Below are positions 1-64,000 of a DNA stretch of 64,000 nucleotides, piece after piece. How positions within the stretch are numbered: position 1 is the stretch's first letter; each line of letters opens with the position of its first letter. This DNA comes from Candidatus Nomurabacteria bacterium. Its GTDB lineage: Bacteria; Patescibacteriota; Minisyncoccia; Phycocordibacterales; UBA918. The translations under genes and the position numbers were made by a program. Under the pieces are notes generated by a model. It made no database searches. It was not told where the DNA came from and saw nothing but the letters and a program-made list of their open reading frames with translations. The stretch spans positions 92,011 to 156,010 of the forward strand of contig JACKGE010000001.1 of NCBI GenBank assembly GCA_020632155.1, given 5' to 3'.

Positions 1-387
1 AAAAACGACTTTAAAGTATTCCGTTCATCTGCCGGCCTTGGACTGCGTACGCTTCGTGACTTCAAAAAAGGTGACGAGGTCATTGAATATATTGGTGAAA
101 AGATAACCAGCGATGAGGCCAATCAACGTGGCGGTAAATATCTTTTTGAACTCAATGACGACTACACCATTGATGGCACTACTCGCAAGAATCTAGCTCG
201 GTACATCAATCACTCCTGTAGGCCTAACTGTGAAGCTGAACTTGATGAAGATGAGCTGCGTGTATTTATAAAAGCTCGCCGCGCCATCAAAGCTGGTGAG
301 GAGCTTACGTATGATTACGGGAAAGAATACGTGAACGATTATATAAAGCCTTACGGGTGTCGCTGCGCTAAATGTACCCCTAAGTAA
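1..387 (+). CDS. SET-domain protein (lysine methyltransferase-like), 5' partial
   Basis: Frame-1 translation ...NLARYINHSCRPNCEAE...GEELTYDYGKEY...CRCAKCTPK* shows SET NHSC and ELxYDY motifs plus a Cys-rich post-SET; stop at 385-387; absent from ORF track because it is 5'-truncated. Confidence 0.6.
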   Translation, partial: KNDFKVFRSSAGLGLRTLRDFKKGDEVIEYIGEKITSDEANQRGGKYLFELNDDYTIDGTTRKNLARYINHSCRPNCEAELDEDELRVFIKARRAIKAGEELTYDYGKEYVNDYIKPYGCRCAKCTPK

Positions 388-414
388 AAGCTGGTCGAAT
401 TGACCAGCTTTTAC
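387..414. terminator. bidirectional hairpin terminator between convergent SET gene and ackA
   Basis: AAAAGCTGGTC-GAAT-TGACCAGCTTTT perfect inverted repeat with A/T runs; overlaps ackA stop. Confidence 0.6.
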
Positions 415-1592
415 TTAAGAAATGATTGTGTCACACGGTCCATCTCTCCCAGCTCATCAGTGGTCATGACGGCCAACTGTACACGACTGTCTGCGTGTTC
501 CAGTCGTCCGTCAGTATTAACCGTTTCTTGGTTACGGTGGCGGTCGACCTCAATACCAAGCGGTTTAAGCGGCTCAAGGAGCGCAAAACGAAGCATCGGA
601 TTACGGACAGCTGCGGTTGCAGTAAGTACCAGTGCATCAAGCCCACCGAGAGCAGCGATAAGTGAACCGATGGTTTTCTTGAATTGATGGGTAAACATAG
701 CAAACGCCAGTTCCCCATCAGCGTCATGGGCAGCTACTTTATCAAGGAGCGAACGCATATCAGATACGCCAGCAACACCGGTAAAGCCACACTGGTGGTT
801 GAGGTAGTCGTGGAGTTCCGCTACTGACAGTTGCTTTGATTCCATCAGGCCAAGCAGTAGCGCCGCATCGAGGTCGCCCCCACGGCCACTCATCATAAGG
901 CCACTAGCGGGAGCAAACCCCATCGTTGTATCGAAACTGCGGCCGTCTCTAAGCGCCGTCATACTAATGCCTCCACCCAAATGACAGACAATCGTGCGAG
1001 CTGGCACCGCACTAAACACCTCTGGCAAGCGCCGCGCGATCGACGCCATGGAGAGGCCATGATAGCCAAACTTATGGAGGTCGTACGTATCAGCATCAGC
1101 CTGCGGTAGGCTATAGCGCCAAACAAATTCCGGCCGCGAAGTATGGAACGCGCTGTCCGACACCGCCACTATACGAGCCTGCGGCAGTGCTTCTGTTACC
1201 TGTGAAATGGCGGTCAGTGTTGGGGGTATATGCAATGGCGCCAGTGATTCACGTGCTGACAAAGCAGCTAGGAAAGCCTCGGTCACCTCTTGGTGTTTAG
1301 TAAACTCCGTACCCGGTGCAACAACTCGCACTCCCACAGCATCAATTGCAGACACGTCAGCAATATCACTGCGAGACTGCAGTGTGGTAAGGGTAAATGC
1401 TAACGCATTATCATACGCATCGAGTGTTATGGGACTACAGACCAGCTCCTCTGTCTCTGTACTTACACACATTTCGTGCCCTGCAGGTGTTACTTCAAGA
1501 CGCACGGACGCCCGCAGAATACCGTCGGCAAACAGCGAGAACTTCTTCGAGGTGCTCCCTGTATTCACTATGAGCGTGGTTGCCATACCCAA
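411..1592 (-). CDS. ackA: acetate kinase
   Basis: 393 aa; VNTGSTSKKFSLF N-terminus, HLGGGIS and other acetate/propionate kinase motifs. Confidence 0.85.
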   Translation of the reverse strand: MGMATTLIVNTGSTSKKFSLFADGILRASVRLEVTPAGHEMCVSTETEELVCSPITLDAYDNALAFTLTTLQSRSDIADVSAIDAVGVRVVAPGTEFTKHQEVTEAFLAALSARESLAPLHIPPTLTAISQVTEALPQARIVAVSDSAFHTSRPEFVWRYSLPQADADTYDLHKFGYHGLSMASIARRLPEVFSAVPARTIVCHLGGGISMTALRDGRSFDTTMGFAPASGLMMSGRGGDLDAALLLGLMESKQLSVAELHDYLNHQCGFTGVAGVSDMRSLLDKVAAHDADGELAFAMFTHQFKKTIGSLIAALGGLDALVLTATAAVRNPMLRFALLEPLKPLGIEVDRHRNQETVNTDGRLEHADSRVQLAVMTTDELGEMDRVTQSFLK

Positions 1593-3964
1593 CTGCTTAT
1601 GTCCTCTGGGTCGTCACCATTATCAATGACGTACGTACGATGCTCGACCAGTTTTTGTTCGTATTTTTTGATGAGTTCGTCTTTCTCTTTAACCTTGATA
1701 ACACCCTGTGTCTCAGCTGCCGCAAACGCTTCCATAGCCAAGTTATACCGGTCAGTCTTGTTGCGTACCATCATGTCAAACGGAGTGGTGGTCGAACCAT
1801 GCTCCTCATAGCCATGCACCTTGATGCGTGATGTATCCTCACCGTAATCAAAGAGTACCTGCTTGATGGTCTGCGGGTAGCCGTGGAAGTTTATAAGAAC
1901 CGGCTTGTCTTTAGTGAAGTAGTAGTCAAAGTCATGACGCAGGACGCGGCAGGTAGTGTGTCCAATGCCGAGTGCAGAAAGAGAGGTGACGTTCACAAAT
2001 CGCAGGCGCATCGCCGGCAGTTCACTATGAACGATGTTGATAGCGGCTAGTGTCTCTTTGGTGAGATAGTCACCTACCGCCGCAAAGACCATGTGTGGGT
2101 CCTCGTCACTAGCGAACTTCCAGATATTCACCCCTTCCGCAAGGTCCTCCTTGGCTTCTTCCAATGTACGCCAGCACGGCAACGGCCGTTTGCCACACAC
2201 CATAACGTTGATCTCTTGCTTAGAGGCAAGCATCTGATCCATGACCACGAGAGCTGTATTGGCATCAGCTGGGAAGTACACATTGGTGAAGCAGCCTTGT
2301 CGCTGCAGAACGCCGTCGATAAAGCCGGGGTTCTGGTGGGAAAAGCCGTTATGTTCCTGACGCCAACCAGAAGAAGTAAGGATGTAGTTGAGCGAAGCAA
2401 TATCGCCGCGCCACGGCACATCACGCGCAATGGCTAAGAACTTAGCGTACTGGTCAGCCATACTGGCAACGATTTGCACAAACGCTTCGTACGACGGGAA
2501 GATAGCGTGGCGGCCAGTGAGGACATACCCCTGCATAAGCCCCTGCAAACTATGCTCGGAGAGCATCTCTAGCACCCGACCGTCATGTGAGAGGTCTTTA
2601 TCCCACTCCTTATGTGGCCACATGAACGTGCGAGTCGTGGCCTCAAAGACCGCACCAAGTTTATTGGAGTAGGTTTCATCCGGTGACATGATTCGGAAGT
2701 TACGCTGCCGTTCATTAGCAACAATGACATCACGCAAAAATGTACCGATTTTTTCCATACTACTGACTTCCCCACAGTGCGGATCAGAAAGGTCACACAC
2801 TGACGGTTCTCCGTACGATTCGAGCTTCGGTAGGGTAAGCGGTTTGTACACCTTCTCCCCACCCATGGTATGTGGGTTGTCTCCCATGCGTCGTTCCGGC
2901 TTTGGTATCAGTGATTCAATCTCAAGATCAAAAAGCTCACCGTTCCATAACGCGGTAAAGTCATACGACCGTAACCACTCTTCAAGGAGACGGAGTTCCT
3001 CCTCATCGTGCGCAGCACCATCAGCAATTACTTGGTGTGAGTAGTGATTGTCTTCAATGCGCTTGCCTTTAATTTCCTTGATTGAATGCCAGCCTTTGGG
3101 TGTACGAAGAATAATCATTGGCCAGCAGGGACGTTCTACGGTCTTACCAGAACGAGCAGCCTGCTGAGTAAAGCGAATAGACTCAATGGCAGCGTCAAGC
3201 GTGTCAATCATTTGTTGATGTACGTCATCAGCCACGTACGCGTCAACAATGTGCGGTTCGTAACCGTACCCCTTAAAGAGATGGGTTAGTTCTTCGTCAC
3301 TCATACGACCAAAGAAAGTCGGGCCGGATATCTTGTAGCCGTTGAGGTGAAGAATTGGGAGCACTGCCCCGTTGTGCTCCGGATCAAGCAGCTTATTAAG
3401 ATGCCACGCCGTTGCAGTCGGACCGGTCTCTGCCTCACCGTCTCCTACTAAACAAGCCGCGATGAGGTCAGGATTATCGAGGACCGCTCCATAGGCAGTC
3501 GAGAGTGAGTACCCGAGCTCGCCGCCTTCGAGGATAACCCCCGGAGCTTCAGGGTTGGAGTGGCTCGGAAAGCCGTAGGGCCAGCTGAACTCTTTGGTCA
3601 TGGTCTCCAAGCCCGCGGTGCTTCGCGGTATTTCTTCGTAATATTTAGAAAGTGTACCCTCAATAAACAAGTTTGCTTGTACTGCCGGAAAACCGTGCCC
3701 GGGGCCAAGCAGAAACATCATATTGAGGTCGTGCTCAATGATGGCGCGATTTAAGTGTGCGTAGGTGAAATTGATACCCGGACAGGTTCCCCAGTGACCA
3801 AGTAGACGGCTTTTGATATCTGCTGGCTTTAAATCCTTCTCCAATAGATAGTTGCCTCGTAAATAAATTTGAATGGCAGCGATGTAATCCGCGGCACGAA
3901 TGTACTTAGAAAGTGCTTGTTTCATAGGAGTATTGTAACGCACTGTATCAGCGCATGTGCTCAC
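1568..3964 (-). CDS. xfp: xylulose-5-phosphate/fructose-6-phosphate phosphoketolase
   Basis: 798-aa ORF with GHWGTCPG hallmark and TPP-binding GDGE motif; alternative start at MKQALSKY (3925); forms operon with ackA. Confidence 0.9.
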   Translation of the reverse strand: MSTCADTVRYNTPMKQALSKYIRAADYIAAIQIYLRGNYLLEKDLKPADIKSRLLGHWGTCPGINFTYAHLNRAIIEHDLNMMFLLGPGHGFPAVQANLFIEGTLSKYYEEIPRSTAGLETMTKEFSWPYGFPSHSNPEAPGVILEGGELGYSLSTAYGAVLDNPDLIAACLVGDGEAETGPTATAWHLNKLLDPEHNGAVLPILHLNGYKISGPTFFGRMSDEELTHLFKGYGYEPHIVDAYVADDVHQQMIDTLDAAIESIRFTQQAARSGKTVERPCWPMIILRTPKGWHSIKEIKGKRIEDNHYSHQVIADGAAHDEEELRLLEEWLRSYDFTALWNGELFDLEIESLIPKPERRMGDNPHTMGGEKVYKPLTLPKLESYGEPSVCDLSDPHCGEVSSMEKIGTFLRDVIVANERQRNFRIMSPDETYSNKLGAVFEATTRTFMWPHKEWDKDLSHDGRVLEMLSEHSLQGLMQGYVLTGRHAIFPSYEAFVQIVASMADQYAKFLAIARDVPWRGDIASLNYILTSSGWRQEHNGFSHQNPGFIDGVLQRQGCFTNVYFPADANTALVVMDQMLASKQEINVMVCGKRPLPCWRTLEEAKEDLAEGVNIWKFASDEDPHMVFAAVGDYLTKETLAAINIVHSELPAMRLRFVNVTSLSALGIGHTTCRVLRHDFDYYFTKDKPVLINFHGYPQTIKQVLFDYGEDTSRIKVHGYEEHGSTTTPFDMMVRNKTDRYNLAMEAFAAAETQGVIKVKEKDELIKKYEQKLVEHRTYVIDNGDDPEDISSWVWQPRS

Positions 3965-3998
3965 ATGCGTGTACAGACGTGCGTGACCTTGCGTCTAG

Positions 3999-4628
3999 TT
4001 AGATTTCAGTAGCGGAATCAGTGTCAGGTGATGACTCGGTGTTCGCTGTGTCGTTAGCAGCCGTGTCAGTGTCATTGGTATTAGTATTTTCGTCAGCAAC
4101 CTCTCCTTCCGTAGCAACCTCTTCATTATTGTTAGTGTCATCCTCTTCTGAGATTGCGTCATCACTACTAGTAGCAGTTATGGTGGCTTCTTCTGGTTGC
4201 GGCGCTGGCGACGGAGTGGTTCCTTTACCTTTGCCACGGAGTCCACCATTTACTGGCGCAGCATCGTTGCCGGCAGGAACTGAGACTGTCTGCACATTTA
4301 CTGGCTCCTCACCTTGCGCTGCGGCTTTAGTATTTCGTTCTTCTACAACCGTAGCCACATTTATCTCTCCTTTATCTGTTACACCAAGTACCACACCCGT
4401 ACCGGCGATTAACAACACGATAATAAATACCGCTACCAATAACCGAGGAAACGGTCGTTTTGTGGTTGCGGTTGATGCGGCAGCCGTAGTTGGGGCTTTA
4501 CGCCGCGCCGTTGTCTTAGCGACGGCGGCTCGCTTAGTGGTACTAGAAGTTCGCGTGCGGGTGACACGTTTACGTGGAGTTTTTTTTGCAACCGGTGCAG
4601 TCTCACTCGTTTTGGAAGTACGAGGCAT
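3999..4628 (-). CDS. hypothetical membrane-anchored low-complexity protein (K/R-rich N-term, one TM, acidic Thr/Asp/Asn-rich C-term)
   Basis: ORF 3999..4769 begins with GTG; first ATG gives MPRTSKTSE...; fully overlapped by a plus-strand low-complexity ORF so strand assignment is uncertain. Confidence 0.4.
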   Translation of the reverse strand: MPRTSKTSETAPVAKKTPRKRVTRTRTSSTTKRAAVAKTTARRKAPTTAAASTATTKRPFPRLLVAVFIIVLLIAGTGVVLGVTDKGEINVATVVEERNTKAAAQGEEPVNVQTVSVPAGNDAAPVNGGLRGKGKGTTPSPAPQPEEATITATSSDDAISEEDDTNNNEEVATEGEVADENTNTNDTDTAANDTANTESSPDTDSATEI

Positions 4629-4798
4629 GATGAGTTTCAGTATACCATTTTCGTTTCGAGCCAAAATAGACAAGCTGTGTACCACGCGAATATCAGAACT
4701 GACTTCACTTTTATGGTACCTGTGGTATATTCTACCGAACCAGTACAACTGCGTATGAAATGTACACACAACACATCTTAATCAACTAAGCCCATCCT

Positions 4799-5473
4799 AT
4801 TCTGAGAAAACCAAACTTCAAGTTAAGCAAAGACCACATCCGTATTAACAGCGCTATTAGAGCGAAGGAACTGCGTGTGATTGGTGCCAAAGGTGAAAAC
4901 CTTGGTGTCATCACTGTAGACGAAGCGCTTAAAGCAGCTGATAAAGCAAACTTGGACCTAATTGAGATATCACCAAAAGCAAAACCGCCAGTGGCCAAGA
5001 TCATGGACTTCGGTCAGTTTCAATATGAAAAGAAACGTAAAGCCAGCGCAGTTAAAGCCAAGTCACATGTCACCGAGACTAAGAGTGTGCAGGTAAAGAT
5101 CGGTACCGGTGAACACGACCAGCAGCTTAAAGCGAAGCGTATCGCAGAATGGCTGTCGGAGGGTCATCGCGTCAAAGTCGACCTCTTTCTCTGGGGCCGT
5201 TATAAATACATGGAGCCTGAGTTTCTCAAAGAACGACTGGAGCGGTTCCTTAAAATTGTCCCTGTCGAGTACAAAGTAGCTGATGAGATAAAGAAAAGTC
5301 CCAAAGGTTTTACCACCACTCTCGAGCGCGCCGGCAAAGCTAAATACGAACAAGGCAAAGTTATTGAAGAGACCAAGACACCAAAACCAGCCAAAGCGGA
5401 AAAGGCTACTGAGAATGAGGCCAAATCAAAAAAGAAGTCTCTCGACGAACTCCTTGAAGGCGGGATGATATAG
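4799..5473 (+). CDS. infC: translation initiation factor IF-3, probable non-AUG (AUU) start
   Basis: ORF track starts at GTG 4877 (MIGAKGENLGV...), but in-frame upstream sequence ILEKPNFKLSKDHIRINSAIRAKELRVIGAKGENLG matches the IF-3 N-domain; first in-frame codon after stop 4787-4789 that can initiate is ATT 4799 (also ATC 4838, ATT 4844). Confidence 0.8.
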   Translation: MLRKPNFKLSKDHIRINSAIRAKELRVIGAKGENLGVITVDEALKAADKANLDLIEISPKAKPPVAKIMDFGQFQYEKKRKASAVKAKSHVTETKSVQVKIGTGEHDQQLKAKRIAEWLSEGHRVKVDLFLWGRYKYMEPEFLKERLERFLKIVPVEYKVADEIKKSPKGFTTTLERAGKAKYEQGKVIEETKTPKPAKAEKATENEAKSKKKSLDELLEGGMI

Positions 5474-5566
5474 CTACGTACGGACTGGACTTTGCCAGCG
5501 AAATACGGTATATTTTGCCCACTTTGCCTCTTCTCAGGCAGATACCCCGAAGCAATATTTCAGAGT

Positions 5567-5758
5567 ATGAAGACAAATAAAAGTTACACCAAAAGAATAA
5601 AAGTGACCAAAAATGGCAAGCTGATAGCCCGCAAACCGGGGCAGAACCACTTTAACGCCCGCCAGACCGGTCAGCAACGCCTACGTCGCAAGCGAACACA
5701 GGGCCTCACCCTTAGCAAGCGCGTTACCCGTCGCTTTCTCCCTAAATCAGGTGCTTAA
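5567..5758 (+). CDS. rpmI: 50S ribosomal protein L35
   Basis: MKTNKSYTKRIKVTKNGKLIARKPGQNHFNARQTGQQRLRRKR...; internal Met of ORF 5492..5758. Confidence 0.85.
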   Translation: MKTNKSYTKRIKVTKNGKLIARKPGQNHFNARQTGQQRLRRKRTQGLTLSKRVTRRFLPKSGA

Positions 5759-5783
5759 TTATCAAACCACTAACTAACGAACT

Positions 5784-6128
5784 ATGGCCCGAGTAAAAGG
5801 AGGTTTGATGGCCCAGAAGCGCCGCCGCAATATTCTTGAGCAGGTAAAGGGATACCGCTTTGACCGCTCAAAGAAGAAGCGTGCCGCTCGTGAAGCTATC
5901 AACCACGCAGGAACCTACGCCTTTGCCCACCGCAAAGACAAGAAAAATGATTTCCGTCGTCTATGGATTGCTCGTATCAACGCTGCCCTGCAGCCACTTG
6001 AGATGAAGTACAGCCGCTTTATCAAGCAGCTCAAAGACAAAGAGATTATCATTGACCGCAAGATCCTCGCCACTATCGCTAAGGATCGACCCGACGCATT
6101 TCAAAGAATCGTTGAGAAGGTAAAATAG
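5784..6128 (+). CDS. rplT: 50S ribosomal protein L20
   Basis: MARVKGG...FRRLWIARINAA...IDRKILA; canonical infC-rpmI-rplT order. Confidence 0.92.
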   Translation: MARVKGGLMAQKRRRNILEQVKGYRFDRSKKKRAAREAINHAGTYAFAHRKDKKNDFRRLWIARINAALQPLEMKYSRFIKQLKDKEIIIDRKILATIAKDRPDAFQRIVEKVK

Positions 6129-6137
6129 GTGATAAAT

Positions 6138-6177
6138 GACAAAAAGCTCGAAGTAGATTTACTTCGAGCTTTTTGCT
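6138..6177. terminator. hairpin terminator after rplT (bidirectional-looking)
   Basis: AAAAAGCTCGAAGTA-GATT-TACTTCGAGCTTTTTGCTTTC. Confidence 0.7.
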
Positions 6178-6200
6178 TTCATGCAACATGCACAAGACTA

Positions 6201-6473
6201 CTAACCAGAAACTAGACCAGCTTCATTCAAGGCACGAATGATATATACCGGTACTTCATCAGCCATGGCAGAGCCGCTACCTGAACTAATAGCGGTAGCG
6301 ACACGTTCAAGAGGAAGATCATTTCCTGTTTCAGGGTCGTGTATTGTTTCCTCACCTGTGATAGCTCTGTATCCCTTGAACATTGCAGCCACTTCCTCTA
6401 ATGTTTTTGCATGTTTTATAACTTCAACAAGTCTACTTTGTGGAGTAGGGATACTTTCTGGTGCTCCTTCCAT
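6201..6473 (-). CDS. hypothetical small protein (90 aa), AT-rich codon usage, possibly leaderless
   Basis: Complete ORF; TATAAA 6 nt upstream of ATG and no SD; composition differs from neighbours. Confidence 0.4.
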   Translation of the reverse strand: MEGAPESIPTPQSRLVEVIKHAKTLEEVAAMFKGYRAITGEETIHDPETGNDLPLERVATAISSGSGSAMADEVPVYIIRALNEAGLVSG

Positions 6474-6527
6474 ATAAATTTATACTATTACTTCCAATAT
6501 GTGCATTCTACATTACCTTTTCTATAA

Positions 6528-7886
6528 TTAAAATTCTATCTCTACCTCCTCATTAAGTGAGGGTGCCACCGCATTCACTCCCAAGTAATCACGCAGGCGT
6601 TGCACCAAAAAGAGTGACGAGTGCTCCTCTCCCATGGTGACAAATATTTGTTTGGCCCTATCGCCACCTTTAGCAACAAAGTCCGTCAGCTGCTCTCGGT
6701 CTGCATGTCCAGAGTAGCCACGAATACGGGCAATTTCAGCGCGAACGCGTACGTCAGCATTATCAATGCGCACCTTCTTAGCACCGTCTTGGAGGAGTCG
6801 TCCAAGACTTCCAACTGACTGATATCCGACCAAGAGCAAAGTTGTGTTCTTATCCTCAAGATACCGTTTCTCGTGCATTAAGATACGACCGCCATGGCTC
6901 ATGCCGCTACCGGCAATAATAATTTTGGCGCCTTTCACTTTGGCAATGTCCTGTGAGTCTTTGACTGTGCGGGTGAACTCGAGCTTTGGAAACTCAAAAA
7001 TATCATCGCCAGCTTTAATTTGCTCCTGTATGTGTGTACTCAGATACTCCGAGTAGGTACGATAGAGCTCTGTGACGGCAATGGCCAACGGTGAATCAAG
7101 GAAGGTTGGAATTGGTGCAATAGCACCAGACTCAACGAGGTCATTGATCTCAAGGAGCATGCCCTGAGTACGCTCAAGTGAAAAAGCCGGAATAATGAGC
7201 GTGCCACCGCGACGTTGCGCCGCTTCAATATGATGCTTCAGGAGCATAGTGCGTTCCTTCACCTCTTCGTGCGAGCGATCGCCGTAGACGCTTTCCATCA
7301 CCATGTAGTCATAGCCCTGCGGCACATCAGGTGCGTCCAAGAGCGGTTGCGGCACATTACCAATGTCACCGGTAAAGACGAGCTGTTTGCCACCGCGGCT
7401 AAGGGTAATAGAGGCGGAGCCAAGAATATGGCCGACATTTTTGAACACAGCGGTAACACCGTCAGGTAGTTCCAGATTCTGGTGATAGGACACAGTCTTC
7501 CAGAGTGCTAACGCGGCGTCGATATCCCCTTCTTCGTATAAGCGGTCGATGCCAAAGCGCTCCTCCTCGTAGAGCATGACCTTATATGCGTCTTTTAGCA
7601 TCACGGCAGCGAGCGCCTTGGTTGGTTCGGTTGAGTAGATAGCACCGCGAAAGCCATCGCGTACTAGCTTGGGAATTCTCCCAATATGATCTGCGTGAGC
7701 ATGAGTCACAAGAAGAATATCTGCGTCAGCTGGATTGTACGGGAACGGATCAGCATTTGCAGCCATGGCAAATCGATCCCCCTGAATAAGACCGCAGTCT
7801 ACTAAGATAGCGGTCTCTCCAGTATCAAGCATGAAGTTCGCTCCCGTCACACTGCCAACACCGCCGTAGAATCCAAGAGTACTCAT
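6528..7886 (-). CDS. beta-CASP family MBL-fold ribonuclease (RNase J/CPSF-like)
   Basis: 452 aa; HAHADH metallo-beta-lactamase motif and beta-CASP region. Confidence 0.75.
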   Translation of the reverse strand: MSTLGFYGGVGSVTGANFMLDTGETAILVDCGLIQGDRFAMAANADPFPYNPADADILLVTHAHADHIGRIPKLVRDGFRGAIYSTEPTKALAAVMLKDAYKVMLYEEERFGIDRLYEEGDIDAALALWKTVSYHQNLELPDGVTAVFKNVGHILGSASITLSRGGKQLVFTGDIGNVPQPLLDAPDVPQGYDYMVMESVYGDRSHEEVKERTMLLKHHIEAAQRRGGTLIIPAFSLERTQGMLLEINDLVESGAIAPIPTFLDSPLAIAVTELYRTYSEYLSTHIQEQIKAGDDIFEFPKLEFTRTVKDSQDIAKVKGAKIIIAGSGMSHGGRILMHEKRYLEDKNTTLLLVGYQSVGSLGRLLQDGAKKVRIDNADVRVRAEIARIRGYSGHADREQLTDFVAKGGDRAKQIFVTMGEEHSSLFLVQRLRDYLGVNAVAPSLNEEVEIEF

Positions 7887-8299
7887 AGAGAAAATGTATT
7901 AATGCGCGTAGCAACCGCGTGACCGACAAAGCCGCCGAGTAAACCGACCGTCAGATCTCCAAGCGTATCAAACAGGTAGTTGTTAGCAAATGCGATGGCG
8001 AGTGAAAATTCAAACACCTCCCACAAAAGCGCGACTATAAAAACAAAGATGATGGCGGCTTTCAGTGACAACAACACACGTGGCACCGGCAACCGTAGTT
8101 CGCGCAGGGCAAAGGGAGACAGCGCTACCACAGCGCCGCCAATAAAGTGCATTGGGATATCAAGCCACGGGAATCGCCAATACAAGTAGAGTTCCAAAGA
8201 CACGTAATGTAGCGCCGCAAATACGGATATGGTGATGAGAAAAATGGTCAAATTCAGCCTCGACATGAACCCCATAAGTGTATCATAGGCACCTATCAA
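7883..8299 (-). CDS. hypothetical integral membrane protein
   Basis: 138 aa, about 4 TM segments; 4-nt overlap (ATGA) with downstream MBL gene. Confidence 0.5.
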   Translation of the reverse strand: MIGAYDTLMGFMSRLNLTIFLITISVFAALHYVSLELYLYWRFPWLDIPMHFIGGAVVALSPFALRELRLPVPRVLLSLKAAIIFVFIVALLWEVFEFSLAIAFANNYLFDTLGDLTVGLLGGFVGHAVATRINTFSL

Positions 8300-8315
8300 G
8301 AGCGGCAGGTATGAA

Positions 8316-8340
8316 AAAACCGCTTTCTAAAGCGGGTCTT
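8316..8340 (-). terminator. minus-strand hairpin+T-run (AAGACCCGCTTT-AG-AAAGCGGTTTTTTCAT) 15 nt upstream of membrane-protein gene; attenuator or sRNA terminator
   Basis: stem CCGCTTT/AAAGCGG followed by U6 on minus strand. Confidence 0.5.
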
Positions 8341-8581
8341 TCATGGGAACCACAGACGCATGCTCCTGCCTTAAACAGGTGGGCACCCTTTCCGATTCGT
8401 ATCTGAAATCTTAGCAAGCCAAGTTCTCATCACTCCTCGCGATTGCAGGCAGCCCTGAGCAAAAAATTAACCGGAACATACGTGATGTGGTTCCTTGAGT
8501 ATTATAGCAAACAGTATAGTGAGGAACACAAAATCACCTGTATGACTAAATGAAGGAGTGGGCCAAATGCGCGGCGGACAA

Positions 8582-8629
8582 GAGAAAAGCCGCGAGTCGT
8601 ACCTAGATGTACGGTGAGCGGCTTTTCTC
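8582..8629. terminator. 12-bp stem hairpin downstream of ndk (GAGAAAAGCCGC...GCGGCTTTTCTC) carrying GAGTCGTA-N-TACGGTGAG motif in its loop
   Basis: perfect 12-bp inverted repeat; part of repeated motif family. Confidence 0.55.
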
Positions 8630-8663
8630 GTAGTCCAACAAAGCAGTTGGTGTGCTATTTCAT

Positions 8664-9269
8664 TTAGTCCTTGGTACCATCGAAATTGACGTCATACATA
8701 ATCCGCTCCTGCGCAGTCACGTATTTAAGAACCTCAGCTGGGGTGAACCAAAGTGGTATCTCACGCTGCGCTTCGTCAACAGACTCAGACTGATGAACGA
8801 GGTTACGTACGCCGCGGTTCTCAAGGGTCGCGTGCGCGTACGAGTCAACGGTGTAGTCACCACGGATAGTACCGACGTCAGACGTAGATGGCTCAGTGGT
8901 GCCAACAATCTTAGAAACAACCGCCACAGCCTGATTACCTTCCATGACCATCGCCACCAGTGGTGCGGCCATCATGTACTTTACGAGGTTGCGTACAATA
9001 TCCTTGCCGTACTCAATTGCCTCTTTCTCAACCGGAATAGTATGTGCCTCCATGTCTTTGACGATACCCTCACCTTTGCGCTGGTACCACTCATCATCCT
9101 TGTTGTAGTGAGCAAGTAACTGCTCCTCGGTTGCATAGACCATTTTCATGGCCACAATTTTAAGGCCAGTCTGCTCAAAACGCTTTATAAGCTCCCCAAC
9201 GAGTGAGCGCTGGACTGTATCTGGCTTGAGGAGAACAAGGGATTGTTCTTGGTGTGGTAATCGCGACAT
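8664..9269 (-). CDS. ndk: nucleoside diphosphate kinase (long 201-aa form)
   Basis: LVLLKPDTVQRSLVGELIKRFE...; NDK fold with insertion/C-terminal extension. Confidence 0.85.
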   Translation of the reverse strand: MSRLPHQEQSLVLLKPDTVQRSLVGELIKRFEQTGLKIVAMKMVYATEEQLLAHYNKDDEWYQRKGEGIVKDMEAHTIPVEKEAIEYGKDIVRNLVKYMMAAPLVAMVMEGNQAVAVVSKIVGTTEPSTSDVGTIRGDYTVDSYAHATLENRGVRNLVHQSESVDEAQREIPLWFTPAEVLKYVTAQERIMYDVNFDGTKD

Positions 9270-9335
9270 AGATTGACTTAATGTTTAATCGGTAGTTATT
9301 AGTCTTTAATGCGCTGTGAGTATAACGTATATTCG

Positions 9336-9364
9336 AAAAAAAGAAAGGGCGCAATTGCGCCCTT
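9336..9364 (-). terminator. rho-independent terminator downstream of map
   Basis: minus strand AAGGGCGCAATTGCGCCCTT followed by TCTTTTTTTCG. Confidence 0.6.
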
Positions 9365-9457
9365 GGCGTCCTCCTTATTTCGCCAGGATATTAAGCCTTT
9401 TGACACCGGGGTCTTGGGAGGACTTACTTAGTATAACAAACAAAATAAGAAAACAAA

Positions 9458-10240
9458 CTACTTTTTACTTCCTTGAGTCAACACCTCAGGACCTTTAGCA
9501 GTTATCAAAACGGTGTGCTCCATATGAGCAGCCAGCCCTCCATCAGCAGAAAGGACCGTGTACCCGTCACTCTCATCAAAGATCACGTCTTTGCTGCCAG
9601 CAATTATCATCGGTTCAATGGCAATGACCATACCTGATTCGAGCTCTGGACTATCACCTTTCATAACAAAATTTGGCACAGTTGGCTCTTCATGGACGTT
9701 ATAACCAACGCCGTGTCCGCAGAGTGCCTCAACAATGCCATACTCTTTAGGAACCATCGCCTCAATGGCGGCGCCGATGGCCTTAACGCGCGCACCCGCC
9801 GTAGCTGCCTTTATTCCTGCCTTAAGAGCGGCAGCAGTGATATCAATCAGTGCCTGCGCTTCATGGCTGAGGGTACCGCAGCCAACGGTGCGGGCGGAGT
9901 CGACAACCATGCCTTCAAACCCAATAACAAGGTCGATACTAACCACATCGCCATCCGCAAATGTGATTGGATGTTCGTTAGGAATACCATGTACCACGAC
10001 ATCATTTACAGACACACAAGTAGCAGCGGGATACGGACGCGGCGCAAACTGGGGCCTATAGCCAAGAATCATCGGCTCAACACCATATTCCTCAATGAGT
10101 TCCATAGCGCGATCATCAACGTCAAGTGAGGTGTTGCCCGGTACTACCTCCTTTTCGAGCTCATCTAAAATACGGCCGAGTATCTGCCCGCCCTTGCGCA
10201 ATTTCTTGATATCTTCTTCGGTTTTAAGTGTAATTGCCAT
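9458..10240 (-). CDS. map: type I methionine aminopeptidase
   Basis: 260 aa; MAITLKTEEDIKKLRKGGQILGRIL... and metal-binding D/D/H/E/E residues. Confidence 0.9.
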   Translation of the reverse strand: MAITLKTEEDIKKLRKGGQILGRILDELEKEVVPGNTSLDVDDRAMELIEEYGVEPMILGYRPQFAPRPYPAATCVSVNDVVVHGIPNEHPITFADGDVVSIDLVIGFEGMVVDSARTVGCGTLSHEAQALIDITAAALKAGIKAATAGARVKAIGAAIEAMVPKEYGIVEALCGHGVGYNVHEEPTVPNFVMKGDSPELESGMVIAIEPMIIAGSKDVIFDESDGYTVLSADGGLAAHMEHTVLITAKGPEVLTQGSKK

Positions 10241-10273
10241 AGTGTCTATGTATCATAGATGATACATAAAAAA

Positions 10274-10870
10274 TCAAGTGAGATTTAGTGCTTTGAGAAT
10301 CTGATTGTGCACCCCTTCAATCGTATCAGTGCCGTTTATATCGTGCACGTTGGTGTTTGAACGATTGCGGTAGTACTCGATGACCGGCAGTGTTTCTTGT
10401 CGATACCACGTGAGGCGAGCCTCAATTGATTCTGGTGTGTCATCATGACGCGCTCTGCCTTCCATACGCGCTCGCACCACCTCCTCAGGAGTGTCGAGGT
10501 TGATGATATCAACCGGCTGGCGGTGATAGAACGCGAGTGCACTTTCGAGTACATGGGCTTCAGCCACTACGCGCGGAAACCCATCAATGAGGAGGTGGCA
10601 GTCAGTGTCGACGTGCTCACGCATGGCGTCACCCCAGAGCGTCGTGGAGAGAAAAAGTGGTTGGAGTACACCGGTATTGAGAGTTTCTTGTATCTTTTCT
10701 TCCGTGAAGCCTTCCCCCTTAGCGGCAAGCGCGCGGAAACGGCGTCCAGTCTGAATATCTACTACCTGCCGTGTTGGATCCTTCGCGCTCAGCACTGCAT
10801 CGAGTTTGTCTATCTGTGTGCCCTTACCGCTTCCCTGCGGCCCGATGAAGATAACTGTTTTAGGTGTCAT
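10274..10870 (-). CDS. adk: adenylate kinase
   Basis: IFIGPQGSGKGTQ P-loop, 198 aa. Confidence 0.9.
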   Translation of the reverse strand: MTPKTVIFIGPQGSGKGTQIDKLDAVLSAKDPTRQVVDIQTGRRFRALAAKGEGFTEEKIQETLNTGVLQPLFLSTTLWGDAMREHVDTDCHLLIDGFPRVVAEAHVLESALAFYHRQPVDIINLDTPEEVVRARMEGRARHDDTPESIEARLTWYRQETLPVIEYYRNRSNTNVHDINGTDTIEGVHNQILKALNLT

Positions 10871-11477
10871 TGTGCTGTGTGCTTAAAGTATTAAAAATGT
10901 TGGTAACTATCTCTGCCATCTCTTGATTGGCTGATTCTAACCTGCCTTCTGTATTGTCGATGATAAAGTCGGCGTAGGGTTTTGACTTTACTTCCTCTAC
11001 ATAGCGCTGATGGCGAAGCTCTAGATGTTCTGGAGAGATAGGAGCGCGCGCTAGCGCTCGAGCTTTAAGCTCTTCCCAACTACCAGCTTCAATAAAAATG
11101 AGGGTGCGGTGCTCGTCGGGAACAATGGCTTGTAACTGTTGTACCCCTTGCAGCTCAATTTCAGTGATAAGTACTTCCCCTGCTTCGAGCCGATCGACGA
11201 TCTCAGACCTAAGGGTACCGTAGCGATGACCACTAAAGACAGCCCACTCAAGAAACTCTCCATTCATTACTTTCTTATCGAACTCCTCTTCAGTAATGAA
11301 GTAGTATTCTTTGCCGTTAGTTTCTCCGGGGCGCATAGCGCGCGTGGTGCAAGAGACAGAATAACGAAGCTCTGGGAATTTTTCCGTCAAAAAGCGGACG
11401 ATGCTGCCCTTGCCACTGCCGGTTGGCCCCATGATCAAGATAAGATGTCCAGTGATCTTGTCGGTATCCATGACCAC
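10860..11477 (-). CDS. gmk: guanylate kinase
   Basis: GPTGSGKGS...SCTTRAMRPGETNGKEYYF. Confidence 0.85.
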   Translation of the reverse strand: MVMDTDKITGHLILIMGPTGSGKGSIVRFLTEKFPELRYSVSCTTRAMRPGETNGKEYYFITEEEFDKKVMNGEFLEWAVFSGHRYGTLRSEIVDRLEAGEVLITEIELQGVQQLQAIVPDEHRTLIFIEAGSWEELKARALARAPISPEHLELRHQRYVEEVKSKPYADFIIDNTEGRLESANQEMAEIVTNIFNTLSTQHNDT

Positions 11478-11535
11478 CTAGAGTACCAGCTTTTACCCCA
11501 CATGCAACAAAATATCGTTGTGTTATGCTACTCTC

Positions 11536-12156
11536 ATGCATCGGCCACACATCATTACCCTCTCTGGAAAGCCCGGCAGTGGCAAATCATCCACGTCAGA
11601 CAAGTTGGCTGAACTTCTTGGCTATACACGGTATTCTTCGGGTGATTTGGTACGCAAAGTGGCAAAGCAACATCACCTGACGCTGGAGGAGTTCAACGAA
11701 CGCGCCAAGACCGACCACACACTGGATGATAAAGTGGACGAGGAGCTGCGTAAACTGCGTGATGAGAAAGACGTCGTCATCGATTCACGCCTCGGCTTCT
11801 ACTGGATACCGGAGTCGTTCAAGGTGTATCTTGAACTCGATATTGACCTCGCTTCCGCTCGTATATTTCGCGATAGTGCAATTACTCAGAGCCGCATCGA
11901 CAGTGGCGAGACCGGCAGTATGCAGGAAGTGGTACGCGAGGTAAAAGAACGTTACGAGAATGAACGCGAACGTTTCAGGGCACTATACGGTGTCGATCCA
12001 TATAATCCGCAGCGCTTTGATCTCATTATTGATACCTCACGGCAAAATCCGCAAAGTGTAGCGCTCACCATATTTGATAACTATAAGCAGTGGCTAAAGC
12101 GTGACGAGTGGGAGCAGGTCCGTGTTGATGTGCCGGTCGGGTACTCCTTACAGTAA
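11536..12156 (+). CDS. cmk: (d)CMP kinase-like P-loop nucleoside monophosphate kinase
   Basis: MHRPHIITLSGKPGSGKSST...; archaeal/short-type cytidylate kinase-like; internal start of ORF 11518. Confidence 0.6.
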   Translation: MHRPHIITLSGKPGSGKSSTSDKLAELLGYTRYSSGDLVRKVAKQHHLTLEEFNERAKTDHTLDDKVDEELRKLRDEKDVVIDSRLGFYWIPESFKVYLELDIDLASARIFRDSAITQSRIDSGETGSMQEVVREVKERYENERERFRALYGVDPYNPQRFDLIIDTSRQNPQSVALTIFDNYKQWLKRDEWEQVRVDVPVGYSLQ

Positions 12157-12213
12157 CAATTTTTACAAATTTTGCTGACCCCAAAGCACAGAAACTATTT
12201 TGGATACGCGGCG

Positions 12214-12266
12214 GACAAGAAAAAAGACCCAAGTGGGACAGAGTAGTCCAAGGGTCTTTTTTCTTA
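12214..12266. terminator. bidirectional terminator between convergent cmk and secY
   Basis: AAAAAAGACCC-loop-GGGTCTTTTTTCTT; preceded by CGCGGCGGACAAGA motif shared with 8571-8583. Confidence 0.65.
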
Positions 12267-12414
12267 GCCTAACGAAATAGACTAGTTTCTGGGTGAGGAT
12301 TTTTCTTAGAGAGCGACGTCACGCACCGAAGTGAAACGTTGAGTCGTAGATAGACCTACGGTGAGACGTTGAACAAGGGAGTGTCTAGCTCTCTAGGAAA
12401 AAGACCGGCCAGAA

Positions 12415-13686
12415 TTAGTACTCGCGCATCGAAACCTGCGCATCAAGTCGTCGAATCAAATCCAAGATCACATTAACGACGATAAGAAGGGCGGTACCAC
12501 CAATGGCAAGCGCGGTAATACCAGTTGCCTGCTGCATACCAAACGGCAAGACAGCAATGAGCGCAAGGAAGGTAGCGCCAATAAGGGTGAGCCGCGTAAT
12601 GACATTACCTAGGTAGAGTGCCGTCTGCCCACCCGGACGAATACCCGGGATAAAGGCACCGTTACGCTGCAAGTTCTTAGCGATAGAATCTGGATCGAAG
12701 GTCACCGCGGTATAGAAGAAGGTGAAGAGGAATACGAGCACGAAGTAGACCGAGCCGTATGCCACCACATTATTTGAGAACTGCTGCACCGCAGCCAGTG
12801 CTCCATCGATACCGTTTATGTTGAAGCTGGCAAGAATGTTGAGAATCATTTGCGGAAACAACAAAATTGAGAGCGCAAAGATAATCGGGATCACACCAGC
12901 TTGGTTAAGACGAAGTGGCAGGTAACTCTGGGTTCCACCATACGTTTTACCACCACGACTCTGCTTTGCGTACGTTATTGGAACAGCACGCTCAGCCTCA
13001 GTCACGATGACAACCGCATAGATGACAGCCAGTGCCACGAGCGCGAACCCAACATAGAGTGGCAGCTGCGCGGCATTAAAGCCGAAGGCCAACTGACTTA
13101 CTGTTGCGGGGAGACCCGCTACGATACCAGCAAAGATAATGATGGATACACCATTACCGATACCGTACTCCGTTACGAGTTCACCAATCCACATCAGCAA
13201 CATAGAGCCGCCAACGATCAAGATGACGTTTGTCAGGAAGGCAAACGTTGAAAGACCAACGAGTACACCCTGACTTTGCAAGAGTGAGAGAAATCCGAAA
13301 GCTTGTAGTACAGCCAGTGGCAACGTTAGCATACGCGAATACTGCGTAAACTTAGCGCGACCAGCTTCCCCTTCCTCAGTGTAAAGGCTCTTCATTTTTG
13401 GCGACATCACGGTCATAAGCTGCATAATGATGGACGCCGTAATGAACGGACCTACTCCGAGCATCACAATCGAGAGGTTGGCAAGGCCACCTCCTGAGAA
13501 GATGTTGAGAAGACCGAGGAACTGGTTGTTCTGGAAGAACTGCTGCAGCACCGCGTGGTCAACACCCGGAATTGGGATTGCTGCCAAGGCGCGGAAGACG
13601 AAGAGTGCTCCGATGACAAACAGAACGCGATTGCGAATGGCTGGTTCGGTGAAGATGACTTTGAGTTTGTGAATGAATGTCTTCAT
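12415..13686 (-). CDS. secY: preprotein translocase subunit SecY
   Basis: 423 aa, 10 TM, canonical SecY N-terminus. Confidence 0.92.
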   Translation of the reverse strand: MKTFIHKLKVIFTEPAIRNRVLFVIGALFVFRALAAIPIPGVDHAVLQQFFQNNQFLGLLNIFSGGGLANLSIVMLGVGPFITASIIMQLMTVMSPKMKSLYTEEGEAGRAKFTQYSRMLTLPLAVLQAFGFLSLLQSQGVLVGLSTFAFLTNVILIVGGSMLLMWIGELVTEYGIGNGVSIIIFAGIVAGLPATVSQLAFGFNAAQLPLYVGFALVALAVIYAVVIVTEAERAVPITYAKQSRGGKTYGGTQSYLPLRLNQAGVIPIIFALSILLFPQMILNILASFNINGIDGALAAVQQFSNNVVAYGSVYFVLVFLFTFFYTAVTFDPDSIAKNLQRNGAFIPGIRPGGQTALYLGNVITRLTLIGATFLALIAVLPFGMQQATGITALAIGGTALLIVVNVILDLIRRLDAQVSMREY

Positions 13687-13791
13687 AGTTTAGTTTGTAG
13701 GTGTTAGGTAGTAGGTCATAGGTGCTCACGCTACGTACAGTGTACAGCAGTCGAGTGACAAAACTATAACCTAAAACCGTCGACCTGTACC
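13687..13791. repeat. palindromic heptamer-repeat element copy C4 (TAGGTN x4 ... TATAACCTAAAACC) in secY leader
   Basis: GTAGGTG TTAGGTA GTAGGTC ATAGGTG on plus strand = ACCUA heptamers immediately 5' of secY AUG on mRNA. Confidence 0.6.
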
Positions 13792-14241
13792 TTAGTTTAC
13801 CGTTCCGCCAGCTTTTTCAATCTTTTCTTTGGCGGCCTTTGATACCTCACAGCCAGTGACCGTAAGCTTTTTGCTTACTTCTCCGGTTCCGAGAATTTTA
13901 ACGAGGGGTGCCTTTTTGCGACGGGCATTGATAACACCCGCTGTCACAAGTGCCTTTGGACTAACCTCAGCACCAGCTTCAAAGGTACTCTCGAGCACAC
14001 TAAGGTTCACGGGCACCGGACGTACACGTTCCGCGTTAACGGTTGCGGCACGATTAACACCATGACCACGAAGCTTTGGCAGCTTCTTAATGGTCTCACG
14101 CATCTGTGGCACCGTACTGTTACCAGCACGAGCCTTTTGACCTTTATGACCACGACCTGATGTTTTACCACGCTTTCCACCACGACCAATACGCTTGGCG
14201 GTCTTTCGACTGGTGGATGGCTTTAATTCATGTAGCTGCAT
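13792..14241 (-). CDS. rplO: 50S ribosomal protein L15
   Basis: MQLHELKPSTSRKTAKRIGRGGKRGKTSGRGHKGQKAR. Confidence 0.9.
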   Translation of the reverse strand: MQLHELKPSTSRKTAKRIGRGGKRGKTSGRGHKGQKARAGNSTVPQMRETIKKLPKLRGHGVNRAATVNAERVRPVPVNLSVLESTFEAGAEVSPKALVTAGVINARRKKAPLVKILGTGEVSKKLTVTGCEVSKAAKEKIEKAGGTVN

Positions 14242-14243
14242 AC

Positions 14244-14882
14244 TTATGATTTAAGAAGCTTGAGTGCCTCGACAGCAGCACGTGCGTTGTTAAGTTTATT
14301 CTTGCTGCGTGAAAGCAATTTTGCAGTGACGTCTTTAACGCCAGCAAGTTCAAGGACGGTACGAACTGATGAACCAGCCACGAGACCGCGACCTGGAGCC
14401 GGTAAGATCATTACCTCACTTGAGGCGTACTTTATCGCAACATCATGTGGGATGTGATGGTCCTTATCCATAGTGACGGTAATCATGTTCTTCTTGGCGT
14501 CACGAATGGCTTTTTCAATAGCAAGCTGGGTGTCACCGGCTTTGCCGATACCAACACCAACCTTTCCTTTCTTGTCTCCGATCACCATAGATACGGAGAA
14601 ACTGAAGCGGCGTCCACCAGCCATCACACGCGTAACGCGACGAATACTGATGATTTTTTGATCGAATTCCGGACGAGCACGCTCGTCACGACGACCGCCA
14701 CGGCGTGGGCGGCGAGGGTTACGGCGCTTTTCGCCATCACCACCTCGGCGACCGCGACCACGGGGAGCTCCTTCTGCAGACGTAGCATCTGCAGCAGGTG
14801 CATCGGGCGAAGTCTTGGGCGCTTCTTTTTCTGATACTGGTGTATCAGTTGTAGCTTCCTGCTGTTTATTTTCTTCTGACAT
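14244..14882 (-). CDS. rpsE: 30S ribosomal protein S5 (R/G-rich N-terminal extension)
   Basis: ...IISIRRVTRVMAGGRRFSFSVSMVIGDKKGKVGVGIGKAGD... Confidence 0.9.
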   Translation of the reverse strand: MSEENKQQEATTDTPVSEKEAPKTSPDAPAADATSAEGAPRGRGRRGGDGEKRRNPRRPRRGGRRDERARPEFDQKIISIRRVTRVMAGGRRFSFSVSMVIGDKKGKVGVGIGKAGDTQLAIEKAIRDAKKNMITVTMDKDHHIPHDVAIKYASSEVMILPAPGRGLVAGSSVRTVLELAGVKDVTAKLLSRSKNKLNNARAAVEALKLLKS

Positions 14883-14926
14883 GTTGTTTGTCTTGAGTGC
14901 ATATACGCACTCGGCTTGTAATCTGC

Positions 14927-15277
14927 TTAGAACTCCAATCCACCAGCACGCGCAGCATCTGCAAGCGCGGCGATATTGCCTTGATAGCGATATCCACCAC
15001 GGTCAAACACGACGGCTTTGATGCCAGCGGTGCTTGCAAGCTTGGCAATCTCAGTACCGAGCGCAGTAGCGCGCTCAGCAGTGGTAGCACCTTTTAGCTT
15101 ACGTGAATCTGCGGCGGCAATAGTTGTACCAGTCTCATCATTGATGAGCTGTACATAGAGAGCGACATTACTCTTAAAGACAGCAAGGCGTGGCTTTGTG
15201 GCTGTGCCAATCACACGCGCACGAATACGATTTCGGCGGGCGCTACGGCGAGCTGTCTTAGCTTGTGTTTTCTTCAT
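14927..15277 (-). CDS. rplR: 50S ribosomal protein L18
   Basis: 116 aa, basic N-terminus, L18 core. Confidence 0.9.
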   Translation of the reverse strand: MKKTQAKTARRSARRNRIRARVIGTATKPRLAVFKSNVALYVQLINDETGTTIAAADSRKLKGATTAERATALGTEIAKLASTAGIKAVVFDRGGYRYQGNIAALADAARAGGLEF

Positions 15278-15280
15278 ACG

Positions 15281-15814
15281 TTAGACGGCCTTCTTACCTT
15301 GCTTACGAATAATGTACTCTCCTTGGTATCGGATACCCTTGCCCTTGTATGGCTCAGGCTTCTTGACCTTACGGACATTGGCTGCAAACTGACCGACCAC
15401 TTCTTTATCAGCTGCAGTAAGAGTGATAACGTTCTTTTCTACCGTAGCAGCAACCCCCTCAGGAAGTTCCATTTCTACTGGGTGAGAAAAGCCCATACTC
15501 AGAACGAGTGTGTTACCTCGCAGTTCAGCGCGGTATCCAACTCCCTCAATTTCAAGTACTTTGGTGAAACCCTCGGTAACTCCCGTCACCATGTTGCGCA
15601 CGTGGGCAGCAAAGGTGCCCCAAAGCGCGCGAGCTTCATCAGTTTCGGCAGCTGGTGCTACCGATACTACTCCATTATCAATTGTGATGTTCACGTCTTT
15701 GTGAACAGTGCGAGTCAAAGTCCCTTTTGGGCCTTTGACAGTAAGTACGCTATCAGCGAGCGTTGCCTCAACTCCGTTTGGGAGCGCTACGGGCTGTTTT
15801 CCAAGTCGACTCAT
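15281..15814 (-). CDS. rplF: 50S ribosomal protein L6
   Basis: MSRLGKQPVALPNGVEATLADSVLTVKGPKG. Confidence 0.92.
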   Translation of the reverse strand: MSRLGKQPVALPNGVEATLADSVLTVKGPKGTLTRTVHKDVNITIDNGVVSVAPAAETDEARALWGTFAAHVRNMVTGVTEGFTKVLEIEGVGYRAELRGNTLVLSMGFSHPVEMELPEGVAATVEKNVITLTAADKEVVGQFAANVRKVKKPEPYKGKGIRYQGEYIIRKQGKKAV

Positions 15815-15817
15815 AGG

Positions 15818-16213
15818 CTACCAAATAATAAAGAGCTGTTCACCACCAACATTCTTCTGCCGTGCTTCCTCACCGGTGAGGATACCAGCTGGTGTTGAAA
15901 GGATAACGTGCCCTTTACCAAATTTAACGGGATAAATCTCTGCGACCTTACTATAGAGGCGTCGTCCTGGCTTACTGACACGCTTTACACCGCTGATGTG
16001 ATGCGCGCCGCCAGAGCTATATTTAAGGGTGACTTCAAGGGTCTTCTTTGCCCCTTTGCCTGCTTCTGCAACCTCGCCTACATAACCCGCCTCTTTGAGT
16101 TTGTTTGCGATGTGCAGCTTAAGCTTTGAAAAAGGCACAGATACGGTCGCTTTTTTGACCATACCAGCATTCTTGAGCTGTACGATGAAATCACCAACTG
16201 TGTCGTTTACCAT
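15818..16213 (-). CDS. rpsH: 30S ribosomal protein S8
   Basis: [21 protein letters not shown]... Confidence 0.92.
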
Positions 16214-16392
16214 GATGATTTCTTAATACCTGGGATGTGACCCTCGTTAGCAAGCTCACGGAAGCAGATACGACAGATATCAAAATCTCGCATGTATCCA
16301 TGCTTTCGTCCGCAAAGCTTACAACGGCGGACCACCCGACACTTGTACTTTGGTTCGCGCTCCGCGCGAACCTTAATCGATGTTCGTGCCAT
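16207..16392 (-). CDS. rpsN: 30S ribosomal protein S14 type Z (zinc-binding)
   Basis: 61 aa, CxxC...CxxC. Confidence 0.9.
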
Positions 16393-16628
16393 TAGGTTTA
16401 ATGGTTAGCACTTCGTACATAACACACAAAACGAACTGTCGTTCGCTACGGTGAGATATTGCTATGACGTTGTGCAGTGGAGCAGTATCACCTAGATGTA
16501 GTGACTGACTCCGCTGATAATCCGGCTCGCAGCCTCTGGCTGCTCGCCTTCACAAAAGTGGCTCCCATCTACTCCCAAGCCGCTTTTATGGTGCGCCTAC
16601 TATACGTGAAAATAAGGAAATAGCAAGA

Positions 16629-17108
16629 CTATTCCTGATTTAGTTCTGATCGGAGCTCCATCCATATTTGGCCAAGCCAATTTTGACCTTGCCAGTCTGC
16701 ACCTCGCCCCCAACAACTGTCTTTAGGTGAATCTTCAATCAATTTGGCATTTTCAGTTTGCCGCAGTGTCTTCTCAATGTATGGATGCTGTGAGATCTTT
16801 GCGCGACAAATATCTTTCATGACGACTCTCTTTTCGTCTTCCCAAGATGGACGTAATTTATTCTGATACTTTATAGCCAATTTAAGTGCGTCATGGGCTG
16901 AAGTAGCAGACGCTATCTCTTCAACAATACTTACATCATCGAAACCGGCGGCTTGAAATGCGTGCTCAGATGTCTGCCACAAACGTTCTTGCCACATTAC
17001 TGAAAAAGCAGCAAAGTTGGAAAAACAGTATCCGAACTCTCCTCCGTAGAACAAAACGGGGTCTGTAATCTTCTCTGAGTATGTATTTTCAGAATTGTTT
17101 ACGAACAT
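16629..17108 (-). CDS. NADAR (YbiA-like, DUF1768) domain protein
   Basis: FYGGEFGYCFSNFAAFSVMWQERLWQTSEHAFQAAGF matches the NADAR/YbiA signature. Confidence 0.7.
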   Translation of the reverse strand: MFVNNSENTYSEKITDPVLFYGGEFGYCFSNFAAFSVMWQERLWQTSEHAFQAAGFDDVSIVEEIASATSAHDALKLAIKYQNKLRPSWEDEKRVVMKDICRAKISQHPYIEKTLRQTENAKLIEDSPKDSCWGRGADWQGQNWLGQIWMELRSELNQE

Positions 17109-17133
17109 ACACTATTTTTAGCACATTATTAAA

Positions 17134-17165
17134 AACCGGCCGAGGATCACTCCCCAGCCGGTTCT
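17134..17165 (-). terminator. hairpin terminator overlapping the 3' end of ORF 17147..17824
   Basis: minus strand AACCGGCTGGGGAGTGATCCTCGGCCGGTTTTTAATAAT. Confidence 0.5.
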
Positions 17166-17824
17166 GATATGACTGCCTTCCACAGCCGCTCAAGCTCGCG
17201 CCCGATTCGCAGCCGCCACGATATTTGAAGCCGTAAGAGGTACCGATATACTCCATGAAGCCGACCATACACCCATGAGTAGACATACTTGGGCACACGC
17301 TGGAGTACCGGCGGTACTAGTTTCTGGAGACCCAAAAACGCAACCGATCGGAACAAGAAATGCTGCGTGGACCGTAGCCCATACAACACATATGGTCGCA
17401 CCAAAGGCCAGAAACCAATGATAACGATCACAAAATGACCGAAGTAATGGTGCACGACCACAAACAGTGACACGCTGAAGGTGAGCGACAGAAGTATTCT
17501 AAATGGTGTTGAAACCAGAATATTCAGCCGTGTCTTCAATAGCAGCCAGAATGCGCGGCCGTACTGGCCCACCTGCTTGGATAGGGCGTCTACTCGTTTC
17601 CGTACCCAGCGCGGCGCCAACGGGCGCAAGAACCACAACATTAGGTACTGCGGCGCTGATATCAGCACAAAGCGACGAGTCAGTACCAATATCCACGCTA
17701 CAACCGAGTCGTACGTTACCTCCCTCAAGACCCATTCAATTTGGCGAACCAGTGTGTCCCGAGGCATAGCCTCGGGCGCAAAATATGCCCCCAGCCCAAA
17801 GAGGAGGAACAGCAATTTTCGCAT
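17147..17824 (-). CDS. hypothetical polytopic membrane protein (W/R/L-rich)
   Basis: 225-aa ORF inserted between rplE and rpsN; multiple overlapping alternative-frame ORFs make coding status uncertain. Confidence 0.4.
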   Translation of the reverse strand: MRKLLFLLFGLGAYFAPEAMPRDTLVRQIEWVLREVTYDSVVAWILVLTRRFVLISAPQYLMLWFLRPLAPRWVRKRVDALSKQVGQYGRAFWLLLKTRLNILVSTPFRILLSLTFSVSLFVVVHHYFGHFVIVIIGFWPLVRPYVLYGLRSTQHFLFRSVAFLGLQKLVPPVLQRVPKYVYSWVYGRLHGVYRYLLRLQISWRLRIGRELERLWKAVISEPAGE

Positions 17825-17947
17825 TAACTCCTCCTATGCCTGGATGCGAAGAACGTTCGGCGAAACAATACAATATTTCCTCGAAAAATCAACAAAAAAC
17901 ACTCCTAAGGGAGTGTTTTTTGTTTTCTGGAAGTCGAAAGTAGAGAA

Positions 17948-18502
17948 CTAAGCAGTTTCTTCTACTTTTTGAAACGGTAAACCAATGTGCCTTAGCAGTG
18001 CCTCGGCTTCTTCCTTAGTCTTGGCGGTGGTCACAATAGTAATCGCCAATGAGAATACGTCACGAATGTCTTCGTCAGCAGTCTCTGGGAAGATAGTGTG
18101 CTCCTTGATGCCAATGGTGATATTACCCATTTCATCAATTGCTGTTGCCTTAATACCGCGGAAGTCGCGAGTCTGTGGCAATGCAATGTGAATGAGCTTA
18201 TCAAGGAAGTGCTGCATGCGCTCGCCGCGCAGCGTCACCTGATAGCCAATGATGTCACCTTCGCGTAGCTTAAACGACGCGATGGACTTCTTGGCTGGAC
18301 GCGGTGATGGCTTTTGGCCAGTGATAGTCGCCAAACGCTCAACAATGAGTGCAATGCGATTCTTGTCGTCAATACGGCCAGTACCGGTTGAAACAACCAC
18401 CTTTTCAATACGCGGTGCCTGCATGACGTTTGCGTACGAGAATGTCTCTTTGAGTGCATCAAAGGCAGTCTGTACTTTGGTTTTGATGTTTGAAGTTGCC
18501 AT
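17948..18502 (-). CDS. rplE: 50S ribosomal protein L5
   Basis: 184 aa L5. Confidence 0.92.
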   Translation of the reverse strand: MATSNIKTKVQTAFDALKETFSYANVMQAPRIEKVVVSTGTGRIDDKNRIALIVERLATITGQKPSPRPAKKSIASFKLREGDIIGYQVTLRGERMQHFLDKLIHIALPQTRDFRGIKATAIDEMGNITIGIKEHTIFPETADEDIRDVFSLAITIVTTAKTKEEAEALLRHIGLPFQKVEETA

Positions 18503-18524
18503 AGTATCTATGCATTACCCGCTA

Positions 18525-18836
18525 TTAAATGGTCTTGCCGGTCTTACGAGAAATGCGGACCTTTTTGGCCTCAGCACCCTCACCTTCAGTCTTGTATCCA
18601 ACACGGACCGGCTTCTTGCCTTCTAAGAGAGCGACATTTGATACGTGAATCGCACCACTCTTTTCGATAATCTGTCCTTGTGAACGTGTACGGCGATTCT
18701 TCTGATGATGAGTCTGCACGTTTACACCTTCAACAATGACTTGTTCGGTTGTTGGCATTGAGACAATAACCTCACCGGTCTTGCCTTTATCTTTACCAGA
18801 GAGGACGATCACGGTGTCTCCTTTTTTGATCTTCAT
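18525..18836 (-). CDS. rplX: 50S ribosomal protein L24
   Basis: MKIKKGDTVIVLSGKDKGKTGEV (KOW). Confidence 0.92.
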   Translation of the reverse strand: MKIKKGDTVIVLSGKDKGKTGEVIVSMPTTEQVIVEGVNVQTHHQKNRRTRSQGQIIEKSGAIHVSNVALLEGKKPVRVGYKTEGEGAEAKKVRISRKTGKTI

Positions 18837-18861
18837 ATATATGTTGATTTAATGAGGGACA

Positions 18862-19233
18862 CTACACCACCTCAGGGGCGAGTGACACGATCTTCTGATA
18901 ACCTGCGTCCGCAATCTCACGCGGAATCGGACCAAAGACACGGTTAGCCTTTGGTTCCTTCTTTTCTTTGTCGACGAGCACAACAGCGTTGTCATCAAAG
19001 CTCACGTATGAACCGTCAGCTCGACGAAACGGCTTGCGCTGGCGCACAACGACGCCGTAGACAACGTCCTTTTTCTTCGTTTGCTTGCGTGGCTCAGCGG
19101 TCTGTACAGATAGCACAACCATTTCACCAAGCTCAGCATAACGCTTCTTTGAGCCTCCAAGTACCTTGAAGACGCGGCCGATCTTACCGCCAGAGTTGTC
19201 TGTGATCTTTACGATTGTCTGTGGTTGGATCAT
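18862..19233 (-). CDS. rplN: 50S ribosomal protein L14
   Basis: MIQPQTIVKITDNSGGK... Confidence 0.93.
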   Translation of the reverse strand: MIQPQTIVKITDNSGGKIGRVFKVLGGSKKRYAELGEMVVLSVQTAEPRKQTKKKDVVYGVVVRQRKPFRRADGSYVSFDDNAVVLVDKEKKEPKANRVFGPIPREIADAGYQKIVSLAPEVV

Positions 19234-19236
19234 ACG

Positions 19237-19509
19237 CTATGCATTAGTTACGAGCTCAAAACGCTTACGCTTCGAGAGTGGACGGGTCTCTTTGATTTCG
19301 ACCTTGCTGCCGACAGCAGCGGTATTACCCTTATCGTGCACCAGATACTTCTTAGTGCGACGGAGGAACTTCTTGTACTTTGGATGCTTGACGTAACGCT
19401 CTACCGCAACGGTACAGGTGTCCTGCATCTTAGAAGCCACGACGATTCCGCGGAGTACGCGGCCGCCAGACTTCTCAGTTGTAGTCTCTTTTTCTGTTGC
19501 CATATGCAT
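19237..19509 (-). CDS. rpsQ: 30S ribosomal protein S17
   Basis: 90 aa S17. Confidence 0.9.
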   Translation of the reverse strand: MHMATEKETTTEKSGGRVLRGIVVASKMQDTCTVAVERYVKHPKYKKFLRRTKKYLVHDKGNTAAVGSKVEIKETRPLSKRKRFELVTNA

Positions 19510-19716
19510 CTAGTTAGTCTCTGCCTTAGGAGCTTCCTTACCACGAGCGGTAAGTTCTGTTAGTGCGCGAGCGATCTCGTGACGAGCTGCGCGAACCGCA
19601 CGCACATCACGAGATGCGTGGTTGAAACGCGCGCTGCGCATTTCTTCTCGACGCTCAGTAACAAGCTCTTGTAACTCTTTGTCGCTCAGTTTGCGAATGT
19701 CTGCCATTGTTTTCAT
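19510..19716 (-). CDS. rpmC: 50S ribosomal protein L29
   Basis: MKTMADIRKLSDKELQELVTERREEMRSARF...; start moved to internal Met (ORF begins 19770). Confidence 0.85.
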   Translation of the reverse strand: MKTMADIRKLSDKELQELVTERREEMRSARFNHASRDVRAVRAARHEIARALTELTARGKEAPKAETN

Positions 19717-19814
19717 AATATTTCGTATTTCGCTAGTTCGCTCTTCGTTTTTCGAAGGTGCCCGAGGCACTCTCGAAGTGCTAAAAGCGAGGGACGAAGT
19801 GCGAGAAACTTGGG

Positions 19815-20249
19815 CTACGCCCTAGTTTCTTCACGAGTTACAAAACGGCCTTTAAGAGGAAGTTTGGCGGCTGCTTTGCGCATTGCCTCACGTGCCACCT
19901 CTTCAGAGACACCGTCTACTTCGAATAATACTCGACCGGGTGCTACTTCAAATACAAAGTGGTCTGGGTCACCCTTACCCTTACCCATACCTACCTCAGC
20001 TGGCTTTTTAGTAATCGGCTTATCAGGGAAGATACGAATCCATATCTTACCGGTCTTACCAAGCGTACGTGAGATAACACGACGTGCCGCCTCAATCTGA
20101 TTTGATTTAACGCGAGCCGGTGAGGTGGCCTTAAGGCCGTACGAGCCGAACGCAACAGTGACGCCGCGAGTCTCAGGACGCTGAAGCGCCTCCTCACTCT
20201 TACGACCAATCTGCCACTTTCGGTGTTTTACTTTCTTCGGAAACAACAT
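19815..20249 (-). CDS. rplP: 50S ribosomal protein L16
   Basis: MLFPKKVKHRKWQIGRK... Confidence 0.93.
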   Translation of the reverse strand: MLFPKKVKHRKWQIGRKSEEALQRPETRGVTVAFGSYGLKATSPARVKSNQIEAARRVISRTLGKTGKIWIRIFPDKPITKKPAEVGMGKGKGDPDHFVFEVAPGRVLFEVDGVSEEVAREAMRKAAAKLPLKGRFVTREETRA

Positions 20250-20254
20250 ACGCG

Positions 20255-20974
20255 TTAGTTACGAGGGGTGCGACGAGGACGCGCGGCTGGCTTTTCAGCC
20301 TCACCACTGGCGCGACGATCTGCAAAGACGTCACCACGGTAGATCCACACCTTGATACCAATGGCACCGTACGGAAGTACTGCAGTTACGCGCGCAAAAT
20401 CAATGTCTGCACGTAGGGTTTGTAGTGGGATTCGACCTTTCTTGAGCTCTTCGCGACGAGCCATATCAGCTCCGCCAAGACGTCCGGATACAATGATACG
20501 AACACCTTGTACGTCACGATTAGCCATTACCTTCTCAACGGTCTGCTTAAGCACGCGACGAAATGGCATGCGCTTTTCTAGACCTTCCGCTACCATCTGG
20601 CCGACGATAGTGGCGCTCGTTTCTGGTGAGCGAACCTCTTCAATATCGATCTTAAGCTCTGGCTTCTCCTCAAGTTTGAGGGTACGCAAGAGCATATCGA
20701 CATCCTTCTTTAGTTTAGTAGCTCCTTCGCCGCTACGACCAATGACCAACCCTGGGCGGGCGGTCTTGATGAGGATACGAAGGGCTTTTTCATCACGCTC
20801 GATCTCTACCGTGTCGACTGACATACCTTTAAGGCGCTTTGCCAGCAACTTACGGATAGCAGCATCGGTGCGTAGATATTCACGAAAACGCTTTTGGTCA
20901 GCTGCGAACCAGCGGCTACGCCAGTCGCGGTTGATTCCAATGCGTTGTACGTATGGATGTGCTACGTGTGTCAT
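20255..20974 (-). CDS. rpsC: 30S ribosomal protein S3
   Basis: 239 aa, KH domain plus C-terminal basic tail. Confidence 0.93.
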   Translation of the reverse strand: MTHVAHPYVQRIGINRDWRSRWFAADQKRFREYLRTDAAIRKLLAKRLKGMSVDTVEIERDEKALRILIKTARPGLVIGRSGEGATKLKKDVDMLLRTLKLEEKPELKIDIEEVRSPETSATIVGQMVAEGLEKRMPFRRVLKQTVEKVMANRDVQGVRIIVSGRLGGADMARREELKKGRIPLQTLRADIDFARVTAVLPYGAIGIKVWIYRGDVFADRRASGEAEKPAARPRRTPRN

Positions 20975-21059
20975 AATTTAGGTTATAGGTTATAGGTTAT
21001 AGGGAAATCGTATTCGACAATTTCTGACACCTGAAACCTGACACCTGTTAACTTAGGCT
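20975..21059. repeat. palindromic heptamer-repeat element copy C1 in rplV-rpsC intercistronic space
   Basis: plus strand TAGGTTA TAGGTTA TAGGTTA TAGGG - hairpin GAAATCG..ATTTC - TGACACC TGAAACC TGACACC TG. Confidence 0.65.
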
Positions 21060-21377
21060 TTAGCCTAGTTCGACAGTGATGTGACTGTTTCGACGATTAA
21101 TTGGGGACGCGCTACCGCGGGCACGAGGCATAAAGCGCTTATAGGTTGCGCCCTTGTCTACAGTGACCTTTTTGATGGTAAGGTGGTCGACATTCTTGCC
21201 AGATTGAGCCGCGTTGGCTGCTGCTGACGAAATGACCTTAGCAAACGGACCAGCCGCACGCTTATCGACAAACTGCAAGGTGGCCAACGCCTCCTTTACT
21301 TTCTTGCCGCGTACGAGGTCTGCAATGAGACGAACCTTACGAGGTGACTGGCGGTAATTCTTAAGTACTGCTTTCAT
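21060..21377 (-). CDS. rplV: 50S ribosomal protein L22
   Basis: MKAVLKNYRQSPRKVRLIADLVRGKKV. Confidence 0.9.
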   Translation of the reverse strand: MKAVLKNYRQSPRKVRLIADLVRGKKVKEALATLQFVDKRAAGPFAKVISSAAANAAQSGKNVDHLTIKKVTVDKGATYKRFMPRARGSASPINRRNSHITVELG

Positions 21378-21467
21378 GATTTTAGGTTATAGGTTGTAGG
21401 TTATAGGTTGTAGAGAAATCGTCTTTGAAGATTTCTGAAACCTGAAACCTGTCACCTGCAAACTTCG
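21378..21467. repeat. palindromic heptamer-repeat element copy C2 in rpsS-rplV intercistronic space
   Basis: TAGGTTA TAGGTTG TAGGTTA TAGGTTG TAG - hairpin AGAAATCGTCTTTGAAGATTTCT - GAAACCT GAAACCT GTCACCTG. Confidence 0.65.
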
Positions 21468-21794
21468 TTAGGCGGCCTTAGCTGCTTTAGCTGCTGCTAT
21501 TTCAGCCTCCTTCTTCTTCTGGTCAAGCTCCTTCTGCATCTTACCGCCGTGGCGATAGAACTTCTTGGTTGGGGCAAATTCTCCGAGACGATGACCTACC
21601 ATTTCTTCTGTACACTGGACTGAGAGGTGCTCTCGGCCATTGTGTACGCCAAAAGTAAAGCCAACCATCTCCGGTGAGATGACCGCATCACGTGACCATG
21701 TTTTGATCACTCCTGCCTCGGCCGGCTTCTTGCCGTCGATTTTCTTTAGCAGGCGCTCATCTACGAATGGGCCTTTATATACTGATCGTGACAT
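21468..21794 (-). CDS. rpsS: 30S ribosomal protein S19
   Basis: [19 protein letters not shown]...; Lys/Ala-rich C-terminal tail. Confidence 0.92.
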
Positions 21795-21934
21795 AGATTG
21801 TAGTAACGAATAAACGACTCAAAAAGAGCCTTGTATCGCAGTGCGATTAACGGTCACACAACGACATCATCTTGTTCTTTTTTGTGCGTACCGCTGCTGC
21901 CAGGCTTTAGTACACCGAGGTTTGGAACGGCCGT

Positions 21935-21963
21935 ATACTACGGGAAACTAAGGGGATTGTCAA
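21935..21963 (-). promoter_or_regulatory. putative sigma70-like promoter for rpsS block (TTGACA-17-TAGTAT on minus strand)
   Basis: needed because a terminator follows rplB; sequence-only prediction. Confidence 0.4.
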
Positions 21964-22029
21964 TGTTCTTGCTGAAACGCGCCGGACATGTTTTATTGGT
22001 TATAGAGAACATGTTCTAGGGAGGCTTCA

Positions 22030-22467
22030 ATGAAGGAACATACGCTCCGTCGAATCACTGTGGCCGTGTTTTTTGCACCTTTTTTGGTGAGTTGTCAGTA
22101 TTGCTACGAACTACAGACAGAGATGGCCCCGCAAATGATAGCGGGTAAACCATGGACACCTGCAATGCAAGCTTTTTGGTTTAGGTACACCCAAACCAAC
22201 AGCGTGATGATGGTGTCATTGGCATTATTGATTGTTCTACATTTCTGGAAGTCAGGATCAAGGTCTCGAGCCGCAGATCTGGTGAGATATCTGTACTTCG
22301 GTCTACTTGAAGGACTTACTATTGCCGTTGCGACATACACCTACGGAATCAGTGTGGTATTCACCACGACAACCGCAGAGTGGTTTTCCTACTTTTTGGT
22401 GAGCTGGGGCCTTTATATTGGCCATTTGCAGAGCCACGAACTTTCTCGACTTCTACCCAAAAACTAA
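22030..22467 (+). CDS. hypothetical membrane protein (145 aa), opposite strand, inserted between rplB and rpsS
   Basis: SD GGGAGG 6 nt before ATG; about 4 TM. Confidence 0.55.
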   Translation: MKEHTLRRITVAVFFAPFLVSCQYCYELQTEMAPQMIAGKPWTPAMQAFWFRYTQTNSVMMVSLALLIVLHFWKSGSRSRAADLVRYLYFGLLEGLTIAVATYTYGISVVFTTTTAEWFSYFLVSWGLYIGHLQSHELSRLLPKN

Positions 22468-22480
22468 GGAGGCGAATAGC

Positions 22481-22675
22481 ATGTGTGATCTTGTTCATTC
22501 CATGCATATCAAGGCTTGCGGTGGCGAATATGACGGGAAACACCCCATCGCCGAGCTCAAGAAAAAAGCAAAAAGAGGCGACGCCAACGCAAAAAGCGCA
22601 CTGCTCCTAAGGGCGCAGCTCGGCACATCTGATTCGCATGAGGCGGCAAAAGCAGTGCAAGAACTCGGCCTCTGA
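22481..22675 (+). CDS. hypothetical small protein (64 aa)
   Basis: AAGGAGG-8nt-ATG (MCDLVHSMHIKACGG...); internal start of ORF 22418. Confidence 0.45.
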   Translation: MCDLVHSMHIKACGGEYDGKHPIAELKKKAKRGDANAKSALLLRAQLGTSDSHEAAKAVQELGL

Positions 22676-22725
22676 AGACAAGGGGTTGAAAAAACTAATA
22701 GACTCGGCGAGGAATCGCCGGGTTT

Positions 22726-22764
22726 TCTGTTACCTAGACAAAAGCCGCGCCCTATGGGCGCGGC
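22726..22764 (+). terminator. 18-bp perfect hairpin (TAGACAAAAGCCGCGCCC-TAT-GGGCGCGGCTTTTGTCTA)
   Basis: perfect inverted repeat after small + strand gene. Confidence 0.55.
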
Positions 22765-22796
22765 TTTTGTCTAGGCATAGTGATACGCTTACTAAT

Positions 22797-22833
22797 AATC
22801 AAAAAACCTGCGCAAGGCGCAGGTTTTTTGATT
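22797..22833. terminator. bidirectional terminator abutting the rplB stop codon (AATCAAAAAACCTGCGC-AAG-GCGCAGGTTTTTTGATT)
   Basis: 17-bp stem with A6/T6 flanks; would terminate rplC-rplB transcription before rpsS. Confidence 0.65.
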
Positions 22834-23695
22834 ATTTCTTCCTGTTCTGCATGAGCTTGCCGGGTTTGCGGCGAGACACGATGAACTTGTTTGAGTACTT
22901 CTTTGGTTTACGGGTCTTTTGACCTTTACCAGTCGGACGACCTTGTGCGGTGCGTGAACGCTTGTGACCACGAGGACTGCGTCCCTCACCACCTCCATGT
23001 GGGTGATCAACTGCGTTCTTGGCGCTACCACGTGTCTTCGGGCGAAGACCCATATGGCGAGCACGTCCCGCCTTACCGATGTTTACCAAACGGTGTTCCT
23101 CATTTGAGGCTTCACCAACTGTTGCCCAGCAAGTCGAGAGGATACGGCGCACCTCCGATGATGGGAGTTTGAGCTGCGTGTACCCACCGTCATGAGCTAC
23201 CACCTCGGCGTAGTTACCGGCGCTACGCGCAATGCGAGCTCCAGCACCCGGCTTTAGTTCAATAGCGTAGACAAAGGTACCTGCTGGTAGTTTACCAAGT
23301 GGCAAACGATTACCAAGCTTAGCCTTTGCTTTCTCCGAAACGGTGAAGGTATCACCTACCTTCATACGCTGTGGTGCTACGATGTAGCGACGCTCACCGT
23401 CTTTGTAGAGTACAAGGGCGATAAACGCGCTACGGTAGGGATCGTATTCGACAGATTCTACCTTCGCTGGAATATCCTTCTTATCGAACTTGAAGTCGAT
23501 CTCACGATACTTGCGCTTGTTGCCAGCACCACGATACCACGTAGTGGTACGACCTTGACTGTTACGACCACCGGTTGAACTCTTACCCTTTACAAGGGCC
23601 TTGTGTGGCTGGTTCTTAGAGCCTGAGAGTTTCTCTTTGTATGAGACAACGGTCATGCCACGACGACCAGCTGATGTTGGTTTGTATTTTTTCAT
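22832..23695 (-). CDS. rplB: 50S ribosomal protein L2
   Basis: 287 aa; ...GGGEGRSPRGHKRS... Confidence 0.93.
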   Translation of the reverse strand: MKKYKPTSAGRRGMTVVSYKEKLSGSKNQPHKALVKGKSSTGGRNSQGRTTTWYRGAGNKRKYREIDFKFDKKDIPAKVESVEYDPYRSAFIALVLYKDGERRYIVAPQRMKVGDTFTVSEKAKAKLGNRLPLGKLPAGTFVYAIELKPGAGARIARSAGNYAEVVAHDGGYTQLKLPSSEVRRILSTCWATVGEASNEEHRLVNIGKAGRARHMGLRPKTRGSAKNAVDHPHGGGEGRSPRGHKRSRTAQGRPTGKGQKTRKPKKYSNKFIVSRRKPGKLMQNRKK

Positions 23696-23699
23696 ATAC

Positions 23700-24071
23700 C
23701 TAGACCAGATTTATTGAGTCGCCGTCTTTAAGATAGACGTACGCTTTCTTAAGACCTTTCTCTGATACAGTTCGACCCTTACTGCGAGATTGATATGAAC
23801 GTGGTGCTTTATTGACGATGTTCACCTTCACCGGCGTCACTCCAAAGAGGGCTTTGACTGCATCACGTACATCGTACTTGGTAGCATCGCGTCGCACTAC
23901 AAACGTGTAGACGTTCTGCTCTCCTTTCTGAACCGCTTTTTCGGTGAGACGTGGCTTCTGGATGACCGACTCAAGGTTACGGTCAGTCACAAGCGCTTTC
24001 TTGTGTGACGTTACCTTTGGCGCTGCATCCTTGCTCTCTTGGGTTTTCGTTTTTCGACTAAAGAGTGCCAT
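23700..24071 (-). CDS. rplW: 50S ribosomal protein L23 (N-terminal extension)
   Basis: L23 core ...YTFVVRRDATKYDVRDAVKALFGVTPVKVNIVN... Confidence 0.88.
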   Translation of the reverse strand: MALFSRKTKTQESKDAAPKVTSHKKALVTDRNLESVIQKPRLTEKAVQKGEQNVYTFVVRRDATKYDVRDAVKALFGVTPVKVNIVNKAPRSYQSRSKGRTVSEKGLKKAYVYLKDGDSINLV

Positions 24072-24098
24072 GATTTCTAATTAATTTAACAATTAGCC

Positions 24099-24761
24099 TT
24101 ACGCTACCCGCTTTTCGAGTGCTTCAATAGTAGCGCTTGGTTCTGCCACGAGGACATATTTGTATGTCAGAAGATCAACTGAATTGATGTCCTTGACTTG
24201 CGCAACGAGGAAATTCCCGAAATTACGGAAGCTTTTCTCTGTCGCTTCATTGCGGGTAGGAAGGACAATAAGCGCAGTATTTTTACGCTTGGTTGCAAGG
24301 TCTTCCTTACCAGCACCACCAGCAATGGCTTTGATAATGTTCTTAGCCTCTGCTGCCTTTGGAGACTCGATAGCAAGAGAGTCAACAAATACGACTTCAC
24401 CGTCTGAGAGCTTCTTAGATAGAGTGCTCGCAAACGCCTTGGCGCGTACTTTTTTGTTTATCTTCTTGCTGTAGTCTTTATCACTACGTGGGCCGTGAGC
24501 GACACCACCACCGGTCCAAATTGGACTTCGGCGTGAGCCGTGACGAGCGCGACCAGTACCCTTCTGCCGCCATGGCTTTTTACCACCACCAGAAACCTCA
24601 CTGCGGTCCTTGGTATGAGCAGCGCTGGTACGAGCGTTGGACTGCATAGAGACCACTACCTCGTGAACGAGGTCAGGATTCCATGCGACACCAAACACTG
24701 ACTCAGGCAAAGCAACTTTGCCAGCTTCTTTTCCTTCTTTATTGAAGATCTTGGTTTCCAT
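24099..24761 (-). CDS. rplD: 50S ribosomal protein L4
   Basis: ...GGGKKPWRQKGTGRARHGSRRSPIWTGGGVAHGP... Confidence 0.92.
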   Translation of the reverse strand: METKIFNKEGKEAGKVALPESVFGVAWNPDLVHEVVVSMQSNARTSAAHTKDRSEVSGGGKKPWRQKGTGRARHGSRRSPIWTGGGVAHGPRSDKDYSKKINKKVRAKAFASTLSKKLSDGEVVFVDSLAIESPKAAEAKNIIKAIAGGAGKEDLATKRKNTALIVLPTRNEATEKSFRNFGNFLVAQVKDINSVDLLTYKYVLVAEPSATIEALEKRVA

Positions 24762-24764
24762 ACG

Positions 24765-25385
24765 CTAGACGCTACGAACTTCTACTAATGTCCCTCGTCG
24801 ACCTGGGATTGCTCCCTTAATGAGGATGATATTTTGGTCTGGATTCACCTGCAGAACCTTAAGGTTCTTAACCGTGATACGGTCGCCACCCATGCGGCCA
24901 GCCATGCGGAGGCCTTTGATGACGCGACCAAAACCGGTTGAACCGATTGAACCCGGTTCACGGTGCGAGTGCTTCTGTCCGTGTGAGGCGCGACCACCGG
25001 CAAAACCGTGACGCTTAACCACACCCTGAAAGCCCTTACCTTTGGAAATAGCTGAAACCGCTACGACATCGCCAACCGCAAAGATAGACGCATCGATAGC
25101 CTGTCCCTCACTAAATCCATCAAGTGATTCCGCTTGTCCTTGGCGAACACGGAATTCTTTGACGAAACGCTTGGCGCCACCTTGGTGACCGAGCTCAGCC
25201 TTAGAAAGGCGGTGCTCTTTTTGCTCACCGGCAGCAACCTGAACGGCCTCATAACCGTCCTTCTCAGCCGTCTTAAGAGCGGTGACCACAAGTGGGTCCA
25301 CTTTAAGCACTGTTGCTGGAGAGGCGGTGCCGGTCTCATCGAAGACCTGCGTCATGCCGTCCTTGGTTCCTAAAATAAATTTCAT
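24765..25385 (-). CDS. rplC: 50S ribosomal protein L3
   Basis: 206 aa L3. Confidence 0.92.
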   Translation of the reverse strand: MKFILGTKDGMTQVFDETGTASPATVLKVDPLVVTALKTAEKDGYEAVQVAAGEQKEHRLSKAELGHQGGAKRFVKEFRVRQGQAESLDGFSEGQAIDASIFAVGDVVAVSAISKGKGFQGVVKRHGFAGGRASHGQKHSHREPGSIGSTGFGRVIKGLRMAGRMGGDRITVKNLKVLQVNPDQNIILIKGAIPGRRGTLVEVRSV

Positions 25386-25594
25386 TTACTTTGGACTATC
25401 CTAATAAATTCTTATTAAGACCCAAACAAAATCGCACTTGGCAAGTCGCGAGCACAGCTCACGCATTACCAAGCGCGATTTTGTGCCCATTGGTTCTCAG
25501 GAATGCAGGCACTCCCTCACCGAACATAGGTCTTTAATAAGCTGGTGGTAGTATACGGATTTTGGACAAATTAGCAAGTTGCGCACCAATGTGA

Positions 25595-25624
25595 TTGACA
25601 AAAGCCTCATTGGAGCGGTATGGT
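25595..25624 (+). promoter_or_regulatory. putative promoter TTGACA-18-TATGGT driving the small peptide ORF
   Basis: sequence-only. Confidence 0.35.
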
Positions 25625-25634
25625 ACGAAGTAGG

Positions 25635-25691
25635 AGGGGTCAGCATGCGGACAGACCTTCTCTTGATCCTCGTGATCTTTTTGTACATATT
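25635..25691 (+). CDS. 18-aa hydrophobic peptide MRTDLLLILVIFLYIFRA (type I toxin-like, Ibs/Sib style) between rpsJ and rplC
   Basis: AGGAGGGG SD 6 nt upstream of ATG, own promoter, downstream terminator; too short for ORF track. Confidence 0.3.
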
Positions 25692-25842
25692 CCGCGCATA
25701 AGGAAGCTGCGATGAAAAGCAGGAATTGTGAAAGGATTTTGACAACCTTCGGATTCCTCCTCAACTATCGCAACCCTCATTGGTAGGACTACGAAGCCTG
25801 CCAAAGACCGCTAGGCCGGATAGCCTGTGAGATAAAGAAGCT

Positions 25843-25889
25843 CTGCGATGTAACCACCAACGTGTCACGTCGCAGGGCTTTTCTTTTTG
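25843..25889 (+). terminator. plus-strand hairpin + T-run (CTGCGATG...CGTCGCAG GGCTTTTCTTTTTG)
   Basis: 8-bp stem with G.T wobble, T-rich tail. Confidence 0.5.
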
Positions 25890-25895
25890 AAAATA

Positions 25896-25935
25896 AACCA
25901 AAACCCCGCGGCTGAAGCCGCGGGGTTTTGGTTTT
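25896..25935. terminator. bidirectional GC-rich terminator (AAACCCCGCGGC-TGAA-GCCGCGGGGTTTTGGTTTT) downstream of rpsJ
   Basis: 9-bp GC stem with A/T runs both sides; separates rpsJ from rplC. Confidence 0.65.
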
Positions 25936-26076
25936 GGCAACTAAGTTGAACTATTCTGAGGAAAAATGGATGAGATGCAAGGCACCGGAGGAAAATAATG
26001 TGAGTGCGGCTACTAGCCGAGCGAACATTATTTTACCGATCGGTAACAAAGCAGGTCGCCATTTTTACCAGAATAA

Positions 26077-26433
26077 CTACATCATCTTGACGTCAATAGA
26101 CACCCCAGATGGCAGAGAGAGGTTGGTCAGTGCTTCCACGACCTTTCCGCTCGGGTTCATGATGTCGATGACACGCTTATGCATGCGCATCTCAAACTGT
26201 TCTCGCGCATCCTTATGAACGAAGGTCGAGCGATTTACCGTGTACTTTTTGATCTCAGTTGGAAGCGGAATCGGACCAACAACCTTGGCGTCAAAACGCA
26301 AGGCGGTGTCGATGATCTGCTTTACACTGGTATCGAGGATCTTGTGTTCATAAGCACGAACACGAATACGGAGTTTTTGAATCTCTCCAGCAGGCGCCTT
26401 GGCGCTGCTTTTTGTTGTTTTAGTAGTTGCCAT
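26077..26433 (-). CDS. rpsJ: 30S ribosomal protein S10 (N-terminal extension)
   Basis: ...IRVRAYEHKILDTSVKQIIDTALRFDAKVVGPIPLPT... Confidence 0.9.
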   Translation of the reverse strand: MATTKTTKSSAKAPAGEIQKLRIRVRAYEHKILDTSVKQIIDTALRFDAKVVGPIPLPTEIKKYTVNRSTFVHKDAREQFEMRMHKRVIDIMNPSGKVVEALTNLSLPSGVSIDVKMM

Positions 26434-26538
26434 ATTTTAAGGTTTTAGTTTATAGGTTTAAGGTTTCAGTGTTTGGTGTAAGAAACGCCAAAGCATTTCT
26501 GCAACCATCAAACCTTATCCCTGTCCTTTACATTGTTG
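26434..26538. repeat. heptamer-repeat element copy C3 (diverged) in tuf-rpsJ intergenic leader
   Basis: AAGGTTT TAGTTTA TAGGTTT AAGGTTT CAGTGTT - hairpin AGAAACGCCAAAGCATTTCT. Confidence 0.55.
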
Positions 26539-27729
26539 CTAGGCAACAATTTTAGTTACCACACCGGCACCAACAGTCTTACCACCCTCACGGATAGCAA
26601 AGCTCTGCTGTTCCTCAAGTGCTACTGGAGCTACAAGCTTAACCTTAAAGGTCGCAGTATCACCAGGCATAACCATCTCAACACCATCAGCGAGGCTTAC
26701 CTCACCGGTAACGTCAGTGGTACGAATGTAGAACTGTGGCTTGTAACCGGTAAAGAATGGAGTGTGACGACCACCTTCGTCTTTCGCGAGGACGTATACC
26801 TCAGCTTCAAACTCAGTGTGTGGGGTCACGCTGCCAGGAGCAGAAATGACTTGACCACGGTGAACGTCTTCCTTCTTTGTACCACGGAGCAAGATACCAG
26901 CGTTGTCACCAGCCTGAGCTGAATCAAGTGACTTGTTGAACATTTCAACACCGGTAACAGTGGTCTTAGTAGTGTCTTTGATACCAACGATCTCACACTC
27001 ATCACCAACCTTGACTTGACCGCGTTCTACACGACCGGTTACTACCGTACCGCGACCTTCAATTGAGAAGATGTCCTCGATTGGCATCAAGAATGGCTTG
27101 TCGAGTTCACGAACTGGCATTGGGAAGTATGAATCCATCGCATCAACGAGCTCGAGCACCTTAGCACCCCAGTCTCCATTTGGCTCCTCAAGAGCCTTAA
27201 GACCTGAACCCTTGATGATCGGAGCATCAGCACCTTCATAACCATTGGCAGTAAGGAGTTCACGAAGTTCCTCCTCAACCAACATGATCATGTCCTCATC
27301 GTCGACCATGTCGCACTTGTTAAGGAATACGATGATCTTTGGCACACCCACCTGCTTTGCAAGGAGTACGTGCTCACGAGTCTGAGGCATAGCACCATCA
27401 GTAGCTGCTACTACGAGCACAGCGCCGTCCATCTGGGCAGCACCAGTGATCATGTTCTTGATGTAGTCAGCGTGCCCTGGAGCGTCAATATGAGCGTAGT
27501 GACGATTTGGTGTCCAGTACTCTGAGTGAGAAAGAGAAATAGTAATACCTCGCGCCTTCTCTTCTGGCGCTTTGTCGATGTCCTCAACAGCCTTTACGTT
27601 AGCGCCGTAGTCGCCGCCTTTGGCATTGAGAACCTGAAGGATAGCAGCAGTGAGCGTAGTCTTACCATGGTCTACGTGACCAATGGTACCTACGTTCATG
27701 TGCGGCTTTGAACGATCAAAATCTGACAT
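26539..27729 (-). CDS. tuf: elongation factor Tu
   Basis: [30 protein letters not shown]...; start at internal Met of ORF 26539..27762. Confidence 0.95.
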
Positions 27730-28030
27730 AAACTTTAAGTTAATGTAAGTAATAATCCGCACACAGCTGCTTTTTTAATGCATAAAAAAGCCGTGCACGT
27801 GCACTCAGGGAGAGTGGCGCGAGAACGACACACTCTCTTTGGGCACACATACGTGTGAAAGAGCATTGATATTTACTCCCACACAGCAAAATAGCTGTTA
27901 GCGGTGGCGGTATGGTACATGAGCCGCCTTAAGATTGCAAGTGTGTTTCGTACGCCGCTTGTTGTTTGACAGCTTCCGTTTCTCTGGTACTTTAAATCAC
28001 AATTTGGCACCAAACTTAAGGAGGTTAGCC

Positions 28031-28627
28031 ATGTTCTTCAGATTGCTTCAGGCAGTTTTGTCTGCTCTTCTGTTCAGCACTGCTGCAAGCTATGCTGCGC
28101 AAAAGCAGTTGGCTATCGGCGGGCCCACGTCGCAGCCAATTGGTCACTATGGATTCTGTCAGCGCCTGCCGGCAGAGTGCCGGTCGAATGCGAAAGATTA
28201 CAGGCTGGTCTTGACGCGGGGAATGCTGCTACAAATAAGCGGAATCAACCGGCGCGTAAACGAGTCAGTCCGTCCTCGCAACGACATCGATGTCTACGGA
28301 CGCGATGAGTGGTGGGCTTTGCCGAGCGATGTCGGTGACTGCGAGGACTACGCGCTGCTCAAGCGGCAACTATTGCACCAAGCCGGCATACCGCTATCTA
28401 GCCTTCTAATTGGCGTAGTGCGACAGAAAAATGGCGATGGTCACGCAGTGCTGGTCGTTCGAACAACCAGAGGCAACTTGGTCCTCGATAACCTGACGGA
28501 CAAAATTCGCCCATGGGATGAGGTTCCTTACCGTTGGCTCAAGGTCCAAGCGCCAGAACACAGCGGCAAGTGGCGCACCGTGAATCTCGTTGATCTTGAC
28601 CCAGCCACCGCCTCACTGTCGGAGTAA
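28031..28627 (+). CDS. secreted transglutaminase-like cysteine protease (BTLCP/LapG-like, COG3672)
   Basis: AAGGAGG SD; signal peptide MFFRLLQAVLSALLFSTAASYA; YGRDEWWALPSDVGDCEDYALLKRQLL...DGHAVLVVRTTRGNLVLDN matches the BTLCP Cys-His-Asp core; higher GC than flanks. Confidence 0.7.
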   Translation: MFFRLLQAVLSALLFSTAASYAAQKQLAIGGPTSQPIGHYGFCQRLPAECRSNAKDYRLVLTRGMLLQISGINRRVNESVRPRNDIDVYGRDEWWALPSDVGDCEDYALLKRQLLHQAGIPLSSLLIGVVRQKNGDGHAVLVVRTTRGNLVLDNLTDKIRPWDEVPYRWLKVQAPEHSGKWRTVNLVDLDPATASLSE

Positions 28628-28742
28628 TCAGACGCGGAGGCTCTGAACCATCAGGTTCGGGGCCTTATTAATTCACACGTCTCTACAGTTATCGCTAGCA
28701 AAAAACGGTATCCTATAGACAGAAGCAACGAGGGGAGACCTA

Positions 28743-29150
28743 ATGCTCAGTTTCGACGCCTTGGAACGAGCATTTGAATCTGCTCGTGTTCAATCAAATA
28801 AATACAATGGCCGCACAGCCAACGAAAAGGGGCAACGCGCCGAAGTGCGCTGCCTCAATGCAGTCAAGGAAGTCATCGCTGACTGCCCGTGGGCGTACAG
28901 TGCCCGTCTTGCCAGTCAAAAGGAGGACTCATCCGGCATCGACATCGTGATTGACTCCGTTCTTGGGAAGCTCTATCTTCAAGTAAAGAGTTCCCGGTAC
29001 GGCGCATTTCGATACCGGCGTAAGCGGCGGCGAGCTGAAGCTCTGATAATCATCGTCTTTGAGAATATGCACGATGAAAAGCTCAAGCGAAAGGTGCACA
29101 ATGCCCTATATGTCTTACGCAGACGAGTTCTACAACTGCGGCACAACTAG
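28743..29150 (+). CDS. hypothetical protein (135 aa), possible PD-(D/E)xK-like motif (GIDIVID...LQVK)
   Basis: complete ORF in same higher-GC islet. Confidence 0.45.
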   Translation: MLSFDALERAFESARVQSNKYNGRTANEKGQRAEVRCLNAVKEVIADCPWAYSARLASQKEDSSGIDIVIDSVLGKLYLQVKSSRYGAFRYRRKRRRAEALIIIVFENMHDEKLKRKVHNALYVLRRRVLQLRHN

Positions 29151-29152
29151 CA

Positions 29153-29177
29153 AACCGGCGCTCCCGCGCCGGTTTTG
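29153..29177 (+). terminator. hairpin terminator AACCGGCGC-TCCC-GCGCCGGTTTTG
   Basis: 9-bp GC stem + T-run. Confidence 0.6.
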
Positions 29178-29356
29178 TGATTACTGTTCGATATCTTCAT
29201 CGAACATTCCAAGACAGACAAAGTGTGCTCCCTCACGAAACAGTCCTCGGCGCTGGTGTTTGCTATCGTGAGTTTCCCTGCTCCAGCGGCGCACCAACGC
29301 CTGAAGCGAGATGAGGTCCGTTCTGTATCCATTAACAATGTGCCACGGAATTATGT

Positions 29357-29400
29357 AAAACGCAAAACTACATTACAAGTGTAATGTAGTTTTGCGTTTT
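29357..29400. terminator. perfect 20-bp hairpin AAAACGCAAAACTACATTAC-AAGT-GTAATGTAGTTTTGCGTTTT (bidirectional)
   Basis: perfect palindrome with A4/T4 flanks. Confidence 0.55.
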
Positions 29401-29464
29401 ACTACTTAAGTCCGACTTAGTAGCTTATTCCGCCTTCTTCTTACAGAAGCTGTTCAGGTTGTAT

Positions 29465-29500
29465 GACAGAACCCTGCAAGCAAGCTTGCAGGGTTCTGTC
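29465..29500 (-). terminator. perfect 16-bp hairpin GACAGAACCCTGCAAG-CAAG-CTTGCAGGGTTCTGTC downstream of fusA
   Basis: perfect palindrome 24 nt after fusA stop. Confidence 0.55.
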
Positions 29501-29523
29501 GACAACCTCTTGCAGAATGACAC

Positions 29524-31683
<2,160 letters not shown>

Positions 31684-31825
31684 AAATAATATTTGGTTGC
31701 TTAGTTGCTTAGTAACGTGTGTCAGTTGATAAACCCTCCCTATTTGTGCACTTGGGTCGGCACCTTCGGCGCCGACCCACTCCCGCGCAAACGAAATAGA
31801 AATAGCCCGAAGGCTAGACGGCAGT

Positions 31826-31854
31826 ACTATACGGTATATATGCACGATTAGCAA
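31826..31854 (-). promoter_or_regulatory. putative fusA-specific promoter TTGCTA-17-TATAGT followed by about 140-nt structured leader
   Basis: sequence-only; leader contains UUCG-loop hairpin and 8-bp GC hairpin. Confidence 0.45.
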
Positions 31855-31933
31855 CCGTAAATGAATCTTTTTAACCCCGTTCTAAGAAACATACGTCAGC
31901 TTAACACGTACTAGTTGACATCCTAATTAAAGT

Positions 31934-32557
31934 ATGGTAATACACTGCCACTTACAAATTATGAGAACATCGCTTATGCATTACGTCGAGGCCTATATCT
32001 CCCTCCTTATGGAGGTTGTAGATGATATCGTGGCTGCTTTTGAGTCTGAGACCACCCGCGGTTTTATGATTGCAGCTCTGGTACTTATACCAATCTTTGG
32101 TTCGATGTTCTTTTTTGCGGTTCTCGTTAATGCAGCAGAGTATCTGGCTCCAGCGCCAACGGTCAATATTGAAGCGGCGCAACGCACTGACAATACTATC
32201 GATATACTCCTTAGTGATAATACTGGGCCAATAAACGCTGCTGAGGTAGAGCTCCAGTTTGATCCCTCATATATATATGTATCTGACCTCACTATTGCTC
32301 CGGAGCTATGTGAAGAACGTTTTGTCATCACCAAGGTCATCGATAACGAGATAGGACGTATCTTCTACCAGTGCGGCACTGTCACTCCTTTTACCGGCAC
32401 AAGTACGGTACTAGCTACCCTAGAGGTAACACCACTTGCACTTGGCACCTCTACGCTCTCATTTGCTACCAGTAGCACTAACATACTCGCCCACGACGGT
32501 TACGGCAGTAATGTTACCAAACAGCGGCTAGATGGCTTGTACGCATTCGGCAGCTAA
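31934..32557 (+). CDS. membrane-anchored protein with cohesin-like beta-sandwich domain
   Basis: TM segment MIAALVLIPIFGSMFFFAVLV then ...VELQFDPSYIYVSDLTIAP...TVLATLEVTPLALGTSTLSF... ; start uncertain. Confidence 0.4.
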   Translation: MVIHCHLQIMRTSLMHYVEAYISLLMEVVDDIVAAFESETTRGFMIAALVLIPIFGSMFFFAVLVNAAEYLAPAPTVNIEAAQRTDNTIDILLSDNTGPINAAEVELQFDPSYIYVSDLTIAPELCEERFVITKVIDNEIGRIFYQCGTVTPFTGTSTVLATLEVTPLALGTSTLSFATSSTNILAHDGYGSNVTKQRLDGLYAFGS

Positions 32558-32614
32558 TTTCTGAAAGAATGCGGTATGATACGCGTATGGACCTCTAACC
32601 ATACGCGTTTTCAT

Positions 32615-34672
32615 ATGAACAAAGATTTTGATGTAGTTGTCATTGGTGCCGGCTCCGGTGGTCTTACCGCCGCGATCGGTTTTGCCAAAGTGGGCAAACG
32701 CGTACTTCTTATTGAACGCGAACATATGGGCGGTGAGTGTACGAACTCCGGCTGCGTACCGAGTAAAGCCCTACTCCATTTTGCCAAAGAGCACTACGCC
32801 GGAAACCCGAAGTACGCCAAGCTGGGTGAGGCACTTCCCTACGTGCGCTCCAAGATAGAAGCTATCCGCGCCGAGGAAAGCGTAGACGAGCTTGAGAAAC
32901 ACGGTATTGCTACCGTTATGGGTGAAGCAAAATTTACTGCTCCTTGTGTCGTTGAGGTAAATGGGACTGCGTATCGTTTCAAAAAGGCCGTTATTGCAAC
33001 TGGTTCATCGCCACGCACAACAGAGATTGCTGGACTCAATACAGAAGATCTTCTCACCAACCAAACTATATTTGGGCTTACGGAATTACCAAAACGACTT
33101 CTTATCATCGGCAGTGGTCCTATTGGCCTAGAGATGGCCAATGCCTTTGCCCTCCTTGGAACTAAGGTCACCATTGCAACCATCGATACTACCCTCGCAC
33201 GCCTCGAAGAACCGGCGGTAGCTAAGTTGCTACAAGAACGTTTCAAGGAACTCGATATCGCCGTCATTTTGCGTGCATTTATCAATGAAGTACGCGGTCG
33301 CGAGGCGGTGATTGATATCAAAGACGGTGAGACGATAATCGGACAGGAAACAGCCGCGTTTGACAAAGTGCTTGTCGCCATTGGACGAGTACCCAATCTC
33401 CCTCAAGGACTCGAAGCGGCTGGTATTCAGTTTAACCAGCACGGTATCGAGGTTGATAGCCAGCACCGCACCAGCAATCGACATGTCTATGCAGTTGGTG
33501 ATGTAGCGCAACGTCTTAAGTTCACTCATACTGCCAACGACGTAGCGCGGCAGGTGGTCACCCACGTAGTAAGTCGCGGACTTCTGCGCTTTGATAGTGA
33601 CAAAGCGGTGCCGAAAGTAACCTACACCGAACCGGAAATGGCTCAGGTTGGACTATCGTACGCAGCAGCAGTGGAAAAATATTCAGAGGCGGAAGTGATG
33701 CGTATTGAGGTACCGTATGAAGATAGCGACCGCGCCAAGACTGACAACAATACAACGGGTGTAGTTATTGTAAGCGTGCGACGCCTTAGTGGTACCGTAC
33801 TCGGAGCTAGTATTGCCGGCCAGCACGCCGGTGAGCTCATTAGTATCTTTACACTGGCTATCGATCAAAAGTTATCACTCTGGCGCCTTCGCCGACTGAT
33901 TTTTGCCTACCCCACCTATGGCCTCCTGATAAAGAAGGCAGCGGATGTATTTTTTGCCGAGCAGCTGAGGAACCTCAAGGCTGATTTTCTCTTCCTGCTT
34001 AAAAAACACGCTCCCAAACTTATCGCTCTTACATTCTGGCTTGCACTCATTTACACCTTCCAGCACTATCGTATTTCACACCACCTTACCTACCGCGACA
34101 TGCTATTGTCGCTCTATGAGTTCTTCACCATGTCGATGTGGGGGCCACTTATCTATATTGTGCTCTACGCCTTGCGACCACTCATCCTCTTTCCAGCCAC
34201 CCTCCTGACCGCGCTTTCCGGTGCACTCTTTGGACTCTGGTGGGGCATTCTCTACACCGTAATTGGAGAAAACATGTCAGCGAACTTAGCCTACAGTATT
34301 GGTCGCTTCTTTGGTAAGGACCTTCGCCTTGAGGACACCTTTATGGGCCATTGGGTTGAGTGGCTACGAGCACGCCCGTTTGAGTCGGTACTATTTATGC
34401 GTCTCTTTTACGTACCATTTGACCTTGCCAACTATGGCTCTGGGGTACTTAAGGTATCGTGGCCTAGTTATGCTCTGGCAACGTTTGTCGGTATCATCCC
34501 CGGACTTACCACCTTTGTGGCGCTTGGCGCTGCCGTTGACGTCATGGAGCTACGGATGGAAGGACTTAGTTTCAACGCCTTTGATCCACGGTATCTGGCA
34601 CTTTCGGTAAGTCTGTTCGTGACCTCGGTGGTACTGTCGCGATATCTAAAACGCTGGAAAGCGACACAATAA
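32615..34672 (+). CDS. fusion: FAD-dependent pyridine nucleotide-disulfide oxidoreductase (mercuric reductase/dihydrolipoamide dehydrogenase-like) + C-terminal DedA/TVP38-TMEM64 membrane domain
   Basis: DVVVIGAGSGG, redox-active GGECTNSGCVPSK, NAD-binding GxGxxG; C-terminal ~230 aa polytopic DedA-like segment. Confidence 0.75.
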   Translation: MNKDFDVVVIGAGSGGLTAAIGFAKVGKRVLLIEREHMGGECTNSGCVPSKALLHFAKEHYAGNPKYAKLGEALPYVRSKIEAIRAEESVDELEKHGIATVMGEAKFTAPCVVEVNGTAYRFKKAVIATGSSPRTTEIAGLNTEDLLTNQTIFGLTELPKRLLIIGSGPIGLEMANAFALLGTKVTIATIDTTLARLEEPAVAKLLQERFKELDIAVILRAFINEVRGREAVIDIKDGETIIGQETAAFDKVLVAIGRVPNLPQGLEAAGIQFNQHGIEVDSQHRTSNRHVYAVGDVAQRLKFTHTANDVARQVVTHVVSRGLLRFDSDKAVPKVTYTEPEMAQVGLSYAAAVEKYSEAEVMRIEVPYEDSDRAKTDNNTTGVVIVSVRRLSGTVLGASIAGQHAGELISIFTLAIDQKLSLWRLRRLIFAYPTYGLLIKKAADVFFAEQLRNLKADFLFLLKKHAPKLIALTFWLALIYTFQHYRISHHLTYRDMLLSLYEFFTMSMWGPLIYIVLYALRPLILFPATLLTALSGALFGLWWGILYTVIGENMSANLAYSIGRFFGKDLRLEDTFMGHWVEWLRARPFESVLFMRLFYVPFDLANYGSGVLKVSWPSYALATFVGIIPGLTTFVALGAAVDVMELRMEGLSFNAFDPRYLALSVSLFVTSVVLSRYLKRWKATQ

Positions 34673-34702
34673 AAAAGTCCGAGCACTGCTCGGACTTTTT
34701 TA
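34671..34702. terminator. bidirectional terminator AAAAAAGTCCGAGC-ACT-GCTCGGACTTTTTT
   Basis: perfect 9-bp stem, A6/T6 flanks. Confidence 0.7.
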
Positions 34703-34913
34703 TAGTAGTGTCAGCCTTATTTCTTTTTAGCGGCCTTCTTCACTGCCTTCTTGGCAACTTTTTTCTTTTTGTCCATGATCGTTTGCATAGCTAGTAATGC
34801 ATGATCACCTGTAGTGTGGGGAAGTTACTCCTTGGCCCAAGGGCGCTTCATGTACCAAAATTATACAAGCAAGTTTCAAACTCCAGATACAAGCAGGTGT
34901 GAATACCACAACC

Positions 34914-35897
34914 CTACTTCAACATATCTGCTTTGGTAGCAGAATCGAATACCCCAGTTTCTGTAAGGTCATTCTCTGTTTGGTATTCACGCAGGGCAGC
35001 GGTAGTAATAGAGCCATAGTACCCAGTGGCACCTGCGGCTTGTAGCTGTGCGTGTGCTGGTCCATCACTACGCAGTAGTAAGTACGTTTGAAGGAGTGAA
35101 ACGGCGGTACCTTGATCACCAACAGTAAGTCCCGTTGGAAGCGCTGTCGGGATGCTGTCAATAAGTTTGTTCAGCGTCTCTAGGAGCTTGGCTTCAGTCA
35201 CCACGCCGGCGTCCTCAAGTGCCTCGGTGAATTCATCCGGCAGATCGTAACCGGCCTGCAGCGCTGCTTTAAAGTCAGCAGGGAAGTTCTCAACGAGGAG
35301 TTCTGTGTACGTATCTTTATCATCAACTCCGTCAAGAATGCCTTCGAGGAAAGATACTTTTTCTTTTAAGGTAAACGTGTCTGTCAAACGAGGATAGGGA
35401 TCAAGCGCCTCTCCATCTCTAATTTCAAAGTGCAAATGGTAGGCAATGCCTTTGGCGTTACCAGTATCTCCAACCGTACCGATGAAGTCGCCTACATCAA
35501 GAACGTCTCCCTCATCCAACTCTTCATTAATGGCATCAAGGTGCATGTAGACAAATTGTTCACCCCCCGGATTGGCAGTGCGGACATAGAGACCGGAACT
35601 TACACCGTCGCCGATTCGCAGTACCACTGCCTCTGTCGGTGAGACAATTGGTGTGCCTTGTGGTGCGACAAGGTCTTGGCCTTCATGTGTACGTGTACCA
35701 TCACCACGTGGATCACCAAAATCTGGTGTCACCGTATCGATATCGACTCCAAATAACACTGGTACAGGAAGGTCCTCAACAATATCATCGTCAAGTCTCT
35801 CGACCTTACTGCTATATGAATTGTAGCTACTGCGGGCTTCAGCCACCGGAACAGCTGTAATGAAGACGAGGCTGGCCAAGAATAAAGCTCTATACAT
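34914..35897 (-). CDS. secreted M23 family metallopeptidase with C-terminal peptidoglycan-binding domain
   Basis: signal peptide; HEGQDLVAPQGTPIV...GDTGNAKGIAYHLHFEIR; PG_binding_1-like C-terminus. Confidence 0.8.
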   Translation of the reverse strand: MYRALFLASLVFITAVPVAEARSSYNSYSSKVERLDDDIVEDLPVPVLFGVDIDTVTPDFGDPRGDGTRTHEGQDLVAPQGTPIVSPTEAVVLRIGDGVSSGLYVRTANPGGEQFVYMHLDAINEELDEGDVLDVGDFIGTVGDTGNAKGIAYHLHFEIRDGEALDPYPRLTDTFTLKEKVSFLEGILDGVDDKDTYTELLVENFPADFKAALQAGYDLPDEFTEALEDAGVVTEAKLLETLNKLIDSIPTALPTGLTVGDQGTAVSLLQTYLLLRSDGPAHAQLQAAGATGYYGSITTAALREYQTENDLTETGVFDSATKADMLK

Positions 35898-35984
35898 AGG
35901 CACAAACAAAATTACATGTATTACTTACTAGTGTTGACGAGTTGGCCTCGCCCTCCTTACCTTTACAATTTATTGTATTGCTAC

Positions 35985-36045
35985 TCTAGTGTAAACGACT
36001 TTTTTCCAAAACTACGGCCGTTTATCTGTAGCTCGAGAATATGCT
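35985..36045 (-). pseudogene. orphan duplicate of the 3' end of the AlkC-like gene (encodes ...HILELQINGRSFGKKSFTLE*)
   Basis: about 85% identical to 36512..36580 (…HVLELQINGRSFGKKIFLLK*). Confidence 0.5.
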
Positions 36046-36134
36046 TCCTATAGTACCTAGCGCTTTTAATAACTTTACTTATAGCCTCAGTAGTGTTGTC
36101 ATGACTCTTAAAACGCTAGGAGGCAGAGTAATAG

Positions 36135-36162
36135 AAAACCTCCGGCTGAAGCAAGAGGTTTT
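36135..36162. terminator. hairpin AAAACCTC-loop-GAGGTTTT
   Basis: 8-bp stem with A/T flanks. Confidence 0.45.
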
Positions 36163-36185
36163 GGGTATAAAAGTCCCGAAATAAA

Positions 36186-36422
36186 CTAACGACCAATCGG
36201 ATCGATGGCTTCTCTTGGAAAATACTCGTTCGGATGGTTCTCAAGCGTGTAACCATAACCAGGGTGCTCACTCAATACTATAGTTTCTTCCCCAGTGGAT
36301 TTAATACGCACCATACGACCAGCCGGAATCGGTAGTGGTTGAATGGGGTTACCCTTACGGTGCCAGCTTATCTGACTTCTTTTATCCAAGGTGCGGCGAT
36401 GCTTTTCACGGATTGACGGCAT
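36186..36422 (-). CDS. hypothetical small protein (78 aa)
   Basis: SD GGGAG upstream of ATG. Confidence 0.5.
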   Translation of the reverse strand: MPSIREKHRRTLDKRSQISWHRKGNPIQPLPIPAGRMVRIKSTGEETIVLSEHPGYGYTLENHPNEYFPREAIDPIGR

Positions 36423-36511
36423 GGTTGCTCTCCCTTTCCTGCTACGAGCGTAGCATAAACGTGATTTGATTGAAATACTAGTTTTTATCTAACCTAAAAA
36501 CCATCACATTT

Positions 36512-37654
36512 TTACTTTAGTAAAAAAATTTTTTTTCCAAAACTGCGACCGTTTATCTGTAGTTCAAGAACATGTTTTCCAGGGTATAGCGTGCGAGTAC
36601 TCATAAGCCTGAGAGTATGATTCTTCTCAAGGTGCACGGATTCATTTGGTCTCAGTACCAACTTGCTGAGTTTATAGGTTTTTGGCGCCAGTTTGCCGCT
36701 AGCCTTATTAAAATGAATGATGTAATCGGCCATGACATTTTGTTCTTTGTGACTGGTCGAAGTGAGTGTAAACGAAAATGGAACTGACTCACCCACCCGA
36801 ATGCTCTTACTCCCAAGCGTAAAAGCAGATACCCTGAGATGACCAGTATCAAACCCAATCAGTCGAAGCGCGTCGCTGTCTCCTGCGCGCACCAAGCTAC
36901 GCAGTGCATGGTTGGTGAGGTACGAGAGCTCCCGCGCACTTTGTCGTTTTTCTTTATTCCATTTGCGTAGGAGCCTAAGGGCCAGTGACTTATCTACCTT
37001 AGTGACATCATTAAGATGATTAGCAACTGAGCGCACCACGTACCGCGTTCGGTCAGCATGTAATCTGTCCAGTATCGGTGCTAGTTTTTTTGGTGGCACG
37101 GTAATTTTCTTTGCCCACGGTAGATTCGGGCGCGTACCTTCACTTGCAAGCCTGCGGACATGATAGTTTGTATCTTTTGACCATTTCTCTACCGCCTCCA
37201 GTGTCTCTTTAGGAAAAGCGTTTAAAAAATCGCGAAGCGCTCCCTCAGCTGAGAAGCGTTTGGTAAGTTCACGCAATGCTGCCAGCGAACGCGCAACATG
37301 TTTTTCGGTACACCCGTAGGTGGCAACAAAGTACGAATACGGGGCGTAAATAAAGTCACCAAAGTCATTATCAGTTTTGCCTTCATCAAGTACTGGTGGC
37401 TGCGCAGCAAGAATAATGGGGAGTGCATCAGAATATGCACTTGGTAAAAACTCTCGCAACCGGTCGCGAATACCCCGAACCCGTTCCATGAGTTCTTGCT
37501 CGGGAAAATCCTTGAGAACTGCCTTTATAAAGGCTTTGGTAGCAAACTCGGGATAGACCGCTTCAATTTCTTTAGCCAACTGTTCTACCTTGCGCCGATT
37601 AAAGAGTTCGTCCTTAAGTGAAAATTGCTTTTCAGTCTGACGGTGTTTTTTCAT
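36512..37654 (-). CDS. DNA alkylation repair protein, AlkC/AlkD-like HEAT-like-repeat glycosylase with C-terminal Ig-like domain
   Basis: 380 aa; HVRRLASEGTRPNLPWAKK helical-repeat region; beta-rich C-terminal about 100 aa. Confidence 0.55.
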   Translation of the reverse strand: MKKHRQTEKQFSLKDELFNRRKVEQLAKEIEAVYPEFATKAFIKAVLKDFPEQELMERVRGIRDRLREFLPSAYSDALPIILAAQPPVLDEGKTDNDFGDFIYAPYSYFVATYGCTEKHVARSLAALRELTKRFSAEGALRDFLNAFPKETLEAVEKWSKDTNYHVRRLASEGTRPNLPWAKKITVPPKKLAPILDRLHADRTRYVVRSVANHLNDVTKVDKSLALRLLRKWNKEKRQSARELSYLTNHALRSLVRAGDSDALRLIGFDTGHLRVSAFTLGSKSIRVGESVPFSFTLTSTSHKEQNVMADYIIHFNKASGKLAPKTYKLSKLVLRPNESVHLEKNHTLRLMSTRTLYPGKHVLELQINGRSFGKKIFLLK

Positions 37655-37754
37655 GCGTGGCTACTATTGTCTAGTGTTCGTGAAATAATGCAAGACCACA
37701 AAAACAAAAACCCTCCGGTCTGACCGGTGGGTTTTGTGTTAGACGCTCCGCTTT

Positions 37755-38171
37755 TTAGCCCCAATTGCCGAGGATATACCCAAACAGCATGAAGATGACA
37801 AACTGGTAGCCAGCCTGAACAACAAAGCGAAGCCAGCGCATTTTGCTCGATTCAGCTGTCCAGATGGCGCTGCCAGCCAAGGTCGGCATGACCATACCGA
37901 GCCAGAGCCAAAACGCCACCTCAACCCCCGATACGATATCCCAACCTTTGATAAAGTGGGCGAGAACGTACAGTTGGAGCAGTAGCACCGCGGCCTGAAG
38001 CAGGTAGTCTTTCCACATGCGCTTTTGCATGGCTTCTTTCTCTGTCTCACTTAGACTATCAGCGCCAATAATCCGCATCCACAAACGACCAAACAGAGCG
38101 CCGTACCAAATGGCTCCTACAACCATCGCCAATACGGCACAAATAATGATAGGAAGGTAATGTATTTCCAT
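37755..38171 (-). CDS. DUF1761-like small membrane protein
   Basis: start at internal Met MEIHYLPIIICAVLAMVVGAIWYG... Confidence 0.5.
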   Translation of the reverse strand: MEIHYLPIIICAVLAMVVGAIWYGALFGRLWMRIIGADSLSETEKEAMQKRMWKDYLLQAAVLLLQLYVLAHFIKGWDIVSGVEVAFWLWLGMVMPTLAGSAIWTAESSKMRWLRFVVQAGYQFVIFMLFGYILGNWG

Positions 38172-38172
38172 A

Positions 38173-38811
38173 TTACTGAACTTGTAGGTCGTAACCACCA
38201 TTAAATTGTGCGCCCATATTTTGCATCATGGTCTCCATATCCATGAAGTCAATATCAGCCGGTGGCACAAATTTACCTTGATCAACGCTCCAGATCTTGC
38301 AGTCATACCGCACGTCTTGATCTGGTGTCATTTGCCGTGCCGGCACACTGTCACCTCCAGCTGGAGTTGCTTCGTAGGTGCTGTCATCTGTCTTCATTTT
38401 TAGTGCAAAGGTTCCTTCTGCGGACTCTGACCACGTATACGAGTATTCACCATCTTGTATCATGTGCGATTCCATGACCGTGCCAGCCTGTTCCATCTCA
38501 AAGTCACCGCGCAAACGCTCGCCTGAGATATAAACCGTGCCGGCTACTGCACCGCCTGTCTCGTCGGCAACAGAGGAGAACTCACAGGTAAGATTTTTAC
38601 CGAGACCCATTAAGCTCATAAACGAGCCGAAACCTGATAGAGGTACATTGTCTTTAGTGTCAGCAGTTTGTTGACTGGCAGATGATTCAGCTTCCATACT
38701 GTCAGCGTCAGTACTCGGAGCAGACGCTGGTGCGGCCGGCCGCAGCCAGATGTAGCCTACAAGACCTACTACAATCACGCCCACAAGAAGGGCGGTTAGT
38801 TTAGTATTCAT
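38173..38811 (-). CDS. hypothetical N-terminally anchored secreted protein
   Basis: TM MNTKLTALLVGVIVVGLVGYIWL then Ala/Pro/Ser linker and globular domain. Confidence 0.55.
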   Translation of the reverse strand: MNTKLTALLVGVIVVGLVGYIWLRPAAPASAPSTDADSMEAESSASQQTADTKDNVPLSGFGSFMSLMGLGKNLTCEFSSVADETGGAVAGTVYISGERLRGDFEMEQAGTVMESHMIQDGEYSYTWSESAEGTFALKMKTDDSTYEATPAGGDSVPARQMTPDQDVRYDCKIWSVDQGKFVPPADIDFMDMETMMQNMGAQFNGGYDLQVQ

Positions 38812-38895
38812 AACCCTAGATCACTATGTATAATAAGTTCATTATACTCCCTTCCGTTTATGAGACCAGATGACGGACCGTGAGACGACGAAAAT

Positions 38896-39924
38896 ATGAA
38901 GTTCTGCATTACTATTCTCCTTTGTTTTCTAATAACATCAGTTGCCTATGGCGCGAGCGATAACGCCGGTTTTGTGGAAGGTCTGTGGTTTTCAAATGAA
39001 GTAATCATTGTCGGTGAGCCGGTGCGTATCTACGTAGCTGTTCGCAACAATACCGGCAGTGACCTCTCCGGTACGGTGGAATTTTTTGTGAACGATAAAC
39101 CTATTAGTAAAAACGAGGTTGGGGCGCTCACCGGACGCATTATCGAGACATGGGCCGACTGGACACCAACCGCTGGTACCAGTACCGTTCGCGCCGTACT
39201 CTCCGGTACACAGCTAGAGCCAGTTGGTAGCTCCTCACAACCAATCACGCTCTCCCTCACTGAATCGACGCGCACTATCTTTGCTGATATCGATACCGAC
39301 AACGATGGTATTCCAAATCAAACCGACACCGATGACGATGGTGACGGAGTGAGTGATAGCGATGAACTTGAAAACGGCACTGACCCACTTACCTACGACG
39401 AACCCGAGACAGCGACTGCAGCCAACGAAGACGAAAATGAAGTCGCTAAGACCAACACACTCACCCAAAACACATCGGGAGGTGATAGGCCAGAAGGCTT
39501 AGAGCAGTACCTAAGTGACAATCGTGCTCACAGCGCTTTTGCCGGCGTTACCGAGGTTATTAATACCACCAAGAAACAACTCGATGAGTATCGCAGTGAG
39601 CGAAGCGCCGCCTTAGAGCAGACTAATACTGAAAATGACGTAGGTGAACAAACAACTGCCACCAATACCCTTGCCAGTGAGGGTTTTGGCGCTGGTGGTT
39701 TTGGAACCATCACCCGTAGCACAACAAGTGACGCAGGTGAGAACAGTTTCTTTGCTGGACTCTTGTCACTGATCTCACACCTCTTTCATACCCTTGTCAC
39801 CTTTATACTCTTTGTTATCTCAACCATCCTTGGCCACCCCGCCTTGGTACAAGTTGGACTACTTCTCCTGATTCTCTTCACCACCTATCGCCTCGCCAAA
39901 AAGTTCGGCTCACGGAAGCAATAA
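38896..39924 (+). CDS. cell-surface protein: signal peptide, beta-sandwich domain, Ca-binding DxDxDG repeats, acidic linker, C-terminal TM anchor
   Basis: DTDNDGIPNQTDTDDDGDGVSDSDE repeats; C-terminal hydrophobic helix + KKFGSRKQ. Confidence 0.6.
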   Translation: MKFCITILLCFLITSVAYGASDNAGFVEGLWFSNEVIIVGEPVRIYVAVRNNTGSDLSGTVEFFVNDKPISKNEVGALTGRIIETWADWTPTAGTSTVRAVLSGTQLEPVGSSSQPITLSLTESTRTIFADIDTDNDGIPNQTDTDDDGDGVSDSDELENGTDPLTYDEPETATAANEDENEVAKTNTLTQNTSGGDRPEGLEQYLSDNRAHSAFAGVTEVINTTKKQLDEYRSERSAALEQTNTENDVGEQTTATNTLASEGFGAGGFGTITRSTTSDAGENSFFAGLLSLISHLFHTLVTFILFVISTILGHPALVQVGLLLLILFTTYRLAKKFGSRKQ

Positions 39925-39969
39925 AATAACTAGTGTTGCATTGAAAACCAATCCCAGTATCATACCGAT

Positions 39970-40542
39970 ATGCTATTTGGAATTGCGGGACCAACTGCCA
40001 GCGGCAAGACAACCGTGACTGATGTCCTTACTGGTGAGTACGGCGCTGCCTATATGCGCTACTCCTTGATTCTCTCCGATATCGCTACCGAGCGTGGTCT
40101 TGATCCAACCGACAAAGCAACGCTTCAAGACCTCTACGTTACCCTGCGCGAAACGCGCGGCGAAGACTGGCTGGCTAAAGAGGTACTGCAGCGAGCGCGA
40201 AACATCGACTCACAGAACATCGTCATCGAAGGCAACCGTCGTAAGGTCGACCTTGAAACCTTGAAGGCGGTGGCGAGTACGCGGGGTGAACAGCTCCTAC
40301 TCATATTTATAGATGCCTCACCAGAGACTCGCTTCGTTCGCTACAACTCTCGCCTTCTGAAACAAGGTAAACCGCGAATTGACTGGGAGGCCTTTTTGAA
40401 ATTAGAGCAGAATCCTGCCGAAGATGAGGTGCCCTTCCTGCGTGACTTTGCGAAACAACATGGGGTGTACATTGATACTGACGAATACGGTATTGAGGAA
40501 GTACAGAATCTACTGAGACAAAAAGTTGAGAAAATTTGTTGA
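39970..40542 (+). CDS. P-loop nucleoside/nucleotide kinase-like protein (dephospho-CoA kinase/adenylate kinase superfamily)
   Basis: GIAGPTASGKTTV Walker A at N-terminus; about 190 aa. Confidence 0.5.
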   Translation: MLFGIAGPTASGKTTVTDVLTGEYGAAYMRYSLILSDIATERGLDPTDKATLQDLYVTLRETRGEDWLAKEVLQRARNIDSQNIVIEGNRRKVDLETLKAVASTRGEQLLLIFIDASPETRFVRYNSRLLKQGKPRIDWEAFLKLEQNPAEDEVPFLRDFAKQHGVYIDTDEYGIEEVQNLLRQKVEKIC

Positions 40543-40618
40543 TTTTCAGACGCAGTTGCAAAAATGACTAAGTAGGAGTAAAAAGGACTATCGTCCAAAC
40601 TATTGAGAGGAAGATGCG

Positions 40619-41035
40619 ATGAGATATTTATCCGTTCTTGTGGTCGCCGGCGTAGCGTTCATCTCTAATTCTCCGAGTTTTGCGCAGGAACCAAACCAAT
40701 CGAAAGCACCGCAATTTGGCGAGTATGGGTATCGTCACCGTGACCTACACGAGCGGGGAACCATCCAGCAGCTGATGGATGTGACAGGCAAAAGCTGCTG
40801 TGATGGAGGCGATGGCGGAGAGTGCCGAGTCACGGACATCATCTGGGCCAATGGGGCGACTTTCTTCAATCACAACGGTCTTCTCTGTCCCTTCTCAATC
40901 CCAGTCAACTCGGTTAATCTCCCGCTTGGCGCCCGAGCCGTGGTTTGCGCGTCAAAAGAGCTCCATCAGGACGAGGACGGTCCTAAGGGCTGTCCGGTCG
41001 GCATCTACTGCGCCGGAGCAAGCGGCGGTTCATGA
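40619..41035 (+). CDS. secreted Cys-rich small protein (8 Cys)
   Basis: signal peptide MRYLSVLVVAGVAFISNSPSFA; higher GC. Confidence 0.55.
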   Translation: MRYLSVLVVAGVAFISNSPSFAQEPNQSKAPQFGEYGYRHRDLHERGTIQQLMDVTGKSCCDGGDGGECRVTDIIWANGATFFNHNGLLCPFSIPVNSVNLPLGARAVVCASKELHQDEDGPKGCPVGIYCAGASGGS

Positions 41036-41042
41036 AACAATA

Positions 41043-41078
41043 GGCCCCAGCGCGCGTCGTGCGCCGGGGTTTTCTTTT
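41043..41078 (+). terminator. GC hairpin + T-run (CCCCAGCGCGC-GTCG-TGCGCCGGGGTTTTCTTTTG)
   Basis: stem with one mismatch, T-rich tail. Confidence 0.55.
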
Positions 41079-41120
41079 GTCTCAAAATAAATGAGTCCAG
41101 TATTTAGAGAATATGACTCA

Positions 41121-41395
41121 AAATTAAAACGGCAGATTTACTGCCGCCGGACATGTCCTAGGTGATTAAGCTGGGTTACTGGACCGACACCCAGACCGCA
41201 CTTCCGTGACGCAGGCGACCAGCGCCTGGAGGCCCTGAAACGCGTGGTGCTCAGACTAGCTGTAAGTGGCCAATCTTCACAAAAATTCTGATTGTTAGGT
41301 GGTTCTCTTGCGAGAACGCTTCGTCGGTCCAGCAGTGCGCAGCTTAGCACTTACTGGAATAGTAGCGTGTATGAGAAAAAGCGCAAGAGTCGTAT
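41121..41395 (-). ncRNA. candidate RT-associated structured non-coding RNA (3' of RT, same strand)
   Basis: bounded by hairpin straddling RT stop and hairpin+U-run terminator (41130-41146); 10-bp inverted repeat CTGGACCGAC/GTCGGTCCAG, GCAA-loop hairpin GTTCTCGCAAGAGAAC, palindrome GGACATGTCC; no convincing ORF. Confidence 0.3.
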
Positions 41396-42133
41396 TCACT
41401 CCCGCGCTTTTTTATTCAACCGGCGCACCTGTTTTCGCCAAGCCCGGATGGACCATCTCTGGTCAGCATCGTACCCAGAGCTGTACAGCTTTTGCATGGT
41501 CTTCGTTTTTGGATCGATGCGCGTGCCGCGTATTTCGTACCCTAAAACCTCAAGCGGCTCTTCCAAGGTATTGACCCGTTTGGTCTTGCTGTCGTTAAGC
41601 ACGAAACCATATCGTCCAACAACCCTTCTTACGCTCGGACCTACACGCTTACCAATACGCTTGTCCGAAGAAAGCAGTACGTCATCCACATATCGCGTGC
41701 AGTGCAGACCCGCTGCTTCACAGTACTGTCCGAGCTCAAAGTCTAAGCCGCCAAAGCGGCAATAGATCTCAAACAGATACGGTGACGCAGGCGCACCTTG
41801 GATCAAGCCACCTTCACCCTGTTCGTGGAAGAAGTGGTCACGCGGCTCCAGCAACCTGAGGTCAATCCCAAGGCCATCTACAACTGCATGGAGTCGTTCG
41901 TACGTAACATAGTCGAACGCACTTTTGAGGTCAGTCTTGAAATAGTAGTGGTGTCCTCGCCGTGTGTGTCCGATAATGTCCAGGCCTGGGTCGTGATATT
42001 CGATAGGGCCGGCGTCTTTCAGGAACAGCGTGTGTACATCTCGAACGGCAGTGTTTGGACTGTACGCAACTCTACCGCCATCTAACGTTAATCTTTTAAA
42101 CCCCGGAGGGGTCAGATGCCTAATTTTGGCCAT
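41396..42133 (-). CDS. compact reverse transcriptase (RVT_1 only, 245 aa)
   Basis: RT motifs FKTDLKSAFDYV, QGAPASPYLFEIY, RYVDDVLL (YxDD), LNDSKTK, LGYEI; SD GGGAG-7-ATG. Confidence 0.8.
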   Translation of the reverse strand: MAKIRHLTPPGFKRLTLDGGRVAYSPNTAVRDVHTLFLKDAGPIEYHDPGLDIIGHTRRGHHYYFKTDLKSAFDYVTYERLHAVVDGLGIDLRLLEPRDHFFHEQGEGGLIQGAPASPYLFEIYCRFGGLDFELGQYCEAAGLHCTRYVDDVLLSSDKRIGKRVGPSVRRVVGRYGFVLNDSKTKRVNTLEEPLEVLGYEIRGTRIDPKTKTMQKLYSSGYDADQRWSIRAWRKQVRRLNKKARE

Positions 42134-42233
42134 TCCCTTTCTCCCAGAGTTTGGAACTAATTTAGCCTACTATACTAATTTATTAATCCTTTACAAGTAA
42201 CGAAGCGGTAACGCGCCGAGGTTTTCTTTTTTG

Positions 42234-42503
42234 CTATCGTCTGCGGTATAGATGAGCGAGAAAAATAAGAATGGACAGAGGAATGATACTTAGTGCCATG
42301 GTAAACAAAAGTTGAGGTTGTTTATGCAAGTAAGCATTCAAAAAAATATTAACTTGCAGGAACAACGATCCCCACAACATTAACAACGATACTGCGTTAG
42401 CCTCTTTGAGCTTTATAATACGAATGATCTGTGGCAGGAAAATAGCTGGTGTGATGAAACTGGCAAACACTACAACCCAATCTGAAAGTGAGATTATGTC
42501 CAT
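42234..42503 (-). CDS. small 2-3 TM membrane protein (89 aa) immediately upstream of RT
   Basis: hydrophobic helices, C-terminal RRR. Confidence 0.5.
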   Translation of the reverse strand: MDIISLSDWVVVFASFITPAIFLPQIIRIIKLKEANAVSLLMLWGSLFLQVNIFLNAYLHKQPQLLFTMALSIIPLSILIFLAHLYRRR

Positions 42504-42573
42504 ACAATCATTTTATCAGGTTCTTTTATAGTTCATCGGAATAATCCTCGGCAACTTGTCTACAGTAGCTGAC

Positions 42574-43452
42574 CTACAAACCTTTGAGGCTCAATAACAA
42601 AATTCCTGTAGTTACGATAATAAGTCCAAGGGTATTTTTGAATGTAACTTTTTCTTTTAGGAAAGTTACTCCTAAAATAAATACAAAAATAGGAGTTACC
42701 GCAGTGAGAGGAGAAGCTACTGACGCCGGAAGTATTTCAAATGCTAGCCAAAGCATCAACACTGCTAATGTGCTAAGTAAACCTGAAAGAAAGGCATATT
42801 TATGTTCAGCAAAGCGAGAGAAAAATGTTTTTAATTGACGCAGACTTTGTTTTTGCATCCTCAGGAATACGATCCCAACAGGTACTTCCGCTATAGCTAG
42901 AGCAATGAGAAATGTTCCTGCAGATGTCTGGTCAATTATGTGTTTTCCTGCAACATCAGAAATTGAGACAGCAACCGCAGCCACTAATGGCCACACAATG
43001 AGGTGAAATTGCCAGTGTGCAATCCTATCTTTTACCCACTCACGTTTTGACGGAGAACTTACTATAAGAACTCCAACGACAACCAACCCGAGCGCAATCC
43101 ATGCCCAAAATAAAAGTCTTTCTTGCAAAAATAAATATGCAAAAAATATTGTAAATATTGGGTATGTAGAAAAAAGTACACCTGTAATGATGGTGTCACC
43201 ACGAGCAGTAGCGAAGAATACGAAAGCTTCTGACAAGATAGCGCTCAGTATGGCAATCGGTAGCACATATAGAACATCGCTCCATACTCCATTGGTAAAC
43301 ATTGCAAAAGGTATCCATATCAGGACACCTGTTAAAGCATTCATCATGAAAGCCATGCTTTCAGAAAAATCTTGTAGACTGCGTCGCATAAAAATATACG
43401 ACAATGCCTGAAGCAATGCTGTTAGTAGACCAAAAATGATACCAATCGACAT
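42574..43452 (-). CDS. EamA/DMT family transporter
   Basis: 292 aa, 10 TM, duplicated EamA halves. Confidence 0.8.
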   Translation of the reverse strand: MSIGIIFGLLTALLQALSYIFMRRSLQDFSESMAFMMNALTGVLIWIPFAMFTNGVWSDVLYVLPIAILSAILSEAFVFFATARGDTIITGVLFSTYPIFTIFFAYLFLQERLLFWAWIALGLVVVGVLIVSSPSKREWVKDRIAHWQFHLIVWPLVAAVAVSISDVAGKHIIDQTSAGTFLIALAIAEVPVGIVFLRMQKQSLRQLKTFFSRFAEHKYAFLSGLLSTLAVLMLWLAFEILPASVASPLTAVTPIFVFILGVTFLKEKVTFKNTLGLIIVTTGILLLSLKGL

Positions 43453-43518
43453 GTTTCATAGTATAACAAACTTGCTATTTCAGATAATCTGAATGACAAC
43501 TACTAGAACAGTGATCAT

Positions 43519-43560
43519 ACAAAACAAAACTGCTCCCAATTGGGAGCAGTTTTGTTTTTT
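43519..43560. terminator. bidirectional terminator AAAACAAAACTGCTCCC-AATT-GGGAGCAGTTTTGTTTT downstream of rpsG
   Basis: perfect 17-bp stem. Confidence 0.7.
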
Positions 43561-43680
43561 GAGAAATTTCAGAATTGGATGCTGCGCGAGGCGCTAGCGA
43601 AAAATTATTCGAGTGGGGCAAGTGCCCAGTGAGAATAATTTTTCGCGCGGCAACAAAGCGCCGCGCCGATTCTGGGATTT

Positions 43681-44154
43681 CTACCAGGCGAAGTGGGCAA
43701 AGGCCCTGTTAGCCTCAGCCATCTTATGCGTATCCTCCTTCTTCTTCACGGCATCACCTTCGTTCTTAGCAGCAAGCATAAGCTCGTTTGCTAGTGCTTT
43801 ATGCATTGGGATGCCCTTTTGCTTGCGGGCAGCAGCAATGATCCAGCGCAGGGCCAAAGCAGTGCGGCGCTCTGGACGCACCTCACGCGGCACCTGATAG
43901 TTGGCGCCACCGACGCGACGGCTACGCACCTCCATCATTGGACCGGCGTTTTGGAGCGCCGTGTTGAATATCTCAACCGGCTCACCCCCGCCCTCCTTGG
44001 CGTTCTTAATGATATCGAAAGCAGCATACACGATCTTGCGTGCTGTCTCCTTTTGACCACGAAGCATGATGTAGTTGATAAGGCGCTCAACAGCAACCTC
44101 ACCGAACTTGATGTCAGGCGTGACTATGGGTCGTTTTTTTATTGGTCGTCTCAT
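43681..44154 (-). CDS. rpsG: 30S ribosomal protein S7
   Basis: MRRPIKKRPIVTPDIKFGEVAVERLINYIMLRGQK... Confidence 0.93.
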   Translation of the reverse strand: MRRPIKKRPIVTPDIKFGEVAVERLINYIMLRGQKETARKIVYAAFDIIKNAKEGGGEPVEIFNTALQNAGPMMEVRSRRVGGANYQVPREVRPERRTALALRWIIAAARKQKGIPMHKALANELMLAAKNEGDAVKKKEDTHKMAEANRAFAHFAW

Positions 44155-44399
44155 GACTTTAGTTATTAGTTATGAGCGAAAAAATGAGAAGTATGACACA
44201 TCATATTTTCATTCTTCGCATAATGGTCACTCTTTCGAGTACCAATCGGTATCTGTAGCGAATATAAACTATTAAGTTACTCGTTTTAAATCAGGTGGAA
44301 ATTGTTTTGTAGCGCGGCGCACAAGGAATGTGGCGCGAGCTTTATTTGGCAATAAAGTGAGTGTCACATTACCGCCGTGCAACAAAGCTACAGAACGAT

Positions 44400-44813
44400 T
44401 TACTCTGATTTAGGGCGCTTAGCGCCGTAGCGACTACGTCCCCGACGTCGCGCATCTACACCCGCTGAGTCGTACTTACCTCGTACGACGGTGTAGTTGA
44501 CACCGATGTCTTTAACACGACCGCCACGTACCAATACCACAGAGTGCTCCTGCAAGTTGTGTCCCTCACCAGGGATGTAGGCAGTGATCTCCTGACCGTT
44601 AGTAAGACGAACACGGGCGATCTTTCGAATCGCAGAGTTCGGCTTACGCGGCGTCTTGGTGGTCACACGCGTACAGACCCCACGCTTGAATGGTGAGTTG
44701 TAGCTGTTTGGACGGTTCTTGATCTTGTCAAAACCCGACTGCAGAGCAGCTGTTTTGGTCTTGGTCGCAGTGTCGCGACGCTTACGCTTGGTTAATTGAT
44801 TGATTGTTGCCAT
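44400..44813 (-). CDS. rpsL: 30S ribosomal protein S12
   Basis: [13 protein letters not shown]...[48 protein letters not shown]; internal Met of ORF starting 44858. Confidence 0.95.
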
Positions 44814-44858
44814 AAATAGCCCGCCTACTCTACTACATACAGCCATTTTTGCAACCAA

Positions 44859-45048
44859 AACAAAAGCCCGGCAAGACGCGGGCAGTAAGGACGGGAGGAT
44901 GGCGGGGGCACGCCATCCTCCCTATTTCGCTCACCAGCCGACTGGACGCTGTTGAGCGGGTGGAGACGCGACCTTCGAGGGAAGGGCGGTTTCAAGGCTA
45001 CGCCTCCTATCACGGCTGGGTCGGCCGAGATTCACTAACACAAACCTA
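44859..45048 (-). promoter_or_regulatory. structured rpsL 5' leader: 12-bp GC hairpin (GGGAGGATGGCG/CGCCATCCTCCC) followed by terminator-like hairpin + U-run about 40 nt before AUG
   Basis: GCCCG-CGTCTTG-CCGGGC + TTTTGTTTTGG also serves as terminator for the M50 protease gene. Confidence 0.4.
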
Positions 45049-45687
45049 CTATAATCCGCGAAGACCTGTCAAGAGCTCAAAGACCGAGAATACCAACTGC
45101 GAGAATGGCGCCCAGAAGAGGTGGATGAAGATAAAAATAAAGGCAAAGGTGACAAAAAGACCGTACCGCTCAACCCACATGGTAAGTTCACGATACTTCT
45201 GGGCAGCACCAAACGGTAGCAAAGCGACAATGATTTTTGAGCCATCAAGCGGCGGAATCGGGATGAGGTTAAAAAAGGCCAAGAGGATATTGATATACAC
45301 AATGTAGGTAGCAATATCAAAAAAGGCTGCTGGTAGGCCGAGCGGCACCGCAAACCGTATCATCATTCCAAAAATAAAGGCGATTAGTAAATTTACCGCT
45401 GGGCCGGCAGCAGCCACCTTAGCCTCACCGTACTTTTGATCAGAGAGATTGTACGGGTTATACGGGACCGGCTTAGCCCAACCAAAGAGAATGCCGGCGC
45501 TTGAGACAAACAACAAGAGTGGGATGATGACCGAACCAAGCGGATCGATATGGACAAGTGGGTTAGCCGACAAGCGACCTTGGAGGCGCGCCGTCGGGTC
45601 GCCAAGCCAGTTGGCCATATATCCATGGGCCATTTCATGCAGAACAATTGATAGTATGAGGGCAGTGAGTATAAACAGTGATTCCAT
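45049..45687 (-). CDS. site-2 protease family (M50) membrane metalloprotease
   Basis: HEMAHGYMA HExxH in TM helix, 212 aa polytopic. Confidence 0.75.
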   Translation of the reverse strand: MESLFILTALILSIVLHEMAHGYMANWLGDPTARLQGRLSANPLVHIDPLGSVIIPLLLFVSSAGILFGWAKPVPYNPYNLSDQKYGEAKVAAAGPAVNLLIAFIFGMMIRFAVPLGLPAAFFDIATYIVYINILLAFFNLIPIPPLDGSKIIVALLPFGAAQKYRELTMWVERYGLFVTFAFIFIFIHLFWAPFSQLVFSVFELLTGLRGL

Positions 45688-45763
45688 AGCCCTCCATGGT
45701 ACGCGGCTTTGCTTGCATATTCAAGGCTTTGTGGTAGGATGTCGCCACTAAATATCTATTGAT

Positions 45764-46006
45764 ATGGCAAAGCAATGTGACATCACCGGCAAAAAGACCC
45801 AGATTGGGGGCCGCTACTCTAACCGCACGCGTGCGACGCAGTTTAACCCGTGTGGCAAGACTCGCCGCCAGCCAAACCTGCAGAAGCGACGTATCTATGT
45901 ACCAGAACTTGGCAAGCACGTGATTGTGAACGTTTCTACTAAAGGCCTTCGCACTATCGCCAAGAACGGTGCCTACAAAACCCTCAAGGCAGCCAAGCTT
46001 ATCTAA
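45764..46006 (+). CDS. rpmB: 50S ribosomal protein L28
   Basis: MAKQCDITGKKTQIGGRYSNRTRATQFNPCGKTRRQPNLQKRRIYVPELGK. Confidence 0.88.
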   Translation: MAKQCDITGKKTQIGGRYSNRTRATQFNPCGKTRRQPNLQKRRIYVPELGKHVIVNVSTKGLRTIAKNGAYKTLKAAKLI

Positions 46007-46017
46007 GCTAGGTAGAC

Positions 46018-46052
46018 ACAAAAAGGCCAGTGCGTAGCGCTGGCCTTTTTGT
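46018..46052. terminator. terminator after rpmB (AAAAAGGCCAG-TGCGTAGCG-CTGGCCTTTTT)
   Basis: 6-9-bp stem, A5/T5 flanks. Confidence 0.65.
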
Positions 46053-46087
46053 GTATTCTTGTTTTGCCAGTGAATTACACGCAAACG

Positions 46088-46131
46088 CAGACCTATTAAT
46101 ACTGCGATTAATCGCAGTATTAATAGGTCTG
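46088..46131. repeat. perfect 44-bp palindrome CAGACCTATTAATACTGCGATTAATCGCAGTATTAATAGGTCTG
   Basis: self-reverse-complementary over all 44 nt; between rpmB and comEC C-terminal gene. Confidence 0.8.
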
Positions 46132-46132
46132 A

Positions 46133-47029
46133 TTATTCTAACTGGAGTGTAGTGCCATCACTCACAAAAATAATAGTCCCTTCCTCAGCTGTACTTAGTA
46201 CTTGCACCCGCTTATTAAAGAGTAGATCGGTCACTTCCATATGTGGGTGTCCATAAGAATTATCTTTGCCGGCTGAGATGATAGCGTACGTTGGCATGAC
46301 CTCATCAAGGAATAATTCCGAGGTCGAGGTGCGTGAACCATGGTGACCGACCTTAAGTACATCACTCTTAAGGTGTTCCCCTTCTGTTAAAACCAAATAC
46401 TCCTCGATACTTTTGGGAGAGTCTCCGGTAAGTAAAAATGATGTTTCACCGTAAGTAAGCTGCGCTACAATCGAGGCGGTATTACTTTCCGCCTCTGACA
46501 TATCACGGTCTGGAAAAAGTATCTCCACTGATGCGCCACCGCCAAGGTCAATTACCTGCCCGCGGCGAGCGTAGGTGACCTTGCTCCCCTCAGCTGCTAT
46601 TGCCTCGCTGACCGTCTGCCAGACCGGTGTATCACTCTCGTTTTCGGTGCGGATAACCGCGCTCACGTCGTACTGCTTGAACACCTCCGGAAAGCCGCCA
46701 ACATGGTCGGCGTCCGGATGTGTTAACAGTGCGTAGTCAAGTGCTCTATCTTTGCGATCCATAACGGCCGAAAGTTCGCGCAGTACTTGGCTATCGCGAC
46801 CACTATCAATGAGCATCTGTCCACCAGCCGGCGACTGGATAAAAATTGAATCTCCCTGTCCCACGTCTAAGAACGCCACACACAGTTGCTCACTGGGGCA
46901 ACGCGGAGCACTCACTACTTGCCCCAATAAGGTATCCGGATCGAGTCCAAGCTCCGGTAGCCAAACCGTAAGTAATCCCACCAGAAGCGCCCCTATAACA
47001 GCCAAGCGTTTTTGCACGAGTGCGTCCAT
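46133..47029 (-). CDS. ComEC C-terminal metallo-beta-lactamase domain protein (separate gene, N-terminal anchor)
   Basis: DVGQGDSIFIQSP...LLTHPDADHVGG...VGHHGSRTSTS...YGHPH. Confidence 0.75.
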   Translation of the reverse strand: MDALVQKRLAVIGALLVGLLTVWLPELGLDPDTLLGQVVSAPRCPSEQLCVAFLDVGQGDSIFIQSPAGGQMLIDSGRDSQVLRELSAVMDRKDRALDYALLTHPDADHVGGFPEVFKQYDVSAVIRTENESDTPVWQTVSEAIAAEGSKVTYARRGQVIDLGGGASVEILFPDRDMSEAESNTASIVAQLTYGETSFLLTGDSPKSIEEYLVLTEGEHLKSDVLKVGHHGSRTSTSELFLDEVMPTYAIISAGKDNSYGHPHMEVTDLLFNKRVQVLSTAEEGTIIFVSDGTTLQLE

Positions 47030-47082
47030 ACTTTCGTTTCATGATACAATCCGAAGACCTTATTGGCTAACCGACAGTAACT

Positions 47083-47643
47083 ATGCAATACGAAGCAAAG
47101 ACCTTTACCATTCCGGCACTTGATGGCATTTCCCAGCAGTCAATTGATGAGCATCTCAAGCTATACGCCGGTTATGTTAAACACGTAAACCACATTCGCG
47201 AAGAACTGAAAGACGTAAACGATCCCTATGCGCGCTCAGAGATGCAGCGCCGTCTTGGGTTTGAGTTTGGTGGTATGAAAAACCATGAGTACTACTTCGC
47301 GCAGTTTGAAGGGGGCGCAACAGCGGTGCCTGATGGTGATTTTAAAAGTATGGTCGAGGCAGAGTGGAGCTCAATGGAAGCATTTGTTGAGCACATGAAA
47401 GAGGTAGCAGCAACCCGAGGCGTCGGTTGGGCCATGTGTTACATCGACCGCGCTGAGAAAAAACTGGTCACCGCCTGGATCGATGAACAACACCTTGGCC
47501 AATTAGCCGACCTCGATATCGTTCTCGGTATCGACATGTGGGAGCACTCATACATGCTTGATTACCCGCCAAGTGAGAAGAAGGCCTACATTGACGCAGT
47601 CTTCAAAAACCTGAACTGGGAAGTGGTAGCGAACCGCGTCTAA
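47083..47643 (+). CDS. sodA: Fe/Mn superoxide dismutase
   Basis: 186 aa; DMWEHSYM and metal ligands. Confidence 0.92.
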   Translation: MQYEAKTFTIPALDGISQQSIDEHLKLYAGYVKHVNHIREELKDVNDPYARSEMQRRLGFEFGGMKNHEYYFAQFEGGATAVPDGDFKSMVEAEWSSMEAFVEHMKEVAATRGVGWAMCYIDRAEKKLVTAWIDEQHLGQLADLDIVLGIDMWEHSYMLDYPPSEKKAYIDAVFKNLNWEVVANRV

Positions 47644-47661
47644 GCCTAAGAAAATAATATG

Positions 47662-47692
47662 AGCCCGCCGGAATGCTGTGCCGGCGGGCTTT
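47662..47692 (+). terminator. hairpin AGCCCGCCGG-AATGCTGTG-CCGGCGGGCT after sodA
   Basis: 10-bp GC stem, weak T tail. Confidence 0.5.
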
Positions 47693-47700
47693 GTAGCAAA

Positions 47701-47793
47701 TCATCGGAGCAAAATGATCATAGCCAGTACGATCAACATGACACCAATAGCGATTGCGCGACACACTGGTCGCGAAGAAAGGATTATGTCCAT
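47701..47793 (-). CDS. 30-aa hydrophobic peptide MDIILSSRPVCRAIAIGVMLIVLAMIILLR
   Basis: GGGAGG SD 5 nt before ATG; single TM; too short for ORF track. Confidence 0.3.
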   Translation of the reverse strand: MDIILSSRPVCRAIAIGVMLIVLAMIILLR

Positions 47794-47875
47794 TCTTTCC
47801 TCCCTACGTTTGTATAAATTGTACCGTGCCCTGCTACTCATTCAGCAATACACCAGCAAATAAAATAGTGTCAAC

Positions 47876-49438
47876 TTAGCGAAAAAATATGGGTGTTGCA
47901 GCCAGTGTTTCCGATTGCGGTACACTGGTCTTTGTTTCACTCTGCGCCTCGACCTCTTCAATTGTCCAATAAGCTAACGGATCAAGCGAAGTGCGTTCCA
48001 GTTTGTACCACGCCAGCGCTACCAGCAGATACCCGAGAGGTACCAATACAAACGGAAAAGCTGGTACCACAAAGGCGGCAAAGGATAAGCTGCCAAAATA
48101 CTGAGCCGCCGTGATGATGTACCAGAGCGACAGTTGCGCTGCCAAGCCAAGTACAGCAGCAGCGCTCGGAAACACAAGACCAACAAGCCCCGTACTAAAG
48201 GTGAGTAGCATCGAGAGTGGTACCATCGGCAGCACCAACACATTAACCAAGACCGCCAAGACCGAAAACTGTCCGATCTGGTAGAGCAGCAGTGGTGACA
48301 CGGCAATTTGCGCCGCAATCGTTGCGGTGAGAAAACCGCGCGCACCAAACCAACGTGGTACGGCGCTCAGCCGCTTTTCAATAGCGGGAGCCAAAAGAAT
48401 CAGGCCAAGGGTTGCTAAGAACGAGAGCTGGAAGCCAATATCATAAACTAGCAAGTACGGTTGCCACAACAGCATAAGCACGCCGGCTAGAAAGAGTGCC
48501 CTTGTTACTAGGTACACACGGCCGGTTGCCTGCGCAAGGAGTAAGAGACCGGCCATCAAACTAGCGCGCAGGACAGTAGCGGAAAGTCCTACGATGATAG
48601 CAAAGGCAGCGATAGCAACAAGACCAAATACAACTCTACCGCGCAGTGGCAAAAAGAATGAAAACAAAAACATGATAAACGTCACCACCAACATGACGTT
48701 GTAGCCCGACAGCACCACAATATGAATAATGCCGGTACGGCGAAACATCTCTTCAAGTTCGTCACCGAGCGCCCGCTTCTCGCCGAGGAGTAGCCCTAAT
48801 CCAAGCGCCGCTTCGGGAGCGGGGATGTACCGCTCAATTGAATCCGATAAAAGGTTTTTTACATCATAGAGTCGCGCAATTGATAGCACATTGTCAGTAG
48901 TCGATAGAATTTTCACGTCAGCAAAAGACAGAACCTGAGTGACGCCCCGCGCTTTAAGATAGCCCGCGTAATCAAAGACACGACCAAACTCAGTCTCGAA
49001 GGCTTCCGGCTGTTCTAATTGGCCGGTAGCCGACACACGGTCGCCATAGTGGTACTGCTCGTACGGTTCGGTACGTACCAGTACCAGCGCAGACTCCGTT
49101 TTGACGTAGAGCTGTGTCATGCTCTCGCGTTCGTCCGGTTCACGTGCGACTGTTCCTTCTATGGTGACGGCTCTGCCGCTTTGTGCCTCTAGGGCTGGGG
49201 TACGTAAGTGCTCTGCTTCTGCGTCCGTGCGCAAAAGGCCAATAACGGCACCGAACAAGAAAACCGTTACCAGCAAGAGACTCTGTTCCCGCGAGCGCCG
49301 ATAGACCAGTGCCGCAATAAGAGCCAGCAAAGCCACATATAAGATGGTCGGTAAGCTAACTGGCCAGAGGGTGTAGGTTCCAATACCACAAACAAAACCA
49401 CCAATCGCTGCGTACAGTACTACTGGAGAATGCCTCAT
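47876..49438 (-). CDS. comEC: ComEC/Rec2 competence channel protein (DUF4131 + Competence domain; lacks MBL domain)
   Basis: ...RRTGIIHIVVLSGYNVMLVVTF... polytopic. Confidence 0.8.
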   Translation of the reverse strand: MRHSPVVLYAAIGGFVCGIGTYTLWPVSLPTILYVALLALIAALVYRRSREQSLLLVTVFLFGAVIGLLRTDAEAEHLRTPALEAQSGRAVTIEGTVAREPDERESMTQLYVKTESALVLVRTEPYEQYHYGDRVSATGQLEQPEAFETEFGRVFDYAGYLKARGVTQVLSFADVKILSTTDNVLSIARLYDVKNLLSDSIERYIPAPEAALGLGLLLGEKRALGDELEEMFRRTGIIHIVVLSGYNVMLVVTFIMFLFSFFLPLRGRVVFGLVAIAAFAIIVGLSATVLRASLMAGLLLLAQATGRVYLVTRALFLAGVLMLLWQPYLLVYDIGFQLSFLATLGLILLAPAIEKRLSAVPRWFGARGFLTATIAAQIAVSPLLLYQIGQFSVLAVLVNVLVLPMVPLSMLLTFSTGLVGLVFPSAAAVLGLAAQLSLWYIITAAQYFGSLSFAAFVVPAFPFVLVPLGYLLVALAWYKLERTSLDPLAYWTIEEVEAQSETKTSVPQSETLAATPIFFR

Positions 49439-49820
49439 TAAAAAATTGTAACAAAAATACCGCCTGTAAAAGGCGGCTTGTTCGGGGCCGGCGCGTTAGC
49501 GCCGGCCCGACGTTTCAGTGTATTCGACGTGCCACACCCCACTGGCGCTGACGTGCATACTCGATAGCTGCCGGATCACCTGCCAAAACGCGACGAGCAA
49601 TCTCGGTACGGATGGCACATTTGTCTTTTTTCATCTGCACCACCAAATGGCAACAATGATCAGGCGCCGCGCCGATCTCAACATCGAGACTCAGGTGGCG
49701 CGCGGCCAATGTAGCCGTGTTTTGTTCGTCGACGGACAATGCGTTTCTCCCTCTTTTGTCCAGCCACCAATGGCTAGACTTCAACGGACAAGCCTACCGC
49801 TAGGATTAGAAAAAAGCAAG

Positions 49821-50240
49821 TTACGCGTTATCCATCGCTTCATTAGCCAAACGATCGGCTTCTTTATTTTGCTCGCGGCGCACATGGGTAAGCGTCAAGT
49901 TTGGAAAGTTTGCTACCCGTAAATTATGTATCTCGATAAACAGTGGTACGAGCCCTGGTTCTTTTATCTGGTATTCACCATTTAGTTGTTTTTTTACCAG
50001 TTCACTATCCATGCGCAGTTCAAAAGCCATCTCTTTGGTCTTTTTACCGAAGTGGCTTTTAAGAGTTGAAAGGGCTGTGGCCACGGCTAGGTACTCAGCA
50101 AAATTGTTAGTGGCGTTACCAATGAATTCCGATACTTCTTTGATGACGTCACCTTGCTCATTCACAATCTGAATACCGACACCAGCTGGTCCGGGGTTTC
50201 CACGCGCACCTCCGTCTGTATACGCAATAATTTTTTCCAT
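49821..50240 (-). CDS. rnhA: ribonuclease HI
   Basis: MEKIIAYTDGGARGNPGPAG...NNFAEYLAV...; ORF begins with TTG one codon earlier, ATG at 50238-50240. Confidence 0.9.
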   Translation of the reverse strand: MEKIIAYTDGGARGNPGPAGVGIQIVNEQGDVIKEVSEFIGNATNNFAEYLAVATALSTLKSHFGKKTKEMAFELRMDSELVKKQLNGEYQIKEPGLVPLFIEIHNLRVANFPNLTLTHVRREQNKEADRLANEAMDNA

Positions 50241-50258
50241 CAACTCAATAATAACACA

Positions 50259-50294
50259 CCCCTATATACTCCAGTTAACTGGAGTATATAGGGG
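50259..50294. repeat. perfect 36-bp palindrome CCCCTATATACTCCAGTTAACTGGAGTATATAGGGG (copy 1 of duplicated core)
   Basis: abuts stop of YerC-like gene and lies 18 nt upstream of rnhA ATG. Confidence 0.8.
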
Positions 50295-50696
50295 TTACTT
50301 TAGTGCCCGCTTCCATCGTCCTTTACCCATTGGCGGCATACCTCCCTGCAAAACAGTTTCAAGTGTCTTGAGAAATGCCTCACGATCAAATTTCTTTGAA
50401 CTGACCAATTTCAGTATTGCCGCAAAGTGTCCTTCATCGTATTTGAGAGCATAGTCACTGGCAGTTGTCTCACTCAACTTGAGTGTTTGCGATATTCTAT
50501 ATCGGGAATAACCTTTATCTAACATTACGATGGTCGCCAACCGTTTCATGTACATTACTCGTTCCGACTCAGTAAATAATTCATTAAAAAGTTCTCCAGC
50601 TGTTTTGCTGTTACAAACCGCAAAGAGATCAGTGAGTTGCTTTTGCAGTTGTTGTATGTGAGCTGACTTGAGTTCTTGTTTTGAAACGTTGGTCAT
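50295..50696 (-). CDS. TrpR-like YerC/YecD family DNA-binding protein
   Basis: ...ERVMYMKRLATIVMLDKGYSRYRISQTLKLSETTASDYALKY... resembles the YerC HTH. Confidence 0.6.
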   Translation of the reverse strand: MTNVSKQELKSAHIQQLQKQLTDLFAVCNSKTAGELFNELFTESERVMYMKRLATIVMLDKGYSRYRISQTLKLSETTASDYALKYDEGHFAAILKLVSSKKFDREAFLKTLETVLQGGMPPMGKGRWKRALK

Positions 50697-50722
50697 AATA
50701 CTCCAGTTAACTGGAGTATTAT
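50695..50722. repeat. perfect 28-bp palindrome ATAATACTCCAGTTAACTGGAGTATTAT (copy 2), overlapping ATG and SD of YerC-like gene
   Basis: shares 22-bp core ATACTCCAGTTAACTGGAGTAT with 50259-50294. Confidence 0.8.
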
Positions 50723-50734
50723 AGCATGTTGTTG

Positions 50735-52429
50735 TTAGAGATTCCGCAGGACATCAACGATACGCAGGCGCACCTGATGCCGATTCATGAAGTACGACTC
50801 TTCAACATGCGCGAGAATAGTAATCGGCTCACCTACTTTTGGCTGGTATGAGAATGCATTAGGGGTTTTAAAGAAGGCGATGGCTTCCAGTCGATCACGC
50901 AGGCGCGGCAGAACGAGTTTGACGTGTTCTTTAGTCTTACCAAACATAGCCACTTCTGCAGGCACAACATCCACAAAAGCAAACAGTGGTTTCTCGTTAC
51001 CAACCCCAAACGGTGCGAGCTCTTTAAGGGTAGTGAGCAGTTCGGGACCAATTGCATCAAGTGAAAGTGCTGCATCGACTACAACCTCTTCATCATACTG
51101 CGCCTCATTACCAAGTTCAGCAAAGGCAGCATTCAGTCTCTGCGGCAACGAAAACAGTTGCTCCTCATGTACCGAAAAGCCACCCGACATGTGGTGTCCG
51201 CCATGTTCAATAAATGAATCCCCGACTGTGTCCATGAGCGTGATGACACTGGTTTTGCCTTCGCTCCGGCACGAACCTTTAATGACACCATTACCATCGC
51301 GGCCCCAGAGAAAAACTGGTCGGCCAAACTCACCAGCAAGACTGCTGGCACTGAGGCCAACGAGTGACGGTCGCCACGCGGGATTACCAAGGACAATGAC
51401 TGACGGCAACTCACTCATACCGTCAACACGCTTTTTAAGTTCCTTGGTCATCGCCGCTACTAAGCCTTTGCGCTCACTATTGAGTCGCTCAAGATGTTCG
51501 ACACGACCACCGGCTTCAGTCTCATCGTTTGTAGCCAGCATACGGAAGGCATCTTCGGGGTCATCCATGCGCGAAGCGGCGTTGATGCGCGGTCCCAAGG
51601 TAAAACCGACATCGTCTTCAGTGAGGCGGCGCTGATCAAGTCGATTCTTGCGAAGTAACTGATGAAGTCCGGGGCGACGCGATTTCCGTAGCACCTCAAG
51701 ACCGTAACGCGCGAACACGCGGTTCTCTCCCACGAGTGGCACCATATCCGCTACTGTTGCTACACCTACCATGTCGAGCCACCACTTCTCGAAACCGGAG
51801 GTGAGCTTAAACTCACCGCGCTCAAGGAGCGCCTCAATGAGCTTATAAACCACACCTGCACCACACAGCTCCTTGAACGGATACGTATCCCCTATTTTTG
51901 GATTTACCACAGCTACCGCAGGCGGTAGCTCTTCTTTTGGTTCGTGGTGATCGGTAATAATGACATCGATACCAAACTCGCTCGCACGGGCCACTGCTTC
52001 TATATCTGAAGTGCCGCAATCTATAGTAATGATGAGTTTGGTACCGGACGCAGCTAGTTTTTCGACAGCTTCAGTACTGAGACCAAACCCTTCATAGTGA
52101 CGGTGCGGGATGTAGTTATCAAAGTTGGTGAACAAAATGGCCTGAAAGAAATCGTGTAGCACCACAGCCCCAGGGATACCGTCACAGTCATAATCGGAAA
52201 ATATAGTTATTTTTTCTCCGTCCTTAATCGCTTGCAGTATGCGCGCCGTGGCCAGCTCCATGTTATGTAGGAGAAATGGGTCATGGCGATCAGTGTCGTA
52301 ATTGGGTGATAAAAAACGCTGCTGCTCGGCAGGAGTGGTGTGGCCACGGTGGTGGAGGAGTTTTTTCTTAAGGTCACTCGTATCAGGTAGCTCGTCGGCC
52401 AGTCGGTACTGAGGCATATTGAGATACAT
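50735..52429 (-). CDS. recJ: single-stranded-DNA-specific exonuclease RecJ
   Basis: 564 aa; DHH (DYDCDG...ITDHH) and DHHA1 domains. Confidence 0.9.
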   Translation of the reverse strand: MYLNMPQYRLADELPDTSDLKKKLLHHRGHTTPAEQQRFLSPNYDTDRHDPFLLHNMELATARILQAIKDGEKITIFSDYDCDGIPGAVVLHDFFQAILFTNFDNYIPHRHYEGFGLSTEAVEKLAASGTKLIITIDCGTSDIEAVARASEFGIDVIITDHHEPKEELPPAVAVVNPKIGDTYPFKELCGAGVVYKLIEALLERGEFKLTSGFEKWWLDMVGVATVADMVPLVGENRVFARYGLEVLRKSRRPGLHQLLRKNRLDQRRLTEDDVGFTLGPRINAASRMDDPEDAFRMLATNDETEAGGRVEHLERLNSERKGLVAAMTKELKKRVDGMSELPSVIVLGNPAWRPSLVGLSASSLAGEFGRPVFLWGRDGNGVIKGSCRSEGKTSVITLMDTVGDSFIEHGGHHMSGGFSVHEEQLFSLPQRLNAAFAELGNEAQYDEEVVVDAALSLDAIGPELLTTLKELAPFGVGNEKPLFAFVDVVPAEVAMFGKTKEHVKLVLPRLRDRLEAIAFFKTPNAFSYQPKVGEPITILAHVEESYFMNRHQVRLRIVDVLRNL

Positions 52430-52459
52430 GATATCATGGAGTTTCAGTAACCTTCCGAT

Positions 52460-52870
52460 ATGTCAAAATCAATCTTTACGCAAATCATTAATCGCGATAT
52501 TCCGGCCCATTTTGTCTATGAAGACGAACACTGTGTGGCTATTTTGGATAAATTCCCTACCGTACAAGGCCAGACGCTGGTCATTCCCAAAGAAGAGATC
52601 GACTACGCCTTCGATCTTGATGACGACACATACATTCATCTATTTAAAACCGCAAAGCTCATTGCTAAGGCACTCGATAAGGCCATGGGGGCCAAGCGCA
52701 CCTGTCTTGCTGTTGAAGGTTTTGACGTCCCACATGTCCATATAAAAATTTACCCGATGCAGAGCACGGATAAAGGCCTTGGTGACTTCCTCACTATGGG
52801 TGAAGAAGCTAGTGACGAAGAGTTGGCGCTTATTGCGACCCAAATACAAGCAGCCCTAGGTGAAAACTAG
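52460..52870 (+). CDS. HIT family hydrolase
   Basis: histidine triad DVPHVHIKIY. Confidence 0.85.
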   Translation: MSKSIFTQIINRDIPAHFVYEDEHCVAILDKFPTVQGQTLVIPKEEIDYAFDLDDDTYIHLFKTAKLIAKALDKAMGAKRTCLAVEGFDVPHVHIKIYPMQSTDKGLGDFLTMGEEASDEELALIATQIQAALGEN

Positions 52871-54009
52871 TTGCTGCGAGCGAGTACTGCCTCGATAGCC
52901 GGCAAGGTACCGGTCTCGAGAAAGGTAAGCATAGCGCCACCGGCAGTCGACATAAAACTAAAGTGCTCCTCGATACCAAGTCCCTCCACGGCAGCAATAG
53001 TGTCGCCGCCGCCAATAATGGAATAGGCACCTGAAGCAGCAATGGCGCGTGCCAATGCTTCGGTTTGCTCAGCAAAGCCGTGTTCAAAATTCCCTAACGG
53101 ACCATTCCATAAAATGGTTCTGGCACTCGAAATTACCGGTAACAGGTCTTCAATACTTTGCGGACCAGCATCGAGAATAGATTCTCCTTCTGTTACTTCA
53201 GTAGCGGCTACCGTACGTCTCCCTTGTGGCCCATCGACCACCACATCAGCTGGAACGACGATGTTCTCTTTAGTGAGAATAGCTTCACTACGAAGGTCAA
53301 TATCTGACACAAGTGAGGTTCCCACGTTGTAACCACGCGCTTTGTAGACATCGTTAGCAAGCGCCCCACCGATAAGCACGGTGTCGTACTGCTTTGCATA
53401 CTTAGCTACCAACGGAAGCTTGGTCTCAAATTTAGCTCCGCCGAGAATGAACAGTGCTGGATGCTGTGGCTCCATGGCTTTGCTCAGCTCCTCGTATTCA
53501 TGCAAAAAATTAAAACCAAAATAGCTGGGAAGGAATTGTGGTATGCCTGTGAGCGACGCGTGCGAGCGGTGAGAGGCAGCGAACGCATCATTTACATACA
53601 GGTCAGCCACTGACGCTAGTTCCTTTGCCAAACTATCGTCACCAGCCTTTTCGCGAGGGTCTTGCCGCACGTTTTCAAGGAGGAGCACCTCACCTTCTTG
53701 TAATGAATGAACCGCCGCTTGAACCGCTTCGCCAGTTACTGACGGACACCATTTTGCTCCTACTGCTCGCTCCAGTTCAACATGGACCGGCTGCAGGGTT
53801 TCTTCCGGCTCACGACCAATATGTCCAATAACCACCACCTTCGCTCCCTGCTCGCGAAGATAGTTGATAGTAAGGAGCGCTCGTTTGATACGAAATGCGT
53901 TGGTGACTGTGCCACCCTTGACCGGTACATTAAGTGACGCCCGTAGCAATACTGTTTTGCCCGAAAGCGCAGCGACATCTCTGATACTAGGAAGGGTTGT
54001 TTTTGACAT
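52867..54009 (-). CDS. pgk: phosphoglycerate kinase
   Basis: canonical PGK; start at second Met (ORF to 54021). Confidence 0.92.
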   Translation of the reverse strand: MSKTTLPSIRDVAALSGKTVLLRASLNVPVKGGTVTNAFRIKRALLTINYLREQGAKVVVIGHIGREPEETLQPVHVELERAVGAKWCPSVTGEAVQAAVHSLQEGEVLLLENVRQDPREKAGDDSLAKELASVADLYVNDAFAASHRSHASLTGIPQFLPSYFGFNFLHEYEELSKAMEPQHPALFILGGAKFETKLPLVAKYAKQYDTVLIGGALANDVYKARGYNVGTSLVSDIDLRSEAILTKENIVVPADVVVDGPQGRRTVAATEVTEGESILDAGPQSIEDLLPVISSARTILWNGPLGNFEHGFAEQTEALARAIAASGAYSIIGGGDTIAAVEGLGIEEHFSFMSTAGGAMLTFLETGTLPAIEAVLARSN

Positions 54010-54778
54010 ATCGCTCCCCAATCTTAACTATCTCAGTGAAATCTTTAGCTTTGAGACTAGCGCCACCAATCAAGAAACCGTCGACTTCGCCTTCCTGTAG
54101 TAGTGCTTCGGCATTTTGTGGTTTAACTGATCCTCCATATAGAATCCGTACTTTTTTAAGGGCACTGCGACCAAAACGGTCCATAAGAATCTTCTGTATA
54201 AAAAGGCGCATTTCGTGTGCATCCTCTGGTGTAGCAGTCTCGCCAGTACCGATCGCCCAAACTGGCTCGTAGGCAATAGTGAGGTACTTAAGCCACATTG
54301 GCTTCACGTCACGAAGAGCCGCGCGAAGCTGCGCCTCGACAACACCAAAGTAATTACCGTGCGCATCACGATGGGTCTCGCCAACACAAACTACAGCTAC
54401 CGCCTTACCCTTAAGGACCGTTTGTACATTCTTATATATCTCAAGGTCAGTCTCACCGGCTGCGCGTCGCTCCGAATGACCAATGATAATGTGACTAACA
54501 CCAACACTCTCGAGCATTGAAAGCGACACCTCACCAGTATGCGGTCCGGACTTTTCCGAGTGCACGTCTTGGGCGCCGAGGAGAATGCGCTGACTTGGCG
54601 TAATACGTTCCATTTCTGGTAAATACACCGTTGGAGGAGCTACCACCACCTCAACCTCTGACTTATGACGACCAATACCCTTGCGGATATCAAGCATTAA
54701 TTCCTTGGCACTGCCAATGGTTGGCGGGTTCATTTTCCAATTACCCATCACGAGGAGTTTTGGTGCTGTGTTACTCAT
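53987..54778 (-). CDS. tpiA: triosephosphate isomerase
   Basis: MSNTAPKLLVMGNWKMNPP...; catalytic residues present. Confidence 0.92.
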   Translation of the reverse strand: MSNTAPKLLVMGNWKMNPPTIGSAKELMLDIRKGIGRHKSEVEVVVAPPTVYLPEMERITPSQRILLGAQDVHSEKSGPHTGEVSLSMLESVGVSHIIIGHSERRAAGETDLEIYKNVQTVLKGKAVAVVCVGETHRDAHGNYFGVVEAQLRAALRDVKPMWLKYLTIAYEPVWAIGTGETATPEDAHEMRLFIQKILMDRFGRSALKKVRILYGGSVKPQNAEALLQEGEVDGFLIGGASLKAKDFTEIVKIGERYVKNNPS

Positions 54779-54817
54779 GCCACTATTGTAGCATTCTTAT
54801 ATTGCAGAGACGCCACG

Positions 54818-56230
54818 TCATTCTTCTCGCCAATCAATGAATTTATAGTCGTCTGAGGTGCGCGGGGCAAGTGGAGGCGGATTATCTACGAGCTCACGAT
54901 CGTATGAGTTGTAACGGGTGTTAAAGCCAGAGATAAAAGTGCTGCCACTACTCCATTTTGTGCCCACTCGTCCATTAGAAACTACTGTGCCGTTCATGGT
55001 GAGCGAATTTCGAGTTACGTATGAGTCGTGCATATTAAGAACATCCTGACTGCCACTGGTAGTGTAATGGTTACGACCGAATCTACCATTTTGGGCTACA
55101 AAAATTCCGTTCAGTTCCATATTGTTTGGTACTACAAGACCAACCAACACATCTTCCTCTGCAACGGCCAGTAGGCCCGAGTCTTCGTTGGTGTAGGTAA
55201 TATCTCCATTGAGGATAATACTGTGGTCAACACCGTATGTATCGGTGTCAGCAGCGGCAAGTGATACCTTCATTGGCACATCACCGTCAAGCCATACTTT
55301 GTCTTCCACAAAGATAAGTGGGCACTCAGCATTTAAAGTATACGTGGCGTACGGATCATCGTCTTGAATCACGTTCCGCTCAGTCTGCCAACCATCCTCT
55401 GTGGTGTATCCCCAATAGTTATACGTCTGGTCTACATCACGAACTGTTACAGTGCCATCACTATTAAACGTGATGTGATAGCCGTACACACCCGACGGAG
55501 GAATATAAATACCATTACCATTCTCGGCTCGGTCGCGCATCTGCGCTAAGTCAACCGTGAGGCCCGTAAAGTTTATTGGTGTTGAGGGGAAGGACCAAAG
55601 CGCACTATTAGGGCCAGCCCCAAAGACTCCGTCAACGGTCTGGTTATAGCCGCAACCAAAGGAACTGGTACAAGTCCAAGTTTCCTGACCGCTTGATACA
55701 GTTGAGTTGTTAGTACCATCCATGCGCACACCACCATTAGAGTGGTACGGGCCAATAATGGTCCGATCAGCACCAGCCCAGACATTGGAATTGATGATAT
55801 ACGCGTACTCCGCCACTGTCGGACGAGCATACCTCCCGTAGACCGTGCGCTTAGTATCTGGGTCATCATTGGTGTAACCAGTTGAGTAAATATCGATATT
55901 GGAAACCACCCCGCAGTAGGTAGTACTTGAAACTTCAAGAGAAAACTGTCCAGTGACACCGGACTCGGAATCTTCGTAGTCAACAACATACGGACCGGCG
56001 GTACTGGTTCCGTGCGTAGTATCGTCGGGATTATGTGCCAAATACCACTTATAGTAGTTAAGTCCCGCCTCAGCGATAGCCAGTGCCCGCTCCTGCTCCA
56101 GCTTCTCGTCTTGAATATTTGACTGCGTGACGACAAAACCCATGAAACTAGCGACAATAACAAAAAAAATGGAGCCGAAGACCAACACGAGTACAAGCAG
56201 TGAACCAGATTGTGATAGACGAGACATCAT
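54818..56230 (-). CDS. PilX-like type IV pilus minor pilin / tip-associated protein (470 aa)
   Basis: N-terminal hydrophobic helix without Glu+5; last gene of pilus operon. Confidence 0.5.
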   Translation of the reverse strand: MMSRLSQSGSLLVLVLVFGSIFFVIVASFMGFVVTQSNIQDEKLEQERALAIAEAGLNYYKWYLAHNPDDTTHGTSTAGPYVVDYEDSESGVTGQFSLEVSSTTYCGVVSNIDIYSTGYTNDDPDTKRTVYGRYARPTVAEYAYIINSNVWAGADRTIIGPYHSNGGVRMDGTNNSTVSSGQETWTCTSSFGCGYNQTVDGVFGAGPNSALWSFPSTPINFTGLTVDLAQMRDRAENGNGIYIPPSGVYGYHITFNSDGTVTVRDVDQTYNYWGYTTEDGWQTERNVIQDDDPYATYTLNAECPLIFVEDKVWLDGDVPMKVSLAAADTDTYGVDHSIILNGDITYTNEDSGLLAVAEEDVLVGLVVPNNMELNGIFVAQNGRFGRNHYTTSGSQDVLNMHDSYVTRNSLTMNGTVVSNGRVGTKWSSGSTFISGFNTRYNSYDRELVDNPPPLAPRTSDDYKFIDWREE

Positions 56231-56865
56231 AGATTGTCTTTTACGTTACGCAACGCCGCACTGGAACGAAGCATGTACTGACCAGGGTCACGGATAGGAT
56301 CAATATTGATGATGAGCTGGGCTGTGATATAGCGCACATCAATGAGACCCGTACTGGAAGCTACTTCGTTACCATCAGCATCATAGTACATAAAAGTAGA
56401 GGTGCTCTGCAGATTGTTTTGCACATAGTACGAGAGTGTGTACGTCTCGTCTGGAGTTGAGAGGTTATAGACTGGGGGACTGCCGGTGGCATTGTAGACC
56501 TCTTTGGTGAAGGTAGTGGAATCACTGTACGAATACTCTACGTATTCAACACTTTGGTCACGGTCAATATCACTATAAAAACCAACGCGGTCACTATCCA
56601 TAACCACCAGCGGGAAGCTACCGTCATCAGCAAAGGTCATTTCGCGGATATCGCGAATGAGACCTTGGATACCAAGACGCGCGTTTTGGACTTGGTATGC
56701 CTGCGCAAACGTATAGGCGTTGTACTGGTACATACTATGAATAGCATTGGTGACCACGAGAGACAAAATAGTAAACACCGCGATGTACACAATCGCCTCT
56801 ACCAAGCTGAGTCCGGAATGATTTGTATGTTGTTTTGCAAAAGATCGAACCATATACAAGTGCAC
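56227..56865 (-). CDS. type IV pilin-like pseudopilin
   Basis: prepilin motif HSG|LSLVEAIVYIAVFTIL (Gly-1, Glu+5). Confidence 0.65.
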   Translation of the reverse strand: MHLYMVRSFAKQHTNHSGLSLVEAIVYIAVFTILSLVVTNAIHSMYQYNAYTFAQAYQVQNARLGIQGLIRDIREMTFADDGSFPLVVMDSDRVGFYSDIDRDQSVEYVEYSYSDSTTFTKEVYNATGSPPVYNLSTPDETYTLSYYVQNNLQSTSTFMYYDADGNEVASSTGLIDVRYITAQLIINIDPIRDPGQYMLRSSAALRNVKDNL

Positions 56866-58619
56866 TACAAACTGAGTGACACACTGAGACTACTAGTGGC
56901 ACTGACATGTACGTCGCTTACGACTTCACTAGTGTAACCCGGACTACTGACAGTTAATGTGTAGTCGTCTTCCACGTAAAGACCGCCAGCAAAGTAGGTC
57001 TGTCCGCACAGGCTCGTACTCTGTGTATCATCAACGCCAGTATTTTGTAGCCGCACAGTGGCGTTTGCGATCGGATCATTCGACGGATCAACTACTGTCA
57101 CATGAATGTGCGCCGCCACTGCGGAATCAAGGGTAAGTACTACTGTCTCGTCAGTATTAGGACTGAGGGCTACTGGCACAATTGGACACGCTTCAATGAT
57201 GTCATACGCTCCGGTACCCAATTCGATGTCATACGAATCAAACTCAATATCATTGAGCGCGTACTCACCGCTACCATTAGTACTACCGCTAAACACATTC
57301 TTGTAGACCGGCTGGGCCATGGCATCTGTGCCAATGGTCTTGGCTCCCGTTACGCTAATCGGTACACCAGTGATAGGGCTTTGGGTCTCAGTGTAGACGA
57401 TCTCCCAATCGGCCAGATACGGGGTCTCATCAGTGTCAGTGGTACTGAGTGTCGCGATAAGCGCAAGTGTGCCGTATGTCGCCACGTCAAGTGACTGCAG
57501 GTCGATACTTCCAGAAAAACCAGTGCTGTTGCCCGGCAGATCTCCGTCCGGTATGAGCTCAAGTGTGCCGGCATTGTCATACAGCACCGATACCGTTACC
57601 GTGGTCGACGTGGCTGTGGTAGCAGTGAAGTTCACCGCGTACCAGCTGTCGATAGTGCTTGGACTCGTTGTGGCACTTGTTACCGTACCGGAACCATAGT
57701 ACACACCGCCATTATCCATAATCTCGATCGCTCCCGCACTTCGAGTAGTGCTGCTATAGTCTGCGACCAAGGAATCGTCACTGAAGCTGTCCGCAAAGCT
57801 ACCGGTCGTTGGTAAACCGAGGGCCAAAATAGTCAGGTCACTAAGCTCATCTATTTGAAAGTTCATGGTCGAGACGGCGCTCTCGACCACTGCTACCGGC
57901 GGCGTGGTCGGATTCGGATTAGTGGTTGTGGCCACATACGTGCCATCAGTTGAATACCCGCTGCTGGTAACCGTAATTTCGTAGTTCGCGGCTGCTGGTG
58001 CACCGGCCAAATACGCAACGCCGTCGGCATTGGTATAGCGAGTAGTACTAATGGTGGTGGTAGTGGTGTCGTTATAGAAATACACTTCAGCACCTGATAC
58101 CGGCAATACGTTAGCATCAAACACGTTCACTTTGATGGTACCGCCGCCATCGGTAGTCTCAATTCCGACCGGAACAATATTGCTGACCAGCGACACTGAC
58201 TCGGTGCCGTCCCTACCCTGCCAACTGATCTCAACTTTGACTCGTTTGTAATCAGCCAAGATAGCATTCTCATCACTACCACCAAAACCATCAGCTTCAT
58301 CATCAACATACTCAATCAACACTCGCTGAGCGTAGGTGATGTTGTTAAGGGTGGTGGTGCTGTTTGGTTCGATCGCGCCGCTTGGAACACCACTTACCGT
58401 ACCCACATCGTTGTATGGTAGTGAACGAATGTATTCAAGCTCTTCCACTGCAAGTGCCGTCGCCCCCGCTTTGGCCTTACTGGTACCGATGAGTTCTAGC
58501 ATGTACTGCACGCTGACGAACAACGTACCAAACACCAATGTGATGACGGCGGACGCCACAATGAGCTCAATGAGTGAGAGGCCTCTTTGTTGCATCCGTA
58601 CTCGCATATGCATGATCAA
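56865..58619 (-). CDS. large type IV pilin-like protein (584 aa)
   Basis: prepilin motif QRG|LSLIELIVASAVITLVFG; Thr/Ser-rich beta domain. Confidence 0.6.
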   Translation of the reverse strand: MIMHMRVRMQQRGLSLIELIVASAVITLVFGTLFVSVQYMLELIGTSKAKAGATALAVEELEYIRSLPYNDVGTVSGVPSGAIEPNSTTTLNNITYAQRVLIEYVDDEADGFGGSDENAILADYKRVKVEISWQGRDGTESVSLVSNIVPVGIETTDGGGTIKVNVFDANVLPVSGAEVYFYNDTTTTTISTTRYTNADGVAYLAGAPAAANYEITVTSSGYSTDGTYVATTTNPNPTTPPVAVVESAVSTMNFQIDELSDLTILALGLPTTGSFADSFSDDSLVADYSSTTRSAGAIEIMDNGGVYYGSGTVTSATTSPSTIDSWYAVNFTATTATSTTVTVSVLYDNAGTLELIPDGDLPGNSTGFSGSIDLQSLDVATYGTLALIATLSTTDTDETPYLADWEIVYTETQSPITGVPISVTGAKTIGTDAMAQPVYKNVFSGSTNGSGEYALNDIEFDSYDIELGTGAYDIIEACPIVPVALSPNTDETVVLTLDSAVAAHIHVTVVDPSNDPIANATVRLQNTGVDDTQSTSLCGQTYFAGGLYVEDDYTLTVSSPGYTSEVVSDVHVSATSSLSVSLSL

Positions 58620-59842
58620 CCAATGCTGTCACTTAGTGAATAGATCGGGGCGATCATTGCGAGCGCAAAGAACCCAACTGTGCCACCGATCACAACCATA
58701 AGGAGTGGTTCGATGATGGTGGAGAGGTCCTTGGTCTTTTGTTCGACCTCGTTCTCGTAGAACGTAGCGAGTTGCTCGAGCATAGTCGATATCTGTCCCG
58801 TCTCTTCACCCACCATGATCATTTCACCCACAAAGACCGGATAGAGGTTCTCATGCGCCACAAATACCTCGGAGAGTGCGGTTCCTTTTTCCACCCGCTT
58901 CGCCGCTTCAGCAATAATAGGTTTGTAGTACACGTTCTGGACCACGTCCTCGGTTATGTTAAGGGCGCGAATAACATCAACACCGGAGCTAAGAAGTGAA
59001 GAAAGTGTACGTGACGTCCGAGCAGCGTTGGTCTCTTTGACCATAGTACCAATGACCGGCAAGCGGATGATAAGCCAGTGGAAAATGAGTTTGCCGATTC
59101 GGGTACGAAGTGAATATAAAAACGCAACCACGCCACAAACCATTCCCAGTAATACTACGATGGTGTGAGCGACCATAAAATCACTAATGGCAATGAGCAC
59201 CTTGGTCATGGTCGGCAGGTCAACCTCCAATTTCTTGAATGTTCCCGTGATCGACGGCATGACATAGATCATCATCAATACACCAATAATGGCCATGATG
59301 GTAAGAACGATCGCTGGGTATATCATTGCACCCTTGATCTTCTTTTTGAGGCTCGATGAACGTTCCATTTGGATCGAGAGGGTCTTTAGGGTATCAGCGA
59401 GCGAACCACTTTCTTCACCGGCCCTAACCATAGCAACGTAGAGGTCGTCAAAAATACTTTCGTGGTGGGCAATGGCTTCATTGAACTGTTCTCCTTTTTG
59501 AATGCGTTCACGAACGTCAGCGATAACACGGCGCAAACGTGCGTTACTACTTTGCCTCTCAATGACCGAAAGCGCCCGTGAGACCGGAAGGCCAGCTACG
59601 AGCATCGCGCCAAGGTTACGGGTCATTAAGACCATGTCGTCGGTCTTGATACGACTGGTGTAGTACTCGATGGTCTCAGCCTTGAAGATCTTACCAAGTG
59701 AAAAACGCTTCTTCTCTTTGATACTGTCAACCGTGTGACCGGCCTGACGGGCAATGTCATAGACCGCGTAGCGATCAGCCGCCTCTACTATCTCGGTTAC
59801 CTCGGCGCCGTCTGTATCTTTACCGGTGTACGTGAATTGCAT
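58616..59842 (-). CDS. pilC: type IV pilus assembly platform protein PilC (GspF family)
   Basis: 408 aa, two T2SSF repeats, 3 TM. Confidence 0.88.
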   Translation of the reverse strand: MQFTYTGKDTDGAEVTEIVEAADRYAVYDIARQAGHTVDSIKEKKRFSLGKIFKAETIEYYTSRIKTDDMVLMTRNLGAMLVAGLPVSRALSVIERQSSNARLRRVIADVRERIQKGEQFNEAIAHHESIFDDLYVAMVRAGEESGSLADTLKTLSIQMERSSSLKKKIKGAMIYPAIVLTIMAIIGVLMMIYVMPSITGTFKKLEVDLPTMTKVLIAISDFMVAHTIVVLLGMVCGVVAFLYSLRTRIGKLIFHWLIIRLPVIGTMVKETNAARTSRTLSSLLSSGVDVIRALNITEDVVQNVYYKPIIAEAAKRVEKGTALSEVFVAHENLYPVFVGEMIMVGEETGQISTMLEQLATFYENEVEQKTKDLSTIIEPLLMVVIGGTVGFFALAMIAPIYSLSDSIG

Positions 59843-59847
59843 ATGTA

Positions 59848-61593
59848 TTATTCGTTAATGACACGAAGGACCTCTTCAATAGACGTCACTCCTTGGGCGG
59901 CCTTGTAAATACCGTCTTCTAACATCGTAAGCATGCCTTCTTTTTTGGCGAGAGCCTCCACATCGTCTGACGTGCCGTCGTTCATCATTGACTCCTTGAT
60001 AGTAGGAGAGATGGTCAAGACCTCATGGATGCCGATCCGTCCTTTGTATGCACTATCATCGTCCATGTTCTTTGGTCTGAAAAAGGGGACGTTGCTCCAC
60101 GTCGCATCTTTCTTGACCACACCTTCGTCTTTAAGTACTGAGAGGACCTTATCGAGATCAACCTGCTTACCAAGCTCAGCTTTCTCGCTGGCAGAAAGCG
60201 TGTAACTCTCCTTAGCTTCACCCAAGCGACGAACGAGACGTTGGCCGACCGCAACACGCAGCGTCGAAGCCAGCAAGAAGGTCTCGACCCCCATATCAAC
60301 GAGGCGTGCCACAGTACCGGAAGCGGAGTTAGTGTGGACAGTAGCTAATACGAGGTGGCCGGTAAGCGCGGCGTTGATAGCGAGACTCGCTGTCTCTTGG
60401 TCACGAATCTCACCGACCATGATGATGTCTGGGTCCTGACGCATAAGCGAACGAAGGCCCGAAGCAAAGGTAAAACCAATCTCCGGTTTTACCTGCGTCT
60501 GATTGATACGCGGCATCTGGTACTCAATCGGATCTTCGATAGTAGAAATATTGACCTCAGGAGTATTAAGAAGGTCCAGAATGGTGTAGAGGGTGGTGGT
60601 CTTACCTGAGCCCGTCGGACCGGTTACGAGAATAATACCGGTAGTCTGCTTCATGGCGCTATGTACCCGCTCAAGCGAAGTACCGTGAAAGCCCATTCCT
60701 TCAAGGTTGAAACCGGAACGATTCTCGCGCAAGAGACGCATCACTACCTTCTCACCGAAGTAGATCGGTAGGGTTGAGACACGGAACGACACCTTCTGGC
60801 CATCCATCTCCATTTTAAAGCGACCGTCCTGCGGCAAACGTTTTTCGTCGAGCTTCAGGTTTGAGAGTACCTTAAGGCGCGCCACGATGGTTCCCGACGC
60901 GTGTTTTGGTAGCGTCATCGCGTCATGCAAAATACCGTCGATGCGGTACCGCACCACTACCTCTTTTTCCATTGGTTCAATATGAATGTCAGACGCACCC
61001 TGAATAATGGCGTGACGCAAAAGGGTGTCGACAATACGGACTACCGGCAGATCTTCAGCTAGTTTTTTAAGGTCCGCCTCGGACATTTCTTTGCCTTCTT
61101 CCTCAATCACTTTAAGCGCCGAGGACTCCTTCATGATGATGTCACCAAACTCGTCTTTAAGGGTCTTCTGGTACTGCAAGAGCGCGGTACGCATTGAATC
61201 GGTGTCCGTCAGGCGTGGCAGTATCTTAAGACCCACCTTTTTCTTTACAAAATCGATAGCTGGGAGGTCAGCTGTGTCGAGCATGGCTACCTCTAGCGTG
61301 CCCTCTTGTTTGCGAAAGGCAATAATGTTGTGATTACGGGCCACCGGTTCAGGAATGAGGGAGAGGATCTCAAAATCTATCTTCTGGTCTTTAAGGGAGA
61401 CAAATGGAATGCCGAGTACGTACGATTCAATTCGCCGTAGATCGTCTTCGGTCATAAACCCGCCAGCAATAAGCGCCTCAGCGAGGGTGCGCTCCTCATC
61501 TTTCGAAATTTTTTCGGCCGCAGTAAGGTCCTTCTTCGGTACCAACCCCGCGTCTACCACAAACCGTTTCAATTGTGCATCTTGTATTCGCAC
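59848..61593 (-). CDS. pilB: type IV pilus assembly ATPase PilB (GspE family)
   Basis: T2SSE_N + Walker A VTGPTGSGKTTTLY, Asp box, His box. Confidence 0.92.
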   Translation of the reverse strand: MRIQDAQLKRFVVDAGLVPKKDLTAAEKISKDEERTLAEALIAGGFMTEDDLRRIESYVLGIPFVSLKDQKIDFEILSLIPEPVARNHNIIAFRKQEGTLEVAMLDTADLPAIDFVKKKVGLKILPRLTDTDSMRTALLQYQKTLKDEFGDIIMKESSALKVIEEEGKEMSEADLKKLAEDLPVVRIVDTLLRHAIIQGASDIHIEPMEKEVVVRYRIDGILHDAMTLPKHASGTIVARLKVLSNLKLDEKRLPQDGRFKMEMDGQKVSFRVSTLPIYFGEKVVMRLLRENRSGFNLEGMGFHGTSLERVHSAMKQTTGIILVTGPTGSGKTTTLYTILDLLNTPEVNISTIEDPIEYQMPRINQTQVKPEIGFTFASGLRSLMRQDPDIIMVGEIRDQETASLAINAALTGHLVLATVHTNSASGTVARLVDMGVETFLLASTLRVAVGQRLVRRLGEAKESYTLSASEKAELGKQVDLDKVLSVLKDEGVVKKDATWSNVPFFRPKNMDDDSAYKGRIGIHEVLTISPTIKESMMNDGTSDDVEALAKKEGMLTMLEDGIYKAAQGVTSIEEVLRVINE

Positions 61594-61682
61594 AGTAGTA
61601 AAAAATTCCCAACGAGCTAAAGACCGCTCTTTGTAGTAATTGTAGCATTACTGTTGCTGCTAGTTTACGTTGGTTGCTCACA

Positions 61683-61717
61683 GAAAAAGAAAAAGGTCGA
61701 GGCTTTCGCGCTCGACC
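61683..61717 (-). terminator. terminator downstream of SleB-like gene (GGTCGAG-CGCGAAAGC-CTCGACC + T-run on minus strand)
   Basis: 7-bp stem, U-rich tail. Confidence 0.55.
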
Positions 61718-61810
61718 CTAGTCCCGATCTCACAAATGTGAATTTTGGGAAACTCCGCCGCGGACTTTCCAAAACTCACCGAATGAACTGTTTGATAGAG
61801 GGACATTCGG

Positions 61811-62470
61811 TTACGACACGTGGTCGCAATAGAAAATATGTGCTCCAACCTTTGCTTCTCGGTTCAACGTTGCGAACCAAGCCAAAGCCTTTTTGTTGGT
61901 GGTATAGTCGGCGCGGTAGCTGTGAGCACAAGTGCTCACCTCCGCACCGGCGGCGCGGTCGGCCAGAGCTTTATCAGCCACCGACAGCACCTGTTGCCAG
62001 TCCTTTATGTTTTTGATGTGATTCGGTTTCCCGTCACACATAAAGGAAAACTGGCACCGATTGAGTCGTTCTTCGCCTTGGCGAATCACTCCCTCAACCG
62101 TATTCGGCCAGCGTTTGTCAGTGACGCGGTTGAGGATAACTTCCGCCACCTTACGCTGACCTTCGTAGCTTTCGCCACGCGCCTCGAAGTAGATACCGAG
62201 GGCCAACCAGTAACGGTCGGACTCCTGCTCTACCCCGCTGCGGTCAATCGAACCGGTTGTGACCGGATCAACGGTGATGAAGCTGAGCGTACCCAGATCG
62301 GGAAACACCACTTCCTCAGCTGCGGGACGCGGTGTCGGCACCGGCACACTGGCCGCTACCGGAGCAGCTCGCTCCGGCCACAGGCCGAAGAACGAACCGG
62401 CGGCAACCAGCAGAGCTCCCGCTACAACCGCATTACAAAAAAAACTCAGTCCCCAGATACGCATTGCCAA
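61811..62470 (-). CDS. SleB/CwlJ-like cell wall hydrolase (Hydrolase_2) with signal anchor
   Basis: ...LALGIYFEARGESYEGQRKVAEVILNRV...CQFSFMCDG...; GC-rich. Confidence 0.7.
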   Translation of the reverse strand: MAMRIWGLSFFCNAVVAGALLVAAGSFFGLWPERAAPVAASVPVPTPRPAAEEVVFPDLGTLSFITVDPVTTGSIDRSGVEQESDRYWLALGIYFEARGESYEGQRKVAEVILNRVTDKRWPNTVEGVIRQGEERLNRCQFSFMCDGKPNHIKNIKDWQQVLSVADKALADRAAGAEVSTCAHSYRADYTTNKKALAWFATLNREAKVGAHIFYCDHVS

Positions 62471-62756
62471 TACTCCTTTACTTGCTTGGCATTACAGTTA
62501 CAGTTTGGACTCTCCCCTGTCCATTTACCATAATAGCATATTTTAAGTAAAAGTCAATATATTTTCTCTATAAAATGGCTCTAAATAAGGATTTAATTTA
62601 TTAAAATGACTATAAATGGCCCTTTGACACTTACTTTCCTGTACGGTACTATGTCCGTACTGACTGATAACGCTCGGCCTTTTGGCCGGGCGTTATCTGT
62701 TCAGCATTAACAACTAAAGACGTATACGTCTCACATATATTAAGTACATATATTTT

Positions 62757-64000
62757 ATGTTTGATCTAAAAGTAATAAATTCCGTACTGGGGGAACTCGA
62801 GGAGGAGCGTGGTATTCCCCGCGCGCGCATGATCGATGCTATTGAACAAGCGCTCGCTACAGCCTATAAAAAAGAATTTGGAAAGCGCGGACAAATTGTC
62901 CGAGCGCATTTTGATGAAGCAACTGGCACCACCATCTTTGAACAAGTGAAGATCGTCCTTGATGAGTCAATGATCAAAGAGGAGGATGAGCTAGAGGAAG
63001 GTGAAGAAGCGCCAGAAAGTGCCGAGGAGATGTCAGAAGGAGATGATAAGAAGGTTCGTTTTGATGAGGAGAAGCATATGATGATCGATAGTGCCCGCCT
63101 CATTAAAAAGGATGTACAGTCGGGCGAGGAACTGGTTTTCCCGCTTGAACCAAAAGATGACTTCGGTCGCATCGCCGCCCAGACCGCCAAACAGGTCATT
63201 ATCCAAAAGATCCGCGAAGCGGAAAAAGATGCTGCCCTTGAAGAGTTTGGACAAAAGGAAGGTGACATTGTTATGGGTCACGTGCAGCGTTTTGAACGCG
63301 GCAACCTCTACGTCGACCTTGGTCGCGTTACCGGCGCTATTCCGTATGAGGAGCAAATTCCTGGGGAACGATTTCGCCCCGGAGAGCGTATCCGCGCTAT
63401 CTTGCTCCATGTTGATGAGACCGCGCGCGGCATCTACTTACGCCTCTCACGTTCACACCCAGACTTCTTAGAGGCGCTCTTTACCATTGAAGCACCGGAA
63501 CTACAAAACGGTAGCGTAGAAGTAAAGGCCATTGCCCGCGAAGCTGGTAGCCGAAGCAAGATCGCGGTCTTTGCTAACGAAGAGCACCTTGATCCTGTTG
63601 GTTCACTCGTCGGTCAACGTGGTGTACGTGTATCGACGGTGATGAGTGAACTTGGTGGCGAGAAAATAGACATCATTGAATGGTCCGAAGACCCAGCTGA
63701 ATTCATTGAAGACGCTCTCTCACCAGCTCAAGTACTTGAGGTACGCATTGAATCGCAGCCGAACGAAGAGGAGGGTGAACGTGGTCACGCAGTGGTTGAA
63801 GTGGCGCCTGACCAGCAGTCCCTGGCTATTGGTCGCGGCGGTCAGAACGTACGCCTCGCTGCGAAGCTGACTGGCTGGAAGATAGATATTGTTTCCGCTA
63901 AGGGCGAAGAGCTAGCTGAAGCTGAGGGTGACGAGGTCATGGTTGCACCAGAAAGCACCGAAGGTGCTGATGTTGCTACTATTGAAGAAGAATCTGCCAC
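62757..64000 (+). CDS. nusA: transcription termination/antitermination factor NusA (3' partial, runs off window end)
   Basis: ATG 62757; MFDLKVINSVLGELEEERGIPRARMIDAIEQALATAYKK..., S1 domain GDIVMGHVQRFERGNLYVDLG, KH domains; no stop before window end so absent from ORF track. Confidence 0.9.
   Translation, partial: MFDLKVINSVLGELEEERGIPRARMIDAIEQALATAYKKEFGKRGQIVRAHFDEATGTTIFEQVKIVLDESMIKEEDELEEGEEAPESAEEMSEGDDKKVRFDEEKHMMIDSARLIKKDVQSGEELVFPLEPKDDFGRIAAQTAKQVIIQKIREAEKDAALEEFGQKEGDIVMGHVQRFERGNLYVDLGRVTGAIPYEEQIPGERFRPGERIRAILLHVDETARGIYLRLSRSHPDFLEALFTIEAPELQNGSVEVKAIAREAGSRSKIAVFANEEHLDPVGSLVGQRGVRVSTVMSELGGEKIDIIEWSEDPAEFIEDALSPAQVLEVRIESQPNEEEGERGHAVVEVAPDQQSLAIGRGGQNVRLAAKLTGWKIDIVSAKGEELAEAEGDEVMVAPESTEGADVATIEEESA

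Follow-up and report, generated by a model that had tools for sequence, protein, structure and literature searches.

A covarying ~130-nt rod-like element at gene ends in a Kaiserbacteria-like bacterium and its relatives

Several types of palindromic repeat have been described in bacteria. The ERIC/IRU elements of enterobacteria and the Correia/NEMIS elements of Neisseria are palindromic intergenic repeats of around 100-160 bp. REP/REPIN sequences are palindromes of 20-40 nt, or doublets of these, carry a GTAG or CGTC foot tag, are near-identical within a genome and are associated with a RAYT (Y1 HUH) transposase, whose gene REPs flank. The genomes of bacteria of the candidate phyla radiation (CPR, Patescibacteria) are among the most compact known. 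Here we describe a palindromic element of ~130 nt that recurs at gene ends in such a genome, and compare it with these repeats and with intrinsic terminators.

Copies of the element in the window

The window, that is, the whole stretch of 64,000 nt that was analysed, stems from a Kaiserbacteria-like CPR bacterium; its ndk protein was recovered unchanged on the Kaiserbacteria-group MAG GCA_020428955.1 and on nine metagenome contigs. An earlier note on this DNA had pointed to a short motif and a 25-nt hairpin unit that recur at two loci, downstream of ndk and of secY. The motif, CGCGGCGGACAAGA, is present in exact form at 8570-8583 (its true start is 8570, not 8571) and at 12207-12220, and together with the 6 bases that follow, 19 of 20 positions match between the two loci. 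The unit GAGTCGTA-N8-TACGGTGAG is likewise exact at 8594-8618 and 12341-12365, and was present in none of 100 shuffles. The compensatory change reported for its stem, GTAC/GTAC versus GTAG/CTAC, is a genuine C-G to G-C swap, and all pairs of the apical stem (helix 7) covary family-wide. The sequence GTAGTCCAA is also common to both loci, at 8630 and 12243. We found that CGCGGCGGACAAGA, GAGTCGTAS-N6-STACGGTGAG and GTAGTCCAA are the 5' junction, the apical hairpin and the 3' junction of one element of ~130 nt.

The element is a rod-like imperfect palindrome, of which the outer stem (P1) differs in sequence between copies and reaches the stop codon of a gene, starting at or over it. P1 is followed by a 5' junction with the consensus ..RAUAC-GA-G-GC-GGAC-AAG and by an inner hairpin (P2), which in the CPR copies is A-rich in its 5' arm and U-rich in its 3' arm, and which bears a GAG/UGA internal loop and a 6-bp apex of the CCGUAC/GUACGG or the GGGAC/GUCC type. 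After the 3' junction, GUAG-UCC-AAC-GAA-GUAG, the second arm of P1 closes the rod. As hairpins, P2 measures ~50 nt and the whole rod ~100 nt. The conserved loops (AGAU/AGAU, GA/GAA, GC/AA, AAG/GUA and GAG/UGA) are purine-rich, and on the other strand they read as pyrimidine mismatches. Five full copies, one divergent copy and one relic were found in the window, all on the + strand, and each of the six copies abuts the stop codon of a gene on the - strand (ndk, secY, rpsJ, rpsG or rpsL, by Pfam):

8544..8669, +: copy 1, full rod; P1 overlaps the ndk stop codon at 8664-8666
8570-8582, 8582-8629 and 8630-8646, +: parts of copy 1, i.e. the 5' junction CGCGGCGGACAAG, P2 and the 3' junction GUAGUCCAACAAAGCAG
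8594-8617, +: apex of copy 1, GAG-UCGUAC-CUAGAU-GUACGG-UGA
12189..12292, +: copy 2, full rod with the second CGCGGCGGACAAGA; by folding and by model (bounds 12180-12308; 69 bits, E 6e-14)
12297..12404, +: divergent member, long hairpin with the apex GAGTCGTAG-ATAGAC-CTACGGTGAG at 12341-12365
16446..16500, +: relic fragments CTACGGTGAGA...GACGTTG and ACCTAGATGTA, in the NADAR-rpsN spacer
25951..26082, +: copy 3, full rod, by folding and by model (66 bits); abuts the stop of rpsJ (26077..26433, -; Pfam S10)
43560..43689, +: copy 4, full rod, by folding and by model (77 bits); overlaps the stop of rpsG (43681..44154, -; Pfam S7)
44286..44418, +: copy 5, full rod, by folding and by model (89 bits); overlaps the 3' end of rpsL (44400..44858, -; Pfam S12)

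The observation of the earlier note is confirmed, but three full copies (25951-26082, 43560-43689 and 44286-44418) had escaped it, and its range 12207-12365, taken as a single locus, covers according to the folding two separate elements (12189-12292 and 12297-12404). The placement downstream of ndk and secY was right as to position and incomplete as to strand, every copy being opposite to these genes (ndk 8664..9269 and secY 12415..13686, both on the - strand by Pfam).

Copy 1 scored 113 bits with the covariance model described below (E 1.7e-25; model bounds 8543-8672) and folds at -66 to -68 kcal/mol on the + strand and at -55 to -59 on the - strand, with a z-score of -9. Copy 2 has an apex of the GGGAC/GUCC type with a degenerate 3' UGA, and lies 24-30 nt past the stop of a cmk-like gene on the + strand (11518..12156; Pfam). 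The divergent member, which was not found by the model, terminates at a distance of 11 nt from the stop codon of secY (12415-12417), has an outer stem (CTTAGAGAG/CTCTCTAGG) that resembles the one of the secY-adjacent copies in two relatives (L050 and L011), and folds at -44 to -47 kcal/mol on + versus -31 to -34 on -. Beyond copy 3 a simple two-way terminator (25901-25932) precedes rplC (Pfam L3), and beyond copy 4 there is a simple terminator at ~43515-43555; copy 5 is located between rpsL and rpsG. The related pieces reported for the rpsN upstream spacer were confirmed at 16446-16455 and 16490-16500. This relic (16446..16500) gave no covariance-model match and shares exact 11-mers with copy 1 and with the divergent copy; since the piece at 16446 extends into CTACGGTGAGA...GACGTTG, in the manner of the divergent copy (12300-12402), it is by its sequence a decayed fragment. 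A search with Rfam 15 gave no match at gathering score in the window and none over the elements at E values up to 10, and neither a tRNA nor a tmRNA was found in the window.

Some other features of the window were recorded. Between copy 1 and the gene for a DUF2238 protein (7883..8299), on the - strand at 8320-8497, a TGCTATAAT-type promoter is followed by a structured and conserved RNA of ~150 nt with the helices P1 (GGAACCACA/UGUGGUUCC), P2 (CGUAUGUUCC/GGAGCAUGCG), an inner helix (GGGCUGCC/GGGUGCCC), a CCUGG/CCAGG hairpin and a terminator at 8320-8335. It occurs downstream of ndk in 46 of the 80 loci of relatives, RNAalifold on 25 of its sequences gave 43 pairs (19 compensatory), and Rfam gave no meaningful match; we regard it as a putative riboswitch or leader of the gene for the DUF2238 membrane protein. 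The nucleoside diphosphate kinase itself (8664..9269, -) has 201 aa, compared to the usual ~140-150 aa, and its match to the Pfam NDK family is split in two, suggesting an insertion within the protein; the long form is common to all 80 relatives found (L011-L090). The ribosomal-protein cluster is interrupted, immediately upstream of rpsN and past rplE (according to the annotation of L001), by two genes on the - strand (16629..17824), which encode a 225-aa protein without a Pfam family and a NADAR-domain protein and are followed by the 236-nt spacer with the relic. Two 76-nt repeats (20979-21054 and 21390-21465) are 86% identical; each has three AGGTTAT-like units and, farther along, three complementary ACCTGA-like ones, so that either repeat could fold into a long hairpin made up of heptamer units, and a 79-nt direct repeat (35977-36055 and 36508-36586; 76% identical) is spaced by 531 nt. 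Finally, a 245-aa reverse transcriptase (Pfam RVT_1) is encoded at 41396..42133 (-), with weak NCBIfam matches to retron St85 (1e-12), group II intron (1e-9) and Drt2 proteins. A link between this enzyme and the rods was rejected, as it adjoins no rod and as no template/variable-type repeats were found within 38.5-43.6 kb.

The family in relatives and metagenomes

To describe the family, species-representative genomes with ndk were scanned, which yielded 80 loci of Kaiserbacteria, Paceibacteria and other CPR MAGs, with an ndk identity of 61-81%. The near-identical contigs of the same species (L001-L010) were uninformative, as their intergenic DNA is 100% identical. RNAalifold on 18 copies aligned over 141 columns gave 34 pairs, 29 of them with compensatory changes. 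The covariance model (R1) recognised ~86 copies at E<1e-3 in 1.26 Mb from the 80 relatives, with the best E-values reaching 1e-27; five of these copies are the ones in the window, always on the + strand. The number of rods per 15-20-kb locus ran up to six in some and was zero in many. The covariation check that the earlier note had proposed was carried out on the aligned copies: over 93 model hits all 34 base pairs covary, varying on both sides, and 90.6% of the cells are paired, compared to 62.6% in shuffles and 35-51% with slid partners. In approximate searches the motifs of that note always co-occurred in the loci of relatives. Its concern that the copies might be the only ones and be absent from relatives is removed by the ~86 copies in relatives and by more than 100 related rods in metagenomes. 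The idea of a chance similarity among ordinary terminators could appeal to the fact that the local terminators are look-alike A-tract/hairpin/U-tract palindromes, but has a vanishing probability in view of the shuffles without the 25-nt unit, the E-values down to 1e-27, and the junctions and loops that are conserved in 125 or more copies. Chance similarity is excluded.

No description of such an element was found in the literature searched. An archaeal C/D or H/ACA small RNA was ruled out, ndk, adk, map and secY being bacterial by Pfam and the box motifs being absent. Two stand-alone hairpins resembling P2 (L081:5257-5330 and L017:780-832) read A-tract-GACCC-GACUGGGAC...GUCCAGGGA-GGGUC-U-tract and have neither P1 nor junctions; they adjoin full elements and could represent copies that are partial or have decayed.

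An exact search of metagenomes with the commonest apex, GAGCCGTAC-N4-6-GTACGGTGAG, recovered at least 120 stretches, and R1 recognised 42 full elements in the first 80 metagenome loci listed. Among the matches listed, 101 of the 114 with sufficient flank sit in rods of at least 90 nt, the median length being 131 nt. Several of these rods carry other junction sequences, and by this sequence evidence the rods form a superfamily. They reach contigs with a GC content of 59-70%, in which the core is conserved, P2 has no A/U tracts and the interior of P1 reads AAAA-GGGNCC...GGNCCC-UUUU. The genes on these high-GC contigs include those for a 1221-aa GAF-PAS hybrid kinase, an MFS transporter and an acetyl-CoA synthetase, and near-identical rods adjoin unrelated genes. 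In general, the genes near metagenome rods were ordinary housekeeping genes, with no recurring transposase-like gene among them, and Rfam found only tRNAs on the high-GC loci. No exact match to the commonest apex was obtained in viral contigs, on which ground carriage by phages was rejected. Sister rods in L094, L097, L104, L112, L115, L116 and L121, at 45-69% GC, have the same apex and different junctions (...CCGUAGCGAGC...GAGCCGUAC-N4-GUACGGUGAG...GCGCAGUAGG...); they were not found by R1.

Placement, folding strand and history of the copies

In 76 of the 86 copies the gene on the 3' side of the element is on the opposite strand, with its stop codon a few bases from the end of the model. In 68/84 copies the 3' end is where an opposite-strand ORF of 100 aa or more terminates, compared to 6/84 for the mirror arrangement, i.e. 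a same-strand ORF ending at the 5' end. Fully traced rods mostly have their base no more than ~6 nt away from the stop codon (-24 to +14 overall), and the abutting stop codons are TAA (50), TAG (12) and TGA (0), against a background of 60/29/11%. Of the convergent intergenic regions, 10% contain an element, compared to 3.3% of the co-directional and 1.2% of the divergent ones. The orientation tracks the local gene and not the direction of replication. Some copies lie within classical operons (rpsL/rpsG and rpsJ/rplC), and a plain two-way terminator is found on the far side of the rod in 27/84 copies.

The fold is better on the strand of the model (GAG...UGA), with 80/84 and 41/41 copies and mean differences of 12.5 and 13.8 kcal/mol; overall, 121 of 125 copies fold better antisense to the gene, by ~13 kcal/mol. 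The same strand was preferred in 112 of 114 metagenome rods (among the matches listed). The alignment contains 273 G.U versus 64 A.C pairs. Ordinary gene-end hairpins in the same loci, used as a control, showed no strand bias (206 vs 180), and the bias of the variable outer stem P1 is weak (80 vs 58). A mutational strand bias was rejected as the cause of the G.U excess, given that the ordinary hairpins are unbiased and that the GC skew of the window predicts a bias in the other direction, towards the coding, leading strand; base composition is accordingly not the cause of the strand bias.

The U-runs show another polarity. Beyond P2, 78/84 copies have the longer U-run on the gene-sense side and none has it on the other, and in the CPR copies it continues as CUUGU on the gene-sense side only. 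In the rare sense-oriented copies in the rpmI 5' UTR the U-runs are weak and interrupted, as judged from the sequences. As in an intrinsic terminator, a G+C-closed hairpin (P2) with a U-run stands after the gene, for instance GGGUCUUUUUUCUUGU in gene-sense, whereas the 50-100 nt with conserved loops and junctions depart from the norm of ~5-14 bp, a short loop and no conserved sequence. A simple terminator scan omits the P2 hairpins, the loop of which exceeds its limit. Upstream on the best-folding strand no promoter-like signal was detected: scores were no better than those of shuffles and lacked a positional signal, so that a dedicated promoter on that strand was rejected. The missing promoter signal, the two-way terminators on the far side (27/84) and the U-run in gene-sense speak against transcription of the folded strand on its own.

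The earlier idea of a gene-end module has held in that the element is recurrent, structured and covarying, with a terminator-like hairpin; it is not a small unit of 25-60 nt, however, but a rod of ~130 nt. The function that we would assign to it, with somewhat less than even confidence and by reasoning from sequence, is that of a composite gene-end transcription terminator/insulator. The U-run asymmetry and the plain terminator that follows ndk in genomes without the element suggest that P2 would, in CPR copies, be the intrinsic terminator of the abutted gene. The full rod would form only in RNA with both arms of P1, and its fold would be selected on the opposite strand. Considering that the conserved G.U pairs, like the tandem G.A loops, lie on that strand, the rod would most likely act on transcripts that approach the gene's 3' end from downstream or on read-through, and would halt or neutralise them ahead of the gene, with the A-tract, long hairpin and U-tract as a second layer. 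The GA-rich loops, conserved across phyla, would be the probable docking surface of a putative protein. Several findings count against such a boundary function. There is no promoter-like signal upstream on the best-folding strand, and given the plain two-way terminators on the far side, antisense transcripts would stop before they reach the rod in those 27/84 copies. The loops are conserved across phyla although terminators need no conserved loop sequence, P2 has no A/U tracts in the high-GC relatives, and the outer stem P1 has a weak strand bias (80 vs 58). The operon-internal copies (rpsL/rpsG and rpsJ/rplC) are in places where strong termination would be awkward.

The observation that the conserved fold is antisense to the preceding gene also bears on the sense-strand 3'-UTR recognition site that the earlier note had proposed, and which therefore does not fit as it was stated. 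A wider version, in which the mRNA of the gene carries the reverse-complement rod as a 3'-end stabiliser or RNase III site, and in which the lower stability of the sense fold would be acceptable, or even required, beside the stop codon, is in our view improbable, but has certain attractions. With a rod that begins at the stop codon and precedes a plain terminator in 27/84 copies, the gene transcript is the only RNA sure to include both arms, the rod keeps a stable fold on the sense strand (-45 to -60 kcal/mol), and the outer P1 has little strand bias. REP, ERIC and Correia repeats have been reported to work as sense-strand 3'-UTR elements. On the sense strand, however, pyrimidine-pyrimidine mismatches take the place of the conserved loops and A.C that of the conserved G.U pairs, and efficient termination at P2 would leave the sense RNA without its second P1 arm.

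The best-folding strand could instead give rise to independent small RNAs convergent with the neighbouring gene, for example as a multi-copy decoy or scaffold of a conserved protein. The fold, the tandem G.A loops and the G.U pattern are those that a functional RNA would have on this strand, several phyla share the conserved core, and the copies of the rpmI 5' UTR show that the strand is transcribed in at least one context. We nevertheless rate this still lower than a sense-strand role, as a promoter-like signal is absent, the 3' end enters coding sequence without a terminator of its own, plain terminators lie directly upstream in a third of the copies, and many genomes of the clade have no element among the loci examined.

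The history of the copies was traced at orthologous sites with and without the element, which differ by a clean indel of ~130 nt with the older terminator intact beyond the insert. Empty ndk sites consist of the stop codon, a AAGTTGTNCACA box and a plain terminator, and in filled sites the element lies between the stop and the box; the site is filled in L066 and L051 and empty in five loci. In the rpmI 5' UTR, five genomes have a sense-oriented copy that ends 1 nt before the ATG and four relatives have none, and there are additional filled/empty pairs, in one of which the insertion adjoins a TATAAT box. These comparisons revealed neither a consistent target-site duplication nor a shared terminal repeat. 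The identity of copies within a genome (0.537) is close to that between genomes (0.520), and in 58 of 60 cases the closest relative of a copy is an ortholog elsewhere and not a paralog. Given that paralogs are no more alike and that the nearest relative is the ortholog, the copies are old and vertically inherited in the clade, gained and lost as discrete units of ~130 nt. Recent proliferation or concerted evolution was accordingly rejected, save for one conversion tract: two copies in L042 share an identical tract of ~85 nt, the only sign of exchange, which points to conversion or duplication.

The miniature-repeat alternative of the earlier note came close to the mark, and it lives on as the main rival reading, namely that the rods are non-autonomous mobile or formerly mobile palindromic repeats of the REPIN, MITE or ERIC kind, now quiescent in the clade. 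An enzyme encoded elsewhere would then recognise fold and GA loops on a single DNA strand, any activity as a terminator would come second, and placement and orientation at gene ends would reflect target choice or tolerated insertions. We consider this a serious alternative, though less probable than a composite terminator/insulator. It would account for the clean presence/absence of ~130 nt with an older terminator kept beyond the insert, for the zero to six copies per 15-20 kb among related genomes, for the varied contexts (past stop codons, 1 nt ahead of the ATG of rpmI and beside a TATAAT box), for near-identical rods beside unrelated genes in high-GC contigs, for the ~85-nt tract in L042, for the spread over very different GC contents and for a strand-specific fold without a matching transcription signal. 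Since indels, patchiness, odd contexts and strand-specific fold are all covered, transcription would not be needed. The rods lack, however, constant terminal inverted repeats and a consistent target-site duplication, there is no recurring transposase-like gene near them but only housekeeping neighbours, and the exact apex search found none in viral contigs. Structure and loops were kept over long divergence, the orientation follows the local gene rather than replication, and the likeness of paralogs (0.537 vs 0.520) and the orthologs as nearest relatives indicate that there was no recent proliferation in the clade.

There is a real chance, though well short of even, that the rods represent a new class of structured nucleic acid of ~130 nt occurring in several phyla, either as a polar insulator RNA by which antisense transcription would be removed or as an ssDNA/cDNA hairpin with a putative enzyme. 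With much the same reserve, such a class could be defined by the domain-V-like apex GAG-CCGUAC-loop-GUACGG-UGA and the serial tandem G.A loops, and might work antisense to the preceding gene. Some of the compact CPR lineages carry a rod every 3-15 kb, even inside ribosomal-protein operons, amounting to an estimated 1-4% of their DNA, and are being maintained in some way. Should they serve as gene-end insulators, they would offer a first view of the borders of transcription units in these uncultured bacteria and a useful mark for annotating where genes end. Should the strand paradox turn out to have a mechanistic basis, for example an antisense RNA, an ssDNA substrate or a putative binding protein, they would constitute a new structured RNA/DNA class with more than 200 aligned examples and full covariation, beyond one phylum.

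Relation to known elements

Three known structures share details with the rod and were rejected. The apex GAGCCGUA...UACGGU recalls what we take to be the lower helix of domain V of group II introns (GAGCCGUAU...GUACGGUUC), including a G.U beside the AGC, but the 2-nt bulge, upper helix and GNRA loop of that 34-nt hairpin are absent, the closing bases are G.A/A.G where Watson-Crick pairs would be expected, there are no other intron domains (such as the domain VI that follows domain V) and Rfam gave no intron match at E values up to 10. The tandem G.A loops (GAG/UGA, GA/GAA and AGAU/AGAU) are symmetric or 2x3 and lack the 3-nt bulge of a kink-turn. Integron attC sites have RYYYAAC and GTTRRRY boxes paired at the hairpin base, extrahelical bases and cassette arrays; GUCCAAC is present in the rod, yet its AAC lies in an internal loop opposite GC, ~30 bp from the base, and the neighbours are ribosomal and housekeeping genes.

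The likeness to ERIC and Correia elements is more extensive. It comprises a size of ~130 bp, an imperfect palindrome folding into a long hairpin, a position near gene ends, presence/absence at orthologous sites, a copy number that varies among relatives, and reported effects on termination or mRNA fate. In contrast to these elements, the rods have an outer stem that varies by copy and show no terminal inverted repeat or TA duplication, they are nearly fixed antisense to the abutting gene and have tandem G.A loops, and their core spans CPR to 70% GC with no recent proliferation. The same holds for the comparison with MITEs, of which the discrete orthologous presence/absence was observed (rpmI 5' UTR and ndk sites), whereas instead of shared terminal inverted repeats with a duplication we found variable outer stems and an inconsistent duplication.

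Like REP/REPIN sequences, the rods are extragenic palindromes located at 3' gene ends; for both, a strand-specific fold would be explained if the hairpin were recognised on a single DNA strand, and REPs near stop codons are known to affect expression. They differ in being ~130 nt long and diverged, and in having no RAYT-like gene nearby. Considering that length, a within-genome identity (0.54) no higher than between genomes and the absence of a recurrent enzyme gene near them, membership of this group was rejected. With two-way intrinsic terminators they share the A-tract, the G+C-closed hairpin and the U-tract after genes as well as the enrichment in convergent regions. They are set apart from these by a P2 of 50 nt in a rod of ~100 nt, by the conserved loops and junctions, by a P1 that pairs with the stop-codon region and by the P2 of the high-GC relatives, which has no A/U tracts. 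The palindromic repeats (ERIC, Correia and REP) and the two-way terminators are the nearest to the rods in behaviour, and the tests that define each of them gave a negative answer.

Follow-up and report, generated by a model that had tools for sequence, protein, structure and literature searches.

A candidate S8-mimic leader at a ribosomal operon boundary that hosts accessory genes in a Paceibacterota clade

Why should two non-ribosomal genes lie between rplE and rpsN, which follow one another directly in a contiguous spc operon? We examined this question in the window, the whole 64,000-nucleotide stretch of Candidatus Nomurabacteria DNA analysed here. An earlier note had described a non-ribosomal block of ~1.5 kb at this place; all of its coordinates hold, and Pfam confirms the identity of the flanking genes. 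The gap between rplE and rpsN is 1.55 kb long and contains MEM and a NADAR gene, and all genes lie on the minus strand:

17948-18502, minus strand: rplE (L5), with Pfam Ribosomal_L5 and L5_C; last gene of the putative upstream ribosomal transcription unit
17147-17824, minus strand: MEM, a 225-aa hydrophobic, Arg-rich ORF, based on homologues and their alignment
16629-17108, minus strand: NADAR gene of the YbiA subfamily (159 aa), by Pfam NADAR and TIGR02464
16207-16392, minus strand: rpsN (S14 of the 61-aa zinc type, type Z), by Pfam Ribosomal_S14; first gene of the putative downstream unit
15818-16213, minus strand: rpsH (S8), the proposed repressor, from the ORF list; overlaps the rpsN stop codon

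A scan for tRNA and tmRNA genes found none. The order rplE-MEM-NADAR-rpsN is repeated in contigs from several independent samples (L001-L006 and L022-L023), which rules out an assembly artefact. Recent insertion of a mobile element or of horizontally transferred DNA, or a chimeric assembly, would be in keeping with a GC content of ~0.43 over NADAR against ~0.49-0.51 in the flanks, and with cargo that varies among relatives. However, the block has neither flanking direct repeats nor terminal inverted repeats, no integrase or transposase accompanies it, and long reads spanning the locus argue against a chimera, as does the identical arrangement in independent assemblies. Lineages that share only ~75% identity in their ribosomal proteins moreover have the junctions of MEM and of NADAR with the rpsN leader in common, which makes the arrangement old, and we regard a recent insertion or chimera as extremely improbable.

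The earlier note had called for a synteny comparison of relatives, and this comparison revealed different cargo, an empty boundary, or an rpsN lying apart from rplE. The window carries L5-MEM-NADAR and the related locus L018 carries L5-NADAR; in L016, L5 is accompanied by an unrelated 199-aa ORF, and in L028 by an opposite-strand 250-aa ORF. L011 and L013 have MEM with non-ribosomal genes upstream and no L5, and in L034-L043 rpsN comes after a protein of >1000 aa. Nothing is inserted in L029-L033, where a 186-nt rplE-rpsN spacer contains a hairpin, the elements TTGCAA-16-TATAGT and then the S8-site-like hairpin described below. In three lineages MEM precedes the rpsN leader, a placement that may have a functional basis instead of being inherited gene order. 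A tblastn search of the MEM-to-leader spacers of L011 and L013 detected no NADAR remnants (E<1; for L011 at stricter thresholds only).

The signals predicted in and around the gap indicate why its content may change so freely:

17881-17924, minus strand: T1, terminator hairpin after rplE, from the terminator scan (fold -20 kcal/mol, z -5.0)
17825-17892, minus strand: promoter-like region and 5'UTR of MEM, by sequence reading; layout kept in L011 and L013
17131-17165, minus strand: T2, terminator hairpin of MEM (hairpin 17132-17165; fold -28.4 kcal/mol, z -4.69), spanning the stop codon and followed by a U run
16599-16626, minus strand: rpsN promoter TTGCTA, 16 nt, TATAGT, from the promoter scan; begins 2 nt past the NADAR stop codon

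The stem of T1 is a perfect 15 bp (17891-17924; inverted repeat I2, 100% complementary), and with an A run on one side and a T run on the other, it might terminate transcription from either direction. Comparable hairpins also stand 3' of rplE in L018 and L029. The rpsN promoter is conserved in 5 aligned lineages, with equivalent scan matches in L029 and L028; between NADAR and this promoter lies no terminator, making read-through possible. These terminators, promoters and the transcription start are predictions, from which we infer the points where transcripts start and stop. The earlier note had considered the block embedded in the core ribosomal operon, a view that did not survive this analysis: rpsN does not follow rplE directly, the gap holds two terminator hairpins and a conserved promoter, and the rplE/rpsN junction has the terminator, promoter and leader of a unit boundary even where there is no insert (L029). 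By these signals, the MEM/NADAR block does not interrupt a continuous operon. Further breaks of the ribosomal cluster occur in the window at rplB/rpsS, tuf/fusA and fusA/rpsG.

We asked whether either cargo gene is connected with the ribosome. That the 225-aa ORF is a real gene rather than non-coding sequence is borne out by its homologues (P0121-P0124; 50-55% identity, 58 invariant columns and an invariant FLRPLAPRW motif) and by its Shine-Dalgarno sequence (AGGAGGAG, 17828-17835). Only 5 matches at E<=0.001 were obtained among 1.84 billion representatives, one being the close homologue P0124 and the remaining four remote (E ~1e-10); MEM therefore appears to be a rare lineage-specific family. 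It has no match in Pfam or PHROG and no credible one in PADLOC, and the family leads that did emerge were noise (PTS IIBC, E 0.006; KwaA, E 0.018). The protein had been described as W/R-rich and polytopic. It contains 10.7% Arg and 4.0% Trp and has hydrophobic segments near residues 39-59 and 100-150; a polytopic topology is plausible but tentative. An AlphaFold model is all-helical, with a pLDDT of 50.4 and a pTM of 0.24, values too poor for a fold search. Upstream of MEM, we read TTGATT (17887-17892), 16 nt, TATTGT (17865-17870) and a GAAnGTTCT box as a putative promoter; this region scores under the promoter scan threshold and, together with the 5'UTR and the Shine-Dalgarno sequence, is conserved across three lineages (the window, L011 and L013). 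MEM has its own terminator, as had been noted, in the hairpin and U run of T2, and it is also trailed by terminator-like hairpins in L011 and L013. We propose that MEM is transcribed on its own, as a monocistronic unit that runs from its promoter-like region to T2 and has a Shine-Dalgarno sequence of its own.

The 159-aa ORF is indeed a NADAR/YbiA-like protein. It matches Pfam PF08719 at 6.9e-29 (101.6 bits against a cut-off of 35.1), TIGR02464 at 108.5 bits (cut-off 73.7) and E. coli YbiA (2b3w) at 1.4e-23, with KLIE(125)DS aligned to KLVEHT of YbiA. It keeps Glu125, Asp130, Trp133 and Trp89 in a single "naked" domain with no fold extension, resembling in this respect and in its size of ~160 aa both YbiA and the NADAR protein of Phytophthora nicotianae, whose E125 is the subfamily-defining position. 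By alignment to this position, the protein belongs to the YbiA subfamily. It scores far below the cut-off of the anti-phage NADAR model NF053876 (70 against 240 bits). A TGTGCTAAA box just upstream of the gene is common to the window and L018. The location of this gene differs in every relative, which sets it apart from orphan NADARs of the same subfamily.

NADAR, with or without MEM, might be a functional member of the ribosomal operon that reverses ADP-ribosylation as an antitoxin or guards the translation apparatus. NADAR does occupy the same junction in two lineages, where the sequence from its stop codon to the rpsN -35 element is colinear and 87% identical over 138 nt, and there is no terminator before the rpsN promoter. 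YbiA-family NADARs also take ADP-ribose off guanine in vitro, and one of them is the antitoxin to YarT (PMC11125620); the protein shares the NADAR fold with the DarT1-NADAR (DarTG1) and YarT-YbiA pairs, in which guanine-linked ADP-ribose is hydrolysed in vitro. However, association with DarT has been reported only for the BC4488 subfamily, which bears Asp at the defining position (PMC11125620), whereas the protein studied here has Glu125 and no adjacent ADP-ribosyltransferase. ADP-ribosyltransferase Pfam families were found neither among the called neighbours in five unrelated orthologue contexts nor among the 30 window ORFs scanned. The DarT link that the earlier note had drawn is thus not borne out. 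Furthermore, T1 and T2 both lie upstream of NADAR, most relatives with the junction are without it, and its closest orthologues (76-81% identity) reside in four unrelated contexts away from ribosomal genes. Membership of NADAR in the ribosomal operon is accordingly improbable. MEM and NADAR are best seen as two independent accessory genes; neither comes with evidence of a ribosomal role, and the placement of NADAR is ordinary gene turnover.

The spacer in front of rpsN is the most informative part of the locus. It had been described as a 236-nt segment with motif-family sequences, and it does carry conserved sequence, namely the promoter and a structured leader. The motif-family strings themselves are not enriched past chance (8 occurrences against 3.2 expected with one mismatch, and 2 against 0.8); one of them, ACCTAGATGTA, is the loop of a conserved leader hairpin, and the likeness among them is due to another nested-hairpin motif, which occurs at other places in the window. 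Two features define the spacer:

16393-16598, minus strand: structured rpsN leader, from DNA-level conservation, RNAalifold and an MFE z of -4.2
16479-16512, minus strand: hairpin resembling the S8 site of 16S helix 21, from a seven-lineage alignment, a covariance model and E. coli numbering

The leader consists, in order, of P1 (~16551-16590), P2 (~16524-16548), the S8-site-like hairpin and the P4 hairpin (16430-16447), which the terminator scan identified as terminator-like. P2 is bordered by invariant UGUGAAGGC and GCCGGAUU. RNAalifold assigned 25 pairs to the leader, with compensatory changes in 11. No Rfam 15 family matched the leader at E<=5 in a search of the locus, and none reached its gathering score in the whole window. 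A leader peptide was considered and rejected: short ORFs from an AUG in P1 vary in frame and length among lineages, and in the alignment the P1 AUG of L016 is directly followed by UAG and the ORF of L013 stops inside P2. Exact-pattern scans retrieved three loci from genome contigs, two of them new lineages, and three from metagenome contigs. Two of the latter duplicate the sequence of L016, and the third, L020, matches by chance within a coding region. The pattern by which L016 and L018 were found was derived from the leader, though from outside the hairpin stems. In L034-L043, a 222-nt spacer precedes rpsN, yet it has no match to the covariance model of the hairpin (R1) and no canonical S8 core, so the leader is clade-limited.

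To examine what the hairpin resembles, we aligned it in seven lineages. It forms ten pairs and a 2-nt 3' bulge in all seven, that is, a helix with an asymmetric internal loop, closed by the loop UACAUCUAG. In the alignment 92.5% of cells are paired, and shifted registers fall to 34-52% paired; the observed score was attained in 0/500 shuffles. Six of the ten pairs have changed on both sides, a covariation support resting on seven lineages. The S8-binding core of helix 21 comprises G597-C643, U598-A640 and the bulged N641/A642, in which 641 is usually U (PMC4176348); the S8 site also has the triple A595-(A596-U644) or an isosteric equivalent. Its equivalents in the window are G597=16505, U598=16504, A640=16488, U641=16487, A642=16486, C643=16485 and U644=16484. 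The 597-643 equivalent is G-C, the 598-640 equivalent U-A and the bulged 642 equivalent A in every lineage, and position 641 is U in 6/7 (A in L011). The 595/596/644 triple reads AA/U in four lineages (L011, L013, L018 and L029) and is non-canonical in the other three, with CA/U in the window, GA/C in L028 and UG/C, a G-C pair, in L016; for comparison, helix 21 of Thermus has C596-G644. The cores of L018 and L029 (AAGUCA.../...UGAUACUG) match E. coli 16S positions 595-600 and 638-645, with sequence and numbering verified; for L018 the match extends to 595-601 and 637-645. The hairpin has the G597-C643 and U598-A640 pairs and the N641/A642 bulge in common with helix 21, and most lineages also share A596/U644; it differs from helix 21 in a 9-nt loop that replaces the distal helix and in a lower stem unrelated in sequence. 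R1 produced one match per locus, always just 5' of rpsN (E 1e-9 to 1e-15), with nothing else significant over 186 kb and no second match in the window.

The resemblance to helix 21 might be coincidental if the hairpin were another cis element, such as an RNase processing site, an attenuator of transcription, a site bound by a different ribosomal protein or a sensor of a ligand. Such a role would fit the invariant P1-P2 module, to which nothing in the known S8 site corresponds, a 9-nt loop (ACAUCUA) conserved past the needs of S8 binding, and the position of terminator-like P4 after the hairpin. It would also fit the variable 595/596/644 positions and the behaviour of R1 on E. coli 16S, where it found helix 21 in the right register at an insignificant 4.7 bits (E 8). 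Against this, the invariant positions are exactly those of the S8 core (a G-C pair, a U-A pair and a two-nt bulge with A as its last base), the stems around them covary, and Rfam offers no riboswitch or leader match. Like known operators of ribosomal proteins (PMC3616713), the hairpin is also part of the mRNA for the protein concerned, here S8. We therefore consider another cis function unlikely. The S8 encoded here is canonical in a PDB sequence search and retains the Tyr and Ser-Thr RNA-contact positions. The leader hairpin points to a probable S8 autoregulation of the rpsN-rpsH-... unit.

Taken together, the evidence is probably best explained by a ribosomal cluster that is split at rplE/rpsN, with an S8-mimic leader and a gap open to accessory genes. 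In the Paceibacterota/Kaiserbacteria clade, the upstream unit would end at the terminator after rplE, and the downstream unit rpsN-rpsH-rplF-...-secY would begin at its own conserved promoter. Its transcript would start with a structured leader of ~200 nt, one hairpin of which copies the S8-binding core of helix 21. We infer that surplus S8, the product of the second gene of the unit, would bind this hairpin and repress the unit. Because the hairpin lies at least 75 nt upstream of the AUG in five lineages, repression could not consist simply in blocking the ribosome binding site. Since the boundary would be a true inter-operon gap, genes could be gained and lost there without harm to ribosomal protein expression.

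The logic would be that of S8 control of the E. coli spc operon, exerted at a different site. The S8 operator of that operon was reportedly described by Cerretti et al. in 1988. In both cases, an mRNA hairpin copies the internal-loop core of helix 21 within the S8-encoding transcript, and the expected outcome, here a prediction, is feedback repression of spc-cluster genes. The S8-interacting RNA of E. coli overlaps the rplE start (Fu et al. 2013, PMC3616713), whereas the hairpin found here lies in the rpsN 5' leader, inside a larger structure with the extra invariant elements P1, P2 and P4, and belongs to a unit of a Patescibacteria clade that would have its own promoter, with no sequence homology to the E. 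coli operator. For the E. coli element, a restriction to Gammaproteobacteria has been reported (PMC3616713). By analogy, the leader hairpin would work like the E. coli operator without being a member of that family. The leader, a structured 5'UTR that is conserved in front of ribosomal protein genes and appears to mimic rRNA, resembles the ribosomal leaders in Rfam (L10, L20, S15 and others) but is matched by none of them. In the paper that presented 20 new leader candidates (Eckert and Weinberg 2020, PMC7247131), a term search gave no occurrence of uS8, rpsH, Parcubacteria or candidate phyla; S14 is named there, in an unrelated connection only.

We tentatively suggest, as a possibility that we hold with some reserve, that the leader represents an undescribed S8-responsive class restricted to this Paceibacterota clade, distinguished by an invariant extra module (P1, UGUGAAGGC-P2-GCCGGAUUUAU) joined to its S8-site hairpin, and that the boundary it creates is a safe landing site for MEM, NADAR and orphan ORFs. 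The module could recruit a second factor. It occurs in the same order as 16S rRNA ~553-650, and so may have originated from, or imitate, a longer stretch of the rRNA central domain. How ribosomal proteins regulate their own synthesis has been charted well in E. coli, but each known operator has a narrow distribution, and to our knowledge almost nothing has been reported on such control in the Candidate Phyla Radiation. The "core operon" would tolerate foreign genes because the cluster consists of two operons separated by a gap that can evolve freely; in annotating these genomes, this means that odd genes between ribosomal genes in these bacteria should not be taken as ribosome-linked unless such boundaries are checked. 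If the proposal is correct, a separately evolved S8 mimic before rpsN, rather than at rplE, would add to the known examples of convergence on rRNA mimicry and would provide a rare handle on gene regulation in uncultured bacteria with reduced genomes.

The rplE stop and the rpsN start are separated by 1,555 nt containing MEM, a hydrophobic ORF, and NADAR, a YbiA-type gene; the observation of the earlier note is confirmed. The features of this region are as follows.

18525-18836, minus strand: rplX, ribosomal cluster
17948-18502, minus strand: rplE (L5), ribosomal cluster
17891-17924, minus strand: perfect 15-bp hairpin 3' of rplE, bordered by an A run and a T run at its two sides; -20 kcal/mol, z -5.0
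17147-17824, minus strand: MEM, 225 aa, ORF with homologues
16629-17108, minus strand: NADAR, 159 aa, Pfam NADAR, 6.9e-29
16599-16626, minus strand: predicted rpsN promoter TTGCTA-16-TATAGT, from the promoter scan
16393-16598, minus strand: rpsN leader, with successive hairpins P1, P2, S8-site hairpin (16479-16512) and P4
16207-16392, minus strand: rpsN, ribosomal cluster
15818-16213, minus strand: rpsH, ribosomal cluster, followed by rplF, rplR, rpsE, rplO and secY

The same MEM/NADAR arrangement was observed in contigs of several independent samples of one species, including GCA_020428955.1, and is therefore not an assembly artefact. One source gives the identical NADAR protein as Candidatus Kaiserbacteria; related contigs carry the labels Paceibacterota or Patescibacteria. 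No flanking repeats were found around the block. A terminator is predicted after rplE and the rpsN promoter is conserved; the rplE-rpsN junction is a boundary with or without cargo, with the following layouts in contigs of relatives.

L029-L033: no insertion; 186-nt rplE-rpsN spacer with, in order, a palindromic A-run/T-run hairpin, TTGCAA-16-TATAGT and the S8 hairpin
L018: L5, terminator, NADAR, leader
L016: L5, unrelated 199-aa ORF, leader
L028: L5, 250-aa ORF on the opposite strand, promoter, hairpin
L011 and L013: non-ribosomal genes, then MEM and leader, without L5
L034-L043 (more distant group): very large protein, then rpsN, without the hairpin

Of the cargo proteins, the junction ORFs of L016 and L028 and two remote relatives of MEM were tested, and none had a Pfam family. 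Only part of the proposal that NADAR is embedded in the core operon and may be linked to DarT finds support. Both genes sit in a predicted inter-operon gap, which is a hotspot of gene turnover in the clade.

The NADAR ORF encodes a "naked" YbiA-type domain. The protein scores above the TIGR02464 cut-off, and E. coli YbiA (PDB 2b3w, 1.4e-23) is the sole relative with a solved structure. At the position aligned with YbiA it carries Glu125, in contrast to Asp in DarT1-linked NADARs and His in phage NADARs. Orthologues with 76-81% identity occur in four unrelated neighbourhoods, two beside NUDIX genes and one beside RelB/YafQ, and no ADP-ribosyltransferase Pfam family was found among the adjoining genes there. 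The NUDIX hydrolase genes lie in two unrelated contexts (L009 649-1092 and 6466-6921; L024 2-385, a partial gene whose Nudix identity is a reading of its translation), with the RelB/YafQ pair downstream in L024; this proximity is a hint that both are connected with ADP-ribose or nucleotide metabolism. The -35 box of the rpsN promoter begins 2 nt past the NADAR stop codon. From that stop codon to the promoter, the window and L018 are colinear (87% identity over 138 nt), with an equal stop-to--35-box distance; the adjacency of NADAR and promoter is therefore inherited, not recent.

Its homologues show MEM to be a real gene. They form three clusters with 50-55% identity that have 58 invariant columns in common, including the motif FLRPLAPRW; when 1.84 billion representative proteins were searched with a profile, just four more relatives appeared (E about 1e-10 or weaker). 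Pfam and PHROGs gave no match to MEM, and matches in NCBIfam and PADLOC stayed at noise level. The protein is Arg-rich and hydrophobic; its predicted structure is all-helical, an unreliable prediction (pLDDT 50). Upstream lie, in order, TTGATT, 16 nt, TATTGT, a GAAnGTTCT box and the Shine-Dalgarno AGGAGGAG, and this entire layout is kept in L011 and L013. A hairpin of -28.4 kcal/mol followed by a U run covers the stop codon, and L011 and L013 also have terminator-like hairpins 3' of MEM. Given the conserved upstream layout and the terminal hairpin, MEM looks like an autonomous single-gene unit. The rpsN leader lies directly 3' of MEM in three lineages (window 17147-17824, L011 3068-3718, L013 255-941), an adjacency that may be functional or may only reflect inheritance. 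MEM has invariant His130, His190, Asp39 and Glu18, and the S14 encoded by the neighbouring rpsN is of the zinc-ribbon type.

Translation-gene clusters in the window are further broken at rplB/rpsS, tuf/fusA and fusA/rpsG. About 1 kb separates rplB from rpsS (21795-22831), with an opposite-strand 145-aa hydrophobic ORF inside (22030-22467, plus strand), and an opposite-strand Peptidase_C93 gene lies between tuf and fusA (27935-28627). The fusA-rpsG interval of about 12 kb (31934-43452) includes a pyridine-nucleotide disulfide oxidoreductase-VTT domain fusion (32576-34672), an M23 peptidase, an EamA transporter and a 245-aa RVT_1 reverse transcriptase (41396-42133, minus strand). The "motif family" strings of the earlier note come from a nested hairpin just 3' of ndk (8594-8618, minus strand) and secY (12341-12365, minus strand), laid out as outer stem, CUCACC, inner hairpin, GACUC, outer stem; the internal loop is conserved and both stems differ between the copies (two exact matches versus 0.5 expected). 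CTTGTCCGCCGCG, with up to 2 mismatches, has five matches versus 1.6 expected, all on the minus strand (8570-8582, 12207-12219, 21978-21990, 44313-44325, 49874-49886), directly 3' of two terminator hairpins and also in the rplB/rpsS and rpsL/rpsG spacers.

The "spacer" before rpsN comprises a conserved promoter and a structured leader. Even with lineages that share only about 75% identity in their ribosomal proteins, the window can be aligned as DNA in the region 5' of rpsN. Folding of the window leader has z -4.2, and RNAalifold on five lineages gave three helices, with compensatory changes in 11 of 25 pairs; no Rfam family matches the leader. The third helix reads GGAG-U-CA-GUCAC-UACAUCUAG-GUGA-UA-C-UG-CUCC in the window, and its core is AAGUCAG...CUGAUACUG in L018. 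The S8 site in 16S helix 21 is defined by the G597-C643 pair with U641 in a triple, the U598-A640 pair, the invariant bulged A642 and the triple A595-(A596-U644) (PMC4176348). With E. coli 16S sequence and numbering verified against annotated 16S genes, the third leader helix corresponds to this site in sequence and geometry, apart from variation between lineages at the 595/596/644 positions; S8 binding is putative.

Across seven lineages (window, L011, L013, L016, L018, L028 and L029), the G-C pair, the U-A pair and the bulged A are invariant and the flanking stems covary. The alignment has 92.5% of cells paired, with both sides changed in 6 of 10 pairs; shifted registers lower the paired fraction to 34-52%, and none of 500 shuffles matched the observed score. 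A covariance model of the hairpin found a single match at each locus, invariably on the coding strand and shortly 5' of rpsN (E 1e-9 to 1e-15), and no other significant match in 186 kb.

Weaker resemblances to 16S extend beyond the hairpin. GCCGGAUUUAU, the 3' flank of the invariant P1-P2 module, weakly resembles 16S positions about 553-566, and the 5' flank of the covariance model aligned weakly (4.5 bits) to E. coli 16S 558-574 (L044 1175-1191), which suggests, as a lead only, wider rRNA mimicry. An invariant leader segment, GCCGGAUU(U)AU.AG, within 16524-16590 (minus strand), is similar to the conserved stretch of 16S immediately 5' of GGGCGUAAAG. Since this segment and the helix 21 mimic stand in the same order as in 16S, a longer part of 16S may be the model or the origin of the leader.

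A covarying hairpin with the S8 core lies in the mRNA encoding S8, a canonical S8 being encoded two genes downstream of the leader. Excess S8 would bind the leader and repress the unit beginning rpsN-rpsH. The logic is that of the E. coli S8 operator, whose site differs, S8 there repressing at the rplE start (PMC3616713). The end of the hairpin is 12-20 nt upstream of the AUG in L028 and L029, a spacing compatible with S8 competing directly with the ribosome. The remaining five lineages have the hairpin at least 75 nt upstream, followed by P4, which is terminator-like in the window; repression there may proceed by attenuation or structural sequestration. As far as our searches show, regulation of this kind is undescribed in the phylum; what is novel is the leader before rpsN with its S8-site mimic, a variant of a known regulatory principle.

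Follow-up and report, generated by a model that had tools for sequence, protein, structure and literature searches.

Five spacers in the ribosomal protein (r-protein) gene cluster of a Parcubacterium (candidate phyla radiation, CPR) are occupied by imperfect palindromes whose arms consist of tandem heptanucleotides. On balance, the evidence modestly favors the view that these sequences are copies of a foldback-type (REP/MITE-like) heptanucleotide-repeat element, carried as tolerated passengers with structural side effects and not as conserved regulators. On this reading, the elements are the Parcubacterial form of the intergenic heptameric SSRs and the REP/MITE-like palindromes of other bacteria.

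In the window (the whole 64-kb stretch of DNA that was analyzed), the five elements, C1 to C5, each fill one spacer of the r-protein cluster, 85–105 nt in length, and the genes around them all lie on the minus strand. Read along the mRNA, each element leads from the stop codon of the upstream gene through a G/U-rich heptamer arm, a short hairpin, a C/A-rich heptamer arm and 3–11 unrepeated nt to the AUG of the next gene. We used NCBIfam to identify rpsS, rplV, rpsC, tuf, rpsJ, rplO and secY; the start of rpmC was placed at ATG 19714–19716, in agreement with the 68-aa L29 gene calls on sister contigs. The elements and flanking genes are as follows.

20975..21059, minus strand: C1, the entire rplV/rpsC spacer (85 nt; from sequence and RNA fold)
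21024..21047, minus strand: 5′ arm of C1 in the mRNA, CAGGTGT CAGGTTT CAGGTGT CAG (TRF period 7, 3.4 copies)
21004..21024, minus strand: central hairpin of C1, GAAAUUGU-CGAAU-ACGAUUUC (8-bp stem in the minimum-free-energy structure; overlaps the arm end by one base)
20979..21003, minus strand: 3′ arm of C1, (TAACCTA) x3.6 (TRF, 100% matches; ends 4 nt before the rpsC ATG)
21378..21467, minus strand: C2, the entire rpsS/rplV spacer (90 nt; 5′ arm 21435–21463, 3′ arm 21383–21413)
26434..26538, minus strand: C3, the tuf/rpsJ spacer (105 nt; looser heptamers, central hairpin AGAAAUGC...GCGUUUCU as in C1 and C2)
13687..13791, minus strand: C4, the rplO/secY spacer (105 nt; NACCTAN arm, centre different from C1–C3)
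19717..19814, minus strand: C5, the rplP/rpmC spacer (98 nt; (CGNNNTT)x5, GCCUCGGGCACC hairpin, (CGAANNN)x5, AUU, ATG)
21060..21377, minus strand: rplV (L22), between C2 and C1 (TIGR01044, 2.7e-32)
20255..20974, minus strand: rpsC (S3), downstream of C1 (TIGR01009, 4.8e-67)
21468..21794, minus strand: rpsS (S19), upstream of C2 (TIGR01050)
26077..26433, minus strand: rpsJ (S10), downstream of C3 (NF001861, 5.8e-41)
12415..13686, minus strand: secY, downstream of C4 (TIGR00967, 9.5e-111)

A preliminary description of this DNA had reported four such spacers, C1–C4, with this heptamer-arm architecture; the position, flanking genes and architecture of all four were confirmed, and C5, built of a different unit, brings the count to five. 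On the plus strand, TRF detected TAGGTTA x3.6 at 20979–21003 and x4.4 at 21383–21413, opposed by CTGACAC x3.4 at 21024–21047 and CTGAAAC x4.0 at 21435–21463, as well as a looser array at 26436–26466 in C3. Autocorrelation reached its maximum at lag 7 in all four spacers C1–C4 and likewise in C5 (0.40, the maximum over lags 1–14). When the roughly 44 window spacers of at least 40 nt were scanned at lag 7, only C1–C4 were high; C5 lay outside the scanned set owing to an erroneous gene call. Allowing up to 2 mismatches, TAGGTTATAGGT had 15 matches in comparison with 2.9 expected, a number reached by none of 100 shuffles, and 13 of the 15 fell inside the C1–C4 spacers. The variant unit GTAGGTT occurs in C2 only. 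We also observed two copies of TAACTAA before rpsG in the window.

C1 and C2 are 85.5% identical over 76 nt, matching the earlier estimate of about 85% over about 75 nt, and C1–C3 are collinear in alignment, with a CAGAAAT...ATTTCT hairpin common to all three. That hairpin, formerly ascribed to all four copies, holds for C1–C3, whereas the centre of C4 differs and only its ACCTA-type arm is held in common with the others. Likewise, the 3′ arm had been said to stand directly against the AUG: the C/A-rich arm does lie next to it, but the unrepeated nucleotides intervene (3–6 nt from array end to ATG in C1–C3, 3 nt in C5 and about 11 nt in C4) and the AUG itself is unpaired in the predicted folds. 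Together, alignments and folds bear out the view of these sequences as paralogous, imperfect long palindromes of MITE/REP-like kind inside r-protein operons.

The sense RNA of each element was predicted to fold into a bulged hairpin, with free energies of -20.8 kcal/mol for C1 (z -3.16), -22.7 for C2 (z -3.99), -25.9 for C3 (z -3.75) and -29.9 for C4 (z -1.5); C5 gave the same kind of segmented hairpin at -29.8 kcal/mol (z -3.10). In the predicted fold of C1, the arms pair as 4–5 bp helices with internal loops between them. The AUG and the preceding 5–12 nt are unpaired in the predicted folds, while position -13 and beyond are paired. Over 40 heptamer elements, the median fold z against shuffles was -3.7, and 30 were below -2. 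True pairs of 5′ and 3′ arms formed duplexes of -19.5 kcal/mol, compared with -9.0 for arms crossed between genomes (p = 7e-13). The simplicity of the sequences, and nothing else, would suggest low-complexity sequence that arose by chance and has no structure; this explanation is refuted by the shuffle counts of TAGGTTATAGGT, fold z-scores of -3 to -4, the complementarity of the arms in cis and the excess of period 7 described below, and its probability is practically nil.

The hairpins are placed precisely between stop and start. Across 37 hairpins, the median distance from stop codon to stem was 1 nt, with stop-codon bases included in 16 of the stems, and the median distance from the end of the stem to the AUG was 10 nt. 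Spacers free of elements have a median length of 8 nt (IQR 4–15), and the residual stop-to-start distance around the stem is like that of an element-free spacer. Within the window, stop codon and stem are separated by 3 nt in C2, 13 nt in C1 and 5 nt in C4; as read from the folds, pairing begins about 16 nt past the stop codon in C3 and about 10 nt past it in C5. The same placement of the stem foot at the stop codon was found at non-ribosomal junctions in metagenome contigs.

This geometry, at ribosomal and non-ribosomal operon junctions alike, is what would be expected of selected translational-coupling hairpins, in which the stem, standing directly against the stop codon of the preceding gene, would cover the region where ribosomes land, from about -10 upstream, so that ribosomes could load on the downstream cistron only when a terminating upstream ribosome melts the foot; equimolar synthesis of r-proteins would thereby be enforced where SD sites are absent. 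We regard such a role as possible, if doubtful. The predicted folds leave the AUG and the nucleotides just before it unpaired, which counts against it, as does the lack of any strand preference: sense and antisense fold energies did not differ over the 40 heptamer elements (p = 0.45), and G·U pairs were not in excess on the sense strand (64 of 894 pairs versus 111 of 938 on the antisense strand). In the full set of 182 long spacers, antisense folds came out slightly more stable (p = 0.004), and the antisense excess of G·U is about what the A-rich composition of the sense strand predicts. Given equal folding and a composition-explained G·U content, the strand test cannot separate selection at the RNA level from selection at the DNA level, and the pairing "partly via G·U" to which the preliminary description had pointed carries no information on the strand, as both strands fold equally well. 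The 12-copy family in the relatives L024 and L060 also offers coupling no support, with 0 compensatory pairs in the covariation analysis of arms that are too conserved.

Stable intercistronic hairpins within transcription units could instead serve mRNA processing or stability, being cut by RNase III or stalling 3′-exonucleases and so segmenting or stabilizing the polycistronic r-protein mRNA, as REP, ERIC and Correia elements and the early RNase III sites of T7 act as processing or stability hairpins. The median z of -3.7 and the occupation of nearly every junction in some genomes (L061 and L024) are consistent with this idea. However, short interrupted helices are poor substrates for RNase III, and the window stems are just such helices, interrupted every 7 nt; moreover, neither period 7 nor the dispensability of the elements is explained. 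We therefore consider processing a very unlikely explanation of the elements, although a processing role is compatible with their being passengers.

We then turn to transcription and start signals. A promoter/terminator scan placed a promoter-like site at 21963–21935, near rpsS, which is probably the first cistron of its own transcription unit, and terminators at 22794–22836 (after rplB) and 17924–17891. The first cistrons behind the two promoter-like sites, rpsS and rpsZ, have no element in front of them, as coupling would predict. At the elements, the scan picked up neither promoter- nor terminator-like sites, and the stems are not followed by a U-tract; the GC-rich stem followed by a U-tract that marks an intrinsic terminator is absent from the elements. 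TATAAC recurs 7–8 nt upstream of the ATG in C1 and C2 (read from the sequence). Its resemblance to a -10 box would fit internal promoters, with attenuators or terminators as further possible transcription signals, but the negative scan at every element, the missing U-tracts and the units of other families, which are not -10-like, make this explanation extremely unlikely. Two related ideas, a -10 box with leaderless transcription and a 5′ arm acting as an SD-like AGGUG tether, were set aside as specific to the window unit and not general.

An SD-like core lies upstream of only about 4% of r-protein cistrons whether an element is present or absent, a point in favor of coupling, and none was found at the starts downstream of the window elements. 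Positions -12 to -1 contain 44% A and 7–9% G both with and without an element. Searches of Rfam 15 returned nothing, either for the whole window at gathering scores or for 19600–21600 at E <= 1, the tRNA/tmRNA scan found none, and a Pfam scan of 20 window ORFs detected no transposase and no Y1/RAYT (no match to PF01797).

The period of 7 extends well beyond the window. Among 81 sequences (the comparison set comprised 80 related loci), intergenic tandem arrays of period 7 numbered 86, versus 13 of period 8, 22 of period 9 and 6 of period 10, and 50 of the 86 ended within 20 nt of a start codon. Other Parcubacteria have the same architecture with quite different heptamers, also at non-ribosomal junctions. 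Judging from these sequences, the four copies first noted belong to a much wider Parcubacterial class. Unit sequences vary by genome and by junction, while the two arms within one element match each other. Array density was 1.03 per kb of non-coding DNA inside the tuf–secY span and 0.25 outside, an approximately 4-fold enrichment in the r-protein cluster that coupling would also predict.

The triplets within the units show a strong handedness. CTA was found 87 times in 3′ halves, in comparison with 41.9 expected, and TAG 56 times in 5′ halves, in comparison with 35.8; spacing of 7 or 14 nt was seen for CTA in 17 elements and for TAG in 10. Units of the TAG type lie in the 5′ arm at 10:1 and those of the CTA type in the 3′ arm at 17:1. 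HutP binds UAG triplets spaced by four bases, and a periodic binding array could be envisaged in which UAG in the 5′ arm and CUA in the 3′ arm, every 7 nt, would be bound by a multimeric RNA-binding protein or by the ribosome itself (S1-/Csp-type). Arrays lacking a complementary arm, which also stand directly before starts (L003 rplV/rpsC, L077, L056 and, in the window, rpsG), are in keeping with such sites, and there is a published precedent carrying the same hypothesis (PMC4679880): the array would enhance or repress translation, in line with MacGregor's proposal for the TAACTGA repeats. We nevertheless judge a binding array quite unlikely. Many units contain neither TAG nor CTA (CGAANNN in C5, AAACGCC, CATAATT and TTAAGGA), and one genome can contain several different units, which makes a single sequence-specific binder improbable. 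Furthermore, arms complementary in cis would mask single-stranded sites, and no candidate protein was identified. A G-quadruplex was also considered and rejected, four G3 tracts being present in L003 only; the window arms have three GG runs.

Comparison with related genomes showed that the elements are mostly absent from the relatives' orthologous junctions, the outcome that the preliminary description had itself named as telling against positionally conserved regulatory leaders. Most genomes have spacers of 1–25 nt, and the heavily occupied genomes are spread over scattered clades. Spacers in the nearest relatives are mostly short: L002, L004 and L007 have 6–32 nt at the C1–C4 junctions wherever the junction is covered, and L001 has at most 17 nt at three of them and a 147-nt non-heptamer spacer at tuf/rpsJ. 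Only L003 retains probable orthologues, at rplV/rpsC (C1) and rplO/secY (C4); the C4 5′ arm aligns with the L003 rplO/secY element, and the two arms of the L003 copies have changed in concert, from AGGT/ACCT to AGGGT/ACCCT, with period 7 kept. Both elements seem to predate the divergence from L003 (81% r-protein identity) and to have been retained since. Such persistence with concerted arm change speaks for coupling; against it, most Parcubacteria, including the nearest relatives at the same junctions, manage with short spacers.

Evidence of copying came from several families. L061 has elements at 15 of 15 junctions assessed, and L024 in 16 of 17 spacers of at least 45 nt. L024 carries 11 copies, in a single orientation, of a palindromic family of about 110 nt at r-protein junctions, with one further copy in L060. 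L061 and L054, which are 87% identical in concatenated r-proteins, have the same ACGCTAC array at different junctions, and junctions filled in one are empty in the other; this turnover of occupancy is difficult to reconcile with coupling. Copies within one family all share one orientation. No target-site duplications were found at the borders of filled and empty sites (window versus L001, L002 and L004; L061 versus L054), where the arrays blur the borders. L206 was examined as an empty-site allele without C2. From the rplV ATG onward it matches the window without a difference for 993 nt, whereas ahead of that ATG identity falls to 84%; the assembly may be chimeric and was therefore not used as evidence. 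Similarly, two inverted copies on one viral contig proved to be one region duplicated in inverted form with its flanks, and not independent insertions.

The window copies are stable across assemblies. C1 is identical in 7 further assemblies that cover all of it, with 3 more contigs ending inside it; C3 is identical in 3 other contigs, and C4 has 0–1 mismatches in 10 contigs. In total, C1–C4 in 9–10 contigs from several samples differ by one SNP and no length change. Phase variation of the kind seen at contingency-locus SSRs would require variation in repeat number, and there was none among the 9–10 contigs. Both this invariance and the uniform orientation within families agree with coupling.

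Our preference for tolerated passengers follows from the evidence of copying (the C1/C2 identity, the L024/L060 family and the ACGCTAC array of L061 and L054), and their dispensability from the short element-free spacers of most genomes and of the nearest relatives at the C1–C4 junctions. Unit sequences that vary while the arms match in cis, the stop/start geometry, the SD-less start regions and the negative Rfam and promoter/terminator scans also favor it. Copying from one very short intercistronic junction to another, in highly expressed operons and chiefly in the r-protein cluster, would have given rise to the elements and spread them, and their arms would then have been altered by slippage and concerted evolution, through which the unit sequence turns over and period 7 and arm complementarity persist. 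Once inserted, an element would be co-transcribed with the operon and form in the mRNA a bulged hairpin whose foot starts level with the upstream stop codon or slightly past it and ends about 5–12 nt before the next AUG, so that the insert of about 90 nt would be looped out. The AUG-proximal arm would retain the A-rich, G-poor composition of start regions that lack SD sites. With both the stop-to-start distance and the start composition kept, termination-reinitiation coupling of the r-protein cistrons could continue.

Several observations run counter to tolerated passengers. The positional bias is strong, where a purely selfish element should be more widespread; invariance in 9–10 independent assemblies is unlike slippage-prone repeats. 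The bias to r-protein genes, uniform orientation, handedness, absence of visible target-site duplications and of a transposase among the 20 ORFs scanned, invariance and persistence in L003 would also be predicted by a selected role. One such role, which we hold to be unlikely, is that the heptad "zipper" hairpins are an unrecognized, widespread translation device of SD-less Parcubacteria: complementary arms of 7-nt periodicity would link each stop codon with the start codon that follows, every r-protein cistron would depend for its initiation on upstream termination, and possibly on a factor that reads periodic UAG/CUA, and selection would hold period 7 and arm handedness while the sequence drifts.

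The closest known case is the TAACTGA heptamer repeats that precede start codons in Beggiatoaceae. These direct repeats occur upstream of starts in marine Beggiatoaceae, cyanobacteria and Bacteroidetes as 2–6 tandem heptamers in forward orientation, with patchy phylogeny and a function that is not established (MacGregor 2015, PMC4679880). The Parcubacterial elements resemble them in having forward arrays that end a few nt from the start, at the place of the missing SD site, in their patchy occurrence at internal junctions of r-protein operons, and to a degree in the unit (TAACCTA here, and the TAACTAA x2 before rpsG). By contrast, TAACTGA repeats use one unit genome-wide, are direct only and have no predicted secondary structure (PMC4679880), whereas here many units, including TAACCTA and CGAANNN, are each accompanied by a complementary inverted array and a central hairpin that fold together, and the host belongs to the CPR. 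None of the literature searched links heptamer repeats to the Parcubacteria, the Patescibacteria or the candidate phyla radiation.

Heptameric SSRs are also over-represented between genes in other bacteria, as in Calothrix STRR, Xanthomonas GGGAATC and Nostoc GGGGAYT (PMC4679880, PMC4692102); the general over-representation is attributed to Mrazek 2007, as cited in the same two papers. As in that class (LSSR/STRR), period 7 is dominant here in intergenic DNA, at least three 7-nt units stand head to tail, and the same genes flank arrays in relatives with sequence and length varying; the known repeats also include occasional inverted pairs that could form stem-loops. Most SSRs of the STRR type stand alone, they are often long, G-rich and able to form G-quadruplexes, and they show no link to stop/start junctions, whereas the present arrays have 3–5 units, are nearly always hairpin-paired and are invariant in copy number across assemblies.

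Palindromes offer a second set of relatives. REP/BIME sequences with their RAYT transposases, ERIC and the Correia/NEMIS MITEs are small, transcribed, multi-copy imperfect palindromes in the intercistronic spaces of operons; REPs are 20–40 nt, GC-rich and have a conserved 5′ GTAG, and MITEs have target-site duplications and a parent IS. The window elements are similarly intercistronic palindromes that form hairpins at the mRNA level, with inverted repeats that pair in cis, and the (G/A)TAGG unit of the opposite strand recalls the REP GTAG. They differ in being AT-rich, 85–105 nt long and built of tandem heptamers, which places them outside the short GC-rich REP/BIME palindromes, and neither the target-site duplication nor the parent IS of MITEs was found for them in the sequences examined. 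The foldback (FB) transposons of Drosophila and other eukaryotes are of kilobase scale with subrepeats of 10–31 bp; they too have inverted arms made of short tandem subrepeats around a variable centre, a likeness that implies no homology. Finally, translational-coupling hairpins such as those at the MS2 coat/replicase junction and in E. coli rpmI-rplT and r-protein operons are unique and conserved and occlude the RBS or AUG. In both cases the downstream initiation region adjoins a structure that the upstream ribosome would have to open, and the median gap of 1 nt in the 37 elements puts the stem next to the upstream stop; however, the present elements leave the AUG unpaired in predicted folds and are repeated, variable and dispensable.

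Among the longer simple repeats, heptamers are the most over-represented in many bacterial genomes; they are start-proximal in a few lineages, and neither their function nor their origin is established (PMC4679880, PMC4692102). The Parcubacterial elements present this phenomenon in a sharper, testable form: hairpin-paired, exactly between stop and start, within the best-conserved operons of genomes that are very small. With dozens of independent versions of the sequence sharing one geometry, they offer natural replicates for two questions: is period 7 a product of mutation or of selection, and how does termination-reinitiation tolerate, or make use of, an insert of about 90 nt? If only passengers, the elements still mark operon junctions and break metagenome assemblies, several contigs ending inside them, and they can mislead gene callers on starts and C-termini. 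If, on the other hand, the arms do zip stop codon to start codon, this would provide a function for the unexplained excess of heptamers before starts in other bacteria.

All four heptamer-repeat elements of the preliminary description (C1–C4) are present in the window sequence as described, but their number was too low: within the 64 kb of this genome covered, a fifth copy, C5, occupies the rplP/rpmC spacer. All lie on the minus strand, as do the genes identified (tuf, rpsJ, rplB, rpsS, rplV, rpsC, rplP, rpsZ, rplO and secY; NCBIfam).

20975-21059, minus: C1, rplV/rpsC spacer
21378-21467, minus: C2, rpsS/rplV spacer
26434-26538, minus: C3, tuf/rpsJ spacer
13687-13791, minus: C4, rplO/secY spacer
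19717-19814, minus: C5, heptamer-repeat hairpin of 98 nt, rplP/rpmC spacer, with rpmC at its proper ATG

On the mRNA strand, C1 reads TAA, 14 nt, the units CAGGTGT, CAGGTTT and CAGGTGT, and a hairpin (GAAATTGT/ACGATTTC), followed by three CTATAAC units, CTA, AATT and ATG; C2 has the same layout plus one extra unit. Tandem Repeats Finder assigned period 7 to the arrays. C1 and C2, described as about 85% alike, were 85.5% identical over 76 nt. C1–C3 are collinear in alignment and have the CAGAAAT...ATTTCT hairpin in common; C4 shares only the NACCTAN arm. The 12-mer TAGGTTATAGGT (≤2 mismatches) matched 15 times against 2.9 expected, a count reached in 0 of 100 shuffles, which effectively excludes chance; 13 of the 15 matches were inside these four spacers. 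The folding proposed as a check yielded predicted energies of -20.8, -22.7, -25.9 and -29.9 kcal/mol for the sense RNAs of C1, C2, C3 and C4 (z = -3.2, -4.0, -3.75 and -1.5, respectively), with 4-5 bp helices stacked and an internal loop between them every 7 nt. That such stems serve processing or stability is very unlikely, and such a role would in part not exclude others.

C5 consists of five CGNNNTT units, a GC hairpin, five CGAANNN units, ATT and ATG. Its autocorrelation is maximal at lag 7, and it is predicted to fold into a segmented hairpin like those of C1–C4 (-29.8 kcal/mol, z -3.1). The proper rpmC start is the ATG at 19714-19716 (MKTMADIRKLSDKEL), and gene calls in sister contigs give a 68-aa L29; the GTG start at 19770 (longest ORF), inside C5, is probably wrong. 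Therefore, one genome carries the same architecture in two unrelated unit sequences.

We compared the window with 80 related r-protein loci of Parcubacteria (1.3 Mb in total; gene calling outside the window was rough). Among intergenic arrays with ≥2.8 copies, 86 had period 7, and 13, 22 and 6 had periods 8, 9 and 10; 50 of the 86 ended no more than 20 nt from a start codon. Mean autocorrelation of 182 long intercistronic spacers peaked at lags 7 (0.355) and 14 (0.332), against about 0.28 elsewhere. A periodic array of protein-binding sites is an unlikely explanation, in part not exclusive of the others. The unit varied by genome and by junction within one genome, as in the following loci.

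Heptamer units in three related r-protein loci
L061: TTTCGGA, TTAAGGA, CTAACCG, AAACGCC, AGCTATC, CATAATT
L054: ACGCTAC, AAGCTAG
L003: AACCCTA, AACTAAA, CTAACAA

Despite these differing units, every array has a complementary array upstream. Duplexes between an element's own 5' and 3' halves had an energy of -19.5 kcal/mol, compared with -9.0 for halves swapped across genomes (p = 7e-13); the own partner ranked first or second in 22 of 40 elements, and the median fold z against shuffles was -3.7. The locus L024 (e.g. 2265-2396, 9878-10000), together with L060 (570-697), has a palindromic family of about 110 nt with a period of about 10 (CTACGAAT / ATTCGTAG), which occupies nearly every L024 r-protein junction. 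The arms show high conservation, unlike the variable centre, and a mini-ORF of about 26 codons (MKSQSTND...) begins at a conserved ATG at the 5' end.

For 37 heptamer hairpins, the median distance from the upstream stop codon to the start of the predicted outer stem is 1 nt, with bases of the stop codon paired in 16, and the median distance from the end of the stem to the AUG is 10 nt (mostly 5-13 nt). Of 1014 junctions, 875 lack an element, and their spacers measure 8 nt at the median (IQR 4-15); therefore, the hairpin would loop out the insert and leave the junction at its usual length. Whether or not an element is present, only about 4% of these cistrons have an SD-like core upstream, and the 12 nt leading up to the AUG consist of 44% A and 7-9% G in either case; thus, the C/A-rich arm preserves the normal composition of the start region. 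At L054 rplV (rplV/rpsC junction) and L061 rplC (rplC/rplD junction), the 5' array reaches into the 3' end of the preceding gene, coding for its final residues and providing its stop codon, and arrays also enter the rplV ends of L019 and L060, so elements can remodel the C-termini of r-proteins.

A stem foot abutting the stop codon might indicate that the hairpins are selected devices for translational coupling, although the AUG is unpaired in the predicted folds. Uniform orientation and handedness point the same way: TAG spaced by 7 occurs in the 5' arms of 10 elements and CTA spaced by 7 in the 3' arms of 17, with one each in reverse, and CTA is enriched 2.1-fold in 3' halves. The handedness is the same when the opposite strand is read, all three spacer frames are closed by stop codons on each strand in 38 of 47 elements, and a strand-specific wobble signal is absent, which weighs against selected coupling.

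The following features define the operon context.

22794-22836, bidirectional: terminator after rplB, strong 20-bp hairpin
17924-17891: terminator after rplE, strong 15-bp hairpin
21963-21935: promoter-like site before rpsS (TTGACA-17-TAGTAT)
16626-16599: promoter-like site before rpsZ
25386-26076, 21795-22831 and 16393-17947: cluster interruptions
16629-17108: NADAR-domain gene in a cluster interruption
17147-17824: 225-aa gene in a cluster interruption, function not assigned
22030-22467, opposite strand: 145-aa ORF in a cluster interruption, no Pfam match

These positions suggest that the 'S10-spc' cluster comprises several transcription units in the window, and that C2, C1 and C5 would therefore be co-transcribed within an rpsS-to-rplE unit and C4 within an rpsZ-to-secY unit. 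A scan detected no promoter-like or terminator-like site at the elements, effectively excluding transcription signals. Rfam gave no match across the window at gathering scores, nor at E <= 1 over 19600-21600, and a tRNA scan of the window found none. At rpsJ/rplC, rplB/rpsS and rplE/rpsZ, stretches of hundreds up to thousands of bases break the cluster in nearly all 80 loci. In the window, rplO starts 2 nt after rpsE with no rpmD (L30) between them (13792-14882); L30 is reported absent in candidate-phyla-radiation bacteria, which this arrangement fits. A small stand-alone RNase H/RVT_3-like ORF (140 aa, 49821-50243) adjoins a Trp-repressor-like ORF (50295-50696).

The best S3 relatives are metagenome-assembled, Kaiserbacteria-like Parcubacteria/Paceibacterota genomes; identity with the closest is 86-80% in S3 and about 81% across seven concatenated r-proteins. 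Occupancy is patchy, and most genomes have short spacers only; long spacers were found at 15 of 15 junctions assessed in L061, 16/17 in L024, 10/15 in L054 and 9/18 in L003. Comparison with relatives, another check proposed earlier, mostly spoke against positional conservation. L003 probably carries an orthologue of C4 with an alignable 5' arm, in which AGGT/ACCT has changed in concert to AGGGT/ACCCT with period 7 kept, and its rplV/rpsC spacer has a solitary 3' array resembling C1 (ending in ...CCCTAAATTT ATG). By contrast, L002, L004 and L007 have 6-32 nt spacers at the window's element junctions wherever covered; L001 has ≤17 nt at three of them and a non-heptamer tuf/rpsJ spacer of 147 nt.

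Copying between junctions is evident from sequence likeness: C1 and C2; 11 same-orientation copies of the ~110-nt, ~10-nt-period family in L024, with one more in L060; near-identical pairs at differing junctions in L061; and an ACGCTAC array at rpsH/rplF in L061 and rplX/rplE in L054, genomes 87% identical in r-proteins. Within the population the elements are stable: C1–C4 are identical, one SNP aside, in 9-10 contigs (several samples and one NCBI MAG). Several sister contigs stop within C1, C2 or C3, so these repeats interrupt assemblies. C2 is absent from one contig, L206 (1-80; ERZ28655656 scaffold_100613), which has an 11-nt spacer instead; starting at the rplV ATG, L206 matches the window exactly over 993 nt, but ahead of this its rpsS tail diverges (84% identity), and the contig may represent either a recombinant allele with an empty site or an assembly chimera. 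Array density per kb of non-coding DNA was 1.03 within tuf-secY and 0.25 outside, where arrays were mostly just past secY. This enrichment in the r-protein cluster, the invariance across assemblies and the two junctions kept in L003 favor selected coupling; dispensability in most relatives and fast turnover of occupancy weigh against it, and we regard it as the leading alternative, possible but rather doubtful.

A metagenome scan for (AACCTAY)x3 gave at least 120 matches in mixed contexts. Among the matches listed, 26 were in open frames, 31 were no more than 40 nt from a start codon and 69 were other; many were (GTAGGTT)n...(AACCTAC)n hairpins. Thirteen of those listed were start-codon-adjacent hairpins, eight of them with a co-directional ORF upstream, and in six of the eight the hairpin foot was at or within 6 nt of its stop codon. 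Downstream genes in this list encoded S20, L15, queA-like and membrane proteins; GroEL after GroES had a solitary array without a hairpin. Arrays of this type were found in 26 viral contigs. In L226/L235/L245 (IMGVR_UViG_3300005512_004212) and L244, (GTAGGTT)n...(AACCTAC)n arms enclose ~100-nt cores; L226 and L235 represent a single region, inverted along with its flanks.

Heptameric intergenic repeats and small transcribed palindromes are already known. As cited in PMC4679880 and PMC4692102, Mrazek (2007) found that among the longer simple repeats of many bacteria, heptameric ones are the most over-represented, with polymerase slippage as a possible origin. In Beggiatoaceae, TAACTGA repeats of unknown function lie directly upstream of start codons, including at internal r-protein junctions (PMC4679880). 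The 245-nt rpsL/rpsG spacer of the window (44155-44399) has a solitary mini-array with a closely similar unit, TAACTAA x2 (44159-44173), 5 nt before the rpsG ATG; the remainder holds ordinary small hairpins. The literature searched contained no paper connecting heptamer repeats with Parcubacteria, Patescibacteria or the candidate phyla radiation, and paired heptamer arrays forming predicted stop-to-start hairpins, with many sequence families, one geometry and a concentration in Parcubacteria r-protein operons, appear to be an undescribed variant.

We lean toward regarding them as foldback-type, REP/MITE-like heptanucleotide-repeat elements, which would spread among tight stop/start junctions while their arms evolve in concert. 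They would be tolerated because the mRNA hairpin takes the element out of the way between stop and start and leaves the start region rich in A and poor in G.
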